A stretch of 64,000 nucleotides of DNA from Obrimoposthia wandeli (lineage: Eukaryota), in contig CDROCS010000506.1 of NCBI GenBank assembly GCA_977020255.1, positions 2,108,001 to 2,172,000 on the forward strand, written 5' to 3'. A program made the position numbers and the translations under genes. Under the pieces are notes generated by a model. The model had not been told where the DNA came from and ran no database searches. It saw only the letters and a program-made list of their open reading frames with translations. Positions 1-64,000 of this stretch are shown one piece after another (positions within the stretch are counted from its first letter, which is position 1; the number at the start of each line of letters is the position of its first letter).

Positions 1-2
1 CC

Positions 3-85
<83 letters not shown>

Positions 86-213
86 CACAATGGGCGAAAG
101 CCTGATGCAGCCATACCGCGTGTATGAAGAAGGCCTTAGGGTTGTAAAGTACTTTCAGCGAGGAGGAAAGGGTATTGCTTAATACGTAATATCTGTGACG
201 TTACTCGCAGAAG

Positions 214-269
<56 letters not shown>

Positions 270-492
270 ATCGGAATTACTGGGCGTAAAGCGCATGCAG
301 GCGGTTTGTTAAGCGAGATGTGAAAGCCCCGGGCTCAACCTGGGAACTGCATTTCGAACTGGCAAACTAGAGTTCTTGAGAGGGTGGTAGAATTTCAGGT
401 GTAGCGGTGAAATGCGTAGAGATCTGAAGGAATACCAGTGGCGAAGGCGGCCACCTGGCAAGTAACTGACGCTCAGATGCGAAAGCGTGGGT

Positions 493-526
<34 letters not shown>

Positions 527-632
527 CGTAAACGATGTCTACTCGGAGTTTGGTTCCTTGCGAACTGGGCTCTTAAGCTAACGCATTAAGTAGACCGCCT
601 GGGGAGTACGGCCGCAAGGTTAAAACTCAAAT

Positions 633-703
<71 letters not shown>

Positions 704-759
704 CTCTTGACATCCACAGAATCTGGTAGAGATACCTCAGTGCCTTCGGGAACTGTGAG

Positions 760-791
<32 letters not shown>

Positions 792-797
792 TGTGAA

Positions 798-833
<36 letters not shown>

Positions 834-873
834 TCCTTATTTGCCAGCACGTAATGGTGGGAACTCTAAGGAG

Positions 874-926
<53 letters not shown>

Positions 927-1084
927 CTTACGAGTAGGGCTACACACGTGCTACAATGGCGCATACAAAGGGCTGCAAACCAGCGATGGTAAGCGAATCC
1001 CATAAAGTGCGTCGTAGTCCGGATTGGGGTCTGCAACTCGACCCCATGAAGTCGGAATCGCTAGTAATCGTGAATCAGAATGTC

Positions 1085-1138
<54 letters not shown>

Positions 1139-1259
1139 GGCTGCACCAGAAGTCATTAGCTTAACCTTCGGGAGGGCGATGACCACGGTGTGGTTCATGA
1201 CTGGGGTGAAGTCGTAACAAGGTAGCCCTAGGGGAACCTGGGGCTGGATCACCTCCTTA
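1..1259 (+). rRNA. rrs: 16S rRNA (5'-truncated by window edge), operon 1
   Basis: Universal 16S motifs (ACTCCTACGGGAGGCAGCAG, GTGCCAGCAGCCGCGGTAA, AAGTCGTAACAAGG) ending in anti-SD GATCACCTCCTTA; gammaproteobacterial signatures throughout. Confidence 0.99.
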
Positions 1260-1372
1260 CGTAAAGTTGTTAATCTTTGTAAGTGCCCACACAAATTGCT
1301 TGAATAGAAAACGTTAAAGACGCGAGAAAGCAAAATTAAGTATCCGTACTTACTTTTGCTTTTTAGCAAATT

Positions 1373-1384
1373 GCTCTTTAAAAA
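1373..1384 (+). promoter_or_regulatory. ITS boxA antitermination element (tRNA-free ITS)
   Basis: GCTCTTTAAAAA in the spacer; no tRNA recognisable between 1260 and 1528. Confidence 0.8.
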
Positions 1385-1528
1385 TTTGGAAAGCTGAATA
1401 AATAAAGAAGTTCTTAAAACACGTTATTACTTCGGTAATGACAATGAAGTGTTCTTGAGTATTCTTGAGGCGAAAAAAACTAGATAATACCTAGTTATTT
1501 CAATTGTACGGTCTACTTTAGATTGTAT

Positions 1529-3409
1529 GGTTAAGTGACTAAGCGTATACGGTGGATGCCTAGGCAGTCAGAGGCGATGAAGGACGTGTTAATCTGCGTT
1601 AAGCTGTGGGGAGTTGATAAAAAGCGTTAATCCACAGATTTCCGAATGGGGAAACCCACCTTACTAAGTAAGGTATCGTAACGTGAATACATAGCGTTAC
1701 GAAGCGAACCGGGAGAACTGAAACATCTAAGTACCCCGAGGAAAAGAAATCAATAGAGATACCCTTAGTAGCGGCGAGCGAACGGGGTCTAGCCCTTAAG
1801 CAGTTTGGAAGTTAATGGAAGAATCTGGAAAGTTTCACGATACAGGGTGATAGTCCCGTACATGAAAACGACCTTACTGTGAAATCGAGTAGGACGGCAC
1901 ACGTGATATGCTGTTTGAATATGGGAGGACCATCTTCCAAGGCTAAATACTACTGACTGACCGATAGTGAACCAGTACCGTGAGGGAAAGGCGAAAAGAA
2001 CCCCTGTGAGGGGAGTGAAATAGAACCTGAAACCGTATACGTACAAGCAGTGGGAGCAGACTTGTTCTGTGACTGCGTACCTTTTGTATAATGGGTCAAC
2101 GACTTAATTTCAGTAGCAAGGTTAAGCGAATAGCGGAGCCGTAGGGAAACCGAGTGTTAACTGCGCGAATAGTTGCTGGGATTAGACCCGAAACCCGGTG
2201 ATCTAGCCATGGGCAGGTTGAAGGTTGAGTAACATCAACTGGAGGACCGAACCGACTAATGTTGAAAAATTAGCGGATGACTTGTGGCTGGGGGTGAAAG
2301 GCCAATCAAACCGGGAGATAGCTGGTTCTCCTCGAAAGCTATTTAGGTAGCGCCTCGCGTCTAACTATTGGGGGTAGAGCACTGTTAAGGCTAGGGGGTC
2401 ATCCCGACTTACCAACCCTTTGCAAACTCCGAATACCAATAAGTTCAATCGCGGGAGACACACGGCGGGTGCTAACGTCCGTCGTGGAAAGGGAAACAAC
2501 CCAGACCGTCAGCTAAGGTCCCAAAGTGTATGTTAAGTGGGAAACGATGTGGAAAGGCTCAGACAGCCAGGAAGTTGGCTTAGAAGCAGCCATCTTTTAA
2601 AGAAAGCGTAATAGCTCACTGGTCGAGTCGGTCTGCGCGGAAGATTTAACGGGGCTAAACATACCACCGAAGCTACGGATGCAAGACTTGTTCTTGCATG
2701 GTAGAGGAGCGTTCTGTAAGCCGTTGAAGGTGAGTTGAGAAGCTTGCTGGAGGTATCAGAAGTGCGAATGTTGACATGAGTAACGATAATGGGGGTGAAA
2801 AACCTCCACGCCGAAAGACCAAGGGTTCCTGTCCAACGTTAATCGGGGCAGGGTGAGTCGACTCCTAAGGCGAGGCCGAAAGGCGTAGTCGATGGGAAAC
2901 TGGTTAATATTCCAGTACTCGCTTATATTGCGATGGGGTGACGGAGAAGGTTAGGCTAGCATGGCGATGGTTGTCCATGTTTAAGGTAGTAGGCAAGTGA
3001 CTTAGGCAAATCCGGGTCGCTCTCTTTAATGAGAATGCTGAGAACTGATGACGAGTCTCTACGGAGATGAAGTAGTTGATACCCGGCTTCCAGGAAAAAC
3101 CTCTAAGCTTCAGATATGAGAGAATCGTACCCCAAACCGACACAGGTGGTTAGGTAGAGAATACTAAGGCGCTTGAGAGAACTCGGGTGAAGGAACTAGG
3201 CAAAATGGTACCGTAACTTCGGGAGAAGGTACGCCAATGATGGTGAAGGACTTGCTCCGTAAGCTATTGTTGGTCGCAGAGAAATGGTGGCTGCAACTGT
3301 TTATTAAAAACACAGCACTGTGCAAAATCGAAAGATGACGTATACGGTGTGACGCCTGCCCGGTGCCGGAAGGTTAATTGATTGGGTTAGACTTAGGTCG
3401 AAGCTCATG

Positions 3410-3507
<98 letters not shown>

Positions 3508-3765
3508 GGCCACGCTGTCTCCACCCGAGACTCAGTGAAATTGAAATCGCTGTTAAGATGCAGTGTACCCGCGGCTAGACGGAAAGACCCCGTGAACCTT
3601 TACTATAGCTTGGCACTGAACATTGAACCTACATGTGTAGGATAGGTGGGAGACTGTGAAACATTGTCGCTAGATGATGTGGAGTCTACCTTGAAATACC
3701 ACCCTTGTACGTTTGATGTTCTAACGTAGGCCCCTTATCGGGGTTGCGGACAGTGTCTGGTGGGT

Positions 3766-3808
<43 letters not shown>

Positions 3809-3929
3809 ACGAAGGTTGGCTAAACATGGTTGGACATCATGTGGTTAGTGCAAAGGCATAAGCCAGCTTAACTGCGAGACAGACACGTCGAGCAGGTACG
3901 AAAGTAGGTCTTAGTGATCCGGTGGTTCT

Positions 3930-3985
<56 letters not shown>

Positions 3986-4014
3986 ACCGCCCAAGAGTTC
4001 ATATCGACGGCGGT

Positions 4015-4057
<43 letters not shown>

Positions 4058-4059
4058 TT

Positions 4060-4092
<33 letters not shown>

Positions 4093-4261
4093 TGGTACGC
4101 GAGCTGGGTTTAGAACGTCGTGAGACAGTTCGGTCCCTATCTGCCGTGGGCGTTTGAGAATTGAAAGGAGCTGCTCCTAGTACGAGAGGACCGGAGTGGA
4201 CGAACCACTGGTGTTCGGGTTGTTATGCCAATAGCATTGCCCGGTAGCTAAGTTCGGAACT

Positions 4262-4292
<31 letters not shown>

Positions 4293-4429
4293 AGGCCTTG
4301 AGATGAGTTCTCACTGGAGCTTTAAGCTCCCTAAAGGGCCGTTGGAGACTACAACGTTGATAGGCAAGGTGTGTAAGTGCTGTGAGGCATTGAGCTAACT
4401 TGTACTAATTACCCGTGAGGCTTAACCAT
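1529..4429 (+). rRNA. rrl: 23S rRNA, operon 1
   Basis: Starts GGTTAAGTGACTAAGCG, contains sarcin-ricin loop AGTACGAGAGGACC and peptidyl-transferase motifs, ends GAGGCTTAACCAT. Confidence 0.99.
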
Positions 4430-4562
4430 ACAAATTAAAGTATGATTAATTGAAATATCGACTTAAGAATAGATTGAACACTTTATGTTTTAAAGACTTC
4501 TTTATTTATAGCTTTTCAGATTTAAAACGAAGTGAAAACTTCTATAGAAAGCAAACCAGATT

Positions 4563-4681
4563 TGCTTGGTGACCATAGTGTTGCGGTACCACCTGACTCC
4601 ATTCCGAACTCAGTAGTGAAACGTAATAACGCCGATGGTAGTGTGGGGCTTCCCCATGTGAGAGTAGGGCATCGCCAAGCG
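4563..4681 (+). rRNA. rrf: 5S rRNA, operon 1
   Basis: TGCTTGGTGACCATAG...CCGAACTCAG..GTGAAA...GATGGTAGTGTGGGG...CGCCAAGC. Confidence 0.98.
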
Positions 4682-4694
4682 CCAAATTAGAGAG

Positions 4695-4724
4695 AGCCGA
4701 TATCGTGATGATATCGGCTTTTTT
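4695..4724 (+). terminator. rrn operon 1 intrinsic terminator
   Basis: AGCCGATATC-gtgat-GATATCGGCT followed by a T run. Confidence 0.9.
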
Positions 4725-4810
4725 GTGTCTGAAATTTAAGGTTTGGACTATTATTTTAGTGCTTAATGCCCGCTCTCGTTAAAATACGGCGTTAAGGCGT
4801 GATGAGCACT

Positions 4811-4838
4811 AAAAAAAAACCAGCCTGCGGCTGGTTTT
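4811..4838 (-). terminator. pgi terminator
   Basis: AAAACCAGCC-tgc-GGCTGGTTTT with an A9 run on the + strand (U run on the - strand). Confidence 0.85.
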
Positions 4839-4883
4839 AAATAGATTACATTATCAATTTAAGTGAACAGAGTAACTCTGAGC

Positions 4884-6542
<1,659 letters not shown>

Positions 6543-6627
6543 CTAAATGGAATGTGGTAATTAATCTACATATTGAGCTGGTAAAGCGATTTAAACGTGT
6601 CTTAATCTGATGTAGCTTAACTATGTA

Positions 6628-6642
6628 AGTAATTTTATTACA
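6628..6642. promoter_or_regulatory. HexR-like operator upstream of pgi
   Basis: AGTAAT-TTT-ATTACA matches the HexR consensus TGTAAT-WWW-ATTACA as I recall it; a weaker copy GGTAATTAATCTACA lies at 6556-6570. Confidence 0.55.
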
Positions 6643-6753
6643 TAGTGGCTATTATTCATAAAAAAAATATCGTTAATGTTAGGCTTATCGCGTTTTTACT
6701 GCATGTTACACCTTGTTACAAAATATTTAACGATAAATAGCATAATATGAAGC

Positions 6754-6784
6754 TTGACCTTACACTTAGGGTAAAGGTTATATT
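6754..6784 (+). promoter_or_regulatory. CueR (MerR-type) promoter of copA
   Basis: TTGACC-19 bp-TATATT with imperfect dyad ACCTTAC...GTAAAGGT in the long spacer, 34 bp before copA. Confidence 0.85.
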
Positions 6785-6818
6785 TTATGCATATTATCAT
6801 TAATAAGGTTTTTTCGTT

Positions 6819-9218
6819 ATGTCTAAAACACTTTCAATCGGTATTGAAGGCATGTCATGTGCCGGTTGCGCAACCAAATTAGAGTCTGCTTTGAATGCTG
6901 AGAATGGTATTCAAGCAAAGGTTAATTTTGCACTTAATACCGCTCAAATAAATATAGCTGATATCACGACAAGTCATGCAGTAAAAGCTGTTTTAGATGA
7001 TAAGAATTATACTTACAGCAGCGAAACATTATCACTTTCTATTAGTGGTTGGTCTTGCGCTAACTGCGCGGCTAAAACTGTATCTAAACTATTAATGGAT
7101 AAAGATATATTAACGGTAGAGGCAAACTTCGCGAGTGAGAAAATAACTTTAACCTATTTTTCTGGAGGCATTATCCCTGCAGATATTATGAATATGATCA
7201 TTAGCCTTGGTTACCAACCGACAGTTAATCAAGGTAGTGTTGTATCACAAACGGAAAGTCTCTTAGCGCGAGGTGCCGAATTAAAAACAAAAAATAAGCA
7301 GCAGCTATTACTTGTGATCATTTCTGCATTATTAACATTGCCCTTACTTGCAGGGATGTTAACTATGTTTATTGATGATATTAACCTTATGATTCCGGTA
7401 TGGCTGCAATTATTATTAGCAACGCCCGTTCAGTTTATTATTGGTCGCCGATATTATTTAGGTGCATATCATTCATTAAAGAATCGGGCGGCTAATATGG
7501 ATGTACTTGTCGCGACAGGGACCAGTGCTGCTTATTTCTATAGTTTGTATTTATTTTTAACGCTCGGTGAAGCTGCACAAGGCGAAGTGTATTTTGAAGC
7601 CAGTGCTGTCGTAATCACCTTAATATCATTGGGTAAATATTTAGAAGAAAATGCCAAACAAAGTACATCTTCGGCTATCTACGAATTGATGATGTTGAGG
7701 CCTGAAATTGCCCATGTCAAACGTGGTGGAGAATGGTTAAAGCTAGCAATCGAAGAAGTTGTTATCGGTGATGAAGTTCGCGTACTTGCGGGTGAGAAAG
7801 TACCGGTTGATGGTATTATTATTGAGGGTAAAAGTGAATTAGATGAATCCATGATCACAGGAGAGAGTTTGCCCGTTGTAAAGAATATTGGGGACACGCT
7901 TATCGGTGGTTCTATTAATGGTACTGGTGTTTTACTGCTACAGGTGAATGCGGTTGGTAAGGATTCGAGTTTAAATAAAATTATCTCCCTGGTTGAAACT
8001 GCACAAATGGGCAAAGCGCCTTTTCAGCAACTCGTTGATAAAATAAGTAATATTTTTGTCCCTGTTGTTTTAGCTATTGCCACGTTAACATTTTTGACTT
8101 GGTATTTAGGCTTTGATGATTTTGAAAGTGGCCTTATTGCTGCTGTTGCAGTATTAGTTATTGCTTGCCCTTGCGCATTAGGTCTTGCGACTCCTGCAGC
8201 ATTAGTTACTGGTACTGGTACTGCTGCGCGACAAGGTATTTTAATTAAAGATATTGATACGCTTCAGAAGGCACATAAAATTACTGATGTCATGTTAGAT
8301 AAAACGGGTACATTAACACAAGGAAAACCTCAGGTTATCGCTGTCCATAGTTTTGATTATGATAACGATACTTTAATTCGCAGCGCCGCTGCGGTTCAAG
8401 AGTTTAGTGAACATCCTCTTGCAAAGTCGATCATCAGTTATGCTAAAGACAAACAATTTAAATTATTAACCGCTTCGCAAGTTGAAACTATTATTGGTTA
8501 TGGTATTAAAGGGAATATAGCTGACGAAAATATTTTGATTGGTAATAAAGAGTTAATGCTTGCTGAGAATATTGATACTCAAGATGGTGATTCCTTACTT
8601 GCTAAGTCTCGTGAAGATGTCGGTTCACAAATGTGGGTAGCAATAAATGGTCGCCTCGTTGGCTTATTTATCATTGCAGATACCCTACGTACTGAAAGTC
8701 GCGCTGCCATTGAATTATTAAAACAAGCTAATATTAATACCACGATAGTCAGTGGTGATAATGAGAACGCGGTAGAAGCCATCGCGCAAGTATTACAAGT
8801 CGATCATTATTACGCACATGTCAAACCTGAGCATAAGTCGAGTTATATTCAAGATAGACAGAAGCTTGGCAGTGTTGTTGCTATGGTTGGTGACGGTATT
8901 AATGATGCGCCCGCATTGGCGCAGGCTGATATCAGTATCGCAATGGGATCTGGTTCTGATGTGGCGATGGAAACGGCTAATATTACCTTATTAAGAAATG
9001 ATCCTCGTTTAGTATCTGCAGCAATGGACGTCTCGAAATTAACGTGGCGTAAGATCCAACAAAATTTATTTTGGGCGTTTATTTTTAATGTGATAGGACT
9101 GCCATTGGCTGCGATGGGTTATTTAAGCCCCGAATTAGCGGGTGCCGCCATGGCGTTTAGTAGTATTGCAGTATTATCTAATTCGCTGTTGATTAAGCGC
9201 TGGAAACCTAAGTTTTAA
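6819..9218 (+). CDS. copA: Cu(I)-translocating P1B-type ATPase
   Basis: Two N-terminal CxxC HMA domains, TGE, CPC, DKTGT, HP, GDGIND and MxxSS motifs. Confidence 0.96.
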   Translation: MSKTLSIGIEGMSCAGCATKLESALNAENGIQAKVNFALNTAQINIADITTSHAVKAVLDDKNYTYSSETLSLSISGWSCANCAAKTVSKLLMDKDILTVEANFASEKITLTYFSGGIIPADIMNMIISLGYQPTVNQGSVVSQTESLLARGAELKTKNKQQLLLVIISALLTLPLLAGMLTMFIDDINLMIPVWLQLLLATPVQFIIGRRYYLGAYHSLKNRAANMDVLVATGTSAAYFYSLYLFLTLGEAAQGEVYFEASAVVITLISLGKYLEENAKQSTSSAIYELMMLRPEIAHVKRGGEWLKLAIEEVVIGDEVRVLAGEKVPVDGIIIEGKSELDESMITGESLPVVKNIGDTLIGGSINGTGVLLLQVNAVGKDSSLNKIISLVETAQMGKAPFQQLVDKISNIFVPVVLAIATLTFLTWYLGFDDFESGLIAAVAVLVIACPCALGLATPAALVTGTGTAARQGILIKDIDTLQKAHKITDVMLDKTGTLTQGKPQVIAVHSFDYDNDTLIRSAAAVQEFSEHPLAKSIISYAKDKQFKLLTASQVETIIGYGIKGNIADENILIGNKELMLAENIDTQDGDSLLAKSREDVGSQMWVAINGRLVGLFIIADTLRTESRAAIELLKQANINTTIVSGDNENAVEAIAQVLQVDHYYAHVKPEHKSSYIQDRQKLGSVVAMVGDGINDAPALAQADISIAMGSGSDVAMETANITLLRNDPRLVSAAMDVSKLTWRKIQQNLFWAFIFNVIGLPLAAMGYLSPELAGAAMAFSSIAVLSNSLLIKRWKPKF

Positions 9219-9291
9219 CATCGTAAGCATTTGTCGTGTTTTCGAGGACATCGGCAGAGAGCCTTGTAATCATAAAGTTGTAGGTCAAATC

Positions 9292-9684
9292 ATGAAAAAT
9301 ATTAGTGCAGTAGCGAAACAAGTTGGTTTATCGACAAAAACGATCCGTTATTACGAAAGTATTTCTTTAACGTCTCACCCGGTACGAGGTGATAATGGTT
9401 ACCGATATTATAATCAGCATATTATTGATGAGTTGAATTTTGTTAAACGAGCGCGTGATGCTGGATTTAACCTTGAAGAGTGTAAAGAACTCATTCATCT
9501 CTATAACAGTGAAGAGCGTACGGCTGCTCAGGTTAAAGCGCTGACATTAGAAAAAATTGCGGATATTGAATCACGCATTGCTATATTACAAGGAATGCAC
9601 AGCACGCTGTCATCATTAGCCTCTGCTTGTACGGGTGATAATTCTTCACAGTGCGCTATTTTAGATCAGCTTTCAGTTGAATAA
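9292..9684 (+). CDS. cueR: Cu(I)-responsive MerR-family regulator
   Basis: MerR HTH (KTIRYYE, NGYR), C-terminal CTGDNSSQC metal loop; adjacent to copA. Confidence 0.92.
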   Translation: MKNISAVAKQVGLSTKTIRYYESISLTSHPVRGDNGYRYYNQHIIDELNFVKRARDAGFNLEECKELIHLYNSEERTAAQVKALTLEKIADIESRIAILQGMHSTLSSLASACTGDNSSQCAILDQLSVE

Positions 9685-9761
9685 ATATCACTGTTGCTGA
9701 CTTTACAGTAAACTAAGCGCTAAATAACACGACAAAATATTTGTGAAATAAAAGGTTTTAT

Positions 9762-10406
9762 ATGACTGAATCAGCGTTATCACGTGAAGACGAAATATTA
9801 TTATCAGATTGGTTATCTGGAGATGAAACACCGAAGGAAACTTTATCACTTGTTGCGATGAAAGGTTTTTTCTTTGGTTTAGTTGCTGCACCAGCCCCTG
9901 TGGAAACTGAAGATTGGATGGATATGATCTTTGGTGGTGCTGCGCCAAGTAATATTTCTGACGATAAACTTTTCGCGATCATCTCTGTTTACAATGAGAT
10001 CAGTGAGCAAGTTTATGACTCTGGCGCTAGATTGCCTGCGGAATGTATTGAGTGTGCAAACTTTACGGATAATTTTAAATCGGGCGCAGTATTTAATGAT
10101 TGGTCAATTGGCTTTGCGATTGGTGCGGCTTTTTATTATGAAAGCTTAGTTAATTCACTGGAAGATGATAGCGAAATTAGCCACGCATTACAGATGGCAT
10201 ACCTGTGTTTAAGTTACTTTTCTTGTGCTGGTACGGCTCAGCAAGTTGCAGACTTGCAACAAACTGAGTGGGAAGCATTTACTCAGACCGTTTTAGATAT
10301 GATGCCAGATTTTATTGTTGCTTACGCTCAAGTGATTGAGCAAGCTGCATTGGCAAGTGGTAATTATGATGATGAAGGCTGGGAAGATAGCGAACTTGAT
10401 GATTAA
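9762..10406 (+). CDS. YecA/UPF0149-family protein (no SEC-C motif)
   Basis: Acidic 214 aa; N-terminus resembles YecA (xGFFFGLVAAPAPV..W...IFGG; WSIGF). Confidence 0.7.
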   Translation: MTESALSREDEILLSDWLSGDETPKETLSLVAMKGFFFGLVAAPAPVETEDWMDMIFGGAAPSNISDDKLFAIISVYNEISEQVYDSGARLPAECIECANFTDNFKSGAVFNDWSIGFAIGAAFYYESLVNSLEDDSEISHALQMAYLCLSYFSCAGTAQQVADLQQTEWEAFTQTVLDMMPDFIVAYAQVIEQAALASGNYDDEGWEDSELDD

Positions 10407-10521
10407 TTAATCGCTACGCTCTCATTTAACGATGAAATATTTGGTTTGTTATAATTTCTTTGCCTTTTGTTTGGAGATCTGGATGATAGTTCAGATCTTT
10501 AAAGCTAACAATGGTGAATAT

Positions 10522-10920
10522 ATGTCTATATCTATCGAAGAAAAGTTAAAACGTGCTGAAACTAGAGTATGTAAAGCGGTGTTCCCATCTACAGTCAATC
10601 ACCATGATACTCTGTTTGGTGGGCAAGCATTATCTTGGATGGATGAAACGGCTTTTATTGCCGCAACTCGCTTTTGTCATAAACCCTTAGTGACAGTGTC
10701 TTCGGATCGGATTGATTTTTCTCACCCGATACCGGCCGGTTCTATCGTTGAATTGGTTGGCACTATCGATAAAGTTGGACGTACATCAATTCGGGTTAAA
10801 GTGGACATATTTGTTGAATCGATGAGTGAAGAAGGTCGCACCAAAGCTATTTCTGGTATGTTCAGTCTTGTGGCTGTCGATGAAAATAGAAAACCGACGC
10901 CGATCATGGATGAATCTTAA
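10522..10920 (+). CDS. Acyl-CoA thioesterase, hotdog fold (YciA-like)
   Basis: VFPSTVNHHDTLFGG..LSWMDE..VTVS motif; start moved from 10432 to ATG 10522. Confidence 0.88.
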   Translation: MSISIEEKLKRAETRVCKAVFPSTVNHHDTLFGGQALSWMDETAFIAATRFCHKPLVTVSSDRIDFSHPIPAGSIVELVGTIDKVGRTSIRVKVDIFVESMSEEGRTKAISGMFSLVAVDENRKPTPIMDES

Positions 10921-11196
10921 TATCTAATTAGGAAACAGTTTATTTTTTAATACTGCAGCAACGGTCATGTATTTATTATACGATAGACCTGTTGCCGCTG
11001 TTATCCATTTATGGTTAAGTCTAATCTGTATTAAGTAGGGGTTCAGCCCACTTATTACAAATAAAATAACCTCGCTCAATGATATATTCCTAGACCTTCA
11101 ATGCTATTATTCCTTCTGTAAATTAAAATCGTAAAATACATACTGTTATTATGCGAGAGACTTCACTATTTAACGTCCGTTACAAATAGGATAATT

Positions 11197-12225
11197 ATGT
11201 CGAAACAAGCAGATAAAATCCCCACCAATATTATTACTGGTTTTCTTGGCGTGGGTAAAACTACCGCTATTCAGCAGTTACTTAAGCAGAAACCTGCAGA
11301 TGAAACGTGGGGGATCTTAGTCAATGAATTTGGTCAAATTGGCATTGATGGCACTTTATTATCTACCTTTACTGATACGTTAACAGATCAAGCAAAACGT
11401 ATTATAGTTAAAGAAGTACCTGGTGGCTGTCTGTGCTGTGTAGCTGGATTACCCATGAAAATGGGGCTAAATATGTTAATCAGTAAAGCTAAGCCAGATC
11501 GTATTTTGATTGAACCAACTGGTCTTGGGCATTTACAGCAAGTGATTAAAGACTTATCCGGAGAGTTTTATTGTGACGTATTAGCGCTAAATGCAACAAT
11601 ATGCTTAGTCGACCCCGCTCATCTTAATGATGCAAAGTACGTTGAAAATAACCACTTTCAAGATCAAATTAGTCTCGCTGATGTACTTGTTGCGAATAAA
11701 ACAGAACAATTAAATAGCGAAGATAAAGCGCGTTTCATGGATTTTAGTCGCCAACTCACCCCTGTTAAACAATCCGTTTTATGGACTCATCATGGTGACT
11801 TTTCAGCGGATACCCTTACATTACCACTTGATGCGCAACGCCGATCTCAACATCTATCGGCACATTTAAAACACAGTCATACTCATCAGCATAAAAAAGA
11901 GTCCTTAGAGCTGTTTGTGGATCCGCGTTTCGAACGTAATCATGGTGAAGGACAAGACTTATTTAGTTATGGCTGGGTCTTTAATCAGCAACAGACATTT
12001 AATTTAATGGCACTTGCTACGCTGTTAGAGCCTTTAGAAGTAATACGCTTGAAAGCTGCGATTAAGACCGAACAAGGCTGTTTTGCGATAAACAGTGTTA
12101 ATGGTGAGTGTGACTTTATGCCGATAAGTGAACTAGAGATGAGTAAAATCGAAATTATTAGTATGACCGCGTTACCTTGGCAACAGCTAGAAAAGGCATT
12201 ATGTGAATCTCTTATGCCAAAATAA
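11197..12225 (+). CDS. COG0523/CobW-family G3E GTPase (metallochaperone)
   Basis: GFLGVGKTT, NEFG, GGCLCC, EPTG, NK motifs and a His-rich segment HLKHSHTHQH. Confidence 0.9.
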   Translation: MSKQADKIPTNIITGFLGVGKTTAIQQLLKQKPADETWGILVNEFGQIGIDGTLLSTFTDTLTDQAKRIIVKEVPGGCLCCVAGLPMKMGLNMLISKAKPDRILIEPTGLGHLQQVIKDLSGEFYCDVLALNATICLVDPAHLNDAKYVENNHFQDQISLADVLVANKTEQLNSEDKARFMDFSRQLTPVKQSVLWTHHGDFSADTLTLPLDAQRRSQHLSAHLKHSHTHQHKKESLELFVDPRFERNHGEGQDLFSYGWVFNQQQTFNLMALATLLEPLEVIRLKAAIKTEQGCFAINSVNGECDFMPISELEMSKIEIISMTALPWQQLEKALCESLMPK

Positions 12226-12409
12226 ATAATAGAGTCTGAATTTTAAATTTCATCTTTAAAACTAAAATGAGTTAAATATAGCTTAATTGTTATATATGTT
12301 AGCTATACATTGCCGCGTACTAGGAGATTGGTACAAACAAAACAATCATTGACTGCTTCTTTTTACGTATACTTTAAGTATAACTTGGGTAATTAAATAC
12401 TTGGTGTAG

Positions 12410-12469
12410 ATGATGGCAGATAAACAAATTAAATCTTTATTACGTATGCGACTTGGATACAGTAGCTAA
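12410..12469 (+). CDS. Candidate leuA leader peptide (MMADKQIKSLLRMRLGYSS)
   Basis: 19-aa uORF with Leu codons TTA TTA x x x CTT; its stop lies inside an 11-bp hairpin (12461-12494). Confidence 0.4.
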   Translation: MMADKQIKSLLRMRLGYSS

Positions 12470-12566
12470 GCCTTGAATGTGGTGCTTAGCTGCTGATATT
12501 ACCACGCGCGATAACCGCTAATTCATCATTGATGATGTGACTGTAAATATGTAAAAGGATCTTAAT

Positions 12567-14237
12567 ATGACAACATTTAATCACAATAAATACCAAGCTT
12601 TTCCTCCCCTAGATATGCCTAATCGCCAATGGCCAAATAACAGTATCTGCAAAGCGCCACAGTGGTGTAGTGTCGATTTACGCGATGGTAACCAAGCGCT
12701 TGTAGAGCCGATGACGGTTGCCCAAAAACGCCGCTATTACCAATTACTATTGGCTATGGGCTTTAAACAAATTGAAGTGGGCTTTCCTGCTGCATCGAAA
12801 ATGGACTTTGATTTTGTTCGCTGGTTAATTGAAGAAAATAACATCCCGGATGATGTCACCATTCAAGTATTAACCCAAGCCCGTGAAAGCCTTATCGAAA
12901 AAACGTTCGCAGCGTTAAAAGGTGTTAAACAAGCCATTATTCATGTTTATAATTCAACCTCGACGGTACAAAGAGAGCTGGTTTTTCAAAAAGATCGTCA
13001 AGGTATTATTGATATTGCTGTGCAAGGTGCAACTTGGGTGAAGCAACATGCAGAAGCAAATCCTGGCCCGCAATGGCAGTTTGAATATTCTCCAGAGAGT
13101 TTCTCTGGCACTGAGTTGGATTTTGCCGTTGATATTTGTGATGCGGTGAATGCAGTCTGGCAGCCAACGGCAGCAAACCCTGTGATCATTAATTTACCTG
13201 CTACGGTTGAGATGTCGACGCCAAATGTGTTTGCGGACCAAGTGGAATGGTTTTGTGGCAACGTGAAAAATAGAGATGCAATAACGGTCAGTGTACATAC
13301 TCATAATGATCGTGGCTGTGCTGTGGCTGCTGCTGAATTAGCGGTTATGGCTGGCGCTGATCGTGTTGAAGGTACTTTATTGGGGAATGGTGAACGTACC
13401 GGTAATATGGATATTATCACCATGGCGATGAACCTTTATAGCCAAGGTGTTGATCCTCAACTGCAGCTTGGTGATATTGATAATATTATTACGACTATTT
13501 CAGAGTGTACTCAGTTACCAGTCCATCCACGTCATCCTTATGTTGGCGAACTCGTGTATACCGCTTTTTCTGGTAGTCATCAGGATGCGATTAAAAAATG
13601 CTTAGACCGTCGTGTCCCTGAGAGTATTTGGAATGTCGCTTATTTACCTATCGACCCTACCGATTTAAACCGTACGTTAAAACATGTGATCAGAGTTAAC
13701 AGCCAATCGGGTAAAGGTGGTATTGCTTATTTACTTGAACAAGAATATGGTGTGCAGTTACCGCGTTGGCTACAAATTGATTTTTCTGCTGTGGTACAGC
13801 AGCAATCGGAATCGACAGCTAGTGAGTTAATGGTCCCACAAATATGGGCGTTATTTAAATCAACTTACACTCATCCAGAACCGTCATATCAATTAGCTAA
13901 TTATACGGTTAGCCATGGCGCTATTGATAAAATACAAGCACAACTAGCAAGTGGTGATAACAGTGTCGGCGTCATAGGTGAAGGGCTCGGTGCATTAACG
14001 GCCTTTATCGAAGCACTAAAACAGCATTTTAATCTTGATTTTGAAGTGGTTAATTTTAGTGAGCATGCATTGAGCAAAGGTACGGATGCTGATGCCATTG
14101 CTTATTTACAAATTAAGACTGCCACGGAATCCGTTATTGGTGTTGCGATCCACAATGATATTTTGACCGCATCATTGACGGCGTTGTTAAATGCAGTTAA
14201 TCAATTAGAGACGATCAAGCGGCTTGCTGTTGCATAA
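12567..14237 (+). CDS. leuA: 2-isopropylmalate synthase, yeast-like type
   Basis: DLRDGNQAL, HTHNDRG, GNGERTGN, YTAFSGSHQDAIKK, NSQSGKGG and a C-terminal regulatory domain. Confidence 0.96.
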   Translation: MTTFNHNKYQAFPPLDMPNRQWPNNSICKAPQWCSVDLRDGNQALVEPMTVAQKRRYYQLLLAMGFKQIEVGFPAASKMDFDFVRWLIEENNIPDDVTIQVLTQARESLIEKTFAALKGVKQAIIHVYNSTSTVQRELVFQKDRQGIIDIAVQGATWVKQHAEANPGPQWQFEYSPESFSGTELDFAVDICDAVNAVWQPTAANPVIINLPATVEMSTPNVFADQVEWFCGNVKNRDAITVSVHTHNDRGCAVAAAELAVMAGADRVEGTLLGNGERTGNMDIITMAMNLYSQGVDPQLQLGDIDNIITTISECTQLPVHPRHPYVGELVYTAFSGSHQDAIKKCLDRRVPESIWNVAYLPIDPTDLNRTLKHVIRVNSQSGKGGIAYLLEQEYGVQLPRWLQIDFSAVVQQQSESTASELMVPQIWALFKSTYTHPEPSYQLANYTVSHGAIDKIQAQLASGDNSVGVIGEGLGALTAFIEALKQHFNLDFEVVNFSEHALSKGTDADAIAYLQIKTATESVIGVAIHNDILTASLTALLNAVNQLETIKRLAVA

Positions 14238-14243
14238 TAATCT

Positions 14244-14268
14244 TGGGTGTCATAGAGAGTGACACCCA
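14244..14268. terminator. Hairpin between convergent leuA and lipoprotein genes
   Basis: TGGGTGTCA-tagagag-TGACACCCA; no long U run. Confidence 0.55.
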
Positions 14269-14277
14269 TTACTCATC

Positions 14278-14655
14278 TTAACTTGCTTCACAAATATCTG
14301 CAGCCCAAGGGCCTAAGGTTTTCCCGCCTTGGCCTTTATAAATAAACTTCACACCTATATTATCCTCATGCGCTAAGCGATAAATGCTACTGGTCTTTTC
14401 TTCACATAAAGTACGGTGGGTTTGTTTCTCTATATTTTCTTGTTGCCAGACGAGGTTTGTTGCCGGTAGCTGATAGGTTACCGTTAGGATAGAGTTGTAT
14501 CGATCAAACTTTAGATGTTGATAATTATCGGCCATTTCTTGATAACGCACGATAGTTATATTATCTAATTTAGTTGGTTGGTATTTGTAGTTTTGTGTCG
14601 ATTGACATCCGTATAACCCAGTACTTAGCATGATAAATGCAAATAACTTATTCAT
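14278..14655 (-). CDS. Hypothetical lipoprotein
   Basis: 125 aa, signal peptide with lipobox LYGC, two further Cys; SD-like AAGGAAG upstream. Confidence 0.75.
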   Translation of the reverse strand: MNKLFAFIMLSTGLYGCQSTQNYKYQPTKLDNITIVRYQEMADNYQHLKFDRYNSILTVTYQLPATNLVWQQENIEKQTHRTLCEEKTSSIYRLAHEDNIGVKFIYKGQGGKTLGPWAADICEAS

Positions 14656-14690
14656 AAAACACCACTTCCTTGTGTCATTTTTATTGTCTT

Positions 14691-14733
14691 GATAGCCACC
14701 GATGTTAACACTTGATTAACATTGGTGGCTATC
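14691..14733. repeat. 18-bp inverted repeat between RND and lipoprotein genes
   Basis: GATAGCCACCGATGTTAA-7 nt-TTAACATTGGTGGCTATC (one mismatch). Confidence 0.85.
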
Positions 14734-14751
14734 GTTTTCAGACCGCTGCAC

Positions 14752-17700
14752 TCACACTTTACTGCTTAGGTCATCTGACTGTCGACGGTAGAGGCGCTTG
14801 AGCCATATAACTAAGCGCCCGAAGTCTTCTAATAATAAATAATTAATTGGCACGATAAAGAGGGTTATCACAGTGGCAAAGATGATCCCGAACCCTAACG
14901 ATATTGCCATTGGGATAAGAAATTGAGCCTGAATACTGGTTTCAAATAGCAGTGGCATTAAACCTACGAATGTCGTGATCGACGTTAACATCACCGCTCT
15001 AAAGCGCGCAACGCCGGAGTTTCTTACCGCCTCTTTAAGTGGTACCCCGTCAGCGCGCTGCTTATTAATATGGTCGACTAATACTAAGGAATCATTCACC
15101 ACCACGCCCGTTAATGCCAACATGCCAAGCACACTCATTAAGGTAAGAGGACTGCCCATGATGATATGCCCTAAGATGGCGCCGATTGCACCGAATGGAA
15201 TTACTGACATGACAATTAATGGTTGAGTATAAGATCGAAATGGGATCGCCAATAATGCATAAATGGTAAATAATACAAAAACGAGTCCGAGCTTTAAACT
15301 AGAAAAAGACTCATCTTGTTCTTTGGCTTCTCCCTCAAGCGAATAGCTTACGCTAGGGTATTGCTGCATGATTTGATCGAGGTAATTGGTTAAATCTTGT
15401 TTTAATACACCGAGATTACCGGTTTCTTTGTTTAAATCGGCAGTGATATTAAGTGTACGTTGTCGATCTATGCGAATAATGGTTGATGGACTGGTACCGA
15501 CTGTCACTTCAGCTACTTCCAGAAAGGGGATTTCGTCACCTGCTGGTGTTCTGATCATCATGTTATTTAAATTATAAATAGACTGACGTTCATTTTCTGG
15601 ATAGCGAATAAATACTTTTACGTCATCTTTACCCCTTTGTATCCGCTGTACTTGTTCACCATAAAAAGCCTGTCTTACCTGCTGTGCTAGGTTTGATAAA
15701 CTGAGTCCTAATGCTTCCGCTTCAGGCTTTATCGCGAGCTGTAATTCGGTTTTACCTTTAGAAATACTATCTTCAATATCAAAGACAGAGGGATAATCAG
15801 CGAGTTTATATTTTATCTTATCAGCAACGATGCGTAACGAGTCATAGCTGTGGGCGGTTAACTGTATGTCTAAAGGTGAGCCGCTGTGACCGGTTTCCGC
15901 TTTAAATGTTAAACTTTGGACTCCGGGAACTAAGCCTATTAATCCGCGCCATTCTTTGACGAGGGCGGCGACGCTTATATCAATGACCCGTTCTTCCTCT
16001 GCTTGAACTTGGAAGATAACGCGACCACGATGTGATTGACCTGAACTGTTGCCGCCACTAGAACCTACCGTGGCAAAGATATCTTTGATTACACTTTCTT
16101 TTGTTGCCGTGTCGGTATATTTTTTCTGTAGTAATAAGGCTGAGTCCAACATCTTTTGTACGTATTTATCTGTTACCGTAATATCCGTACCGGTCGGCAT
16201 AACGATAACGCCTTTTGCTATTTCACTGGGAATACGTGGGAAAAAAATAAAGCGTACCCAACCTGATGAGACCAGCGTTAAGACGATTAGCATGACAGAA
16301 AATGCCATGGTTAATGATAAATAGCGACGTGCTAATACGGCAGATAACGCTGGTTTATAATAGCGAATGATGGCTTGCTCAAAACTATTGGCGAAATCTT
16401 CCTGCCAGCGTAAAAAGCGATTTTGGTTACTACCGTGCATACGGATGTGTTTCAAATGGGCAGGTAAGATGAGTTTTGATTCGATTAAAGAAAACAATAA
16501 TACCGGAATTACAATGGCAGGTATTTGGGCAAAAATATCGCCCCGAGCACCTTCAATTAAAGTCAGTGGGATAAAAGCGGCAATGGTCGTTAAAATACCA
16601 AACGTAACTGGTTTTGATACTTCTTGTGTACCAATAATAGCGGCTCTTTCTGGCGGTTCGCCACGCTTTAGATGGGTATATACATTTTCACCACTGACAA
16701 TGGCATCGTCAACTAAAATACCCAACACCATAATAAAAGCGAACAATGAAATGATATTGATGGATATGTCCATTTCGGGCATAAAGATCGCCCCCCCCAT
16801 AAAGCTGACGGGGATACCAACCGTTACCCAAAATGCGATAGCAGGGCGTAAAAATAAGGTGAGCATTATCGCAACTAAGATACCACCTTGGATTGCACTG
16901 GTACTTAGAGTGTTAATTCGTGACTTGACGATCTTTGAGTCATCACGCCAATAGTCGAGTTTCACTCCTTCAGGCATTAAGGCTTGTTGATCTAGAATAA
17001 ATGCTTTGACGGTGTCGGCGATGGTTATCGCACTTTGTGATCCAACGCGGTACACCTCAATAATCACTGCGGGTTCACCATTAAAGCGGGTGATGATCGG
17101 GGTTTCTTCAAAATCATCTTTTATGTTGGCAATATCTTTTAGCATCAAGCGGGTACCGTCAGGATTACTGCGGATCATGATGTTGGCGTATTCACTACCA
17201 ACATAAGCTTGGCCTTTACTGCGTAATAAGATCTCACCCGACGGAGTTTTAATACTCCCCCCGCTGAGATCTACTGAATTTGCATTAATCGCTGTCGCTA
17301 TTTCATCCATGGTGAGGTTATATTGACGTAAGGTTTGCTCGGATACTTCGATAGATATTTCATAAGGACGAACAGATTCAAGCGTGACTTGGGTGATATT
17401 ATTTTCACTCAGCAATCGGTCTCGAGTTTGTTCACCAAGTTGGCGTAATTCTTTTTCAGCTAATGCGCCGGAAATCATCACACTGATCACTTCTCTACTG
17501 GATGTAGGCTGACTAATAATCGGTTTTTCGGCGCTAGAAGGTAAAGTATTTAAGGCATCAACCCTATTTTTTATTTCATCTTTTAGTCGGTATTGATCAT
17601 ATTTAGCATCTACTTCAACGCTAATCGTTGCACTGCCTTCAGTTGATCGAGAGGTTATTTTATCAATACCCTCTATATCGAGAATCGCTTCTTCAATCGG

Positions 17701-17904
17701 GATCGCTAAGCTTTCCTCTGCTTCATCAGGTGTTGCACCGGGCAAGGCGATGGTTATATTAATGACATCGATAGTGACATCTGGAAATACTTCGACATTG
17801 ACTCGATATTTTAGGGTGAAAAATCCGGCGCCAAGGATGAGTACCATGAGTAAATTGGCGGCCACGTGATTACGCGTAAACCAAGCAATTAAATTATGCA
17901 TCAA
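14752..17904 (-). CDS. RND efflux permease (AcrB/AcrD/AcrF superfamily)
   Basis: 1050 aa, two large periplasmic loops, GILVDDAIV and RFRAVMLTSITT proton-relay motifs. Confidence 0.94.
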   Translation of the reverse strand: MMHNLIAWFTRNHVAANLLMVLILGAGFFTLKYRVNVEVFPDVTIDVINITIALPGATPDEAEESLAIPIEEAILDIEGIDKITSRSTEGSATISVEVDAKYDQYRLKDEIKNRVDALNTLPSSAEKPIISQPTSSREVISVMISGALAEKELRQLGEQTRDRLLSENNITQVTLESVRPYEISIEVSEQTLRQYNLTMDEIATAINANSVDLSGGSIKTPSGEILLRSKGQAYVGSEYANIMIRSNPDGTRLMLKDIANIKDDFEETPIITRFNGEPAVIIEVYRVGSQSAITIADTVKAFILDQQALMPEGVKLDYWRDDSKIVKSRINTLSTSAIQGGILVAIMLTLFLRPAIAFWVTVGIPVSFMGGAIFMPEMDISINIISLFAFIMVLGILVDDAIVSGENVYTHLKRGEPPERAAIIGTQEVSKPVTFGILTTIAAFIPLTLIEGARGDIFAQIPAIVIPVLLFSLIESKLILPAHLKHIRMHGSNQNRFLRWQEDFANSFEQAIIRYYKPALSAVLARRYLSLTMAFSVMLIVLTLVSSGWVRFIFFPRIPSEIAKGVIVMPTGTDITVTDKYVQKMLDSALLLQKKYTDTATKESVIKDIFATVGSSGGNSSGQSHRGRVIFQVQAEEERVIDISVAALVKEWRGLIGLVPGVQSLTFKAETGHSGSPLDIQLTAHSYDSLRIVADKIKYKLADYPSVFDIEDSISKGKTELQLAIKPEAEALGLSLSNLAQQVRQAFYGEQVQRIQRGKDDVKVFIRYPENERQSIYNLNNMMIRTPAGDEIPFLEVAEVTVGTSPSTIIRIDRQRTLNITADLNKETGNLGVLKQDLTNYLDQIMQQYPSVSYSLEGEAKEQDESFSSLKLGLVFVLFTIYALLAIPFRSYTQPLIVMSVIPFGAIGAILGHIIMGSPLTLMSVLGMLALTGVVVNDSLVLVDHINKQRADGVPLKEAVRNSGVARFRAVMLTSITTFVGLMPLLFETSIQAQFLIPMAISLGFGIIFATVITLFIVPINYLLLEDFGRLVIWLKRLYRRQSDDLSSKV

Positions 17905-19116
17905 TTAGTCACCTTGCCCTGTGTTATTTGGCAGCGTGATTAACTGGGCTTTAGTGCCAGATACTACGGAACTTAATGGCGTGGTTACTAATAACTCTCC
18001 CGATTGAATGCCAACATCGACGATAGTATTGCGGCTATCTCGCCAGATGACATTGATATCTTTACGGCTGAGTAAACCGTCTTTAAATATAATGACTTGA
18101 TCGCCTTCATAAACACTGGTTGTTGGTAATACAAATACATTATTGAGGAGATTACCTGTTATTTCAGCGTTAACAAACTGACCTATTTTTAATGCCGGTT
18201 TATTACTGTTATTACGACCGTAAGGGTTTTCTATGGTCGCAACAGTATAAAGTTGACGACTTTTGGGATCTAAAGCGCCCTCTGTTCGAGTTAATTTACC
18301 TGTCCAGTTATAACGTTGATTACCGAATTGAGCGCTAATATTGACCGGAGGATAATATGAATGACTATCTTGTTTAAATTGCTCTGGTAGTTGGATGTAG
18401 TTTTGTTGTTGGCTATTAAGCGGCAGGCGAACTTCAACTTGGTCGGTTGCATAAATATCGGCTAATGCTGTACCTACAGTAACAAACTGGCCAATATCGA
18501 CGTTTTTAGTTAATACGCGGCCAGCGTAAGGCGCTAGAATTTGAGTACGTTGCAGATTGAGTTGAGTTTGTTCTAGTTGTGCTTGCACTGAGGCAAGTAC
18601 TGCATTTGCAGATGCGAGTTGTGGTTTTCGTAGTACCAGTTCGTTTGGCTGTCCCTCGCGACCAAGGCGTTGCCAGTCTCGTTGTGCTTGTTTACTTTTA
18701 GCTCGCTCTTCGGTCACCGCTAATTTTGCTTCAATTAATGCCGCAGATGCTATTTTTACTGCAATGATATAATCGCGATTATCAACGGAGAGTAGCGTAT
18801 CACCCTTATTAAAAAAACCGCCAGAAATAAATGCGGATGATACGTGGGTAATAGTACCTGATACTTGACTGGCAATACTTGCTTGGCTACGGGGTTGAAT
18901 AATGCCGTTCGTCTTCACGGAAATCGAAAAATCACTGTGTTTTATCGTCATCACGGCCACGGTTAATTGATTATCGGGTGCTTGCTTTCTCTTCTCTGAT
19001 GTTGGACTTGTGGAAGTGATGACTTGTACGATTAACCCCGTTATCACGATAACGAGTATTGGCAGAGTGTAGCGAAAGATCGTTTCAAGTTTAGTCAGTG
19101 GCTTATTCGTTGACAC
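17905..19116 (-). CDS. RND periplasmic adaptor (MFP)
   Basis: N-terminal TM, lipoyl-type motifs SQVSGTI and APYAGRV..NVDIGQFV; start moved to GTG 19116 (SD GGAG). Confidence 0.92.
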   Translation of the reverse strand: MSTNKPLTKLETIFRYTLPILVIVITGLIVQVITSTSPTSEKRKQAPDNQLTVAVMTIKHSDFSISVKTNGIIQPRSQASIASQVSGTITHVSSAFISGGFFNKGDTLLSVDNRDYIIAVKIASAALIEAKLAVTEERAKSKQAQRDWQRLGREGQPNELVLRKPQLASANAVLASVQAQLEQTQLNLQRTQILAPYAGRVLTKNVDIGQFVTVGTALADIYATDQVEVRLPLNSQQQNYIQLPEQFKQDSHSYYPPVNISAQFGNQRYNWTGKLTRTEGALDPKSRQLYTVATIENPYGRNNSNKPALKIGQFVNAEITGNLLNNVFVLPTTSVYEGDQVIIFKDGLLSRKDINVIWRDSRNTIVDVGIQSGELLVTTPLSSVVSGTKAQLITLPNNTGQGD

Positions 19117-20503
19117 GTGATAGCTCCTTTTCGGTGATAACTGTAAGCGCCGTTGGCATATCACCGCCCAGTGCGAGTAACAATTTGATGCGATTTTGAA
19201 TACGTGTATTTTTTATCGCAAGTAATGATGTTTGCGCATCAAAGGCACTGCGCTGTGATTCCAGTACCGTTATGTAATCCGTTAATCCGGCAATGTATTG
19301 TTCAAATGCGAGTTGCTCTGCGACACTAAAATAATATTCCGCATTTTGCTGTTGTAACTCTCTATTAGCGAGGGTTACTTCTGCAGCAAGCGCGGTTTCA
19401 ACTTCACTAAAGGCTTGCAACGTAACTTGAGTAACCGATATTGCCGCTTGTTGTGTCTTAGCTGTTTGTTGTGCTTGTTTTGCTATTAATGTTCCGGCAT
19501 CAAATATGGAGGTAGATGCATTGGCAAATAATGACCATATTAAACTGTCTGGTTGCAGTAAATTACTTAATTCAGGACTACTGGTACCGCCAGATAGAGA
19601 CAAGGATAAACTTGGAAACCTATTTTTATAAGCATGGGCAACACGATAATTCTCTGCTGTCAGTGCTAGCATCACTTGTTGAATGTCGAAGCGACGTTGA
19701 ATTAATTCGGACGGTAAACCTGAAGGCACGGGCATTGCAGCAAAAGTTAAATTACCATTTGCATGAATACTCGCTGCAGGGTAACGGCCTAATGATAACT
19801 CTAATTGCCGCTGCGCATTTTTTAATGCTTCTACATTTTCTTGTTTAGATGCTTTTGCTCTGGCTAAATCGGCACGGGCAAGGTAGACATCGAGAGACTG
19901 CTTTACGCCTTGGTCGTAGCCATTTTCAATAATATCTAAATTTAGCTGTAAATTTTTTTGGCGTTTATTGATTAATGCAGATTGTTGTTGATAGAAAATA
20001 AGATCAAACCATTGTTGGCTGATGAGGGCAATGGTATTTGATTGTAGCTGTTTATAATTAAGGACGGCTTTTTTTGCATCTAATGTTGCAGCCTTGGCGA
20101 GGTCATTTAGTTTGCCGAGGTAATCCATTTCCCATACGACATCAATATTAGCGGAATTACTACTGCTGGTATTTTGATTATTCGCCTGACGCCCGCTAGC
20201 AAGATAAGCATCAATTTTAGGCAACTGTCCAGCATCAGTTTGTTGCACTAAGGCGACCGCTATATCTATATTATATTGTTCTGAAGTGAGTTGGGGGTTG
20301 TTCGCTAGCGCTTCTTTTATATATTCGGTTAACTGTGGATAGGCAGTGATACCTTGCCAGGTTGTACTGATATCAGTGTGAAGATGTTCCGTACTCCATT
20401 GGGCTGGCGTTATTATCTGATTTGCCACGACCTCTGCTGGCAGGGTGAAGATACTACACCCCGATAAGTTAGTAGCCAAAATGAAGCAGATTACCTTCCG
20501 CAT
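19103..20503 (-). CDS. TolC/OprM-family outer membrane factor lipoprotein
   Basis: Lipobox LSGC, WEMD..G, PSELIQRRFDI, two-fold helical repeat. Confidence 0.92.
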   Translation of the reverse strand: MRKVICFILATNLSGCSIFTLPAEVVANQIITPAQWSTEHLHTDISTTWQGITAYPQLTEYIKEALANNPQLTSEQYNIDIAVALVQQTDAGQLPKIDAYLASGRQANNQNTSSSNSANIDVVWEMDYLGKLNDLAKAATLDAKKAVLNYKQLQSNTIALISQQWFDLIFYQQQSALINKRQKNLQLNLDIIENGYDQGVKQSLDVYLARADLARAKASKQENVEALKNAQRQLELSLGRYPAASIHANGNLTFAAMPVPSGLPSELIQRRFDIQQVMLALTAENYRVAHAYKNRFPSLSLSLSGGTSSPELSNLLQPDSLIWSLFANASTSIFDAGTLIAKQAQQTAKTQQAAISVTQVTLQAFSEVETALAAEVTLANRELQQQNAEYYFSVAEQLAFEQYIAGLTDYITVLESQRSAFDAQTSLLAIKNTRIQNRIKLLLALGGDMPTALTVITEKELSRVNE

Positions 20504-20557
20504 GAAAAATAGTTCCTTATTTTAACGTCGTGAAGTGACTTTTCTGGTGTCGCGTTA

Positions 20558-21046
20558 TCATTTTTTTAGTTTGAGAATGAAGTTAATCGCTTTACCGAGT
20601 TGCATGTAACGTTGTAAATCGGTTTTGTCATACTTGGTCGATAAATAAGTAATGTTGTTTCTATTTTTTAAATAACGAGAAATCTGTAAACGATTGAAGT
20701 TACCAACTTTGTATAACATGTCGAGTAGAGTACTCGCGCTTTCATCATCTAACGCTAATTTAATTGGATAGTCAGTTTCTTTATAGTCAATTTGCTGTAG
20801 TGACACTTTTTTTATTAATTTTTTTTCTTCTAAGTATTCTAACCATTGCTCGATGAATTGCGGTTTACAACCTGCCAGTAGATTGAAAAAACCACCGCTG
20901 TCACTTTTACATTGGGTCAGTAATAAGCAAGCAAAGCTATCATCATTGGCGCTAAAGGTAACTTCGCCAGATTCTGTCCATAATAACGATGCAACTTGAA
21001 TGGTTGCTTGTTCTTTATTAAAACCTTCGCATTTGAAAATAAACAT
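20558..21046 (-). CDS. Hypothetical cytoplasmic protein
   Basis: 162 aa ORF on the same strand, 54 bp upstream of the OMF gene; no family recognised. Confidence 0.7.
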   Translation of the reverse strand: MFIFKCEGFNKEQATIQVASLLWTESGEVTFSANDDSFACLLLTQCKSDSGGFFNLLAGCKPQFIEQWLEYLEEKKLIKKVSLQQIDYKETDYPIKLALDDESASTLLDMLYKVGNFNRLQISRYLKNRNNITYLSTKYDKTDLQRYMQLGKAINFILKLKK

Positions 21047-21107
21047 AATTGATTTAAATAAGGGAAAAATTAATTATACGCAATTTTACCCATAAAAGAA
21101 TAATAGC

Positions 21108-21506
21108 TTAATGGCGGCTTGTTAATTTATGCAGTTGATCTAAGCATACTTGAAATAAATGTTGAGCGGGGATTGTGGTTTTATCAATAGTGATTAGTTC
21201 ATCAATTAATACAGGAAATAGTGGCGGAGTCGTATATTGGCATAATGTAGTCGATAATGAAGCAGTTACACGAGCCGAAAATAACAGGACATCAATTTGA
21301 CTTGCTGTAGTTGACTCAATTGAATGTAAGCAGTCATGTGGTAGCCATATCGATTGTGATTGATCAAGTGTGATAAGACTTTTACCTAAGCGAATGTTTA
21401 TTTCACCATGACGTATAACCAGAAACTGTGCTTTATGTTGTCGTTGACGTTTGGTTTTCTCTAATGCGAGCAGATTAATTCGGGTATATTCGATAGGTAA
21501 AGACAT
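21108..21506 (-). CDS. Stand-alone AraC-type cupin/ligand-binding domain protein (no HTH)
   Basis: 132 aa, pattern (G...IRLGK.......IWLPHDCLH...FSAR) like short Vibrionaceae AraC-N proteins. Confidence 0.65.
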   Translation of the reverse strand: MSLPIEYTRINLLALEKTKRQRQHKAQFLVIRHGEINIRLGKSLITLDQSQSIWLPHDCLHSIESTTASQIDVLLFSARVTASLSTTLCQYTTPPLFPVLIDELITIDKTTIPAQHLFQVCLDQLHKLTSRH

Positions 21507-21680
21507 GAAAATTTCACTATGGGTTATAAATGTAACCCCTAAAATAATTGATATAGTGGGGGATAGCTATTACGAGGGTAGCTTGAATGTTAGTTATCGA
21601 ACAAAGTGGTCGTTGATATAATCTTTTTGATTATTCTATATACAGTATTTAAGGCTGTTTTAAGTTTCATAAAGAAACAC

Positions 21681-21708
21681 TTGCCATGTAGATGCAGATC
21701 TCTATAAT
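21681..21708 (+). promoter_or_regulatory. rrn P1 promoter
   Basis: TTGCCA-16 bp-TATAAT, GC-rich discriminator, AT-rich upstream. Confidence 0.85.
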
Positions 21709-21803
21709 TCGACCTCACTGACACGGCAAACGTCGTTCAGTAAGGTGTTTAAAAACAACTTCGGTTACTTTTTAAACGTCCTGAATAAGGCGCAAATATG
21801 TGC

Positions 21804-21831
21804 TTGACTTCGAATTTGGTTTGCGTAGAAT
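21804..21831 (+). promoter_or_regulatory. rrn P2 promoter
   Basis: TTGACT-16 bp-TAGAAT, about 120 bp downstream of P1. Confidence 0.85.
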
Positions 21832-21867
21832 ACGCAGCCTGACTACGACGAAAGACGTCAAGGTCAA

Positions 21868-21880
21868 CGCTCTTTAACAA
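21868..21880 (+). promoter_or_regulatory. rrn leader boxA
   Basis: CGCTCTTTAACAA. Confidence 0.85.
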
Positions 21881-22071
21881 TTTATTCAAGCAATCTGTGT
21901 GAGCACTTGCAGAGATATAATGACCAAATATTATATCAATGCAATTGTGAACATTAAATTAAATCGAAAGATTTGGTTTTATAAACAACAAACTTCGGTT
22001 TGTTGTTGAAGTACAGAATTCATTGAGCCGACTTGGATTCTGCTTAGTAGCAGGATTAGTCAAAAAACTTT

Positions 22072-22359
22072 TAATTGAAGAGTTTGATCATGGCTCAGAT
22101 TGAACGCTGGCGGTAGGCTTAACACATGCAAGTCGAGCGGAAACGAAGAATAGCTTGCTATTCTGGCGTCGAGCGGCGGACGGGTGAGTAATGCTTGGGA
22201 ATCTGCCTAGTCGAGGGGGACAACAGTTGGAAACGACTGCTAATACCGCATACGACCTACGGGTGAAAGGGGGCCTCTTCTTGAAAGCTCCCGCGACTAG
22301 ATGAGCCCAAGTGGGATTAGCTTGTTGGTGAGGTAAGAGCTCACCAAGGCGACGATCCC

Positions 22360-22412
<53 letters not shown>

Positions 22413-22989
22413 TCCTACGGGAGGCAGCAGGGGGAATATTGCACAATGGGCGAAAGCCTGATGCAGCCATACCGCGTGTATGAAGAAGGCCTTAGGGTTG
22501 TAAAGTACTTTCAGAGGAGGAAAGGTAAATTAATACGTTGTTACTGTGACGTTACTCGCAGAAGAAGCACCGGCTAACCCGTGCCAGCAGCCGCGGTAAT
22601 ACGTAGGGTGCAAGCGTTATCCGGAATTATTGGGCGTAAAGCGCATGCAGTGCGGTTTGTTAAGCGAGATGTGAAAGCCCCGGGCTCAACCTGGGAACTG
22701 CATTTCGAACTGGCAAACTAGAGTTCTTGAGAGGGTGGTAGAATTTCAGGTGTAGCGGTGAAATGCGTAGATCTGGAAGGAATACCAGTGGCGAAGGCGG
22801 CCACCTGGCAAGTAACTGACGCTCAGATGCGAAAGCGTGGGTAGCAACGGGATTAGATACCCCGGTAGTCCACGCCGTAAACGATGTCTACTCGAGTTTG
22901 GTCCTTGCGAACTGGGCTCTAAGCTAACCGCATTAAGTAGACCGCCTGGGGAGTACGGCCGCAAGGTTAAAACTCAAATGAATTGATTT

Positions 22990-23025
<36 letters not shown>

Positions 23026-23113
23026 GATGCAACGCGAAGAACCTTACCTACTCTTGACATCCACAGAACTGGTAGAGATACCTCAGTGCCTTCGGGAACT
23101 GTGAGACAGGTGG

Positions 23114-23179
<66 letters not shown>

Positions 23180-23219
23180 TCTTTAGTTGTCATCAGGTAA
23201 TGCTGGACCCTCTAGAGAG

Positions 23220-23260
<41 letters not shown>

Positions 23261-23446
23261 ATCATCATGCCCCTTATGATTTGGGCTACACACGTGCTAC
23301 AATGGCGCATATTGTGCAAAGGGGCTGCAAACCAGCGATGGTAAGCGAATCCCATAAAGTGCGTCGTAGTCCGGATTGTGGGCTGCAACTCGCCCACATG
23401 AAGTTGGAGTTGCTAGTAATCGTGAATCAGAATGTCGCGGTGAATG

Positions 23447-23489
<43 letters not shown>

Positions 23490-23606
23490 GCACCAGAAGT
23501 CATTAGCTTAACCTTCGGGATGGCGATGACCACGGTGTGGTTCATGACTGGGGTGAAGTCGTAACAAGGTAGCCCTAGGGGAACCTGGGGCTGGATCACC
23601 TCCTTA
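22072..23606 (+). rRNA. rrs: 16S rRNA, operon 2 (indel-rich, mosaic)
   Basis: AGAGTTTGATCATGGCTCAG through GATCACCTCCTTA; many indels and foreign-looking patches relative to operon 1. Confidence 0.95.
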
Positions 23607-23683
23607 CGTAAAGTTGTTAATCTTTGTAAGTGCCCACACAAATTGCTTGAATAGAAAGTTGAAAAGCATGTAAGAAATGCGAT

Positions 23684-23760
23684 AGGACTGTAGCTCAGTT
23701 GGTTAGAGCGCGCCCCTGATAAGGGTGAGGTCGGTAGTTCAAATCTACTCAGTCCTACCA
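23684..23760 (+). tRNA. tRNA-Ile(GAT)
   Basis: 77-nt cloverleaf, anticodon loop CTGATAA, encoded CCA. Confidence 0.97.
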
Positions 23761-23784
23761 ATCTTCTTACAAACTCTATGATGT

Positions 23785-23860
23785 GGGGCTATAGCTCAGC
23801 TGGGAGAGCGCCTGCCTTGCACGCAGGAGGTCTGCGGTTCGATCCCGCATAGCTCCACCA
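23785..23860 (+). tRNA. tRNA-Ala(TGC)
   Basis: GGGGCTATAGCTCAGCTGGGAGAGC...TTGCAC...CTCCACCA. Confidence 0.97.
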
Positions 23861-24080
23861 CATCATAGTTGTTAAAATTCAAAGCTAAGCAAGCTTAATG
23901 CTTATCTTTGCTTTTTAGCAAATTGCTCTTTAAAAATTTGGAAAGCTGAATAAATAAAGAAGTTCTTAAAACACGTTATTACTTCGGTAATGACAATAAA
24001 GTGTTCTTGAGTATTCTTGAGGCGAAAAAAACTAGATAATACCTAGTTATTTCAATTGTACGGTCTACTTTAGATTGTAT

Positions 24081-25948
24081 GGTCAAGTGACCAAGCGTGC
24101 ACGGTGGATGCCTTGGCAGTCAGAGGCGATGAAGGACGTGGTAATCTGCGAAAAGCTCGGGGGAGTCGATAAACAAGCGTTAATCCCGAGATGTCCGAAT
24201 GGGGAAACCCAATTTACTATAAGGTATCGTAACGTGAATACATAGCGTTACGAAGCGAACCGGGAGAACTGGAAACATCTAAGTACCCCGAGGAAAAGAA
24301 ATCAATAGAGATACCCCTAGTAGCGGCGAGCGAACGGGTCCCAGCCCTTAAGCAGTTTGGAAGTTAGTGGAAGAATCTGGAAAGTTTCACGATACAGGGT
24401 GATAGTCCTGCACATGAAAACGACCTTACTGTGAAATCGAGTAGGACGGCACACGTGATATGCTGTTTGAATATGGGGAGGACCATCCTCCAAGGCTAAA
24501 TACTCCTGACTGACCGATAGTGAACCAGTACCGTGAGGGAAAGGCGAAAAGAACCCCTGTGAGGGGAGTGAAATAGATCCTGAAACCGTGTACGTACAAG
24601 CAGTGGGAGCGGACTTGTTCCGTGACTGCGTACCTTTTGTATAATGGGTCAACGACTTATTTTCAGTAGCAAGGTTAAGCATGTAGTGGAGCCGTAGGGA
24701 AACCGAGTCTTAATAGGGCGTTTAGTTGCTGGGAATAGACCCGAAACCCGGTGATCTCAGAGCCATGGGCAGGTTGAAGGTTGAGTAACATCAACTGGAG
24801 GACCGAACCGACTAATGTTGAAAAAATTAGCGGATGACTTGTGGCTGGGGGTGAAAGGCCAATCAAACCGGGAGATAGCTGGTTCTCCTCGAAAGCTATT
24901 TAGGTAGCGCCTCGCGTCTAACTATTGGGGTAGAGCACTGTTAAGGCTAGGGTCATCCCGACTTACCAACCCTTTGCAAACTCCGAATACCAATAAGTTC
25001 AATCGCGGGAGACACACGGCGGGTGCTAACGTCCGTCGTGGAAAGGGAAACAACCCAGACCGTCAGCTAAGGTCCCAAAGTGTATGTTAAGTGGGAACGA
25101 TGTGGAAAGGCTCAGACAGCCAGGAAGTTGGCTTAGAAGCAGCCATCTTTTAAAGAAAGCGTAATAGCTCACTGGTCGAGTCGGTCTGCGCGGAAGATTT
25201 AATTCGGGCTAAACATACCACCGAAGGCTACGGATGCAAGACTTGTTCTTGCATGGTAGAGGAGCGTTCTGTAAGCCGTTGAAGGTGAGTTGAGAAGCTT
25301 GCTGGAGGTATCAGAAGTGCGAATGTTGACATGAGTAACGATAATGGGGGTGAAAACCTCCACGCCGAAAGACCAAGGTTCCCCGTCCAACGTTAATCGG
25401 GCAGGGTGAGTCGACTCTAAGGCGAGGCCGAAAGGCGTAGTCGATGGGAAACTGGTTAATATTCCAGTACTCGCTTATATTGCGATGGGGTGACGGAGAA
25501 GGTTAGGCTAGCATGGCGATGGTTGTCCATGTTTAAGGTAGTAGGCAAGTGACTTAGCAAATCCGGTCGCTCTCTTTAGTGAGAATGCTTGAGAACTGAT
25601 GACGAGTCTCTACGGAGATGAAGTAGTTGATACCGGGAAAACCTCTAAGCTTCAGATATGAGAGAATCGCACCAAACCGGACACAGGTGGTTAGGTAGAG
25701 AATACCAAGGCGCTTGAGAGAACTCGGGTGAAGGAACTAGGCAAAATGGTACCGTAACTCGGAGAAGGTACGCCAATGATGGTGAAGGACTTGCTCCGTA
25801 AGCTATTGTTGGTCGCAGAGAAATGGTGGCCGCAACTGTTTATTAAAAACACAGCACTGTGCAAAATCGAAAGATGACGTATACGGTGTGACGCCTGCCC
25901 GGTGCCGGAAGGTTAATTGATTGGGTTAGACTTAGGTCGAAGCTCATG

Positions 25949-26047
<99 letters not shown>

Positions 26048-26457
26048 GGCCACGCTGTCTCCACCCGAGACTCAGTGAAATTGAAATCGCTGTTAAGATG
26101 CAGTGTACCTATGGCTAGACGGAAAGACCCCGTGAACCTTTACTATAGCTTGGCACTGAACATTGAACCTACATGTGTAGGATAGGTGAGACTGTAACAT
26201 TGTCGCCAGATGATGTGGAGTCTACCTTGAAATACTCCACCCTTGTACGTTTGATGTTCTAAGCCCTTATCGCTGGGTGGACAGTGTCTGCGCAGTTTGA
26301 CTGGGGCGGTCTCTCCAAAGAGTAACGGAGGAGCACGAAGGTTGGCTAAACATGGTTGGACATCATGTGGTTAGTGCAAAGCGCATAATAGCTTAATTGC
26401 GAGACAGACAATACCGAGCAGGTACGAAAGTAGGCCTTAGTGATCCGGTGGTTCTGA

Positions 26458-26500
<43 letters not shown>

Positions 26501-26588
26501 CAGGTTGATACCGCCCAAGAGTTCATATCGACGGCGGTGTTTGGCACCTCCTGATGTCGGCTCATCACATCCTGGGGCTAAAGCCGTT

Positions 26589-26620
<32 letters not shown>

Positions 26621-26952
26621 TGGTACGCGAGCTGGGTTTAGAACGTCGTGAGACAGTTCGGTCCCTATTCGCCGTGGGCGTTTGAGAATTGAGAGGAGCT
26701 GCTCCTAGTACGAGAGGACTGGAGTGGACGAACCACTGGTGTTCGGGTTGTTATGCCAATAGCATTGCCCGGTAGCTAAGTTCGAACTGATAACCGCTGA
26801 AAGCATCTAAGGGAAGCAGGCCTCGAGATGAGTTCTCACTGAGCTTTAAGCTCTCTAAAGAGCCGTTCGAGACTAGGACGTTGATAGGCAAGGTGTGTAA
26901 GCGTTGTGAGGCGTTGAGCTAACTTGTACTAATGACTCGTGAGGCTTAACCA
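24081..26952 (+). rRNA. rrl: 23S rRNA, operon 2 (indel-rich, mosaic)
   Basis: Colinear with 1529-4429 but about 29 nt shorter, with scattered indels and substitution patches. Confidence 0.95.
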
Positions 26953-27084
26953 TACAAATTAAAGTATGATTAATTGAAATATCGACTTAAGAATAGATTG
27001 AACACTTTATGTTTTAAAGACTTTTTATTTATAGCTTTTCAGATTAAAACGAAGTGAAAACTTCTATAGAAAGCAAACCAGATT

Positions 27085-27200
27085 TGCTTGGTGACCATAG
27101 TGTTGGTACCACCTGATTCCATTCCGAACTCAGTAGTGAAACGTAATAACGCCGATGGTAGTGTGGGGCTTCCCATGTGAGAGTAGGGCATCGCCAAGCG
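27085..27200 (+). rRNA. rrf: 5S rRNA, operon 2
   Basis: Near-identical to 4563-4681 with 3 nt missing. Confidence 0.95.
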
Positions 27201-27291
27201 CCACTTTTTAATTCAAGGCCAGTCGAGACTACAATCAAGGTGTAAACCTTGTATAAAGAATAGACTGATATTATATCAGCACAGATTGTGC

Positions 27292-27364
27292 GGAGTGTAG
27301 TTCAGTTGGTTAGAATACCGGCCTGTCACGCCGGGGTCGCGAGCGAGTCTCGTCCACTCCGCCA
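27292..27364 (+). tRNA. tRNA-Asp(GTC), 4 nt missing including TT of the T-loop
   Basis: GGAGTG.TAGTTCAGTTGGTTAGAATACCGGCCTGTCACGCCGG...CACTCCGCCA; 73 nt versus the canonical 77. Confidence 0.8.
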
Positions 27365-27370
27365 ACTAAT

Positions 27371-27403
27371 AAAGAGACCTGAATCATTGATTCAGGTCTC
27401 TTT
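27371..27403 (+). terminator. Terminator after tRNA-Asp
   Basis: AAAGAGACCTGAATC-att-GATTCAGGTCTCTTT, perfect 15-bp stem. Confidence 0.9.
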
Positions 27404-27441
27404 ATGCCTGAAATTTAGGCATACAGAAACACAGATTGTAC

Positions 27442-27546
27442 GGAGTGGTAGTTCAGTTGGTTAGACTCTCTATAAAAGACAAGCAGGCCTGTCACGCCGG
27501 GGCGCGAGTTGTGACTTGTAAAAAAGTCGTCCACTCTCCTTTGCCA
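27442..27546 (+). pseudogene. Disrupted tRNA-Asp(GTC), copy 2
   Basis: tRNA-Asp 5' end, anticodon arm and 3' end interrupted by three AT-rich insertions; followed by a degenerate copy of the same terminator. Confidence 0.75.
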
Positions 27547-27624
27547 ACTAATAAAGAAACCTGAATCATTAATTCAGTTTTTTTTTGTGCCTGAAATTCA
27601 GGGATACAAAAATACAGATTGTAC

Positions 27625-27648
27625 GGAGTGGAAGTTCAGTTGGTTAGA
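27625..27648 (+). pseudogene. Truncated tRNA-Asp, copy 3
   Basis: GGAGTGGAAGTTCAGTTGGTTAGA only, after the same ACAGATTGTAC leader. Confidence 0.7.
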
Positions 27649-28042
27649 CTATTTACAAAAAAGAGGCTTTTTTTGTGCCTAAAATTCATTCTAATCACTC
27701 CCCCCTATGTTGATGTAAATCTGTACACTGCCCCTTCGCGAGTTAGTCACTCCTTATCAAAAAAAAATCTGAAAAATCTGAGCTGATTTTACTGTGGTGC
27801 ACGATTTTTGGCAATTACATGATGTATTTATTTTCAATATTAAAGCGTGATTTCTGCTTATCTTGGATAAAACTAAGCTATTGAACTTAATGTGGATTAA
27901 ATTTTTTTATAAAAATACATATTGTTAGCGGTATCATTTTTTTGGCGTTTTTTTCTTATCCCAATATATTGTTGTTGACTTAAAATTGATGATCATTAGA
28001 ATACCGCGCAATTTGTCAATAAAAAAAGAAATTGGAGAGTTC

Positions 28043-29317
28043 GTGGCTGCACAAAATGACTATTCTTTAGGACCAGTTCCTAAATCAGAAAGAAAAGGTT
28101 TTATCGCACTATCATTGGTTATGCTTGGGCTTACTTTTTTCTCTGCAAGTATGTGGACTGGTGGTACGCTCGGCACTGGACTTTCTTATGATGATTTCTT
28201 CTATGCTGTATTACTTGGTAATTTAATCCTCGGTATCTATACTGCTTTCCTTGGTTATATCGGTACTAAGACAGGTCTTTCAACGCACTTGCTAGCACGT
28301 TATTCATTTGGTACTAAGGGGTCATACATCCCGTCTATCTTACTTGGTGGTACTCAGGTGGGTTGGTTTGGCGTTGGTGTTGCTATGTTTGCATTACCTG
28401 TACAAAAAGCACTGTTGGGTGAAATGGGCGTCGTGCTTGATGTAAATACCATCATCGTGATTGCTGGACTGTTAATGACTGTGACTGTTTATTTTGGTAT
28501 TTCAGCGCTGATGGTATTAAGTTTTATTGCTGTTCCTGCCATTGCGATTTTAGGTGGCTATTCAGTTTATCTTGCGGTGAATGATCTAGGTGGTATTGCT
28601 GAGATGCAAAAAATCGTTCCTGCTGTTGATAAGCAAATCGATTTTAATACAGCGCTTGCTCTAGTTATTGGCTCATTTATTAGTGCAGGTACATTGACCG
28701 CTGACTTTGTCCGTTTTGGTCGTAAACCAATGGCAGCAGTTGCTATCACGCTTATTGCCTTCTTCATTGGTAACTCATTAATGTTTATCTTTGGCGCCGC
28801 AGGTGCCGCTGCAACAGGCTTTGCTGATATATCTGATGTAATGATGACGCAGGGATTATTAATTCCAGCTATTATCGTATTAGGTCTGAATATCTGGACA
28901 ACAAATGATAATGCGCTTTATGCATCCGGTTTAGGCTTTTCAAATGTAACCGGCATAGACAGTAAAAAATTAGCAATGATAAATGGTGTGATTGGTACTA
29001 TATTTGCGCTTTGGTTATATAATAATTTTGTGGGTTGGTTGTCATTTTTAAGTGCTGCGATCCCACCAATTGGCGGTGTACTTATTGCCGATTACTTCTT
29101 AATCCACCGTGGTCAGTATGCTGAATTTGCAAAGGCTGAATTCGAAACGATTCGCTGGCAGGCTCTTATTGCTGTTGCTGCTGGTATCGCAGCTGGTCAA
29201 CTATTACCAGGTGTTGTACCTGTTAATGCCGTTATCGGTGGTGCTATTGCTTACTTCGTTTGTTGTAAACTCATGGCCTCTAAATCAATTAATACTACTA
29301 AAAAGAGTGACGCGTAA
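28043..29317 (+). CDS. codB: Cytosine permease
   Basis: NCS1 transporter similar to E. coli CodB ([21 protein letters not shown]); start moved to GTG 28043 with SD GGAG. Confidence 0.94.
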
Positions 29318-30591
29318 TGCCGACTTTAATTAAAAATGTGCAACTTTACCGAAATAACAAATTTGTCGATATTCGTATTGAGAATGGTATTTTTTCTGCT
29401 ATCAAACCGTGTGGCGAATTAGATGGTACTGATTGCGATATTATTGATGGTGAAGGCGGCTTAGCGACTCCTCCATTCGTTGAACCACATGTGCATTTAG
29501 ATACAACACAAACAGCGGGTGAGCCTAACTGGAACATGTCAGGTACGTTATTTGAAGGTATCGAGCGTTGGTCTGAGCGTAAAGCTATGCTGACGCATGA
29601 AGATGTGAAGAAACGTGCAACGACTACGTTAAAATGGCAAATCGCCAACGGTATTCAGTACGTTCGTACCCACGTTGATGTATCTGATCCTGAGTTGATT
29701 GCACTTAAGGCGTTACTTGAGTTACGTGAAGAGCTAAAAGAGTTTATTGAAATTCAAATTGTAGCTTTTCCACAAGAAGGCATTAATTCTTTTCCAAACG
29801 GTAAAGAAATTATGCGTAAAGCTGTGGAAATGGGTGCTGATGTTATTGGCGCTATCCCACATTTTGAATTTAGTCGTGAATATGCAATCGACTCGCTACA
29901 TTTTATCTTCGATTTGGCGCAAGAATTTGACTGTCTTATCGATGTGCACTGTGATGAAATTGATGATGAACAATCACGTTTCGTGGAAACAGTGGCAACA
30001 TTGGCACATGAAAAGAAAATGGGTCATCGTGTAACAGCAAGTCATACTACGGCAATGCATTCTTATAATGACGCTTATGCTTCTCGCTTATTCCGTTTGT
30101 TGAAAATGTCAGGTATTAGTTTCGTTGCTAATCCACTGGTAAACATTCATTTACAAGGTCGCTTTGATTCTTATCCTAAGCGTCGTGGTATTACCCGTGT
30201 GAAAGAAATGCTAGCGGCTAATATTAACGTTTGTTTCGGCCATGATGATATCTTCGATCCTTGGTACCCGTTAGGTACTGCGAATATGCTACAAGTGACG
30301 CACATGGGTCTGCATGTTTGTCAGATCATGGGTTATGATCAAATTGATCAGTCATTAAAATTAATTACTGATTACAGTGCACAAACATTAAATATTCAAG
30401 ATCGTTATGGTATTGAAGAAGGTAAGCCTGGTAACTTAGTTATTTTACCAGCTGACTCTGGTTATGATGCAATTCGACGTCAGACTGCACCACGTTATGT
30501 TATTCGAGCGGGTAAAATACTTGCTGAAACAAAACCGAGTGTAACGCATATCAATTTACCTGAGTTCGAGGCGATTAACTTTAAACGTTAA
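29317..30591 (+). CDS. codA: Cytosine deaminase
   Basis: [26 protein letters not shown] motifs; TAATG coupling with codB. Confidence 0.96.
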
Positions 30592-30613
30592 TCTGATTTA
30601 CTCAGTTATATCT

Positions 30614-30642
30614 AATACCGCCCATTGAGGCGGTATTTTTTT
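30614..30642 (+). terminator. codBA terminator
   Basis: AATACCGCC-cattga-GGCGGTATT followed by a T run. Confidence 0.9.
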
Positions 30643-30731
30643 GTCTTTTATAAATTTAATGATTTGTTTCGTTTCAGTTGACTCGGAGTTGCAGTAAACT
30701 AACCGCTTAAACTGATATTAAGGACAGCTCG

Positions 30732-31487
30732 ATGACAGACAAATCAAATAACACCACGCATTTTGGTTATAAAACCGTAGAATCTGACCAAAAGGTCGAT
30801 ATGGTTGCGAGTGTGTTTCATTCAGTAGCAGCTAAATATGATGTAATGAATGATCTTATGTCTATGGGTATTCATCGACTATGGAAACGTTTTACGATTG
30901 ATTGCAGTGGTGTAAGACCTGGCCATAAGGTATTAGATCTCGCCGGTGGCACTGGTGATTTAACCGCTAAGTTTTCACGCATTGTTGGCGACACTGGTTC
31001 TGTTACGTTAGCTGATATTAATGACTCAATGCTAAAAGTCGGCCGTGCTAAATTACGAGACCTTGGTGTTGTGGGTAATGTGACTTATGTGCAAGCCAAT
31101 GCCGAAGAACTACCTTTTCCAGATAATCACTTTGATTTGATTACGATTGCATTCGGTCTACGTAATGTAACAGATAAAGATAAAGCATTAGCGTCGATGT
31201 TCCGTGTATTAAAGCCGGGTGGACGTTTGTTAGTGCTAGAATTCTCAAAACCAGATTCTGAAGCGTTGAATAAAGTTTATGATTTCTATTCATTCAATAT
31301 TTTGCCTAAGATGGGCGAATTAATTGCTGATGATGGCGATAGTTACCAATATCTAGCTGAATCAATCCGTATGCACCCTAATCAAGAAACATTAAAAGGC
31401 ATGATGGAAACGGTTGGTTTTGAAAGTGTTGAATACCATAATTTAACCGGTGGTATTGTTGCTCTGCATCGTGGTTATAAATTCTAA
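30732..31487 (+). CDS. ubiE: Ubiquinone/menaquinone C-methyltransferase
   Basis: [28 protein letters not shown] motifs. Confidence 0.98.
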
Positions 31488-31490
31488 GGG

Positions 31491-32108
31491 ATGCTCATGC
31501 CAATCGAAATGCTTGTTACTGCTGGAATTGAAACGTTATTGAATCAATTATTAAAAGCAGATGCTAATGCGGTAGACAAGATCGCGTCATTAAAAGGCAA
31601 GGTACTTAAGGTTAATATTGCCGAGTTACCTAAGCCATTATATTTTATTTTCTCATCTCAGATTGATGTATTAGCCAAATATGATGGTGATGCTGACTGC
31701 TGTATGGATATAAAGTTATCGAGTCTATCCCGCTTACAAGATAGTTCACAATTCACTGCGCTGATAAAAGAAGGTGAATTGGATATGCGTGGCGATCCTA
31801 TGGTGGCAAGCAAATTTAGCATTATTCTAAAAGAGCTAGATATTGACTGGGAAGAGCACTTATCTCGCTATACCGGTGATGTTGCTGCGCATAAATTATT
31901 GCAAGGTGCGAAATCAAGCCAAGCTTGGCTGCAAAATAATATGACGATCGCACGTCATAATATTGCTGAGTATATAATTGAAGAAATACGTTTAGCCCCT
32001 GGTGCGCTAGAAATTGCTAACTTCTGTGATGAAGTCGGTGAACTAGAGCAGCAATGCAAGCAATTTGAAATGCGTTTAGCCTTACTCTCACGTAAGGAAG
32101 ATGCGTAA
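31491..32108 (+). CDS. ubiJ: Ubiquinone biosynthesis accessory factor (SCP2 domain)
   Basis: Position between ubiE and ubiB, DWEEHLS..GDV motif; start may be 31497. Confidence 0.9.
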   Translation: MLMPIEMLVTAGIETLLNQLLKADANAVDKIASLKGKVLKVNIAELPKPLYFIFSSQIDVLAKYDGDADCCMDIKLSSLSRLQDSSQFTALIKEGELDMRGDPMVASKFSIILKELDIDWEEHLSRYTGDVAAHKLLQGAKSSQAWLQNNMTIARHNIAEYIIEEIRLAPGALEIANFCDEVGELEQQCKQFEMRLALLSRKEDA

Positions 32109-33749
32109 ATGACAGTCGTTGAGCTTAAGCGTTTTTATCATATCCAAAAGATTGTATTAGAATATGGTCTTGATGAGTTGTTGCCGACACAGTTAAAACC
32201 TTTGTCTGCCCGACTCGCTAGAAAATCAATTTTTTGGATTAAAAATCAGCATTCTGACAAGTCATCTGCAGAGCGAGTTAAATTAGCACTACAGCAGCTC
32301 GGTCCAGTTTTCATTAAATTCGGACAGATGTTATCAACTCGTCGTGATCTACTGCCGCAAGAATTTGCTGAACAACTGGCGATGCTGCAAGATCAAGTAC
32401 CACCGTTTGACAGTCAATTAGCGATGCAGCAAATTGAATTAGCGTTAGGTAAACCAATTACTGACGTGTTTGATGACTTTGATCCAATCCCGCTTGCTTC
32501 GGCATCTATTGCCCAAGTACATACAGCTAAGCTTAAAAGTAACAATGAAGAAGTCGTCATAAAAATTATTCGACCAGATATCGAGCCGATTATTCGTGCC
32601 GATACCCAGTTGATGAAGCGACTATCGAAAGTGTTATTAAAATTAGTCCCTGAAGCAGTGCGTTTGAGACCTTTGGAAGTCGTGCTCGATTATGAGAAAA
32701 CCATTCTTGATGAATTAAATCTCGAGCGTGAAGCGGCCAATGCGACTCAATTACGTCGTAATTTCCTTGATTCTAAAGAATTATACGTACCTGAAATATA
32801 TGCTGATTACAGTCATAAAAACATGATTGTGATGGAGCGTATTTATGGTATTCCAGTATCTGATATTGCGGCGCTAGAAGCACAGGGTACTAACATGAAA
32901 TTACTTGCGGAGCGAGGGGTTGAAACATTCTTCACCCAGGTTTTCCGTGATAGTTTTTTCCATGCAGATATGCACCCCGGTAATGTGTTTGTTGATTATA
33001 GGACGCCTGAAGATCCGCGTTGGATTGGTATTGATTGCGGTATCGTTGGTACTTTAAATCGTGAAGATAAACGTTATTTAGCAGAAAATTTACTGGCCTT
33101 TTTCCATCGTGATTATCGTAAAGTTGCTGAATTACATGTCGATTCTGGTTGGGTACCATCACATGTGGATGTGAATGATTTCGAATTTGCGATCCGTACT
33201 GTTTGCGATCCTATTTTTGAAAAGCCATTAGCAGAAATATCATTTGGCCATGTACTCGTTAACTTATTTGCTACTGCACGTAAGTTTGATATGACAGTGC
33301 AGCCGCAATTAGTACTATTGCAAAAAACATTATTATACATTGAAGGATTAGGTCGTCAGCTCTATCCTCAGCTAGACTTATGGGATACGGCAAAGCCTTT
33401 CCTTGAGCGCTGGGTGAAAGAACAAATGGGCCCTCAAGCGGTATTTTCTGCAGTAAAACAACGTGCGCCATTTTGGGCTGAAAAATTACCAGAATTACCA
33501 GAGTTAGTGTTTGATACATTAACGAAGGCAACCAAGCAACAAGCTAAGTTAGATAAACTGTTCACTCAAGCTGAACAATTTACTCAAAACCAAGCGCAGT
33601 CAGGTAAAGGACGTTATTTACTGAGTGTGGGTGGTGTAATTATGCTTTGTGCCGCAATCGTGTATCATCCAGATTCGGCATCGTTAGCATTAACGCTAGC
33701 GAGTATCGGCTTTGGGATCACTGTACTTGGGTGGTTCAAGCTGAAATAG
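32109..33749 (+). CDS. ubiB: Ubiquinone biosynthesis kinase-like protein
   Basis: [35 protein letters not shown]. Confidence 0.97.
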
Positions 33750-33871
33750 CTGGCTTGAAAAGGTCGGTTAAATTTATCGTAGATCAGAGTGTAGTAAATA
33801 TGTAGTCTATATACTGTATACTGATCAATATTAATAATGACGTATTCAATTACATAAAATAAGGTTTTATC

Positions 33872-34117
33872 ATGGGCGGAATCAGTGTTACTCAGTTAAT
33901 TATCATTGCTGTAATTATTCTTTTGTTATTTGGAACGAAGAAGTTACGTAATGTTGGTGGTGATTTAGGCGCGGCAGTTAAAGGCTTTAAAAAAGCGATG
34001 GGTGACGACGCTAAAGATACCAAAGCAGAAAGTAAAGTATTAGAAGAAACGACAGCAGCAAAAACAGATGTAACTAAAGACACAACAGAAACAAAAAAAG
34101 ATAAAGAACAGGCGTAA
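33872..34117 (+). CDS. tatA: Twin-arginine translocase subunit A
   Basis: [28 protein letters not shown]. Confidence 0.97.
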
Positions 34118-34120
34118 TCT

Positions 34121-34501
34121 ATGTTTGATATCGGATTTTGGGAGATTGTAGTTATCTCAGTTCTGGGCCTATTAGTATTAGGACCAGAACGGTTACCTGT
34201 GGCTATAAAAACAGTCAGCACTTGGGTGAAAACCATTAAAAGTGCAGCGAACTCAGTAAAAGACGAATTGTCACATGAATTGAAAATTCAAGAAATGCAT
34301 GACAATTTGAAAAAAGCTGAGCAGCAAGGCATGAACAATATTAGCCCTGAACTACAAGACTCTATTGATTCTTTACGTGATGCAGCTGCCTCGGTGACGC
34401 GTCCTTATGCGGATGCTGAGTCATCGACTGCAACCTCTACATCGACGGTTGAACAGGCGCCTAAAATAGCTGAGCAAGCTATCGAACAGGATAAAAAATA
34501 A
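34121..34501 (+). CDS. tatB: Twin-arginine translocase subunit B
   Basis: MFDIGFWE...LGPERLP. Confidence 0.97.
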
Positions 34502-35257
34502 ATGGCAGCAGATCCAAATACTCAGCCTTTGATTACTCATTTAATCGAGCTGAGGGATCGGTTATTGCGTGCTAGTGCCGCAATTATCGTTGTCTTCATT
34601 TCGTTAGTATACTTTGCTAATGATATTTATCAGTTGGTTTCAGCGCCTTTGATTGCGCAACTACCTGCTGGCACAAGTATGATTGCAACAGATGTAGCGA
34701 CGCCATTTTTCACGCCAATAAAGTTAACTTTGGTTGCTTCTTCATTTATTGCTATCCCTTGGGTTTTATATCAAATTTGGGGCTTTATCGCGCCTGGTTT
34801 ATATAAACATGAGAAAAAATTAATTGCGCCACTGGTCATCAGCAGTGCATTACTGTTTTATTTGGGTGTGGCTTTTTCTTACTTTATTGTATTCCCATTA
34901 GCATTTGAATTTTTTGCTAGTGTCGCTCCTGAAGGGGTTACATTTGCGCCCGATATTAGTAGTTATCTTGATTTCGTATTAAAGATATTTTTTGCATTTG
35001 GTTTGGCATTTGAAATTCCAATTGCGACATTAGTATTATGTTGGACTGGTGCGACAACGCCTGAAAGTTTACGTAAAAAACGCCCTTATATTGTCGTGGC
35101 AGCGTTCATTGTGGGTATGCTATTAACACCACCTGATATTATTTCACAAACATTATTAGCTATTCCTATGTTGCTATTGTTTGAGTTAGGTTTATTATTT
35201 TCTCGTTTTTACGTTAAACAGGACGAGATAAAAGATGAAGAAGCAGGAACTGATTGA
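34502..35257 (+). CDS. tatC: Twin-arginine translocase subunit C
   Basis: HLIELR.RL, FIAPGLY..E, LTPPD motifs. Confidence 0.97.
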
Positions 35258-36038
35258 TATAGGCGTTAATTTAACAAACGTTGCTTTTCACAAAGATTTA
35301 CCTGATGTTATAGCGCGTGCCTCTGCCCAAGGGGTGCGCCGTTTAATTGTTACTGGCACGGATATCGCCGAAAGCCAGCTTGCCTATCAACTTACTCAAG
35401 ATTACCCCCAACAACTTTATGCTACAGCAGGTATTCATCCACATGATGCACGTCATGCGACAGATGAAAGCTGGCTGCAAATTAAAACATTAGCGCAGCA
35501 TGACAGTGTGGTTGCTATTGGTGAATGTGGACTTGATTTTAATCGTGATTTTTCGCCTCGCCCGATGCAAGAAGCTGCTTTTGCCAAACAGTTGGAGCTG
35601 GCTGCAGAATTAAACATGCCGGTATTCATGCATGAACGCGATGCTAATGAACGTTTTATTGCCATCCTTAAAGAGTATCGTTCTGCGTTACCAGCTGCTG
35701 TTCTGCACTGTTTTACTGGTTCTGCTAGTGATCTTGCCGCCTGTCTAGAGCTAGATTTGCATATTGGTATTACTGGCTGGATCTGCGATGAACGCCGTGG
35801 CGCTGATTTATATCAGTTAGTCCGAGAAATCCCTAGCGACCGATTAATGCTAGAGACTGATGCGCCTTATTTGTTACCGCGTGATTTAAAGCCTAAACCT
35901 AAGTCTCGTCGTAATGAACCTTGCCACTTACCGCATATCGCAGAGACCATCGCCAGAGCGCGTGGAGAGGATATTGATACTTTACTGAGTCGTAGCTTAC
36001 ACGTGACGGAACAGTTCTTCCGACTACCAAAGCTGTGA
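35235..36038 (+). CDS. tatD: TatD-family DNase
   Basis: DIGVNL, GIHPH, GECGLD, HER, HCFTG, ETDAP. Confidence 0.95.
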
Positions 36039-36084
36039 TGATTATCACTGCTATTCATTTTATTGTTGGACTGTTGTAGACAAA

Positions 36085-36124
36085 ACCGACTATTCAGTCT
36101 ATTTTAATTGACTAACTAGTCGGT
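36085..36124. promoter_or_regulatory. Two TetR-type operator palindromes upstream of the aldehyde dehydrogenase gene
   Basis: ACCGAC-TA-TTCAGT (36085-98) and ACTAAC-TA-GTCGGT (36111-24), variants of ACCGACTAGTCGGT, around a TAGACA-17-TATTTT promoter. Confidence 0.65.
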
Positions 36125-36138
36125 TTTTATATTGAGGC

Positions 36139-37596
36139 ATGAATATTATGAGCGTAGCGGAAATTAAAATGAATGATAGCGATAGTATTGCTGAAATTAC
36201 AGCGATGGAACATATCTTTAGTGCTCAAAAAGAGGCCTATGTAACTCAGGCTGAATGGGATCTGAGTGAGCGTAAAAAGCGTTTAAACCAATTTAAAACG
36301 GCTTTCCTTGCGAATAAAGATGCGCTTGTTACTGCTGTATCTGAAGATTATGGTCATCGTTCTCGTTACGATACATTGATCGCTGATATTTTACCGACGG
36401 TTGCACAATTTAATTATACCCTATCGCGCTTAGCAAAATGGATGAAGCCGACACGACGTAGTCCAGGGCTATTATTAGCGCCGGCTAGTGTTACGATCCA
36501 TTATCAGCCTGTTGGGGTTGTTGGTATTGTAGTACCTTGGAATTTCCCGATTAACTTAGCCATTGTACCTCTGATCACCAGTATTGCTGCCGGTAATCGT
36601 GCGATGTTAAAAATGTCGGAATTCACCCCGAAAACGAATCAAGTTTTAAAGAAAATTATTGAATCTGTTTTTGATAGTAAAGATGTGGCGATTGTCGAAG
36701 GTGAAATGGCTTTGTCTGCTGCTTTTACTAAACTGCCTTTTGATCATTTATTATTTACTGGCTCGACGGTTGTTGGTAAACACGTAATGCGTGCGGCCGC
36801 GGATAACTTAACGCCTGTGACGCTTGAGTTAGGTGGTAAGTCACCTGTTATTGTGGCGCCTGATATTGATATCAAGACCGCGGTTAATCGTATTATGCTA
36901 GGTAAAAGTTTAAACGCCGGGCAGATCTGTGTAGCGCCTGATTATATTCTTTGCCCCCGTGCAAAAGTTGACGAGTTTGTAAGTGAATATCGTAAAGAAT
37001 TTAATCGTCGCTATCCAGCTGCAATGGATAATGATGATTACACCAATATTGTCGATGATCGCCAATATGCGCGTCTTAAATCTTGGTTAGAAGATGCAAC
37101 GCAAAAAGGGGCTAAAGTTGAAACGATGCAATCGGGTAGTAGCTGTGACGATAAAAAGCATCGCATGTTGCCACACTTATTGTTAGATACAAATGAAGAT
37201 ATGCAATTGATGCAAGATGAAATCTTTGGTCCATTATTACCAATCTTACCTTATGATTCAATTGATGATGCGATCCGTTATATTAAAGCGCGTCCACATC
37301 CTTTGGCTTTATATATCATGAGCTTTGATAATGCGACACAACAGAAAATACAACGTGAGACGATTTCTGGTGGCGTCGCTATTAATGATACAATTATGCA
37401 TGTAGCCGCTGAAGATGCTCCGTTTGGTGGTGTCGGTTCCGCTGGTATGGGTCATTATCATGGTATCGAAGGTTTCCGTACTTTTTCAAAATCAAAAACG
37501 ATATTGAAACAAGGTAAATTCCATTCAACGCGCTTCGTGCATGCCCCTTATGGTAATTTGATACAAAAGATAATTTTGAAATTTTTCTTGAGATAA
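36139..37596 (+). CDS. Coniferyl-aldehyde-dehydrogenase-like ALDH (CalB family)
   Basis: PWNFP, FTGS, LELGGKSP, catalytic GQICVAPDY, EIFGP. Confidence 0.9.
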   Translation: MNIMSVAEIKMNDSDSIAEITAMEHIFSAQKEAYVTQAEWDLSERKKRLNQFKTAFLANKDALVTAVSEDYGHRSRYDTLIADILPTVAQFNYTLSRLAKWMKPTRRSPGLLLAPASVTIHYQPVGVVGIVVPWNFPINLAIVPLITSIAAGNRAMLKMSEFTPKTNQVLKKIIESVFDSKDVAIVEGEMALSAAFTKLPFDHLLFTGSTVVGKHVMRAAADNLTPVTLELGGKSPVIVAPDIDIKTAVNRIMLGKSLNAGQICVAPDYILCPRAKVDEFVSEYRKEFNRRYPAAMDNDDYTNIVDDRQYARLKSWLEDATQKGAKVETMQSGSSCDDKKHRMLPHLLLDTNEDMQLMQDEIFGPLLPILPYDSIDDAIRYIKARPHPLALYIMSFDNATQQKIQRETISGGVAINDTIMHVAAEDAPFGGVGSAGMGHYHGIEGFRTFSKSKTILKQGKFHSTRFVHAPYGNLIQKIILKFFLR

Positions 37597-37597
37597 T

Positions 37598-38188
37598 ATG
37601 ACTAAATCAAAAAGAACACTGATCTTGGATGGCGCATTAGCGTTATTCACGGTCAATGGTTTTCATGGTACTTCAACAGCGGCGATAGCTCGAGAAGCTA
37701 AAGTTGCTACGGGTACCTTGTTTCATCACTTTGCGACGAAAGAAGCTTTAATCGAAGCGTTATATTTTGAAGTGAAAAAAGAATTTGCACAGGCGTTGTT
37801 ACAAACAAATGAGCCTGATTCGCCTTTTCCATTGACGAATATTTGGGTTAATGGGGTGACTTGGTTAGTCAGCCAGCCACAAAAAATGGCCTTTATTTTA
37901 TTGTGCAGCCATTCGCTGTATTTTGATAAAAAGGTCCAACTGGCGATATGGCAAGAAGTGTTGGGCTTTTTTACCCAATTGCTTAATGCGGGGATTCAAA
38001 ATGGCACGGTGAAGGATTTACCTATCCCGTACCTGCTCACCACCTGTGAAAGTATTCTTTTATCCACGGCGAGTTATGTGTATGCATTACCTGCTGTAGA
38101 TCAAAAGGCTGCGATTAATTCGTCAATTAATGTAATTGTTGATGCTATTTCAGTTCAAGGTGCTGATATTCACTTACTCACGCGGTAA
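37598..38188 (+). CDS. TetR/AcrR-family regulator
   Basis: N-terminal HTH (GFHGTSTAAIAREAKVATGTLFHHF.TKE). Confidence 0.93.
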   Translation: MTKSKRTLILDGALALFTVNGFHGTSTAAIAREAKVATGTLFHHFATKEALIEALYFEVKKEFAQALLQTNEPDSPFPLTNIWVNGVTWLVSQPQKMAFILLCSHSLYFDKKVQLAIWQEVLGFFTQLLNAGIQNGTVKDLPIPYLLTTCESILLSTASYVYALPAVDQKAAINSSINVIVDAISVQGADIHLLTR

Positions 38189-38250
38189 GATGACGGTCTA
38201 ACCAAGTACTACTCGTGCTTGGTTGCCAAATTCGTATTCCTACCTCGTAA

Positions 38251-39276
<1,026 letters not shown>

Positions 39277-39335
39277 TGATTTAAAGATAATGAGGGTAGG
39301 GATAGTAACTCTGTCGATCATTATTTAGCGCTAAT

Positions 39336-39365
39336 AAAAAACCGAGCATCTGGCTCGGTTTTTTT
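39336..39365. terminator. Bidirectional terminator hemB/gppA
   Basis: AAAAAACCGAGC-atctg-GCTCGGTTTTTT. Confidence 0.9.
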
Positions 39366-39402
39366 GTTTTCATCACTTGATAATATCTATTATCTAATGA
39401 AA

Positions 39403-40905
39403 TTAACGCTCTTGAATACGTAGTTGCAGCTGTTGTTTTGCTTGTTGTGCTAACTCTGATGTGAGAGCCGCTGCACGTAATGGATGTTGGGATAACCATT
39501 GCGTTGGTAACGTGATCACGAGGGTATTATCTTCTGCAGCATCAAGTGAAAAATCAGGGATTGTGCCATCTGTACGGCGCAGGGCTAAAGTACATGATAC
39601 ACGTAGAATACGACAAAGCAGTAATGCACTAGCGTAACTGATTGCTGATTGCTGTGCTAATAAGGATAAGTTTAATTCATCACGCTGATTAATTAATAAC
39701 GCTGAAAGCAGTTGTTTTTGTGCTTTAGTGAAACCAAGCATATCCGTATTATCGATAAGGTAAGCCGCGTGTTGTGGTGCTTTCTTATAATCAATCGATA
39801 AACCAATTTCGTGCAAACTACTCACATAAGCAAGTAAAGGCCCTGCTTGGATATCGTCTACTGAAATCGTCGATTTTAATTGGTCAAAGGCTTTTAACGA
39901 CGTTAGTTTAACGCGTTCAGCTTGCTCTATATCGAGCTGATGTTTAACCATTAATGCATTCACAGTTTGTTGGCGAACGTTATGACTTGCTCGCAGGCCT
40001 GTCATCTCGTAAATAACGCCTTCTCTTAATGCGCCGCCCGCTAAAAACATATTGTTAATATCTAGGCTTTCAAATAACGCCGTTAGAATGGCCAAACCAC
40101 TGGTAAATACTGGTTTTCTATCGCTTGTTAAGCCTTTAATATTGAGGTTTTCAATATCGCCACAGGCAATTGCTTGCTGTTGGATCTTGTGTAGTTTAGC
40201 TAAGGTGATATGTTCGTTCTCACCTTGCGCGACCATTATTTCTTGCAGGGCTTGGATTGTACCGGATGCACCGATACAGCTATCCCAGCCCAAGGTTAAA
40301 TACTTTTCTTTTAGAGGACTCAAGACCGCTTTGGCCGCATCAATTGCTTGCGTAAAGTTGTGTTGATTGAGCTTACCATCGGAAAAATAGTTATTTAACC
40401 AAGTAACACAACCCATTTTAAAGCTATAAAGTAATTTAGCTTGGGCTTGTTCACCAATAATGAGTTCAGTGCTTGCACCGCCAATATCCACAACTAAACG
40501 ATTGCCTTGACCACTGCTGGTATAGGCAACGCCTTTGTAGATAAGTGCAGCTTCTTGTTCCCCGGAAATGATATTTACCGGATGTGCCAATATTTTTTCT
40601 GCTGTTGCTAGAAATTCAGCGACGTTGTTAGCAAGGCGTAATGTCGCCGTGCCGACAATGCGAATATTCGCAGTCGGAATATCTTGGAGTTGTTCTGCAA
40701 ACAAACTTAAGCAATCCCAACCACGCTGCAATGCTGCTTGATCAAGATTGTTGTTTGCATCCAGGCCCGCCGCAAGTCTTACTTTGCGTTTTACTTTAGC
40801 AACAGTTTGTAGGCTATTGTTAACTTCACGAACAACTAACATATGAAAGCTGTTTGAACCAAGGTCAATCACAGCATATAAATTTGACGAACTTTTTTTA
40901 CTCAC
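39403..40905 (-). CDS. gppA: pppGpp 5'-phosphohydrolase (Ppx/GppA family)
   Basis: IDLGSNSFH, DIGGASTE, GALREG, HEIG; upstream neighbour rhlB; start moved to GTG 40905. Confidence 0.92.
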   Translation of the reverse strand: MSKKSSSNLYAVIDLGSNSFHMLVVREVNNSLQTVAKVKRKVRLAAGLDANNNLDQAALQRGWDCLSLFAEQLQDIPTANIRIVGTATLRLANNVAEFLATAEKILAHPVNIISGEQEAALIYKGVAYTSSGQGNRLVVDIGGASTELIIGEQAQAKLLYSFKMGCVTWLNNYFSDGKLNQHNFTQAIDAAKAVLSPLKEKYLTLGWDSCIGASGTIQALQEIMVAQGENEHITLAKLHKIQQQAIACGDIENLNIKGLTSDRKPVFTSGLAILTALFESLDINNMFLAGGALREGVIYEMTGLRASHNVRQQTVNALMVKHQLDIEQAERVKLTSLKAFDQLKSTISVDDIQAGPLLAYVSSLHEIGLSIDYKKAPQHAAYLIDNTDMLGFTKAQKQLLSALLINQRDELNLSLLAQQSAISYASALLLCRILRVSCTLALRRTDGTIPDFSLDAAEDNTLVITLPTQWLSQHPLRAAALTSELAQQAKQQLQLRIQER

Positions 40906-40937
40906 ACTAATCACTTTATCTATAAACAAACATGTTA

Positions 40938-42233
40938 TTAATGGGTTTTGTTGTGCGTATTATGCTGACGTTGGCCAGTTCGACGCGTTTTACTACGATC
41001 GTTCATTGTACGTGAATTACCTGGACGAGCACGTTTGGTGTGAACTGGTCGTGGTAAGTCAGTTAATAATGCGGCTTTATCGTAATGACAAACCGGGATC
41101 GCATTTTCAATATATTCTTCAATCGCGGGTAAATTATAAATGTATTTTTCACAAGCGAAACTAATTGAATGACCTGTTTCACCAGCACGACCGGTACGGC
41201 CAATACGGTGGACATAATCACCACAATTATCGGGTAAATCGTAGTTGAAAACATGACTTACTAATGGAATATGCAGACCACGTGCAGCAACGTCTGTCGC
41301 TACTAGAATGTCTAATTTACCTTGGGTAAACTGTTCAAGAATACTGTTACGTTTCTTCTGCGGAATATCACCAGTTAATAAACCCACACGGTGTTTATCT
41401 GCAGCAAGGTGGCCCCAAATTTCTTCGCATTTGTGTTTAGTATTGGCAAATACAATGGCACGGTCTGGCCATTCTTCTTCGATTAACGTTTGTAATAAAG
41501 CCATCTTGTCATCATTTGATGGATGGAATAGCTCTTGAGTGATGCTGCTACCTGTTACTTTTTCTGCTTCAACAGTTACTTCTTCTGGTTCATTCATGTG
41601 CTGGTAAGCAAGTTCACGAATATCCCAAGTAAAGGTCGCTGAAAATAGTAGGTTTAAGCGCTGTTTTGGCTCAGGCATTTTACGCATTAGATAGCGAATG
41701 TCTTTAATGAAACCTTGATCTAACATGCGATCGGCTTCATCTAATACTAATGCTTCAACACCGGATAAATCCATTGCTTTTTGTTTTTCAAAATCAATGA
41801 TTCGGCCGACAGTACCAATAATGATATCGACACCGTTTGCAAGGTTTTCACGTTGAATATCGTAGCTTTCACCACCATAAACCAGACCCATTTTAAGGCC
41901 TGTTGCTTTGGCAATCGGTATAGCATCTTTATGAATTTGAATTGCAAGTTCACGAGTTGGCGCTAAGATGATAGCGCGAGGCTTATTTTTTGGACGATCT
42001 TCAGCGACTGGTGTTTTCAATAAATGATGGAAAATAGCGGCTAAAAATGCAATCGTTTTGCCTGTACCTGTCTGTGCTTGACCGGCGACATCTTTACCTT
42101 GGATGGCAAATGGCAAGCTAAGCGCTTGAATTGGTGTACAATATTCGAAGCCTGACGCTTCTAACCCAGAAAGTACGTCGGCGTTAAGGCCAAACTGGGA
42201 GAACTTATGTTCTGTAAGATGTTTTTTGCTCAT
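40938..42233 (-). CDS. rhlB: DEAD-box RNA helicase RhlB
   Basis: [29 protein letters not shown]; divergent from trxA. Confidence 0.96.
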
Positions 42234-42342
42234 TTAATTAGCATATCAGGTTAAGCTTGCATTAAGAACTTAAATCTATTGAAATAGGGCAATGAGTGCC
42301 ACATATACGTAGTAACAAAATTATTTTTAATTGGAGTAATAA

Positions 42343-42669
42343 ATGAGCGACAAAATTATTCAGCTAACCGATGCTGCTTTCGAGACAGATGTTTTACATT
42401 CTGAATTACCTGTACTAGTTGATTTCTGGGCTGAGTGGTGTGGACCTTGCAAAATGATCGCACCGATCTTAAGCGAAGTTGCTGAAGAGTACGCAGGTAA
42501 AGTAACTATCGGTAAATTAAATATCGATCAAAATTCAGGTACGCCACCAAAATTTGGTATCCGCGGTATCCCGACTTTATTGTTATTTAAAAACGGTGCT
42601 GTAGCAGCAACGAAAGTTGGCGCACTATCAAAAGCGCAATTACAAAGTTTTCTAGACGAAAACCTGTAA
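42343..42669 (+). CDS. trxA: Thioredoxin 1
   Basis: [13 protein letters not shown]. Confidence 0.98.
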
Positions 42670-42677
42670 CATGTAAA

Positions 42678-42714
42678 ATACTGACGAGATTTTGTTTTTT
42701 AATCTTGTCAGTAT
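42678..42714 (+). terminator. Hairpin after trxA
   Basis: ATACTGACGAGATT...AATCTTGTCAGTAT inverted repeat. Confidence 0.6.
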
Positions 42715-42726
42715 GCTATTATTCAG

Positions 42727-42755
42727 TGGACGAATAAAAATATAAATGCTAATTT
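42727..42755 (+). promoter_or_regulatory. rho promoter, followed by an about 180-nt C-rich leader
   Basis: TGGACG-17-TAATTT with extended TG, resembling the E. coli rho promoter as recalled; the leader contains a 10-bp hairpin at 42796-42818. Confidence 0.65.
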
Positions 42756-42942
42756 CACTGTGCGTTTATTGTTCTACGTGCCGAATCAGGTACACAATCA
42801 ATGATCCAATCATTGATTCAATAACTCAAATTATGGATTCATTACTTAGTGTATGAACCACACACTCGATCATTGATTCAAACCCTTTATCCTTGGTTGA
42901 CATCCCGTTACGCAAAGGTCGCATAAGCTCGAACTCATCATT

Positions 42943-44208
42943 ATGAATTTAACCGAATTAAAAAACACACCAGTTTCTGAACTTGTAAAACTGGGCGAAT
43001 CTATGGGCCTAGAAAATCTAGCTCGCTTAAGAAAACAAGACATCATTTTTTCTATCTTAAAAGCTCACGCTAAAAGCGGTGAAGACATTTTTGGTAATGG
43101 TGTTTTAGAGATTTTGCAGGATGGCTTTGGTTTCTTGCGTTCAGCAGATTGCTCGTATCTCGCCGGTCCTGATGATATTTATGTATCACCAAGTCAGATC
43201 CGTCGTTTTAACTTGCGAACGGGTGATACTGTAGGTGGTAAGATTCGACCGCCAAAAGATGGCGAACGTTATTTTGCTCTGCTCAAAATTAACGAAGTTA
43301 ACTTTGACCGCCCTGAAAATTCTCGTAATAAAATCCTCTTTGAAAACCTTACTCCAATCCACCCGAATGAACGTTTACGTTTAGAACGTGGTAATGGTAG
43401 TACCGAAGATATTACTGCGCGTATTCTTGATTTGAGTGCGCCTATCGGTAAAGGTCAACGTGGTTTAATTGTGGCACCGCCGAAAGCCGGTAAAACAATG
43501 TTATTACAAAATATCGCCTCTTCAATTGCGTTAAATCACCCAGACGCTACCTTAATGGTATTGCTGATTGATGAACGTCCTGAAGAAGTAACAGAAATGC
43601 AGCGTTTGGTTCGTGGTGAAGTAATTGCTTCAACATTTGATGAACCTGCTAACCGCCACGTACAAGTTGCGGAAATGATGATTGAAAAAGCGAAACGTCT
43701 TGTTGAACACAAGAAAGACGTGATCATCTTACTGGATTCTGTAACGCGTCTAGCACGTGCTTACAATACAGTAACTCCGTCATCAGGTAAGATCTTATCT
43801 GGTGGTGTTGATGCCAATGCTTTACACCGTCCGAAACGTTTCTTCGGTGCTGCTCGTAATGTTGAAGAAGGTGGTTCTTTAACTATTATCGCAACAGCAT
43901 TGATCGACACTGGTTCGAAAATGGACGAAGTAATTTACGAAGAATTTAAAGGTACTGGTAACCAAGAGTTACACCTTAACCGTAAAATTGCAGAACGTCG
44001 TATTTATCCTGCGATTGACTTCACTCGTTCAGGTACGCGTCGTGAAGAACTATTAGCAGATAAAGTTGAGCTACAAAAAATGTGGATCCTACGTAAAATC
44101 ATTCACCCAATGGGCGAGATTGATGCGATGGAATTCCTGATTGATAAACTGGCGATGACGAAAACGAATGATCAATTCTTCGAAGCAATGAAGACACAAA
44201 AATCATAA
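42943..44208 (+). CDS. rho: Transcription termination factor Rho
   Basis: [32 protein letters not shown]. Confidence 0.99.
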
Positions 44209-44315
44209 TCGTTTAGGCTAACGCCTGTGATTAATATTTAAAATAAGCGCCATACATTTTGTTTTTATAACAGGTGTGTGGCGTTTTTTTTGCAAAAAAT
44301 AGCATGGAACTGTTT

Positions 44316-45782
44316 ATGAAATATAAAGATCTAAGAGACTTTATTGCTTTGCTTGAAAGTAAGGGTCAGCTAAAACGTATTAAACAAGAAATTGATCCGT
44401 ACTTAGAAATGACAGAAATCTGTGATCGCACATTAAAAGCAGGCGGTCCGGCATTATTATTTGAAAACCCGAAAGGCCATACTATGCCAGTATTGGGTAA
44501 CCTTTTTGGTACACCCGATCGTGTTGCTATGGGTATGGGTCGCGAGAGTTTAAGCGAACTACGTGAAGTAGGTCAGTGGTTAGCGTATTTAAAAGAACCT
44601 GAGCCGCCAAAAGGCTTTAAAGAATTAATGGAAAAAGTGCCAATCTTTAAGCAGGTATTAAATATGCCGACGAAAAGATTGCGTAAAGCACCTTGCCAAG
44701 AAATCATCTTAACGGGTGATGATGTTGATTTAGGTAAGATACCTGTACAACATTGTTGGCCTGGTGACGTTGCACCATTGATTACTTGGGGTCTAACGAT
44801 CACTCAAGGGCCTTACAAAAAACGTCAGAATTTGGGTATTTACCGTCAGCAAGTGCTGAGTAAAAACAAAGTCATCATGCGTTGGTTATCACATCGTGGC
44901 GGCGCATTGGATTTTAAAGAATTCCAAGAGCTACATCCTGGTGAAAACTATCCCGTATCAGTGGCGTTAGGTGCTGATCCAGCGACGATTCTAGGCGCAG
45001 TGACCCCCGTTCCGGATACGTTATCTGAATATGCATTTGCTGGGTTGTTACGTGGCAGTCGTACTGAAGTGATTAAATCTATCTCTAATGATCTTGAAGT
45101 ACCTGCTGGTGCGGAAATCATTTTAGAAGGCTATATTGCGCCGGGCGAAATGGCTGAAGAAGGTCCTTATGGTGACCATACTGGTTACTATAATGAAACT
45201 GACTCATTCCCTGTGTTTACGGTTACGCACATTACCATGCGTAAAGACGCTATTTATCATTCTACTTATACGGGGCGTCCAGCTGATGAACCGGCTATAT
45301 TAGGCGTCGCATTGAATGAAGTGTTTGTGCCTATTTTACAAAAGCAGTTTCCTGAAATTGTCGACTTTTACTTACCGCCAGAAGGCTGTTCGTACCGTAT
45401 GGCTATTGTTACGATCAAGAAACAATATCCGGGTCATGCAAAACGCGTGATGTTGGGCGTTTGGTCTTTCTTGCGCCAGTTCATGTATACCAAGTTCGTA
45501 ATCGTGTGTGATGATGATATTAATGCACGTGATTGGAATGATGTTATTTGGGCTATTACGACACGTATGGATCCGGCACGTGATACCACGATGATTGAGC
45601 ATACGCCAATTGATTATCTTGATTTTGCATCACCTGTGTCGGGTCTTGGCTCAAAAATGGGTATGGATGCAACCAATAAATGGCCTGGAGAAACCGATCG
45701 TGAATGGGGTGAACCTATTGTAATGGACGAGAAGGTTAAGCAACGAGTCGATGATTTATGGGACGAATTAGGTATTTTGTGA
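44316..45782 (+). CDS. ubiD: 4-hydroxy-3-polyprenylbenzoate decarboxylase
   Basis: [25 protein letters not shown]; start moved to ATG 44316. Confidence 0.97.
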
Positions 45783-45843
45783 TATAAATGAGCTAGATCA
45801 TAAAAATTCGTGCTTGTCAGAGATTAAGTTTTAAAGGGAATGT

Positions 45844-46533
45844 ATGTTAAGAATAAAGTGTGAAGTGACGTTATTAGAGTCTTATACAGATACTGTATTT
45901 AACGTGAAATTGAAACCTGAACAGAAGGTGGATTTTCAAGCTGGACAATATCTAATGGTGGTCATGGCAGAAGATGACAAGCGCCCATTTTCAATTGCTT
46001 CTAATCCAAGTAATGATGAAATTCTAGAATTGCACATTGGTGCATCAGAACAAAATTCATATGCAATGCAAGTTGTAGAACGTCTAAAATCAGGTTCGAT
46101 TGAAGTTGAACTACCTGGCGGTAATGCAGGGCTAAGAGAAGATTCTGAGCGTCCTCTAGTATTAATTGCTGGCGGTACTGGTTTCTCGTATACCAAATCG
46201 ATTTTAGAACGTGCTGTTGAAGTGAGTAAACGTCCTATTTCATTGTATTGGGGCGCACGTGAAGAGTCGCACCTATATGCATTCTCACTCGCACAAGAAT
46301 TAGATGATGCGCATCCACAGGTAACATTTATTCCTGTTGTTGAAACTGCACCTGCAGAATGGTCTGGTAAAATAGGTCAAGTTCATCAAGTGGTAATGGC
46401 AGATGTTGCTGACTTAGCGGCTTGTGATATTTATATCGCTGGTCGTTTTGAAATGGCGGGCGCTGCGCGTACTGACTTTGCACCACTTGGCGTAAAAGAA
46501 CATTTATATGGCGATGCATTTGAATTCATTTAA
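45844..46533 (+). CDS. fre: NAD(P)H-flavin reductase
   Basis: RPFSIAS, IAGGTGFSY, AGRFEM, terminal DAFEFI. Confidence 0.95.
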   Translation: MLRIKCEVTLLESYTDTVFNVKLKPEQKVDFQAGQYLMVVMAEDDKRPFSIASNPSNDEILELHIGASEQNSYAMQVVERLKSGSIEVELPGGNAGLREDSERPLVLIAGGTGFSYTKSILERAVEVSKRPISLYWGAREESHLYAFSLAQELDDAHPQVTFIPVVETAPAEWSGKIGQVHQVVMADVADLAACDIYIAGRFEMAGAARTDFAPLGVKEHLYGDAFEFI

Positions 46534-46578
46534 GTGATTCGAACGACCGTTAATCGATACTGAATATGTATTGGTAAT

Positions 46579-46611
46579 AAAAAAGCCGTAACAGATGTTA
46601 CGGCTTTTTTT
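46579..46611. terminator. Bidirectional terminator fre/hemY
   Basis: AAAAAAGCCGTAACA-ga-TGTTACGGCTTTTTT. Confidence 0.9.
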
Positions 46612-46633
46612 ATATCTTCAATTTAATGATGAC

Positions 46634-47809
46634 TTACAAATCTTGTTGATGGTAGCTCAAGCTTTGTTTATAAGTTGCATTCGCATCGTTAATACGGCCT
46701 AGTTTTTCGTATGCTAGAGCTAATGCAGCATAAGCTGATGTCGATGGTGCTTGAGTTATACCTTGGCTTAACTCTTTAGCAGCGTCGCTCCAGCGTCCTT
46801 CTTTCACCATTAATTGGCCAATACTCACCGCTAACAAGCCCGAACCTTCACGGCTTTGCTGCAGGCGTTTAAGGCGTTCAATTAATGCGTGATGATCGGT
46901 CAGGTTTAATTGTGACGTTAGCGTGATTAACTCAGGGTAAAACTCATTGCTTAATGCGTCCATGATTAACAGGTATGCAGACTGATCATCATTACGACTC
47001 ATCAGTAAACTTGCTGTTTCAGCCAGGTAACGACCATCATGTTTTAACGTTTTAGGTAATGAACTCCAAGTATCAAGTAGACCTGTACTACCTTGTTGTT
47101 TTGCTACTTCGCCTAAATGCTGGAAGTGACTGCTTTTACGAAGTTCATCAGCTTCACTTCCGCTCAGTAATTTTTGTTTTTGTAATGGTGTAATAAGGTT
47201 GAGTAATTGACCCCATTCTTTTCTTTCTATGCACACGTTTTTAAATAAAGTTAGTACTACTTTGTTTTTAGGGTGCTGGTCATATAATGAAGAGAGTGAA
47301 GCAAATGCTTGTTCAAATTGCAGTTGTTCAACTTGTAATTTAGCCTGCGTGAGTTCTACTGCAAAGATATTTTTATTCGCATTCTTGTGTGCCAATAATA
47401 AATACTCATCACGTTTGCCTTCGTTACCAAGACCTTGTGCTGATTGTGCAGCAGCAAGGTAGTTTAATACCGGCACTTGTGCTTTTTTCGCTGCTTTTAG
47501 GGTTAACGTTTCAGCTCGCTTAAAGTCACCACTGGCTAATGCTAGAATACCTTTTTCAGTTTGTATTTTTGCTCGCGCTTGATGATAGCGATTAAACCAA
47601 CCTAAGCTGTGCGTCAGTCTGTTGATTAACGCCTCGATTGCTAACAACCCAAAGTAGAAACCAACAACCATGATCACGGCGCTACTCACCGTTGCATCAA
47701 TGATATAGTCTCCAGCGGCAATCATCACATAACCTTTATTGCCCATTAAATAAGGGGCACCTATTGCACCTGCAAGAAGCAGCGCGATTAATACTATAAA
47801 TCTAACCAT
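46634..47809 (-). CDS. hemY: Heme biosynthesis TPR protein HemY (enterobacterial type)
   Basis: N-terminal TMs (GYVMI), TPR-like helices, position after hemX. Confidence 0.9.
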   Translation of the reverse strand: MVRFIVLIALLLAGAIGAPYLMGNKGYVMIAAGDYIIDATVSSAVIMVVGFYFGLLAIEALINRLTHSLGWFNRYHQARAKIQTEKGILALASGDFKRAETLTLKAAKKAQVPVLNYLAAAQSAQGLGNEGKRDEYLLLAHKNANKNIFAVELTQAKLQVEQLQFEQAFASLSSLYDQHPKNKVVLTLFKNVCIERKEWGQLLNLITPLQKQKLLSGSEADELRKSSHFQHLGEVAKQQGSTGLLDTWSSLPKTLKHDGRYLAETASLLMSRNDDQSAYLLIMDALSNEFYPELITLTSQLNLTDHHALIERLKRLQQSREGSGLLAVSIGQLMVKEGRWSDAAKELSQGITQAPSTSAYAALALAYEKLGRINDANATYKQSLSYHQQDL

Positions 47810-47825
47810 TGTTATCTGCCTCCGC

Positions 47826-48962
47826 TTATTCTGTGCCAGTGTTATTTGCTAATGAATTGATTTTTCGATCTCGAATTGTCGTCTGAATCAACGCTGCACT
47901 CTTTAACTTGCTTGGGTATGTGGTCGTAATCGTTGTATCTTTTAGCGTACTAAGCGTTGTTAACATCGCTTGAGTGGCCGGTTGATTGACATCGTAATAG
48001 CGTTTAATCCACGTGTTTGCTGTTTTCAGTGCAAGCTTAAATTTAGCTTGGTCTTGACGATATACCGCTAATTCAGCTTGTAGTAGCTGAGTTTTCAGAT
48101 TTTCAGTTAAATACCAAGCTGTTTGTGGTGAAAGCAGCGCATCGACAGAATTATCTTGGCGACGGATGGTAATGAAATTGGCGCTGAATGACTGCCACGA
48201 TTTCGTTAAGTTTTCTTTCCAATCAGAGCTGTTATTAGATAATTCTTTATCGGTTTTAACGATATCAGGACGAGTTAAACCTGCTAAAACTAGGTTATCG
48301 ACTTCTTCAGCTTGGATCGCTAGTTTTAATGCTAAGCCATCGTGGTCAATACGCGGTAATTTAGTTAGTGTCGCAATATCTTGCTCAATCACTTTACGCA
48401 GTGGTAATAAACTTGGATCGTTTAATTGTGTTAGACGGCGGCTTGCCGATGATAGCAGGGCTAAGCTGGTATCAATGTCTTGCTCTAGTGCAATTTTACG
48501 ACCGGCGATACGAATTAAATATTCCGCTTCAGCCAGCATCCACTCATTGGGATTACGCATTTTTAAGTTAGCGATTGCAAGTTGCACCGTTTCAAGTTGT
48601 GCGTTGGTTAGCTTTTCACTTGCTTCAATATCAGCCACTTGCTGTGTTGTTTGTTTTAATTGACCAGCAACAGTTTGTTTATTTTCACTTAATTGTAGGC
48701 GAAGTGACTGTTGGCTGTCTTTTTGATCTTGCAGCTGCGCTTGTAATGTCGCCATAACTTGCTGCTGAATTTGATTTTGCTGATGGCTATGGTAATAAAG
48801 ACCCGCACCAAGACCAAGCGTTAACAGTATTGCTACTGCACCAGTGATCACGCCAGCTTTACTTGCTGGTTTATTTTCCTTTGTAATCGAGTCTGATGAG
48901 TCAATAATGCCTTTCGCTGGTTTAGCATTGGCATTTTGACTATTATTTTTTTTATCTGTCAT
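47826..48962 (-). CDS. hemX: HemX
   Basis: TM + coiled coil, WMLAEAEYLIRIA, LLSP, W...YYD. Confidence 0.9.
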   Translation of the reverse strand: MTDKKNNSQNANAKPAKGIIDSSDSITKENKPASKAGVITGAVAILLTLGLGAGLYYHSHQQNQIQQQVMATLQAQLQDQKDSQQSLRLQLSENKQTVAGQLKQTTQQVADIEASEKLTNAQLETVQLAIANLKMRNPNEWMLAEAEYLIRIAGRKIALEQDIDTSLALLSSASRRLTQLNDPSLLPLRKVIEQDIATLTKLPRIDHDGLALKLAIQAEEVDNLVLAGLTRPDIVKTDKELSNNSSDWKENLTKSWQSFSANFITIRRQDNSVDALLSPQTAWYLTENLKTQLLQAELAVYRQDQAKFKLALKTANTWIKRYYDVNQPATQAMLTTLSTLKDTTITTTYPSKLKSAALIQTTIRDRKINSLANNTGTE

Positions 48963-49730
48963 TTAGCTTATTCCTATCTGCATATCCAATTGCTTAACAG
49001 CATTAAATAATGAATTATTTGATGCACCACTAGCAATGGTGACGTGTTCTATTCCTAAGCCTCGAGCAAGTGCTGCAATTCGTTGGCTAGGAACAATAAA
49101 GTGTAAGTTTAATATCCACGGTAACGCTGTATAGGGTATTGTTTTAATCAGGTTACTGAGGATTTCACCGCTAGTGATAATAACACTATTAATAGCGAAT
49201 TGTTGCCACTTATTAATCAGTACCTCTGGATCGTAATCGGGTACAGAACGTTGATAAACTTCACAATATGTCACGTTTGCGGTGCGCTTAGTTAGATCTT
49301 CGGCCAGCGTTTCTCGACCACCATTACCACGAAGAATTACGATGTTTTTGTCTGCCATTGATACATTATCAAGTAGTTTTAATACGCCTTCGCTATCATG
49401 TGTATCGGGTATTTCTACGTGATTAATGCCGTATTTTCGCCAGCTTTTTGCAGTCGTTGGACCGACTGATATATAGTTAATCCACTGTGGCCATACTTTA
49501 TTTTCGAGGATTAAACTGTTGTTAGCATACTCTACCGCATTATCGCTTATGGCAATAATATAGTCACCAGGCTGTAGTTTTTCCAGTAATGAACTAACTT
49601 TATCAAATTGCTGCCCTGCGGAAATGTCGATAAACGGACAGCATAAAGCTGCCCCTCGGGCAGCCTTAATCTGACGAGCAAGTTGCTCGCCTTTTTCATG
49701 TGGGCGAGTGATTAGCGCCCTGATTTTCAT
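48963..49730 (-). CDS. hemD: Uroporphyrinogen-III synthase
   Basis: LITRP, VGPTTA, DSEG, RGNGGRE, YQR, TSGE. Confidence 0.95.
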
Positions 49731-50665
49731 GCGTCGGCGTTATTGTAAACTTCAGTTAAAATTTCTTTTGCACCTTGTGCAAGTAGGGTATCAGCAAGTG
49801 CTAAACCTAATTCGCGGGCATTTTTACGGTCGCCACGGATTTCAGCGCGGATAACTTCAGTACCATCTGGCTTGCCAACAAGGCCGCGTAACCACAGTTC
49901 ATCACCGTCGATTAGTGCATAACTACCAATTGGCACCTGACAACCACCTTCAAGCGCTAAGTTCATTGCGCGTTCAGCCCATACTCGATCACTGGTTAAG
50001 GCGTGGTTCAATGGTGCTAGGATTGCTTTAACACGTTCATCATCAATGCGACATTCAATGCCTACTGCACCTTGGCCAACAGCAGGTAGACTTTGCTCTG
50101 GTTCAATATAACTGGCAATACGGTATTCCATATCCAGGCGTTTAAGACCTGCGGCTGCAAGAATAATTGCGTCATAATCTTTATTATCAAGTTTGTTTAA
50201 ACGGGTGTTAACGTTACCGCGTAAATTCATGATTTTTAGATCTGGGCGGGCTTCACTTAGCTGACATTCGCGACGTAAGCTACATGTACCGACGATTGCG
50301 CCTGGTGGTAACTCTTCGATTCTTTTGTAAGTATTTGAAACGAAAGCATCACGAGGATCTTCACGTTCACAAATAACTTCTAAGCCTAAACCTTCTGGAA
50401 ATTCAACTGGCACATCTTTCATTGAATGCACGGCAATATCTGCACGGTTATCAAGCATTGCAACTTCAAGTTCTTTTACAAAAAGGCCTTTACCACCCAC
50501 TTTTGCTAACGGCGTATCTAAAATGATGTCACCTTTCGTTACCATAGGAACAAGTTCAACGGTAAGGTTTTGATGGATCGATTCTAAACGTGCTTTTACA
50601 TACTCAGCTTGCCACATTGCAAGTGGACTTTTACGGGTTGCAATTCTTAGTGTTTCAGTAGCCAT
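49727..50665 (-). CDS. hemC: Hydroxymethylbilane synthase
   Basis: [32 protein letters not shown]. Confidence 0.98.
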
Positions 50666-50869
50666 GATATTTCCAAATTTAACTAGATTGGCTAAATATT
50701 AACAGATTTCCCCCATTAATGGTTGATCTAAGATGGGGTTATTTGTAAAAAATACGGTTAATTTAACCACTCGATAACATATAGAATCGGATTGAAAGTA
50801 GCGGCTTATTTAATGAGAACTGCAGCTATCATTTTAAAGTATAGGAGGAGGATTAAGTATGGGGATGGA

Positions 50870-50906
50870 ATATTACGCTGCTGCTTATTCTGCAACAGCG
50901 TAATAT
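50870..50906. terminator. Hairpin at the 3' end of the cus islet
   Basis: ATATTACGCTG...CAGCGTAATAT 11-bp stem; weak U tract. Confidence 0.5.
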
Positions 50907-50910
50907 ATTA

Positions 50911-50950
50911 GTTAGACGTGATTAGTCGTAGTTAGTCATAGTTAGTCGCA
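50911..50950. repeat. Four imperfect 10-bp tandem repeats (GTTAGTCRTA) overlapping a stop codon
   Basis: GTTAGACGTG ATTAGTCGTA GTTAGTCATA GTTAGTCGCA. Confidence 0.7.
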
Positions 50951-51433
50951 ATTAAGGCGAAATGCTTTATGGCTTTTTTTGATGTGCTGCTTAATGTCAC
51001 CCAGTACCGTTTTTACTTGGCCTTTTGATGTTGCGTCTTGAAGCTGAGTAAAGAGGCTGGTTAATTTTTCAATGCCTTGTTGGTAAGCCATGTGCTGCAT
51101 ATGGGTGCTATGGTCCATACCTTCCATATCTTTCATATTCGCCATCTTGCTATGATCCATGCCTTTCATTGCGGGCATTTCTTGCTGTAGCTTCAAAGGG
51201 ATTTCATTTTTGGCTTTGGCGCTGTTGGCCAATAGTTTAGTTAATTGAGCTTTCATCTCAGCTTGGTCATCACGTTTGAATGCGCCGACATATGCTTTTA
51301 AATCATCACTCATTGCTGACATAACACTGCCTAATTGGGTGTCTTTACAGTGGCCGTCACCATCACCGTGGGCAAATACTGGTGAACTGAGTGCGGCGCT
51401 AAGGGTGATTGCGATAGTTAATTGTTTAAACAT
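50942..51433 (-). CDS. Periplasmic cytochrome b562-fold protein with Met/His-rich insertion
   Basis: Sec signal (..PVFA); TQLGSVM aligns with b562 ADLEDNM, KKSHKAFR with NAYHQKYR; a 30-aa loop has 9 Met and 4 His. Start moved to ATG 51433 (SD AAGGA). Confidence 0.75.
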   Translation of the reverse strand: MFKQLTIAITLSAALSSPVFAHGDGDGHCKDTQLGSVMSAMSDDLKAYVGAFKRDDQAEMKAQLTKLLANSAKAKNEIPLKLQQEMPAMKGMDHSKMANMKDMEGMDHSTHMQHMAYQQGIEKLTSLFTQLQDATSKGQVKTVLGDIKQHIKKSHKAFRLNCD

Positions 51434-51467
51434 TGCTTTTCCTTTATCTATTATTTTAAGTTTGAGT

Positions 51468-54400
51468 TTATTTATTTGTCGTTTCAATATCTTGCTCATT
51501 AACCATTTGTGATTTTAAGCTGATTGATTTCCACAGATAGAAAGAGGCTGGTAACACTAACAGTGTCAGAATGATGGCTGAAGCCATGCCACCAATCATA
51601 GGTGCAGCAATGCGTTGCATAACTTGAGAGCCGGTACCGTCACCATACATAATCGGGATCAAGCCTATTATTACGGTTGCTACTGTCATCATGATTGGGC
51701 GTACACGTAGTCCTGCGCCATCCATTATCGCTTGCTGTAATTTGGCTTTGGTGAAATTACCTGCCGCCAGTGCTGCTGCTAAGGATTGATTTAAATAAAC
51801 TAACATGATCACGCCAATTTCAACTGCAACACCGGCGAGAGCGATAAAGCCGACCCCAACCGCAATCGAGAAGTTGTAGTTGAGCAAGTACAATAACCAG
51901 ATACCACCAATCATAGCGAGCGGTAATGTCGCGAGAATGAGTAGTACCTCACCAACACGTCTAAAGGCGAGATAAAGTAATAACACGATAATAGCGAGGG
52001 TGGCAGGGATCACGACAGATAAGGTGTCTTTGGCACGTTGCATATATTCGTATTGTCCAGACCAAGCAATTGAATAACCGGTAGGTAATACTAACTGTTC
52101 GGCAACGGCTTGCTGAGCATCTACGACATAAGAACCGAGATCTCGGCCTTCGATATCCACATAAACCCAACCATTAGGGCGAGCGTTTTCTGTTTTAATC
52201 ATCGGCGCGCCGTCTTCGACATAGATATTAGCGACATCACTTAAGGCAATCCTAGCGCCTTGGGGTGTGATCAAGGGTAATAATTTCATTTGTTCAATAC
52301 TATCGCGGTAAGACTGCGGGTAACGAACATTGACAGGATAACGCTCTAATCCTTCGATGGTTTGAGTTACATTAATACCGCCTACTGCCGTTGATATTAC
52401 CTCTTGTACATCGGCAATATTCAATCCATAACGAGCGGCTTTTTCACGCTCAATATCAATTTTCACATAACGTCCGCCAACAACGCGCTCAGCATAGGCT
52501 GATGTAGTACCTGGTACATGTTGTAATATCTTTTCTATTTGCTTGCCAATTTGTTCAATCTCACTCAGTTTTTCACCTGCGATCTTGATGCCAATAGGTG
52601 TCTTTATACCTGTTGCTAGCATGTCGATACGGGTTTTGATCGGCATTACCCAAGCGTTAGTTAAACCTGGGAATTGCACTAACTTATCGAGTTCTTGGCG
52701 TAGACTTTCTGAAGTCATCCCATCACGCCACTGTGACTTTGGTTTTAATGTGATGAAGGTTTCAATCATGGTTAGCGGCGCTGCATCCGTAGCAGTTTCA
52801 GCGCGACCCGCTTTACCCCATACGCGTTCTACTTCGGGGACTGTTTTGATTAATTTATTGGTTTGTTGTAATAACTCCCGAGCTTTACCTATGCTGATAC
52901 CAGGGTAGGTGGTGGGCATATACATGAGATCACCTTCATCCAGCGGTGGAATAAATTCACTGCCGATCTTAGTAACAGGGTAAAAGCCGACAGCAACAAG
53001 GCCAATGACGATAGAAAGTAGCAGTACCGGTGCTTTCAGTGTGAATGCTAATGCCGGGCGGTATAACGCGATTAGACCGCGGTTGATTGGGTTTTTATGC
53101 TCAGGTAATACGTTACCGCGAATGAAGTAACCCATTAATATTGGCACTAAGGTCACCGCGAGTCCTGCTGATGCTGCCATTGCATAGGTTTTCGTAAAGG
53201 CGAGCGGGGCAAACATTTTCCCTTCTTGGCCTTCGAGTACGAATACAGGGACGAAACTAAAAGTAATAATAAGTAGTGAGAAGAACAGTGCTGGACCAAC
53301 TTCCGCAGCTGCTTTACTGATTACTTGCCAACGGTTTTTATCTGTTAATGGCGTCTTTTCGATATGTTTATGGACATTTTCAACCATCACAATTGCGCCA
53401 TCAACCATGGCACCAATGGCGATAGCTATCCCACCCAATGACATGATGTTGGCATTAATGCCTTGCCATGACATAACGATAAAGGCCACAAGAATACCAA
53501 TCGGTAAACTGACCAATACCACTAACGAACTGCGAATGTGGAATAGGAATAATGCACAAACAACAATAACGACAAGAAACTCTTCCAATAATTTAAGGTA
53601 GAGATTGTCGACTGCATTATCGATTAATGTTGAACGATCATATGTAGTAACAATCTCAACGCCTTCAGGTAGTGAGGCTTGTAACGTTTGAATTTTTTCT
53701 TTGACTGCAGCGATGACATCTCGAGCATTTTCACCGTAACGCATGACAATAATGCCGCCAACGACTTCACCTTCGCCGTCGAGTTCAGAAACACCTCGGC
53801 GCATTTGTGGGCCAAGGACAATATCGGCGACATCGCCTAATAATAATGGCGTGCCTGTTGCGCTGGTTTTTAAAGGAATATTTTTTAAGTCATCGATTGA
53901 GCTGATATAACCACTCGCACGGACCATGTATTCGGCTTCAGCCATTTCGATAACGCTAGCGCCAGCTTCTTGGTTTCCACGTTTGATCGCATTGGTAATT
54001 AACGATAATGGGATCTGGTAGCTGCGCAGTTTATCTGGATTGACGCTTATCTGATATTGCTTGACCATACCGCCAACGGTTGCGACTTCAGAGACGCCTG
54101 CAACAGTTTGTAGTTCATATTTTAAGAACCAATCTTGGATACTACGCAGTTGGCTTAAATCGTGATTACCGCTGGTATCGGTTAACGCATAGGAATATAC
54201 CCAACCCACGCCTGTAGCGTCAGGGCCTAGCGCTGGTTTTGCTGTGCTAGGAAGATTCGGCGTTACCTGTGATAGATATTCTAATACTCGTGATCGAGCC
54301 CAGTACATGTCAGTGCCATCGTCGAAGATAACGTAAACATAAGAGTCGCCGAAGAATGAGTAACCGCGTACTGTTTTTGCACCAGGTACAGATAACATGG

Positions 54401-54614
54401 CGGTCGTTAATGGGTAGGTCACTTGATCTTCGACTACTTGTGGCGCTTGCCCCGGGTAAGTGGTTTTAATGATAACTTGGACATCAGAGAGGTCGGGAAT
54501 GGCGTCAACTGGGGTGTTTTTGATTACAAAACTACCGTAGATAAGGACGACCAAGGTTGCTAATAACACCATGATGCGATTGTGTATCGACCATTCAATT
54601 ATTCTTTTGATCAT
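51468..54614 (-). CDS. cusA: Cu(I)/Ag(I) HME-RND efflux pump
   Basis: DAIPDLSDVQV, LGPDATGVGW; Met triad conserved (DLMYMP, PLTMIET, RIDMLATG). Confidence 0.96.
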   Translation of the reverse strand: MIKRIIEWSIHNRIMVLLATLVVLIYGSFVIKNTPVDAIPDLSDVQVIIKTTYPGQAPQVVEDQVTYPLTTAMLSVPGAKTVRGYSFFGDSYVYVIFDDGTDMYWARSRVLEYLSQVTPNLPSTAKPALGPDATGVGWVYSYALTDTSGNHDLSQLRSIQDWFLKYELQTVAGVSEVATVGGMVKQYQISVNPDKLRSYQIPLSLITNAIKRGNQEAGASVIEMAEAEYMVRASGYISSIDDLKNIPLKTSATGTPLLLGDVADIVLGPQMRRGVSELDGEGEVVGGIIVMRYGENARDVIAAVKEKIQTLQASLPEGVEIVTTYDRSTLIDNAVDNLYLKLLEEFLVVIVVCALFLFHIRSSLVVLVSLPIGILVAFIVMSWQGINANIMSLGGIAIAIGAMVDGAIVMVENVHKHIEKTPLTDKNRWQVISKAAAEVGPALFFSLLIITFSFVPVFVLEGQEGKMFAPLAFTKTYAMAASAGLAVTLVPILMGYFIRGNVLPEHKNPINRGLIALYRPALAFTLKAPVLLLSIVIGLVAVGFYPVTKIGSEFIPPLDEGDLMYMPTTYPGISIGKARELLQQTNKLIKTVPEVERVWGKAGRAETATDAAPLTMIETFITLKPKSQWRDGMTSESLRQELDKLVQFPGLTNAWVMPIKTRIDMLATGIKTPIGIKIAGEKLSEIEQIGKQIEKILQHVPGTTSAYAERVVGGRYVKIDIEREKAARYGLNIADVQEVISTAVGGINVTQTIEGLERYPVNVRYPQSYRDSIEQMKLLPLITPQGARIALSDVANIYVEDGAPMIKTENARPNGWVYVDIEGRDLGSYVVDAQQAVAEQLVLPTGYSIAWSGQYEYMQRAKDTLSVVIPATLAIIVLLLYLAFRRVGEVLLILATLPLAMIGGIWLLYLLNYNFSIAVGVGFIALAGVAVEIGVIMLVYLNQSLAAALAAGNFTKAKLQQAIMDGAGLRVRPIMMTVATVIIGLIPIMYGDGTGSQVMQRIAAPMIGGMASAIILTLLVLPASFYLWKSISLKSQMVNEQDIETTNK

Positions 54615-56092
54615 TACAGCTCTCCCTCATCATCAAAATCTAACCAAGATAAATCATCTTCAGCACTGCTATCCGTCGATACTGGCGTGGCCTCTGTACT
54701 CATTTTACTGTGATCCATTTGCAGCATGTCATCGTGGTTCATCTTGCTATGGTCCATTGCCATGTTATTTGTTGTCGGCGAACCTATTCGGCTAAAATCG
54801 GCGGTTAAGCTTGATTCTGAATCCAGTAGGAATTGAGCGCTAGTGACGATTTTGTCGCCCTCGTTAAGTCCTGCGAGTACCTCGACATAACCTGCAGATT
54901 CTCTGCCTAATGTGATCTTGATTGATTGGTATTGACCGTCGCCTTTGGCAAGTACGATGCGATCAAGTGTGCCGGAACGAATTATTGCCTCACGCGGAAC
55001 TTGTATTGAATCTGCTTGCTGCTGGCTGTCCAATGTTAATGTGGCAAACATGTTTGGTTTTAACCGCTCATCTGGATTGGCTATTTTAATTCTTACTTTT
55101 AGCGTTCGGATCGCGGCGTTTAATTCTGGGTAAATGTAATCCACTTCTCCCAGCCAAGTTTGGCCTGGAAAGCTGTCTACTTGCATAGTCGCTTTATCAC
55201 CGATGTTTACCTGACTTGCTTGAGACTCAAAAATTTCGGCTTGTAACCATATTTCAGTTAATAGCCCTGCTGTTATTATTTGCACCGCAGGTGAAATATA
55301 AGCACCTTCACGAATCGCTAGTTCAGTGATATAACCGGATTTTGGGGCTGATATAGTGACATTTTGGATCACTTTTTGAGTTCGGCTGATCTGTTTAACC
55401 TGTGCTTGGCTGATACCTAATGCAGATAAACGTTGTTTTGCCGATCTGATGAGGATGTTATTACCGATACGTAGCGTATTGAGCAATTCTTCCTGTGCTT
55501 TAATCAGTTCTGGTGAATATAAGGTGAATAGTGGTTGTCCTTTGGTGACGAACTCACCGGTATTATTGATATAGAGTTGATCAACCCAACCAGAAACGCG
55601 ACTGTTAATTTGCCAGAGTGAATCCTGATTAAATTCCAATATACCGACGGTATTTATTTGCGATGTGAAAGGGCGACGCTGTGCCGTTTGTGTGCGGACG
55701 CCTAAGTTATTTTCTACACGCGCTGATATGGTCACTAAACCTGCATCGCTTGCCGTTGTGACATCTTCGTAAACAGGAACTAAATCCATGCCCATTGGCG
55801 ATTGACCGGGTTTATCTCGACGATAGTTCGCATCCATAGGCGCAACCCAATATAGCGGTTCTTGCACTGTTGTTTGAGCTACTGTTTGTGATTTTTTAGC
55901 ATAAACAGGGACTAAATCCATGCCCATTGGTGATTGACCTGGTTTATCTCGACGGTAGTTAGCATCCATCGGTGCGACCCAATATAAGATCTCTGGTTCT
56001 GCGTTTGTAGTATTTGTTGTTGGTGTACTGAACCACGTACCCGCTGCAAGGCCCAATGCCAATGTAATTGAGCTAGTTAGTAATGTTTTCAT
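54614..56092 (-). CDS. cusB: CusB-type adaptor with two HMBD repeats and a Met/His tail
   Basis: Two YWVAPMD..PMGMDLVP domains, MFP core (LYSPEL, YPEL, LKPNM), tail MAMDHSKMNHDDMLQMDHSKM. Confidence 0.93.
   Translation of the reverse strand: MKTLLTSSITLALGLAAGTWFSTPTTNTTNAEPEILYWVAPMDANYRRDKPGQSPMGMDLVPVYAKKSQTVAQTTVQEPLYWVAPMDANYRRDKPGQSPMGMDLVPVYEDVTTASDAGLVTISARVENNLGVRTQTAQRRPFTSQINTVGILEFNQDSLWQINSRVSGWVDQLYINNTGEFVTKGQPLFTLYSPELIKAQEELLNTLRIGNNILIRSAKQRLSALGISQAQVKQISRTQKVIQNVTISAPKSGYITELAIREGAYISPAVQIITAGLLTEIWLQAEIFESQASQVNIGDKATMQVDSFPGQTWLGEVDYIYPELNAAIRTLKVRIKIANPDERLKPNMFATLTLDSQQQADSIQVPREAIIRSGTLDRIVLAKGDGQYQSIKITLGRESAGYVEVLAGLNEGDKIVTSAQFLLDSESSLTADFSRIGSPTTNNMAMDHSKMNHDDMLQMDHSKMSTEATPVSTDSSAEDDLSWLDFDDEGEL
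55770..55984 (-). repeat. Internal duplication in cusB (83-bp copies at 55770-55852 and 55902-55984)
   Basis: Identical 28-aa peptides; 8 nucleotide differences, all synonymous. Confidence 0.95.
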
Positions 56093-56100
56093 ATCAGCCT

Positions 56101-57357
56101 CTATAATGCTTGAAAATAACGAATGCGCGCTAAGGTTTTTAAATTTTGAAAGTGTAATTGTTGGTATTCAAGCGTGAGTGCTTGTTCATCCATTAATGCG
56201 TTGATGACCTGTTCAAAATCATTGGTATTGGTTTGATAACCTTGTATTGCGGCATCACTATTGGCTTTGGCTTGCACGAGAAGGGTATCTTGGTAACGCT
56301 GCATACGGGCTTTGGTATTACTGAAATTAGCAATTGCACCATTTAATATGCCATTGAATTTAATCAATAATAAATCTTTTTCTGCTTGTTTAATGCCTTT
56401 TCCTTGAGTCGCCGAGATAACGACTTGGTCTTGACGATTACTGGTGAATAGTGGGATGTTCATCGAGACTGAGCCGCTGATTAAATCACTACGACTGGAT
56501 CCGGTCGCCATATCTAGCGCTTCACGATGGCCGTAACCAATATCAACTTTAAAGGCTGGTTTATAAGATTCATTCGCAGTAGCTATATTGTTCTGAGCAA
56601 CATCAATGGCTTGTTGCGCAGCCAATACTTGTGGGTGACCAGCCAATAATTGGTAATGTTTTATGTCGGCTTGTTGTACATATTCAAGACTCTGCGGCCA
56701 AGTTGGCAGTTGCGTTGAAAATGTATCAAACGCTTGTGGGCCAACCAAAGAGACAAGTTGACCGCGTAGTGCTTGTTCTTGTTGCGCAAACGCCGCAATT
56801 TTATCATCAAATTTGGCCAGTTCTAATTCTGCTTTAATGAGGTCTTGATTTTGACGATAACCTAACTCGAATTGACGGTAGAGGTTGGTGACATGCTGAC
56901 TAAATAACTGCTGATTTTTGGCTAGTATGCTTTGGGCTATTTTGGCAAAGCGAATATCAAACCATAATTCACGGATCTGCAGTTTTAATTCTAATTGACG
57001 GTTTTCAGCTAATAGTATGCTTTGCTGTGCCTGTAAGGAAAAACCTTTCGCGGTTAATTCCAGGGAATCTCCGGCTGAAAATTGCTGTGACAGACCGAGA
57101 CTAAACTGGGTCATTGGGTCATCGGATAGTGATAAGCTATCAACTGGCACATTATTCAAGCCGAATTTTATCATTGGATCGGCAAGTTGTGAGCGGCTGA
57201 TACCTTGTGCAATTAAGCTGGCTTGTTGTGCGCTGTATAGTGTGGCAGATGGATCGCGTTTTAGGGCGATATCCTCGGCAACAGACAGCGTCAATTGTTG
57301 AGCATTCGCATTGATCGTTAACAATGCGAATAACCCCAAATATATTTTGGATGGCAT
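56101..57357 (-). CDS. TolC-family outer membrane factor of the cus operon
   Basis: Signal peptide, LADPMIKFG, FKVDIGYG, SMNIPLF; operon position. No lipobox. Confidence 0.88.
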   Translation of the reverse strand: MPSKIYLGLFALLTINANAQQLTLSVAEDIALKRDPSATLYSAQQASLIAQGISRSQLADPMIKFGLNNVPVDSLSLSDDPMTQFSLGLSQQFSAGDSLELTAKGFSLQAQQSILLAENRQLELKLQIRELWFDIRFAKIAQSILAKNQQLFSQHVTNLYRQFELGYRQNQDLIKAELELAKFDDKIAAFAQQEQALRGQLVSLVGPQAFDTFSTQLPTWPQSLEYVQQADIKHYQLLAGHPQVLAAQQAIDVAQNNIATANESYKPAFKVDIGYGHREALDMATGSSRSDLISGSVSMNIPLFTSNRQDQVVISATQGKGIKQAEKDLLLIKFNGILNGAIANFSNTKARMQRYQDTLLVQAKANSDAAIQGYQTNTNDFEQVINALMDEQALTLEYQQLHFQNLKTLARIRYFQAL

Positions 57358-57396
57358 TCTATGTCCTTAAATTAATTGATTTTTAAATTATGAAAA

Positions 57397-57780
57397 TCAA
57401 TTAATGAGAGGCGGTCGATAGAGGTTATCTTGGTATGTTCTTAAGAAGAGAGTCGGGGAGTGATTAATAATATTGTTTTGTTTGTGGGTATCGATTGTTA
57501 GCTTATCAGGGTTAATAAAGGAGATTAAACTGATGGCATTACAGTCATTACAGGTATCGGTTTGGCAGCAATTATGATGATTACTTTCTGTTTCACCGAT
57601 TACATTGCTGGACTCTGTTGTATCCATACAATGAGTCATATCAGTCATTGTCGTTTTATTTGATGACATACTTTGCATATCGCAAGGCAGATCTGCAGAC
57701 ATAGCATACTGACTCATTGCCTGAAGCGGTAATGAGAAGGTGTTGATTAAGATTAATAAAATCAATAATACTATACGCAT
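57397..57780 (-). CDS. Secreted Cys/His/Met-rich protein with C-terminal RPP (DUF2946/CzcI-like architecture)
   Basis: Signal peptide, HHNCC..CNDC, Met-rich, ends LYRPPLIN; first gene after the promoter. Confidence 0.75.
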   Translation of the reverse strand: MRIVLLILLILINTFSLPLQAMSQYAMSADLPCDMQSMSSNKTTMTDMTHCMDTTESSNVIGETESNHHNCCQTDTCNDCNAISLISFINPDKLTIDTHKQNNIINHSPTLFLRTYQDNLYRPPLIN

Positions 57781-57824
57781 GAAAAGTTCGTTATCAGCAA
57801 TAAATAAAAATGAATAGACGAGAC

Positions 57825-57855
57825 ATGATAATCGTTACCTTAAGGGGAAGGTCAA
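57825..57855 (-). promoter_or_regulatory. CueR/MerR-type promoter of the cus islet
   Basis: Minus strand TTGACC-TTCCCCTTAAGGTAACGAT(19)-TATCAT; the first 14 nt equal the E. coli copA promoter as I recall it. Confidence 0.8.
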
Positions 57856-57917
57856 GAGGGGAGATTATAAATTATAGTATTAAACTTTAGGAATCAAAAA
57901 GCATAAAAAAAAGGCAT

Positions 57918-57942
57918 AAAAAAACCTCGATAAACGAGGTTT
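57918..57942 (-). terminator. tRNA operon terminator
   Basis: AAACCTCG-loop-CGAGGTTT followed by a U run on the minus strand. Confidence 0.88.
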
Positions 57943-57965
57943 CTTTATTTATTCTTGTAAGAAAG

Positions 57966-58041
57966 TGGTGGGCTGTGAAGGATTTGAACCTTCGACCAAT
58001 TGATTAAAAGTCAACTGCTCTACCAACTGAGCTAACAGCCC
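57966..58041 (-). tRNA. tRNA-Lys(TTT)
   Basis: GGGCTGTTAGCTCAG...CTTTTAA...CAGCCCACCA. Confidence 0.97.
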
Positions 58042-58094
58042 CCATGGTCTTTCTTTTTATAGTTTTACGTCTTAAACGTAACACCACAATTAAG

Positions 58095-58170
58095 TGGTGG
58101 GTCCTACTGGGCTTGAACCAGTGACCCTCGCCTTGTAAGGGCGATGCTCTCCCAACTGAGCTAAGGACCC
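58095..58170 (-). tRNA. tRNA-Val(TAC)
   Basis: GGGTCCTTAGCTCAG...CTTACAA...GGACCCACCA. Confidence 0.97.
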
Positions 58171-58209
58171 ACATTATTTTTTAGCGATAGTTGTGGCTAT
58201 CGTATAAAC

Positions 58210-58220
58210 TGGTTGCGGGA

Positions 58221-58279
<59 letters not shown>

Positions 58280-58286
58280 TCCCGCG
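58210..58286 (-). tRNA. tRNA-fMet(CAT), initiator
   Basis: C1:A72 mismatch, GGG/CCC anticodon stem. Confidence 0.97.
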
Positions 58287-58338
58287 ACAATGCTGTTGTG
58301 TACTGTTTCTCTAATAGTAAGAAAGAGCAGTAAGAAAG

Positions 58339-58414
58339 TGGTGGGCTGTGAAGGATTTGAACCTTCGACCAATTGATTAAAAGTCAACTGCTCTACCAAC
58401 TGAGCTAACAGCCC
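58339..58414 (-). tRNA. tRNA-Lys(TTT)
   Basis: Identical to 57966-58041. Confidence 0.97.
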
Positions 58415-58467
58415 CCATGGTCTTTCTTTTTATAGTTTTACGTCTTAAACGTAACACCACAATTAAG

Positions 58468-58543
58468 TGGTGGGTCCTACTGGGCTTGAACCAGTGACCC
58501 TCGCCTTGTAAGGGCGATGCTCTCCCAACTGAGCTAAGGACCC
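58468..58543 (-). tRNA. tRNA-Val(TAC)
   Basis: Identical to 58095-58170. Confidence 0.97.
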
Positions 58544-58582
58544 ACATTATTTTTTAGCGATAGTTGTGGCTATCGTATAAAC

Positions 58583-58593
58583 TGGTTGCGGGA

Positions 58594-58642
<49 letters not shown>

Positions 58643-58659
58643 AACTGCTCCATCCCGCG
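58583..58659 (-). tRNA. tRNA-fMet(CAT), initiator
   Basis: One D-loop difference from 58210-58286. Confidence 0.97.
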
Positions 58660-58682
58660 ACAATACTGTGTTATAAAGAAAG

Positions 58683-58758
58683 TGGTGGGCTGTGAAGGAT
58701 TTGAACCTTCGACCAATTGATTAAAAGTCAACTGCTCTACCAACTGAGCTAACAGCCC
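58683..58758 (-). tRNA. tRNA-Lys(TTT)
   Basis: Identical to the other Lys copies. Confidence 0.97.
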
Positions 58759-58826
58759 CCGAATTCTTTCTTCATAGTAAATCCCGTTACTTATCTTATA
58801 AAAGATATATAACCAGATTTAATATA

Positions 58827-58902
58827 TGGTGGGTCCTACTGGGCTTGAACCAGTGACCCTCGCCTTGTAAGGGCGATGCTCTCCCAACTGAGCTAAGGAC
58901 CC
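58827..58902 (-). tRNA. tRNA-Val(TAC)
   Basis: Identical to the other Val copies. Confidence 0.97.
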
Positions 58903-58963
58903 CATACTTTCGATTAATATTGGTAACGTTGTTTTGAAGCAGCGCCCCTAATCGAGGAGGCAG

Positions 58964-58992
58964 ATATTATCCACTTCCAAATGTTTATGCAA
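58964..58992 (-). promoter_or_regulatory. Stable-RNA promoter of the tRNA array
   Basis: TTGCAT-17-TAATAT with GC-rich discriminator CTGCCTCC. Confidence 0.7.
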
Positions 58993-59211
58993 CCCCTAAA
59001 TTAATTATTTTATTTAAATTGTTTAGAGGCGATCCTTTTTACTTCTTTTTGTTTATTAATTGTGCATTAAAGCCCTTGGGGGAGGCGGATAACTAATAAT
59101 AGATAACATATTTGTGAACGGCCACAATAATGACAAACCAATAACCTGCACCATTTTTAGTGAACTTAATGCTAATCCATATTAATAATGTGACTATTTT
59201 GGTGCTATAAG

Positions 59212-59247
59212 TTTACCATTATCTAGAAAACTGTTAGCATCATCACA
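59212..59247 (+). promoter_or_regulatory. cyaA P2-like promoter with overlapping CRP site
   Basis: TTTACC-17-TAGCAT; CRP-like TGTTA-gcatca-TCACA (59232-47) overlaps the -10, as recalled for E. coli cyaP2. Confidence 0.7.
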
Positions 59248-59331
59248 CTTCTATGCCCGTCTTAATCGACTCAATTTTGTTGTAAAAATAAATGAAATTA
59301 AGCATGGTTTTCTCTCATTTAAGGTTTTATT

Positions 59332-61833
59332 TTGCAGAGTAAAATTGTTGAACTGAAACATAAAGCTAAGTTGTTCAATCAACTTAGACTTGATCGCGCC
59401 TTATCCATCATGGATGACAATGGACGTGAAGTAACAGCTATTTTACCTTTATTACTGCATTGTAATCATCCAAACCTACCTGTTTATCTCGATGGAGCAG
59501 TACCTTATGGTATTTGCCTCTTTACACCTGACGAAAAACAGCAAGATTATTTAACCGCCTTAAATGTTGAAATAGATGACAAATGTACCACTTGTTCGCC
59601 TATATATAGCTTATATGCAATGGGCAGTACCGGCTCTATTGGTCAAAATTGGCGTAGTGACCTAGATATTTGGGTTTGTCATGACCCAGCGATGAGTGCA
59701 GAACAAGCTGATTTATTAGAGCAGAAATGCACGTTAATCACGGCGTGGGCTGAAACTTATCATGTCGAAGTTAATTTCTTTTTAATTGCAGAAGATAAGT
59801 TTCGTAAAGTAAATAATGCGGTGATGACAAAAGAAAGTTGTGGCAGTGCCCAACACTTTCTTTTGTTAGATGAATTTTATCGTAGTGCCTTACGGATCGC
59901 CGGTAAGCCAAGTCTATGGCATATTTTACCGGTTGAATTCGACAATAATTATGATGATTATGTTGATGAATTGGTTGCTGATGGTGTACTTGATCGTAGC
60001 GAGTGGGTTGATTTAGGTGGTTTTCCTCGAATTCCTGCTGAAGAGTATTTTGGTTCTGCGTTGTGGCAACTCTATAAAGGGATTGATTCGCCTTATAAGG
60101 CGGTATTGAAAACCTTATTAATGGAAGCTTACTCAGCGGAATACCCAAATAACCGTTTATTATCGCAAATAATGAAAGAAAATTTTCAATTGGCGTCTTC
60201 AGAACAACTCGCTTCTTCACAGCAATTAGCATTAGCACACGATACCTATTATCAGATTTTAGTGAAAGTAACGGCTTATCTCGAAAAAATAGGCGATAAC
60301 GCCCGCGTTGATTTATTACGTCGTTGTTTTTACTTGAAAATGTTCAGTGGTAATTGCGCCGCTGAAAAATTGGCGCGTCCAGAATGGCATCGTACTTCTG
60401 TTGCTGACGTGATTAGTGAGTGGAATTGGCATCCCGATCGTATTGCCCATCTTGATAACCGCGATAATTGGAAGATTGAGCAGGTTCAAGAAGCGCATCC
60501 TGAATTATTGGATGCGATGATGAAGGGTTACCGTAATCTGATTGGTTTCGCCCGTCGCAATAATATCAGCGAATCGATAAATCCAGCTGATATCGGTATT
60601 TTATCGCGAAAGTTATATGCCGCGTTTGAATCTCTGCCGGGTAAAGTGACTTACATTAACCCACAGATCTCGCCTGATTTATCCGAACATCAACTTAGTT
60701 TTGTGCAAGTACCTGATGGCCGCTTTAATAATTCCGGTTGGTACTTATATAACTCGTCGTTAGAGCCAATGCAGATTGTTGGTCGTAAACCTTTAGAGCA
60801 TAACGGTTATCTAAGTAAGTTGGTGGCCTGGAGCTACTTTAATGGTTTGATGGCAGATAAAACTCAGGTTGATATTTTTAACCAAGATTCAGATATGAAT
60901 AGCGATGTATTGAATTCATTCTGTAAAGATCTTAAAAATAAATTCCCGATAAATGCTAAACCCGCATCAAATCAAGCATTAAGCCGTCCTTGTGAAATCC
61001 GTGATTTATCTATATTTTTAAATTTAGAACATGATCCGACTAACCATTGGGGCGGTCGTATTATTGAATTCGATACCAATACCAGTGATGTGTTCTCGTT
61101 TGGTGATTGTAAAGCCTGCTTGGTAGGTAGTATTGATCTGATTTATCGTAATTCTTGGAATGAAGTGCGTACTCTGCATTTTTCTGGTGAAGAACGTATT
61201 GTTGATGCGTTAACGACGATCATGGGTAAAATGCATCAAGATGCGAGAGAGCCTGATTCAATTAAGGTGTTTTGTTATAGCCTGCATTTCCGTGGTCTGA
61301 TCCGTCATAGCTTCGAACGTTTGGTACGAGATTGTATTAGCACGCGATTACAGCGAGATAAAGATCAGGTCGTTAAAATACTGACGATTAGTGATGAGCG
61401 TTTTGGTATTTACTTTGAACGCCGTGGCGTGTCTATCCGTAAACTCGAGAGTTCACTGGATCTGTACAACCATATTTCTGAGCGTAAATTAGAGCAAATG
61501 CCATTACGTATTGATAAGACCACCACAGCTGAAGGTACGCCTTTGGCGGTTGAATCACATTCATCAGAAGGTTTAGTACAGTTCTTCTTTGAGAATTATA
61601 AAAACGGTTTTAACGTTTATATCGTTGATGAAGCGAATCGAGTCGAAACTTATCAGCATTTAAGTGGCAATAAAGATGAGTTAATTAAAGGTGTGCATCG
61701 TTTTTATACCAATTCTCAAGAAGAATCGCGTAACGAAGGCACTTTTGCTAATTTCAACTTACCGCAGTTTTACGATATCGTCTATTCTGAAAAGAAAGAA
61801 TTAGAAGTTATTCCTTACGTATCGACGAAATAG
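59332..61833 (+). CDS. cyaA: Class I adenylate cyclase (TTG start)
   Basis: LYAMGSTGSIGQ..SDLDIW, LLDEFYRS, EEYFGS.LWQLYKGIDSPYK; UUG start conserved with enteric cya. Confidence 0.97.
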   Translation: MQSKIVELKHKAKLFNQLRLDRALSIMDDNGREVTAILPLLLHCNHPNLPVYLDGAVPYGICLFTPDEKQQDYLTALNVEIDDKCTTCSPIYSLYAMGSTGSIGQNWRSDLDIWVCHDPAMSAEQADLLEQKCTLITAWAETYHVEVNFFLIAEDKFRKVNNAVMTKESCGSAQHFLLLDEFYRSALRIAGKPSLWHILPVEFDNNYDDYVDELVADGVLDRSEWVDLGGFPRIPAEEYFGSALWQLYKGIDSPYKAVLKTLLMEAYSAEYPNNRLLSQIMKENFQLASSEQLASSQQLALAHDTYYQILVKVTAYLEKIGDNARVDLLRRCFYLKMFSGNCAAEKLARPEWHRTSVADVISEWNWHPDRIAHLDNRDNWKIEQVQEAHPELLDAMMKGYRNLIGFARRNNISESINPADIGILSRKLYAAFESLPGKVTYINPQISPDLSEHQLSFVQVPDGRFNNSGWYLYNSSLEPMQIVGRKPLEHNGYLSKLVAWSYFNGLMADKTQVDIFNQDSDMNSDVLNSFCKDLKNKFPINAKPASNQALSRPCEIRDLSIFLNLEHDPTNHWGGRIIEFDTNTSDVFSFGDCKACLVGSIDLIYRNSWNEVRTLHFSGEERIVDALTTIMGKMHQDAREPDSIKVFCYSLHFRGLIRHSFERLVRDCISTRLQRDKDQVVKILTISDERFGIYFERRGVSIRKLESSLDLYNHISERKLEQMPLRIDKTTTAEGTPLAVESHSSEGLVQFFFENYKNGFNVYIVDEANRVETYQHLSGNKDELIKGVHRFYTNSQEESRNEGTFANFNLPQFYDIVYSEKKELEVIPYVSTK

Positions 61834-61916
61834 TCCGTTAATTCCTAGCCATTATTCTCCCTCCTAGGTGTTTTTATTGAAAACGGCAAATTTTATTTTT
61901 AAATTTGATTTATGCC

Positions 61917-61952
61917 TGTAAGACATTACCCATTTACACTGTAAGACTTTAC
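61917..61952. promoter_or_regulatory. Candidate UvrY/VarA/GacA upstream activating sequence for csrB copy 1
   Basis: Direct repeat TGTAAGACWTTAC x2 (23 bp apart), about 190 bp upstream of the sRNA; shares the TGTAAG half-site with the GacA box. Confidence 0.45.
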
Positions 61953-62091
61953 TATTTCATGGTTGTGGTCTTATTCGTTTTTAGCCATGTGATACACCTT
62001 GTCTTGGTTTTTAAGTTGTTGATAATAAATAACTAAGATAATAGTGTGATCTGTATCTTGTATTTTTTATGCAAAAAAATCGATTTATGTA

Positions 62092-62119
62092 TTGCAGCAA
62101 AATGGGATTTCTCTATAGT
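62092..62119 (+). promoter_or_regulatory. Promoter of csrB copy 1
   Basis: TTGCAG-16-TATAGT. Confidence 0.65.
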
Positions 62120-62126
62120 AGGTATC

Positions 62127-62452
62127 CGTAAGGACGCAGACGTAGTTGGTAAGGATTACTAACTAGATATGGATTATCGAATAGGATTTACCACAGGATG
62201 TGGTCGCAAGGAAAAGTCTTCAGGATGAAGATGCGATGGACACTCAACGGATTTGAGTTTAAGGACACCTCCAGGATGGAGAAGAAATAAATCGGATTGA
62301 TTTATTGTACCAGGATGGTAATAAAAAAAACCCGATGGATTGGGAGTTAAACCTAAAGGACATTAGGTAAGTCAATTTGCAGGGAGCAAGATTAGCTCAA
62401 GGATTGGGCTATAAGACTATTTAAGGACGGCATTTATGCCGTCCTTTTCTTT
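62127..62452 (+). ncRNA. csrB: CsrB/CsrC-family CsrA-sequestering sRNA, copy 1
   Basis: About 20 GGA motifs, many in short hairpin loops (CCACAGGATGTGG, CTTCAGGATGAAG, CTCCAGGATGGAG, TACCAGGATGGTA); intrinsic terminator at 62423-62452. Confidence 0.9.
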
Positions 62453-62767
62453 ATCTGCTATTTTATTTCTCCCCTCTTCGACAAAGACCTATTCACACTA
62501 TCATGCTGCTTTATTGAACAATATCTGTCTATAATGACGTACTTATTAGCATGCACTATTACGACGCTAGAGCTTATGTCTGTTAACCGATTCTTAATAT
62601 TCGACTGCCATATCGTTAAATCTGTTTTCTCCTCGTTAAAACGCGATTACCCCGCTTAAAATAGCCATTATAACCCTGTGTTTTTATTTCAATTTAGTGA
62701 TGGAATAGTGCTAGGTATGGGAACCATATTGGTAGTAACCTGATGCTAATTCGAGCAAGGGAACAAG

Positions 62768-63427
62768 ATGATGAAGACGACCGATAACACCTTTATTGAA
62801 ACAGATTTTAGCGATCAAGATTTAGAATCGATGATCTTTACGCGCTGTGCTTTTTACCGTTGTGATTTTAATCATGCGCAATTAAGTGATGCTGAATTTA
62901 TTGATTGCCAATTTTTTGAAGCGGGCAACCTGTCCGGTTGTCGATTTGATTACGCGGATTTGAAAGGCTGCAGTTTTAAAAATTGTGACTTAAATATGAG
63001 TCTGTTTACTGGTGCCGAATGTTTTGGTATTGAGTTTCGAGGTTGTAATCTACAAGGCGCAGATTTTAACCGAGCTAGCTTTGCTAATTATATCACTCAG
63101 AAAATCTTCTTTTGTTCTGCTTATATAAGCCAATGTAATTTGAGTTATGCCAACCTTGCGGATCAACGCCTCGAAAAGTGTGAGTTGTATGAAAACCGTT
63201 GGACCGGCTGTAATTTAGTTGGGGCATCATTACAGGGTTCAGATCTAAGCCGTGGCGAGTTCTCTCAAGAGAGTTGGTCACAGTTTAATCTGCAACATTG
63301 TAATTTAAGCCATGTAGACCTTACTGGTCTTGACCCTAGACAGGTTCATTTACAAGGGGTGACGATTTGTAGTTGGCAGCAGGAACAACTATTAGCGCCG
63401 TTTGGATTGATTATTGGTGGTGATTAA
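62768..63427 (+). CDS. qnr: Qnr-family pentapeptide repeat protein (QnrA/S/VC-like)
   Basis: 218-219 aa pentapeptide repeats with Qnr hallmarks FCSAYIS.CNLSYAN, LEKCELYENRW, SDLSRG.FS, GLDPR, WQQEQLL. Confidence 0.9.
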   Translation: MMKTTDNTFIETDFSDQDLESMIFTRCAFYRCDFNHAQLSDAEFIDCQFFEAGNLSGCRFDYADLKGCSFKNCDLNMSLFTGAECFGIEFRGCNLQGADFNRASFANYITQKIFFCSAYISQCNLSYANLADQRLEKCELYENRWTGCNLVGASLQGSDLSRGEFSQESWSQFNLQHCNLSHVDLTGLDPRQVHLQGVTICSWQQEQLLAPFGLIIGGD

Positions 63428-63435
63428 TAACGCAG

Positions 63436-63451
63436 AGTGATCATGATCACA
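63436..63451. promoter_or_regulatory. CRP-like site between qnr and csrB copy 2
   Basis: AGTGA-TCATGA-TCACA, 9/10 match to TGTGA-N6-TCACA. Confidence 0.6.
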
Positions 63452-63720
63452 TATTTATTGCTGCTATTACTGGTTCAATAAGCACGGTATTTATAAGCTG
63501 CTTTTTGCGTGTAAGAGATCGACCATTCAAACCTGTAGATAAAGTACTTATATTCAAGTGTGATCCTCGGGTATGAATGTTTTTATTTCTTGGTATACAA
63601 GGCTTACAGCCTATTCTCACGGTATTTTTAGCGATTCACACTGCAAAATTAGTGTTCTAGCACTAATTAAATTTGTTTTTTATCGCTATTTATTGTTTTT
63701 AGATTTGTTATATTTGTTTC

Positions 63721-64000
63721 CAGAGACGCAGGAAGCTCATCAGGATGATGACTTGGCTCTCTACTGAAACCGCAAGGATGTGGTGGATTACAAGGATAGC
63801 ACTCACGGATTTAGAGTGAATAAAGGACACCTCCAGGACGGAGATGAGAAACAGGTTAGGATGACTTGTTAGGCTAGGATTGCCAAAGGAACAACTCAAA
63901 GGATTGGGGAAAAGTAAATCACCTAACGGATTAGGTAAAAACGTCTAAGTGCAGGGAGCACAATAAGTTCAAGGATATGAGCTATTACGACAACGTAAAA
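63721..64000 (+). ncRNA. csrB: CsrB/CsrC-family sRNA, copy 2 (runs off window)
   Basis: 17 GGA motifs in 280 nt; shares AAGGACACCTCCAGGAYGGAG, ACCTAA..TTAGGT and GCAGGGAGC with copy 1; extended -10 TGtTATATT at 63706-14. Confidence 0.88.

What the first reader, a model, noticed from the sequence alone, without database searches (positions are those of the whole stretch)
50942..51433. Cytochrome b562-fold protein with a Met/His copper-binding loop occupies the CusF slot of a cus operon
Seen: the last gene of the cus operon, 34 bp after the cusA stop, encodes a Sec-exported helical protein. Its N-terminal helix TQLGSVM matches E. coli b562 ADLEDNM (axial Met7). AKNEIPLKL matches AQKATPPKL, YQQGIEKL matches FRHGFDIL, and the last helix KKSHKAFR matches NAYHQKYR (axial His102). 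The loop between helices 2 and 3 is replaced by 30 aa with 9 Met and 4 His (51089-51178). The mature N-terminus is HGDGDGHC, and a second Cys sits at the C-terminus (possible disulfide clamp). Known: Met-rich MDH tracts bind Cu(I)/Ag(I), and cus operons usually use the beta-barrel CusF as periplasmic chaperone; there is no cusF here. Inference: a heme-containing, possibly redox-active, copper chaperone or buffer that could couple Cu(II)/Cu(I) conversion to efflux. I do not know of such a component being described.
Basis: partly seen in the sequence, partly recalled or inferred. Interest (0 to 1): 0.82.

Follow-up and report, generated by a model that had tools for sequence, protein, structure and literature searches.

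The report
Methionine-loop cytochrome b562 in cus operon
The last gene of a Moritella copper-efflux (cusCBA) operon encodes an exported cytochrome b562-type four-helix protein that keeps both haem ligands and carries a copper-type methionine/histidine repeat loop beside the haem pocket, a combination that no searchable paper describes.

Summary
The gene is on the minus strand (51433..50942, 163 aa), 34 nt after the cusA stop. It has a Sec signal peptide, and residues 86-115 contain 9 Met and 4 His.

It belongs to the cytochrome b562 family. Pfam PF07361 scores E 4e-6, just under the curated cutoff. A profile of 45 relatives hits E. coli b562 at E 7.6e-11, with Met38 on Met7 and His155 on His102. 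Both residues, and a terminal Cys pair, are near-invariant in about 90 relatives. The AlphaFold2 model (pLDDT 85.6) matches b562 with TM about 0.8.

All Met-rich-loop relatives whose context was recovered (about 20 loci: Moritella, Psychromonas, Agarivorans, uncultured) sit directly after cusA. Short-loop relatives are instead followed by a membrane cytochrome b561 gene. Agarivorans has cusCBA, the Met-rich b562, then b561.

My best reading is a haem-carrying periplasmic Cu(I)/Ag(I) capture and hand-off protein for CusCBA; a redox role for the haem is possible but unproven. One Psychromonas-like lineage lost the His and both Cys yet stays behind cusA, so haem is not universally needed. One relative co-occurs with a CusB-CusF fusion, so exclusion with CusF is not strict.

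Seven literature searches (PMC open-access and bioRxiv) found no description. Haem and copper binding are untested. A first-stage note on this same window (s1-224290) also names the b562-like gene; nothing was found on other DNA.

The parts
50942..51433 (-). Gene for the b562-family protein with the Met/His loop (163 aa including signal peptide; mature about 142 aa)
   Evidence: ORF and translation; PF07361 E 4.1e-6; family profile against E. coli b562 E 7.6e-11; AF2 pLDDT 85.6 with four helices
51371..51433 (-). Sec-type signal peptide, residues 1-21, predicted cleavage VFA|H
   Evidence: Read directly from the sequence. The position and the A|H junction are conserved in the alignments. No signal-peptide predictor was available.
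51347..51370 (-). Mature N-terminus HGDGDGHC (His22, His28, Cys29). The motif is H-x-x-H-C in most relatives; Moritella carries a 3-residue insertion.
   Evidence: Cys29 is present in at least 90% of relatives and always together with Cys162.
51320..51322 (-). Met38 codon, equivalent to the axial haem ligand Met7 of E. coli b562
   Evidence: HMMER alignments; invariant in alignments A1, A2 and A5
51089..51178 (-). Met/His-rich segment between helices 2 and 3 (residues 86-115, 9 Met, 4 His). It holds two MDHSxM units and then the conserved H-x-T-H-M-x-H-M start of helix 3.
   Evidence: It is a tandem repeat of variable copy number: the stretch between residues 82 and 114 is 32 aa here and up to 105 aa in near-identical Moritella alleles. 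pLDDT is low in both models.
50969..50971 (-). His155 codon, equivalent to the axial haem ligand His102 of E. coli b562
   Evidence: invariant in A1, A2 and A5
50948..50950 (-). Cys162 codon, penultimate residue, presumed disulfide partner of Cys29
   Evidence: The two Cys are present together or absent together in every full-length relative.
50870..50906 (-). 15-bp stem-loop after the stop codon, a likely end of the operon transcript (no T-run)
   Evidence: The 101-nt stretch around it folds at -24.7 kcal/mol, z -5.5. A hairpin sits at the same place with different stem sequences in other Moritella. No metatranscriptome contig covers 50646-50973.
51468..54614 (-). cusA (CusA/CzcA heavy-metal RND pump), directly upstream
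   Evidence: TIGR00914, 1284 bits
54614..56092 (-). cusB adaptor with two N-terminal HMBD repeats and a C-terminal tail carrying 2x MDHSKM
56101..57357 (-). cusC-like outer-membrane factor
   Evidence: PF02321
57397..57780 (-). CopL-like first gene of the operon, ending in LYRPPLIN
   Evidence: NCBIfam CopL_fam 32.9 bits, below the cutoff of 40. The same type of gene heads the operon in relatives.

Best explanation
Proposed function. The gene encodes a Sec-exported periplasmic member of the cytochrome b562 family. It most likely still binds one non-covalent b-type haem through Met38 and His155. It has been recruited as the accessory protein of a CusCBA copper/silver efflux pump.

Where the special features sit. 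The connection between helices 2 and 3 lies at the haem-exposed end of the bundle in b562. Here it is replaced by tandem MDHSxMxxMxxMxG repeats, followed by a conserved H-x-T-H-M-x-H-M motif at the start of helix 3. The N-terminal H-x-x-H-C and the C-terminal Cys lie at the same end and are probably joined by a disulfide.

Proposed mechanism. The Met/His loop captures several Cu(I) or Ag(I) ions in the periplasm. It buffers them or hands them to CusB, which in this operon carries the same MDHSKM unit in its tail plus two HMBD domains, and so to CusA. The protein is made together with the pump.

Shown versus inferred. Shown here: family membership, conserved haem ligands, loop composition and variability, operon position across genera, and the b561 linkage of relatives. 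Inferred: haem occupancy, metal binding, transfer to CusB, the disulfide, and any role of the haem beyond structure.
For: Family membership:
- PF07361 match over the whole domain.
- Profile of 45 relatives against E. coli b562, E 7.6e-11 with the ligand positions in register.
- 44 of 45 relatives match PF07361.
- The best ESM Atlas clusters are cytochrome b562.

Fold:
- AF2 pLDDT 85.6, pTM 0.76, four long helices.
- All top Foldseek PDB hits are b562 or BRIL: probability 1.00, TM by target 0.77-0.81.

Conservation: M38, P79 and H155 are invariant. C29, Y117 and C162 are present in at least 90% of relatives.

Context: Met-rich members lie directly after cusA in the window, in five Moritella species, and in Agarivorans, Psychromonas and uncultured lineages.

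Metal-binding hints:
- The MDHSxM unit is what earns these proteins the automatic name 'CopA'.
- The same unit is in the CusB tail.

Transcription: a metatranscriptome contig spans the cusA/gene junction at 51232-51683.

Haem-related: short-loop relatives are paired with membrane cytochrome b561, and Agarivorans keeps b561 after the Met-rich copy.
Against: - No biochemical data exist for any member.
- The window protein alone scores 27.8 bits, under Pfam's gathering score of 30.
- A Psychromonas-like lineage (P0053, P0056 and others) has lost His155 and both Cys but still follows cusA. This shows the cus-linked role can persist without the haem ligands.
- No b561 gene is in this 64-kb window. 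A word-limited search with the Agarivorans b561 listed no Moritella protein.
- L013 has a CusF domain fused to CusB next to a Met-rich copy, so the protein is not simply a CusF substitute.
- Four-helix bundles give generic structural matches: de novo bundles score higher than b562 in VIA-align.
- The RNA evidence is thin. It rests on low-depth contigs from metatranscriptomes, which can hold DNA.
Confidence: 0.6

Rival explanations
1. Redox enzyme reading. The haem is the working part. Ferrous haem, re-reduced from the quinol pool by a membrane cytochrome b561 or another donor, reduces Cu(II) held at the N-terminal His site or in the loop. This produces Cu(I), the only form CusCBA exports. The reverse is also possible: Cu(I) is oxidised and the electrons pass to quinone. 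The protein would then be a haem-dependent cupric reductase or cuprous oxidase, not only a chaperone.
For: - The haem ligands are strictly conserved in the Moritella clade.
- The loop, the N-terminal His/Cys and the C-terminal Cys all lie at the haem end of the bundle. This follows from b562 topology and the alignment.
- Short-loop relatives are paired with b561, and Agarivorans has cusCBA-b562-b561.
- From my own knowledge: b562 has a midpoint potential near +170 mV, and Met-stabilised Cu(II)/Cu(I) couples lie higher. That makes quinol to b561 to b562 to Cu(II) a downhill path.
Against: - No b561 gene lies near the Moritella, Psychromonas, L010 or L015 copies.
- One lineage lost the His and Cys but kept the cus linkage.
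- There is no experimental redox data.
- The short b562-b561 pairs are mostly not next to copper genes.
Confidence: 0.2
2. Haem-free metal sponge. The b562 bundle is only a soluble scaffold. The Met/His repeats soak up Cu(I)/Ag(I), as PcoE and SilE do. Met38, His155 and the Cys pair are kept for folding, or form an extra metal site in the former haem pocket.
For: - Repeat number is hypervariable: the stretch between residues 82 and 114 runs from 32 to 105 aa in near-identical alleles. That fits a capacity-type function.
- The Psychromonas-like lineage lacks the ligands.
- The cus-linked copy usually has no b561 partner.
Against: - Met38 and His155 are invariant. Y117 (b562 F61) is present in at least 90% of relatives. 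F158 and R159 align with b562 Y105 and R106. This holds across all relatives that keep the Cys pair.
- That pattern is what a haem pocket predicts and is hard to explain by folding alone.
- Agarivorans keeps b561 after the Met-rich copy.
Confidence: 0.15
3. Ordinary electron carrier that happens to sit beside cus. The Met-rich loop would be low-complexity drift or an oxidant sink, with no role in copper handling.
For: The physiological function of b562 is unknown (PMC3349551), so an unrelated role cannot be excluded on principle.
Against: - The position directly after cusA recurs in several genera and in every Met-loop member with recovered context (about 20 loci).
- The loop is built from the same MDHSxM unit as the CusB tail.
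- Short-loop relatives are not inside cus operons.
Confidence: 0.04

Closest known systems
Soluble cytochrome b562 (CybC) of E. coli and Salmonella, Pfam PF07361
   Same: - Periplasmic, Sec-exported four-helix up-down bundle.
- The Met (helix 1) and His (helix 4) axial ligand positions align in register, as do P79, Y117 (F61), G120 (G64), F158 (Y105) and R159 (R106).
- Foldseek TM about 0.8.
   Different: - Only about 20% identity.
- It belongs to a distinct marine-gammaproteobacterial subfamily with an N-terminal H-x-x-H-C and a C-terminal Cys that E. coli b562 lacks.
- The helix 2-3 connection is replaced by Met/His tandem repeats.
- It is encoded inside a cus operon, whereas E. coli cybC is a stand-alone gene of unknown function (PMC3349551).
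CusF, periplasmic Cu(I)/Ag(I) chaperone of CusCFBA (PF11604)
   Same: A small periplasmic protein encoded in a cus operon, with Met-based candidate Cu(I) ligands. The presumed role is feeding or buffering copper for CusB/CusA.
   Different: - No sequence or fold relation: CusF is a small beta-barrel with a His/Met/Met/Trp site (my own knowledge), and there is no PF11604 match here.
- The gene order differs: last in the operon rather than between cusC and cusB.
- A relative coexists with a CusB-CusF fusion.
SilE / PcoE periplasmic Met/His-rich metal-binding proteins
   Same: Many MxxH/HxxM-type motifs, periplasmic location, encoded with copper or silver efflux genes, and a likely multi-ion buffering role.
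   Different: SilE and PcoE are intrinsically disordered until metal binds and have no cofactor (PMC10407283 abstract and my own knowledge). Here the repeats are a loop in a confidently folded b562 bundle with conserved haem ligands. No NCBIfam or Pfam match to these families was found.
Met-rich inserts of the multicopper oxidases CueO / CopA / PcoA
   Same: A redox-cofactor protein carrying a flexible Met-rich segment (MDH and MxxM units) next to its electron-transfer site. In CueO that segment recruits Cu(I) (PMC11494321). The shared repeat explains the automatic name 'copper resistance protein CopA' given to the Moritella proteins.
   Different: There are no cupredoxin domains, the protein is 163 aa rather than about 500-600 aa, and the candidate redox centre is a haem, not copper. 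The 'CopA' name is a misannotation.

Membership tests
Cytochrome b562 family (PF07361) | Significant match to the family model over the whole domain | tested here: met
   The window protein scores E 4.1e-6 and 27.8 bits, slightly under the curated 30 bits, covering profile positions 2-102 of 102. A profile of 45 relatives hits E. coli b562 at E 7.6e-11 full length. 44 of 45 relatives match PF07361, best E 1.6e-17.
Cytochrome b562 family (PF07361) | Four-helix up-down-up-down bundle | tested here: met
AF2 helices at mature residues 12-32, 36-54, 87-112 and 116-137, pLDDT 93-98 in the helices. Foldseek against b562 chains: TM by target 0.77-0.81, probability 1.00.
Cytochrome b562 family (PF07361) | Axial haem ligands: Met in helix 1 and His near the end of helix 4 | tested here: met
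   Met38 aligns with Met7 and His155 with His102. Both are invariant in alignments A1, A2 and A5.
Cytochrome b562 family (PF07361) | Binds one non-covalent haem b (562-nm alpha band) | not testable with these tools
   This needs purified protein. The only indirect support is ligand and pocket conservation and the b561 gene partner of relatives.
CusF (PF11604) | Match to the CusF model, including the W-x-x-M-x-M metal site | tested here: not met
   No PF11604 match at E up to 0.1. The mature protein has no Trp at all, and the fold is all-helical.
SilE / PcoE | Sequence homology to the SilE/PcoE family | tested here: not met
   The Pfam and NCBIfam scans returned only b562 and weak chance matches.
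CopA/PcoA multicopper oxidase (the name given in the databases) | Three cupredoxin domains, about 500-600 aa | tested here: not met
   The protein is 163 aa with no Cu-oxidase domain match. The database name rests on the MDHSxM repeat alone.
Met-rich (MDH / MxxM) Cu(I)-binding segments | Clustered, repeated Met and His in MxxM / MDHxxM spacing | tested here: met
   9 Met and 4 His in 30 residues. The tandem units are conserved in type but vary in number among alleles.
Met-rich (MDH / MxxM) Cu(I)-binding segments | Actual Cu(I)/Ag(I) binding | not testable with these tools
   This needs metal titration of purified protein.

The most novel reading that the evidence does not exclude
This would be a haem-copper redox chaperone. 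A periplasmic b562-type cytochrome draws electrons from the quinol pool, through a cytochrome b561 partner where one is encoded. It reduces Cu(II) at its haem-proximal Met/His site and passes the resulting Cu(I) to CusB/CusA. That would couple copper redox conversion to efflux in CusF-less systems. It would also give the first physiological role to the long-studied but functionless cytochrome b562 family, as the soluble partner of membrane b561.
Probability: 0.2. Interest if true: 0.8.

Novelty: new variant of a known kind. Interest (0 to 1): 0.64.

Why it matters
Most gammaproteobacterial cusCBA systems have no CusF: CusA is found in 60% of genomes and CusF in 26% (PMC3548706). How they collect periplasmic copper is unclear, and so is how Cu(II) becomes the Cu(I) that Cus exports.

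This family offers a concrete candidate that is easy to express. A well-understood haem scaffold, b562, carries a natural copper-type loop right at the haem edge.

Soluble cytochrome b562 has been a model protein for decades, yet its function is still unknown (PMC3349551). Two gene arrangements found here give testable leads to its role: b562 followed by b561, and cusCBA followed by b562 and then b561.

The known range so far is narrow (Moritella, Psychromonas, Agarivorans and uncultured marine relatives), which limits the general impact.

Tried and rejected
- **Longer ORF from 51499:** rejected. It overlaps cusA, has no ribosome-binding site, and all homologues start at MFKQ/MLKK.
- **Database name 'copper resistance protein CopA':** rejected as a low-complexity misannotation.
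- **The search for related loci with the broad alignment A2:** failed because no stretch was conserved enough.
- **Narrower scans:** these gave only 5 genome loci, all Moritella, and 7 metagenome loci. The neighbourhood survey therefore rests on about 28 loci, not on hundreds.
- **First AF2 model (23-sequence alignment):** poor, pLDDT 67, and it gave weak Foldseek E-values. The 66-sequence alignment fixed this.
- **Cys29-Cys162 and Met38/His155 geometry:** could not be measured because model coordinates are not exposed.
- **Raw RNA-seq reads of a related isolate (X23, X24):** no reads laid on the stretch, so this is no test.
- **Search for a Moritella b561 partner using the Agarivorans b561:** no Moritella hit. 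The search is word-limited, so this is inconclusive.
- **Literature searches:** combinations of b562 with copper, cus, PF07361 or b561 found nothing relevant. The Met-rich-domain paper PMC11494321 does not mention b562.

Full report
**1. What is there**

The finding's coordinates hold a minus-strand gene (ATG 51433, stop 50942) of 163 codons. It starts 34 nt after the cusA stop codon (51468-51470) and is preceded by an AAGGA ribosome-binding site.

The five co-directional genes of the operon are:
- a CopL-like gene at 57780-57397 (NCBIfam CopL_fam 32.9 bits, below the cutoff of 40);
- a cusC-like outer-membrane factor at 57357-56101;
- cusB at 56092-54614, with two HMBD domains;
- cusA at 54614-51468 (TIGR00914, 1284 bits);
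- this gene.

Upstream lie a Lys-Val-Met tRNA array and cyaA. Downstream, after a 276-nt gap, lies hemCDXY.

A strong hairpin follows the stop codon (the 101-nt stretch around it folds at -24.7 kcal/mol, z -5.5). It recurs at the same place with different stem sequences in other Moritella.

Two metatranscriptomes contain contigs over the gene. One spans the cusA/gene junction at 51232-51683, and none covers the spacer before hemC. This is weak but consistent evidence that the gene is the last cistron of the cus transcript.

**2.

The product has a Sec-type signal peptide ending VFA, followed by HGDGDGHC. Residues 86-115 (51089-51178) hold 9 Met and 4 His. The only two cysteines are Cys29 and the penultimate Cys162.

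**3. It is a cytochrome b562 family member**

- Pfam's Cytochrom_B562 model aligns residues 34-159 to profile positions 2-102 of 102 (E 4.1e-6, 27.8 bits; the curated cutoff is 30).
- An exhaustive HMMER search with a profile of the Moritella proteins found about 100 true relatives of 130-245 aa. It also found many long proteins that match only the Met-rich repeat and are not relatives.
- A profile of 45 diverse relatives hits full-length E. coli b562 at E 7.6e-11. In that alignment the family's invariant Met falls on Met7, the Pro on the PP of ATPPKL, Tyr117 on Phe61, Gly120 on Gly64 and the invariant His on His102.
- 44 of the 45 relatives match PF07361 individually.
- ESM Atlas features point to b562 clusters.
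- With a 66-sequence alignment, AlphaFold2 gives a confident model of the mature protein (pLDDT 85.6, pTM 0.76, helices at 93-98).
- The top 50 Foldseek PDB hits for that model are essentially all b562 or BRIL (TM by target 0.77-0.81).
- Generic four-helix bundles also match well. Homology therefore rests on the sequence profiles, and the model only confirms the fold.

**4. A distinct subfamily with recurrent loop expansion**

Across about 90 full-length relatives, Met38, Pro79 and His155 are invariant. Cys29 and Cys162 are always present together or absent together.

Loop length is bimodal. Short loops are 7-22 residues with 0-2 Met. Long loops are 26-105 residues with 6-29 Met.

On a tree built without the loop columns, all Met-rich members fall in one subclade of 39 sequences (SH-aLRT support 84, not strongly supported), mixed with 10 short-loop members. 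At least three changes of state are required.

Repeat units differ by lineage: MDHSNMANMQxMxG in Moritella, DMPAMNH in the M. dasanensis group, MDHSKMDMADMKG in Psychromonas, and GQMSAEEHAKLM in an uncultured lineage. This suggests independent expansions.

Within Moritella, alleles with 96% identical cores have loops of 32 to 105 residues. The window's allele is among the shortest.

Met-rich members also share a motif at the start of helix 3, [MS]-H-x-T-H-M-x-H-M-x-Y, that short-loop members lack.

**5. Genomic context separates the two kinds**

Every Met-rich member whose context was recovered sits directly after cusA:
- the window;
- five Moritella species;
- metagenomic Moritella-like contigs;
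- Agarivorans;
- an uncultured lineage, L010;
- Psychromonas;
- Tara Oceans contigs, where DUF411, CopC and CopD follow;
- L013;
- L028.

Short-loop members are instead followed at once by a PF01292 cytochrome b561 gene in three of the four distinct contexts: L012, L013/L014 and L026 from Marinobacterium. In the fourth, L024/L025, the gene stands alone.

Agarivorans links the two patterns with cusC-cusB-cusA, the Met-rich b562, then b561. L013 has both a cus-linked Met-rich copy and, divergently next to it, a short b562-b561 pair.

**6. How it most likely works**

In b562, the N-terminus of helix 1, the helix 2-3 connection, the start of helix 3 and the C-terminus of helix 4 all lie at the haem end of the bundle. 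This is established b562 structure, applied here through the alignment.

All the special features of this protein therefore cluster around the presumed haem edge: the H-x-x-H-C N-terminus, the Met/His loop, the HxTHMxHM motif and the C-terminal Cys.

The MDHSxM/MxxM unit is the classic copper-type Met motif. It is why the databases call these proteins 'CopA'. The same unit occurs in the C-terminal tail of the operon's own CusB and in the CusB tails of Agarivorans and L013.

I therefore read the protein as a haem-carrying periplasmic Cu(I)/Ag(I) capture and hand-off (or buffer) protein for CusCBA (confidence 0.6).

A true redox role is attractive because of the b561 linkage and the haem-proximal loop, but I give it only about 0.2:
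- b561 is absent next to most cus-linked copies and from this window.
- A Psychromonas-like lineage, including a protein from a complete genome, has lost His155 and both Cys while keeping the loop, and one member of it (P0053, on L028) lies directly after cusA.

A haem-free sponge on a b562 scaffold gets 0.15. The strict conservation of the pocket residues wherever the Cys pair is kept argues against it.

**7. Relation to CusF**

There is no CusF in the operon or the window. But CusF is missing from most gammaproteobacterial Cus systems in any case (CusA in 60% of genomes, CusF in 26%; PMC3548706). L013 combines a CusB-CusF fusion with a Met-rich b562 copy.

The protein is best described as an alternative or additional periplasmic accessory, not a one-for-one CusF replacement. 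An unchecked first-stage note (s1-200878) says a CusF-like gene exists elsewhere in this genome.

**8. Novelty**

Seven full-text searches found no paper linking b562 to copper, cus or b561 pairing. A recent study of Met-rich domains does not mention it. E. coli b562 is still described as being of unknown function (PMC3349551).

The parts are known: the b562 fold, Met-rich copper motifs and cus operons. The combination appears undescribed, as does the b562-b561 gene pairing. I rate it a new variant of a known kind, interest 0.64. The taxonomic range seen so far is narrow, and all functional statements are inference.

Noticed in passing
L012:9001-10148; L013:9001-10342; L026:7001-8130; L008:7674-8987: Short-loop members of this b562 subfamily are followed directly by a PF01292 cytochrome b561 gene. 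In Agarivorans (L008) the b561 gene follows the Met-rich copy after cusA. This may be a lead to the unknown physiological role of soluble cytochrome b562, as a partner of membrane b561.
   Followed up: partly
window 54614-56092 (-): CusB has two identical N-terminal HMBD repeats (residues 35-64 and 79-108). Its C-terminal tail carries 2x MDHSKM, the same unit as the b562-like loop, and ends in an acidic DDLSWLDFDDEGEL motif. Similar Met-rich tails occur in the CusB of Agarivorans and L013, but not in those of Psychromonas or L015.
   Followed up: partly
window 50909-50948: A 10-bp tandem repeat (GACTAACTAN on the coding strand, 4 copies) begins in the last codon and stop codon of the gene. It is absent from the other Moritella loci aligned.
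   Followed up: partly
window 51089-51178 and Moritella alleles P0002-P0028: The copy number of the loop repeat is hypervariable between alleles with near-identical cores (32 to 105 residues). One metatranscriptome contig (run X16) carries an extra 33-nt unit relative to the window.
   Followed up: partly
window 57397-57780 (-): The first gene of the operon is a small exported Cys/Met/His-rich CopL-like protein ending in LYRPPLIN. Genes with the same C-terminal YRPP ending head the cus operons of Agarivorans, L010 and L015.
   Followed up: partly
window 57824-57855 (-): A promoter-like TTGACC-N19-TATCAT with an ACCTT-N6-AAGGT dyad in the spacer. This is MerR/CueR-like, but the dyad is shorter than the E. 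coli copA one as I recall it. Not tested.
   Followed up: no
window 57966-58902 (-): An array of eight tRNA genes (Lys-Val-Met repeated). The cus operon lies between this array and hemCDXY, next to cyaA, and this arrangement is syntenic in four of the five Moritella species. M. dasanensis (L005) lacks hemC downstream.
   Followed up: partly
L013:1615-2132 (-): The cus-linked Met-rich copy in this long-read metagenome contig is split into two frames. This is either a frameshift or an assembly error. The same contig has a CusB with a fused CusF domain and a long MDHSKM tail.
   Followed up: no
window 62768-63427 (+): A pentapeptide-repeat protein (Qnr-like, 219 aa) lies downstream of cyaA. It was only seen in the Pfam scan.
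   Followed up: no

What the first reader, a model, noticed from the sequence alone, without database searches (positions are those of the whole stretch)
50942..57855. Five-gene copper/silver efflux islet with non-canonical architecture: CueR promoter > RPP-uORF > cusC > cusB > cusA > b562-like
Seen: five co-directional genes with gaps of 0-39 bp, one MerR-type promoter, and no cusRS or cusF. Four of the five products (all but the OMF) carry Met/His/Cys metal motifs. Inference: a CueR-controlled periplasmic Cu detox unit whose two accessory proteins are uncharacterised. It would complement copA-cueR about 48 kb away.
Basis: partly seen in the sequence, partly recalled or inferred. Interest (0 to 1): 0.7.

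Follow-up and report, generated by a model that had tools for sequence, protein, structure and literature searches.

The report
Copper pump operon with sensor leader
A Moritella chromosome carries a five-gene copper/silver efflux operon whose pump genes follow a small exported "leader" protein that probably senses periplasmic copper by stalling its own ribosome, and end with an undescribed cytochrome-b562-like protein carrying a copper-binding loop; most parts are of known kinds, but the last protein and the combination are new.

Summary
It comprises a MerR/CueR-type promoter with a 19-bp spacer, a 127-aa exported Cys/Met/His protein ending LYRPPLIN, an outer-membrane factor, CusB, CusA and a 163-aa b562-like protein. 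Gaps run from -1 to 39 nt, and there is no cusRS or cusF at the locus.

It is not an "islet". The same five genes sit between the tRNA array and hemCD in four other Moritella species. The same cassette occurs in Agarivorans and Psychromonas.

Most of the "non-canonical" architecture is already described:
- CutF/CruR/CopL-like leaders are most often found upstream of RND outer-membrane genes (PMC9973294).
- CueR control of a cus operon is shown in Vibrio parahaemolyticus (PMC12341060).

New here:
- The distance from the Cys motif to RPP is fixed: 43 aa in 14/14 Agarivorans/Psychromonas leaders, 41-42 in Moritella.
- The Shine-Dalgarno of the outer-membrane gene is predicted to pair with the leader's Pro-Pro-to-stop codons in 19/19 loci.
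- The fifth gene is a cytochrome b562 homologue. It keeps both haem-ligand positions and carries a variable MDHSxM Met/His loop, in the slot that cusF holds in cusDCBAF-type operons. Databases call it "CopA" or hypothetical.

Verdict: a new variant of a known kind, of moderate interest.

The parts
57825..57855 (-). MerR/CueR-type promoter: -35 TTGACC (57855-57850), 19-nt spacer holding the imperfect dyad ACCTTCCCCTTAAGGTAACGAT, -10 TATCAT (57830-57825)
   Evidence: Sequence. The first 15 nt of CTTGACCTTCCCCTT... are identical to E. coli PcopA, and 24/32 match the window's copA promoter at 6753-6784. It is conserved amid diverged flanks in 4 other Moritella species. It and the copA site are the top-scoring matches in each Moritella genome. 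The scan tool also reads it as TTGACC-16-GATTAT.
57397..57780 (-). g1: 127-aa exported leader protein. It has a signal peptide MRIVLLILLILINTFSLPLQA, CxxC at C77/C80, and C-terminal LYRPPLIN with RPP three residues before the stop.
   Evidence: ORF. NCBIfam CopL_fam E 8.8e-8, 32.9 bits, below the cut-off of 40; 10 of 11 homologues hit it. The N- and C-termini are invariant. The Cys-motif-to-RPP spacing is fixed.
57365..57411 (-). mRNA hairpin. A 13-bp stem (57405-57393 with 57383-57371) spans the last leader codons and the stop. The second Pro codon CCU (57411-57409) pairs with AGG of the OMF Shine-Dalgarno (57367-57365).
   Evidence: dG -13.1 kcal/mol, z -2.9. The same arrangement occurs in 19/19 related loci. 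Pair probability is 0.79 natural against 0.44 with the intergenic part shuffled.
56101..57357 (-). Outer-membrane factor (OEP family), Sec signal peptide, no lipobox Cys
   Evidence: PF02321 E 1.7e-20. Only weak TolC/NodT hits and no CusC-model hit. N-terminus.
54614..56092 (-). CusB-type periplasmic adaptor with two N-terminal HMBD repeats and a C-terminal MDHSKM His/Met tail
   Evidence: PF16576 E 1.8e-75 and PF19335 with 2 stretches. NF007303 CusB 244 bits, below its cut-off of 390. An 85-nt direct duplication, 91% identical, is spaced 132 nt apart.
51468..54614 (-). CusA, Cu(I)/Ag(I) HME-RND pump
   Evidence: TIGR00914 1284 bits, above its cut-off of 701. 1387 bits to E. coli CusA (3t51/3k07), with M573, M623 and M672 aligned to Met.
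50942..51433 (-). g5: 163-aa periplasmic cytochrome-b562-family four-helix bundle. It has a Met/His-rich (MDHSxMxNM) loop between helices 2 and 3 and a conserved Cys pair (C29/C162).
   Evidence: PF07361 E 4.5e-6, 27.6 bits against a cut-off of 30. AF2 gives four helices. Top Foldseek hits are b562, TM 0.6-0.68 normalised to the target. ESM Atlas nearest clusters are b562. M38 and H155 align with haem ligands Met7 and His102 of E. coli b562; these positions are kept in 41/43 and 35/43 relatives.
50870..50906 (-). 15-bp hairpin 36 nt after the g5 stop, likely the 3' end or stabiliser of the operon transcript (no U-run)
   Evidence: dG -23.6 kcal/mol for the 96-nt stretch, z -6.2. Not listed by the terminator scan.

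Best explanation
This is a chromosomal copper/silver efflux operon conserved across Moritella: leader, OMF, CusB, CusA and a b562-like protein. I propose that it is controlled at two levels.

(1) Transcription starts at a CueR-type promoter with a 19-bp spacer. The single CueR, encoded next to copA, would activate it when cytoplasmic Cu(I) rises. This step is inferred from sequence.

(2) The first gene encodes a CutF/CruR/CopL-like exported nascent-chain sensor. While the ribosome decodes the C-terminal R-P-P, the Cys motif 41-43 residues upstream has emerged on the periplasmic side. Copper binding there prolongs the pause at Pro-Pro. The paused ribosome covers the Pro-Pro-to-stop codons, which otherwise pair with the Shine-Dalgarno of the OMF gene. 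Translation of the OMF is thereby switched on, and with it the tightly spaced CusB and CusA genes. This step is inferred by analogy with R. capsulatus CutF; the anatomy is shown, the function is not.

(3) The pump itself is an orthodox CusA with the three-Met site, plus a CusB whose two HMBD repeats and His/Met tail capture Cu(I)/Ag(I).

(4) The fifth protein lies downstream of cusA, where cusF sits in cusDCBAF-type operons. It is a periplasmic b562-fold protein. Its expandable MDHSxM loop binds Cu(I)/Ag(I) and buffers the metal or hands it to CusB/CusA. Whether it also holds haem is open.
For: Operon and pump identity.

Promoter:
- 19-bp spacer and identity of the left half with E. coli PcopA.
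- Similarity to the window's copA promoter.
- In four Moritella genomes the best matches to the shared pattern are the cus and copA promoters.
- The same type of box sits upstream of the leader in 10/10 Psychromonas loci.
- One CueR above the family cut-off per Moritella genome.
- CueR control of cusFABC is shown experimentally in V. parahaemolyticus (PMC12341060).

Leader:
- It meets the published rule set for CutF-like proteters: under 150 aa, a signal peptide, PP within the last 15 residues, and a same-strand downstream gene within 1000 nt (PMC9973294).
- An OEP gene is the commonest neighbour of such proteins.
- RPP lies three residues before the stop, as RAPP does in CruR.
- The Cys-motif-to-RPP spacing is exactly 43 aa in 14/14 and 41-42 aa in 10/11, although total length varies from 110 to 166 aa.
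- The signal peptide and C-terminus are invariant while the middle varies.

RNA:
- The SD is paired with the leader's last codons in the minimum-energy fold of 19/19 loci, with intergenic lengths of 36-294 nt.
- Pair probability is higher than with shuffled intergenic sequence in 19/19 loci.
- Stems differ in sequence between genera but are kept.

g5:
-.
- It lies immediately after cusA in 5/5 Moritella and 14/16 other loci.
- Loop length is variable, with 1 to about 7 repeats.

Expression: contigs of a marine metatranscriptome cover 28 of 30 bins of the operon. One bridges OMF and leader, another bridges cusA and g5.
Against: - No experiment on this system exists, and induction by Cu/Ag is untested.
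- The right half of the CueR dyad is degenerate (GTAACGAT against GTAAAGGT at copA). The promoter can also be read as an ordinary TTGACC-16-GATTAT.
- Four Agarivorans loci have the same cassette without a recognisable CueR box, so CueR control is not an obligatory part of it.
- Pfam DUF2946 does not match the leader, and the CopL_fam score is below its cut-off.
- RNAalifold on the automatic alignment predicted no consensus structure, so covariation is shown only by inspection.
- CCUCCU is complementary to any SD by nature, and shuffled controls already give a pair probability of 0.44.
- CruR works with the opposite sign, through Rho.
- In CutF the C-terminal motif alone did not arrest a reporter.
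- For g5 the structural matches are those of any four-helix bundle, and the Pfam score is just under the gathering threshold.
- The RNA evidence consists of contigs from a library that may contain DNA.
Confidence: 0.6

Rival explanations
1. The first gene product works as a mature periplasmic protein: a CzcI/CopL-like metal-binding regulator or a small chaperone. It is not a nascent-chain arrest sensor, and the hairpin is only a weak intercistronic structure.
For: It has a cleavable signal peptide and many Cys/Met/His residues. Its NCBIfam name is 'CopL family metal-binding regulatory protein'. Published CutF-like proteins are said not to be isofunctional, and CzcI lacks the Pro motif.
Against: The mature middle part is the least conserved region. 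The invariant parts are the signal peptide and LYRPPLI(S/N). A fixed 41-43-aa ruler between the Cys motif and RPP and SD pairing with the Pro codons in 19/19 loci have no obvious reason in a mature binding protein.
Confidence: 0.2
2. The leader works with the CruR polarity. Arrest at RPP occurs without copper and keeps transcription going. Copper relieves the arrest, and Rho terminates before the pump genes.
For: CruR has the same CxxC, ruler and R(A)PP-plus-3-residue layout. Psychromonas loci have long intergenic regions of 87-294 nt, as described for cruR operons.
Against: This would switch an efflux pump off when copper rises, under a promoter that copper switches on. In Moritella the intergenic region is only 39 nt and masks the SD, which is the CutF arrangement (PMC9973294).
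Confidence: 0.08
3. The promoter is not under CueR. It is either an ordinary sigma-70 promoter (TTGACC-16-GATTAT), or it is bound by another MerR-family or two-component regulator, for example the CusS-type system encoded elsewhere.
For: The alternative 16-nt reading is listed. The right half-site is degenerate. PE36 has a second CueR-like gene. A CusS/CopS-family kinase occurs in 3 of 4 Moritella genomes and on G000:C3952. Agarivorans cassettes lack the box.
Against: The 32-nt block is a conserved footprint in diverged flanks. It is near-identical to copA promoters of the same genomes and to E. coli PcopA. Moritella sp. JT01 has only one CueR-class gene yet keeps the box.
Confidence: 0.15
4. 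g5 is an ordinary electron-transfer cytochrome b562 whose position after cusA is incidental, or whose Met-rich loop has no role in copper handling.
For: Both haem-ligand positions are kept. Relatives without the loop occur away from cus genes, for example a Thalassotalea protein named 'cytochrome b562'.
Against: It lies immediately after cusA in 19 of 21 loci across three genera. The loop consists of MDHSxM units, which is why annotation pipelines call it 'copper resistance protein CopA'. About 17 of 42 family representatives carry such an insertion exactly in the helix 2-3 loop.
Confidence: 0.1

Closest known systems
Rhodobacter capsulatus cutFOG (CutF leader; PMC9973294 and bioRxiv 10.1101/2025.02.05.636593)
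   Same: A small exported first gene with a Cys motif and a C-terminal Pro-rich motif. A short intergenic stem-loop shields the next gene's ribosome-binding site. The proposed logic is that copper prolongs the stall, the stem melts, and the downstream gene is translated.
   Different: The downstream gene here is an RND outer-membrane factor, not a multicopper oxidase. The motif is YRPP plus 3 residues rather than CutF's PPP. The anti-SD here is the Pro-Pro codons themselves. Nothing has been tested here.
Bordetella pertussis CruR (bp2923, DUF2946; PMC9426467)
   Same: An export signal, CxxC, a conserved ruler between CxxC and the arrest motif (45 aa there, 41-43 here), and an arrest motif three residues before the stop.
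   Different: CruR heads a copper-import (TonB-dependent transporter) operon, has a long intergenic region and acts through Rho, with copper relieving the arrest. The Pfam DUF2946 model does not detect the Moritella protein.
CusD/SilD of Cupriavidus metallidurans cusDCBAF/silDCBAF, and Xanthomonas CopL (named as CutF-like nodes in PMC9973294)
   Same: A small Cys-rich leader as the first gene of a Cu/Ag RND (or copAB) operon; the order leader-C-B-A-accessory gene.
   Different: The last gene there is CusF/SilF (the operon names are my own knowledge); here it is a b562-like protein. Similarity to CopL_fam is sub-threshold (32.9 bits against 40).
E. coli cusRS-cusCFBA
   Same: CusA orthologue with the three-Met site; CusB-type adaptor; tripartite Cu(I)/Ag(I) export from the periplasm.
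   Different: No adjacent two-component system and no CusF. The OMF is not a CusC-type lipoprotein. CusB carries HMBD repeats. A leader gene and a CueR-type promoter are present.
Vibrio parahaemolyticus CueR-regulated cusFABC (PMC12341060)
   Same: A marine gammaproteobacterium in which CueR, not CusRS, drives the cus operon together with copA.
   Different: That operon starts with cusF. No leader or b562-like gene is reported in what I read of the paper.
E. coli cytochrome b562 (CybC, PF07361)
   Same: Periplasmic four-helix bundle. The Met7 and His102 positions and the H-x-x-[FY]-R end are conserved.
   Different: A 25-100-residue Met/His-rich insertion between helices 2 and 3, a Cys pair at the termini, an N-terminal His cluster, and a cus-operon context. 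Haem binding is unknown.

Membership tests
CutF-like proteins (rule set of Ozturk et al. 2023, PMC9973294) | Fewer than 150 residues | tested here: met
   127 aa; relatives are 110-138 aa from the likely start.
CutF-like proteins (rule set of Ozturk et al. 2023, PMC9973294) | [quoted passage not shown] | tested here: met
   LYRPPLIN, with PP at residues 123-124 of 127; kept in all 25 leaders examined.
CutF-like proteins (rule set of Ozturk et al. 2023, PMC9973294) | N-terminal signal peptide | tested here: inconclusive
   MRIVLLILLILINTFSLPLQA|M has the n-h-c layout by eye and is invariant in Moritella. No signal-peptide predictor was available.
CutF-like proteins (rule set of Ozturk et al. 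2023, PMC9973294) | [quoted passage not shown] | tested here: met
   39 nt to the OMF gene.
DUF2946 / CruR (PF11162; PMC9426467) | Match to the Pfam DUF2946 model | tested here: not met
   No PF11162 hit for any of 11 homologues, even at E up to 1.
DUF2946 / CruR (PF11162; PMC9426467) | [quoted passage not shown] | tested here: met
   CNDC at residues 77-80 and RPP at 122-124 with 3 residues after. Spacing is 41-42 aa in Moritella and 43 aa in 14/14 other leaders, against 45 in CruR. The motif is RPP, not RAPP.
CopL family (NCBIfam NF033807) | Score at or above the curated cut-off (40 bits) | tested here: not met
   32.9 bits, E 8.8e-8, covering positions 5-127 of the 129-position model. 10 of 11 homologues match at E up to 0.01. 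This points to a distant relative, not a family member by the curated rule.
CusA / HME-RND Cu(I)/Ag(I) pumps | TIGR00914 above cut-off, and the three-methionine binding site M573/M623/M672 | tested here: met
   1284 bits against 701. All three Met are aligned to Met in the printed alignment with 3t51.
CusB adaptor | CusB/HlyD barrel-sandwich and hairpin domains; CusB-specific model NF007303 above cut-off | tested here: inconclusive
   PF16576 E 1.8e-75 and RND_mfp above its cut-off. NF007303 gives 244 bits, below 390. The N-terminus is replaced by two HMBD repeats.
CusC (E. coli-type lipoprotein OMF) | Match to the CusC model and an N-terminal lipobox Cys | tested here: not met
   Only PF02321 plus weak TolC/NodT hits. 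There is no Cys in the signal-peptide region.
CusF metallochaperone (PF11604) | CusF_Ec domain in the operon or genome | tested here: not met
   None in the five products. None in four Moritella genomes. Hits in the assembly lie on other contigs.
Cytochrome b562 (PF07361) | Pfam gathering score (30 bits) | tested here: inconclusive
   27.6 bits, E 4.5e-6 for the window's protein. Several close homologues carry a precomputed PF07361 hit. The ESM Atlas nearest clusters are b562.
Cytochrome b562 (PF07361) | Axial haem ligands Met7 and His102 | tested here: met
   They align with the invariant M38 and H155. The positions are kept in 41/43 and 35/43 relatives.
Cytochrome b562 (PF07361) | Binds haem b | not testable with these tools
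   Needs the purified protein and its spectrum.
CueR regulon | CueR gene present; target promoter with a 19-bp spacer and a CueR-type dyad | tested here: met
   CueR 161.3 bits against 147.4. The spacer is 19 nt. The left half-site and -35 are identical to E. coli PcopA, and the right half is degenerate.
CueR regulon | CueR- and Cu-dependent transcription | not testable with these tools
   Only metatranscriptome contigs were available.

The most novel reading that the evidence does not exclude
The fifth protein is a true haem-b cytochrome whose Met/His loop holds copper next to the haem. It would then be a redox-active metallochaperone: it reduces periplasmic Cu(II) to the Cu(I) that CusB/CusA can export (or oxidises Cu(I) when oxygen is lacking) and hands it to the pump. 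That function is not known for any Cus accessory protein. Together with the leader, the operon would integrate cytoplasmic Cu (CueR), periplasmic Cu (nascent leader) and periplasmic redox state.
Probability: 0.15. Interest if true: 0.75.

Novelty: new variant of a known kind. Interest (0 to 1): 0.55.

Why it matters
Nascent-chain copper sensors (CutF, CruR) have so far been studied upstream of an oxidase and an importer. The commonest genomic context, RND efflux operons, has not been examined experimentally.

This cassette offers a compact natural test case. It has a 39-nt intergenic region, an anti-Shine-Dalgarno made of the arrest codons themselves, and an exact 43-residue ruler across genera. 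Together these make sharp, cheap predictions.

It also shows a promoter responding to cytoplasmic copper stacked on a translational switch that would respond to periplasmic copper.

The b562-like protein is a small, undescribed family: 94 hits among 1.84 billion representatives. It is systematically mis-annotated as 'CopA'. It may be a functional replacement for CusF in cold-marine gammaproteobacteria.

Tried and rejected
- RNAalifold on the MAFFT alignment of nine junctions gave no consensus pairs because the 3' arms were misaligned. No formal covariation statistic was obtained; per-sequence folds and a shuffled-intergenic control were used. The first version of that script timed out.
- Foldseek E-values for g5 were not significant. 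VIA-align returned generic helical bundles at Z 10-14. The b562 assignment therefore rests on sequence profiles.
- The PDB profile search gave only E 0.01-0.2 to b562 chains.
- Raw-read RNA runs X23 and X24 held no reads of the stretch, so there is no strand, start or level information.
- Whole-assembly ('own') searches are unsuited to presence/absence questions, because the assembly is a 1.35-Gb mixture and only the top candidates are scored.
- The 'acquired islet' idea was rejected on synteny and composition.
- The supplement text of PMC9973294 does not mention these genera.
- Literature searches linking b562 to cus operons, and Moritella to copper efflux, found nothing relevant.

Full report
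**What is there.**
The stretch holds five co-directional ORFs on the minus strand.
- g1: 57780-57397, 127 aa.
- An outer-membrane factor (OMF): 57357-56101, 418 aa.
- CusB: 56092-54614, 492 aa.
- CusA: 54614-51468, 1048 aa.
- g5: 50942-51433. The listed 185-aa ORF starts inside cusA. The start that follows an AAGGA and opens a signal peptide (MFKQLTIAITLSAALSSPVFA|H) gives 163 aa.

The gaps are 39, 8, -1 and 34 nt.

Upstream lies a tandem array of eight tRNA genes with a terminator hairpin. Downstream lie hemC and hemD. A strong 15-bp hairpin sits 36 nt after g5.

copA (6819-9218) and cueR (9292-9684, TIGR02044 161 bits, above its cut-off) are in the same window.

The window lies on contig C506 of a 1.35-Gb, 6912-contig assembly that contains many bacteria. 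Genome-wide statements were therefore tested on related Moritella genomes.

**The pump.**
CusA scores 1284 bits on TIGR00914 and 1387 bits against E. coli CusA. Met aligns to M573, M623 and M672.

CusB has the CusB/HlyD domains and two N-terminal HMBD repeats. The repeats are encoded by an 85-nt duplication that is 91% identical. There is also a C-terminal MDHSKM tail.

The OMF is an OEP-family protein. It has no lipobox and no match to the CusC model, so 'cusC' is a functional label, not an orthology statement.

**The promoter.**
The sequence CTTGACCTTCCCCTTAAGGTAACGATTATCAT reads as -35 TTGACC at 57855-57850, a 19-nt spacer, and -10 TATCAT at 57830-57825.
- Its first 15 nt are shared with E. 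coli PcopA, which I read from the K-12 record.
- 24 of 32 nt match the window's own copA promoter.
- In four other Moritella species this block is conserved while the flanks have diverged.
- In those genomes the best matches to the shared pattern are the cus and copA promoters.
- A box of the same type with a 19-bp spacer precedes the leader in 10 of 10 Psychromonas loci, but in none of four Agarivorans loci.
- Each Moritella genome has one CueR above the family cut-off, next to copA.

Caveats: the right half-site is degenerate, and the scan tool also reads an ordinary TTGACC-16-GATTAT.

CueR control of a cus operon is experimentally established in Vibrio parahaemolyticus (PMC12341060). This feature is therefore plausible and not new.

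CusF domains are absent from four Moritella genomes. A CusS/CopS-family kinase occurs elsewhere in three of them. An orthologue with 77% identity lies on another contig of this assembly, beside a second CusA/CzcA-type pump.

**The leader.**
g1 has close homologues only in Moritella-like sequences. [quoted passage not shown]

NCBIfam CopL_fam matches at E 8.8e-8 but below its cut-off; 10 of 11 homologues match it. Pfam DUF2946 does not match.

The protein meets the published rule set for CutF-like proteins. That paper reports RND outer-membrane genes as the commonest downstream neighbour, and names CusD, SilD, CopL and CruR as members (PMC9973294).

Like CruR, it has a CxxC, and an arrest-type motif three residues before the stop (PMC9426467).

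All 14 Agarivorans and Psychromonas cassettes I fetched have an equivalent ORF ending (S)LYRPP plus 3 residues, or FRPP/DRPP. The last Cys of their CxxxC lies exactly 43 residues before the Arg of RPP in 14 of 14, although total lengths range from 110 to 166 aa. In Moritella the CxxC spacing is 41-42. This ruler mirrors the 45-residue spacing shown to matter in CruR.

Public records call all these proteins 'hypothetical'.

**The RNA switch.**
In the window, a 13-bp stem covers the last two leader codons, the stop codon and four bases beyond it. The second Pro codon CCU pairs with AGG of the OMF Shine-Dalgarno. The fold has dG -13.1 kcal/mol and z -2.9.

The hairpin is kept in four other Moritella species and in four Agarivorans loci, with different stem sequences.

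In all 19 loci, with intergenic lengths from 36 to 294 nt, the minimum-energy fold pairs the SD with the Pro-Pro-to-stop segment.

The probability of that pairing averages 0.79, against 0.44 when only the intergenic part is shuffled. It is higher than the shuffled mean in 19 of 19 loci. The loci are related, so this is not an independent count.

RNAalifold on the automatic alignment found nothing, so covariation is not formally established.

The arrangement is the one shown for CutF: a ribosome held on the Pro-rich motif melts a stem-loop that shields the next gene's ribosome-binding site (PMC9973294; bioRxiv 10.1101/2025.02.05.636593). I infer the same logic and sign here. The opposite, CruR-like sign would switch off an exporter when copper rises.

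**The fifth gene.**
Evidence that g5 belongs to the cytochrome b562 family:
- g5 matches Pfam Cytochrom_B562 at E 4.5e-6, just under the gathering score. Several homologues carry a precomputed hit.
- AlphaFold gives four helices with a low-confidence loop at residues 85-108.
- The best Foldseek hits are b562 structures, but with non-significant E-values.
- An exhaustive structural search returns only generic helical bundles.
- ESM Atlas places g5 nearest to b562 clusters.

Aligned with E. coli b562 taken from the K-12 record, the haem ligands Met7 and His102 fall on the invariant M38 and H155. The H-x-x-[FY]-R ending is kept.

A profile search of 1.84 billion representatives finds only 94 relatives. 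Among the 43 longer ones, the two ligand positions are kept in 41 and 35, and a terminal Cys pair in 36 and 33. About 17 of 42 carry a Met/His-rich insertion of 30-98 residues, exactly between helices 2 and 3, where E. coli b562 has 5 residues.

The insertion is made of MDHSxMxNM-type units whose number varies between close relatives. This explains the recurrent annotation as 'copper resistance protein CopA'.

**Distribution.**
The five-gene order is identical in four other Moritella species, at the same place between the tRNA array and hemCD.

The g5 profile is found in 11 of 13 genomes of the family and 51 of 401 sampled genomes of the order. Of 16 non-Moritella loci fetched, 14 have OMF-CusB-CusA immediately upstream, with CusA 74-83% identical. 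Names recovered by exact look-up place them in Agarivorans and Psychromonas.

One cus-linked copy lacks the Met/His loop. Two loop-less relatives lie outside any cus context.

**Expression.**
A marine metatranscriptome (X10) holds contigs 95-100% identical over 28 of 30 bins.
- A 790-nt contig of depth 23.5 (against about 4 elsewhere) covers 57035-57409 and runs 415 nt beyond the laid stretch. If it is collinear, this takes it across the whole leader to about 57824, next to the -10 element.
- A 452-nt contig covers 51410-51683 and runs 178 nt on into g5.

This is compatible with one transcript that starts at the proposed promoter. But contigs show neither ends nor strands, and DNA may be present in such libraries. 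Two raw-read RNA runs had no reads.

**Verdict.**
Leader-plus-RND and CueR-plus-cus are both published.

What remains new:
- the exact ruler across genera;
- the use of the arrest codons as anti-SD;
- the stacking of a CueR promoter on a CutF-type switch;
- a small, unrecognised b562-derived family with a copper-type loop downstream of cusA, in the slot that cusF holds in cusDCBAF-type operons.

I rate it a new variant of a known kind.

Noticed in passing
window 57966-58902: Eight tRNA genes in a tandem Lys(ttt)-Val(tac)-Met(cat) array of about 373-nt period lie directly upstream of the operon, on the same strand. Their terminator hairpin (57916-57948) is conserved in other Moritella species.
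   Followed up: partly
window 50909-50948: Four copies of a 10-nt unit (TAGTTAGTCG) overlap the g5 stop codon, just before the 15-bp hairpin at 50870-50906. Function unknown.
   Followed up: no
window 14278-21506: A second, multidrug-type RND operon on the minus strand: OMF 19103-20503, adaptor 17905-19164, pump 14752-17904. Two small ORFs (20558-21046, 21108-21506) precede it and one (14278-14655) follows; none of the three matches an NCBIfam family.
   Followed up: no
G000:C122:80170-86974 (L007, L009): Another bacterium in the same assembly has a good CueR-type box (CTTGACCTTACCCTTAGGGAAAGGTTTAAGCT). About 3.4 kb downstream it has an adaptor-sized ORF with a CusF domain, and then a CusA. 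This is a further CueR-box-plus-cus arrangement, with CusF apparently fused.
   Followed up: no
G000:C3952:4163-5485 and 26195-29281: A CusS/CopS-family kinase, 77% identical to that of Moritella sp. JT01, and a second CusA/CzcA-family pump lie on a separate contig. They may belong to the same Moritella.
   Followed up: partly
L029 (Moritella sp. PE36, G002:C130:71004-71103): PE36 has a second P-type ATPase, 37% identical to CopA, behind divergent CueR-like boxes. It also has a second CueR-like gene, below the family cut-off.
   Followed up: no
L053-L056 (Agarivorans): The same leader-OMF-CusB-CusA-b562 cassette has no recognisable CueR box upstream. Its transcriptional control must differ there.
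   Followed up: partly
L064 (Psychromonas sp. L1A2), oriented positions 8932-9444: A cus-linked g5 homologue lacks the Met/His-rich loop, so the loop is not obligatory for the cus association.
   Followed up: no
window 55770-55986: The two HMBD repeats of CusB come from an 85-nt direct duplication (91% identical, 132 nt apart). Agarivorans CusB aligns only from residue 70-78 onward, which suggests a single repeat there.
   Followed up: partly
(runs X2-X4, X8, X11): Near-identical DNA of this operon turns up in food metagenomes, marine and estuary metagenomes, and in runs labelled with several host organisms. This fits a widespread host- or seafood-associated Moritella.
   Followed up: no
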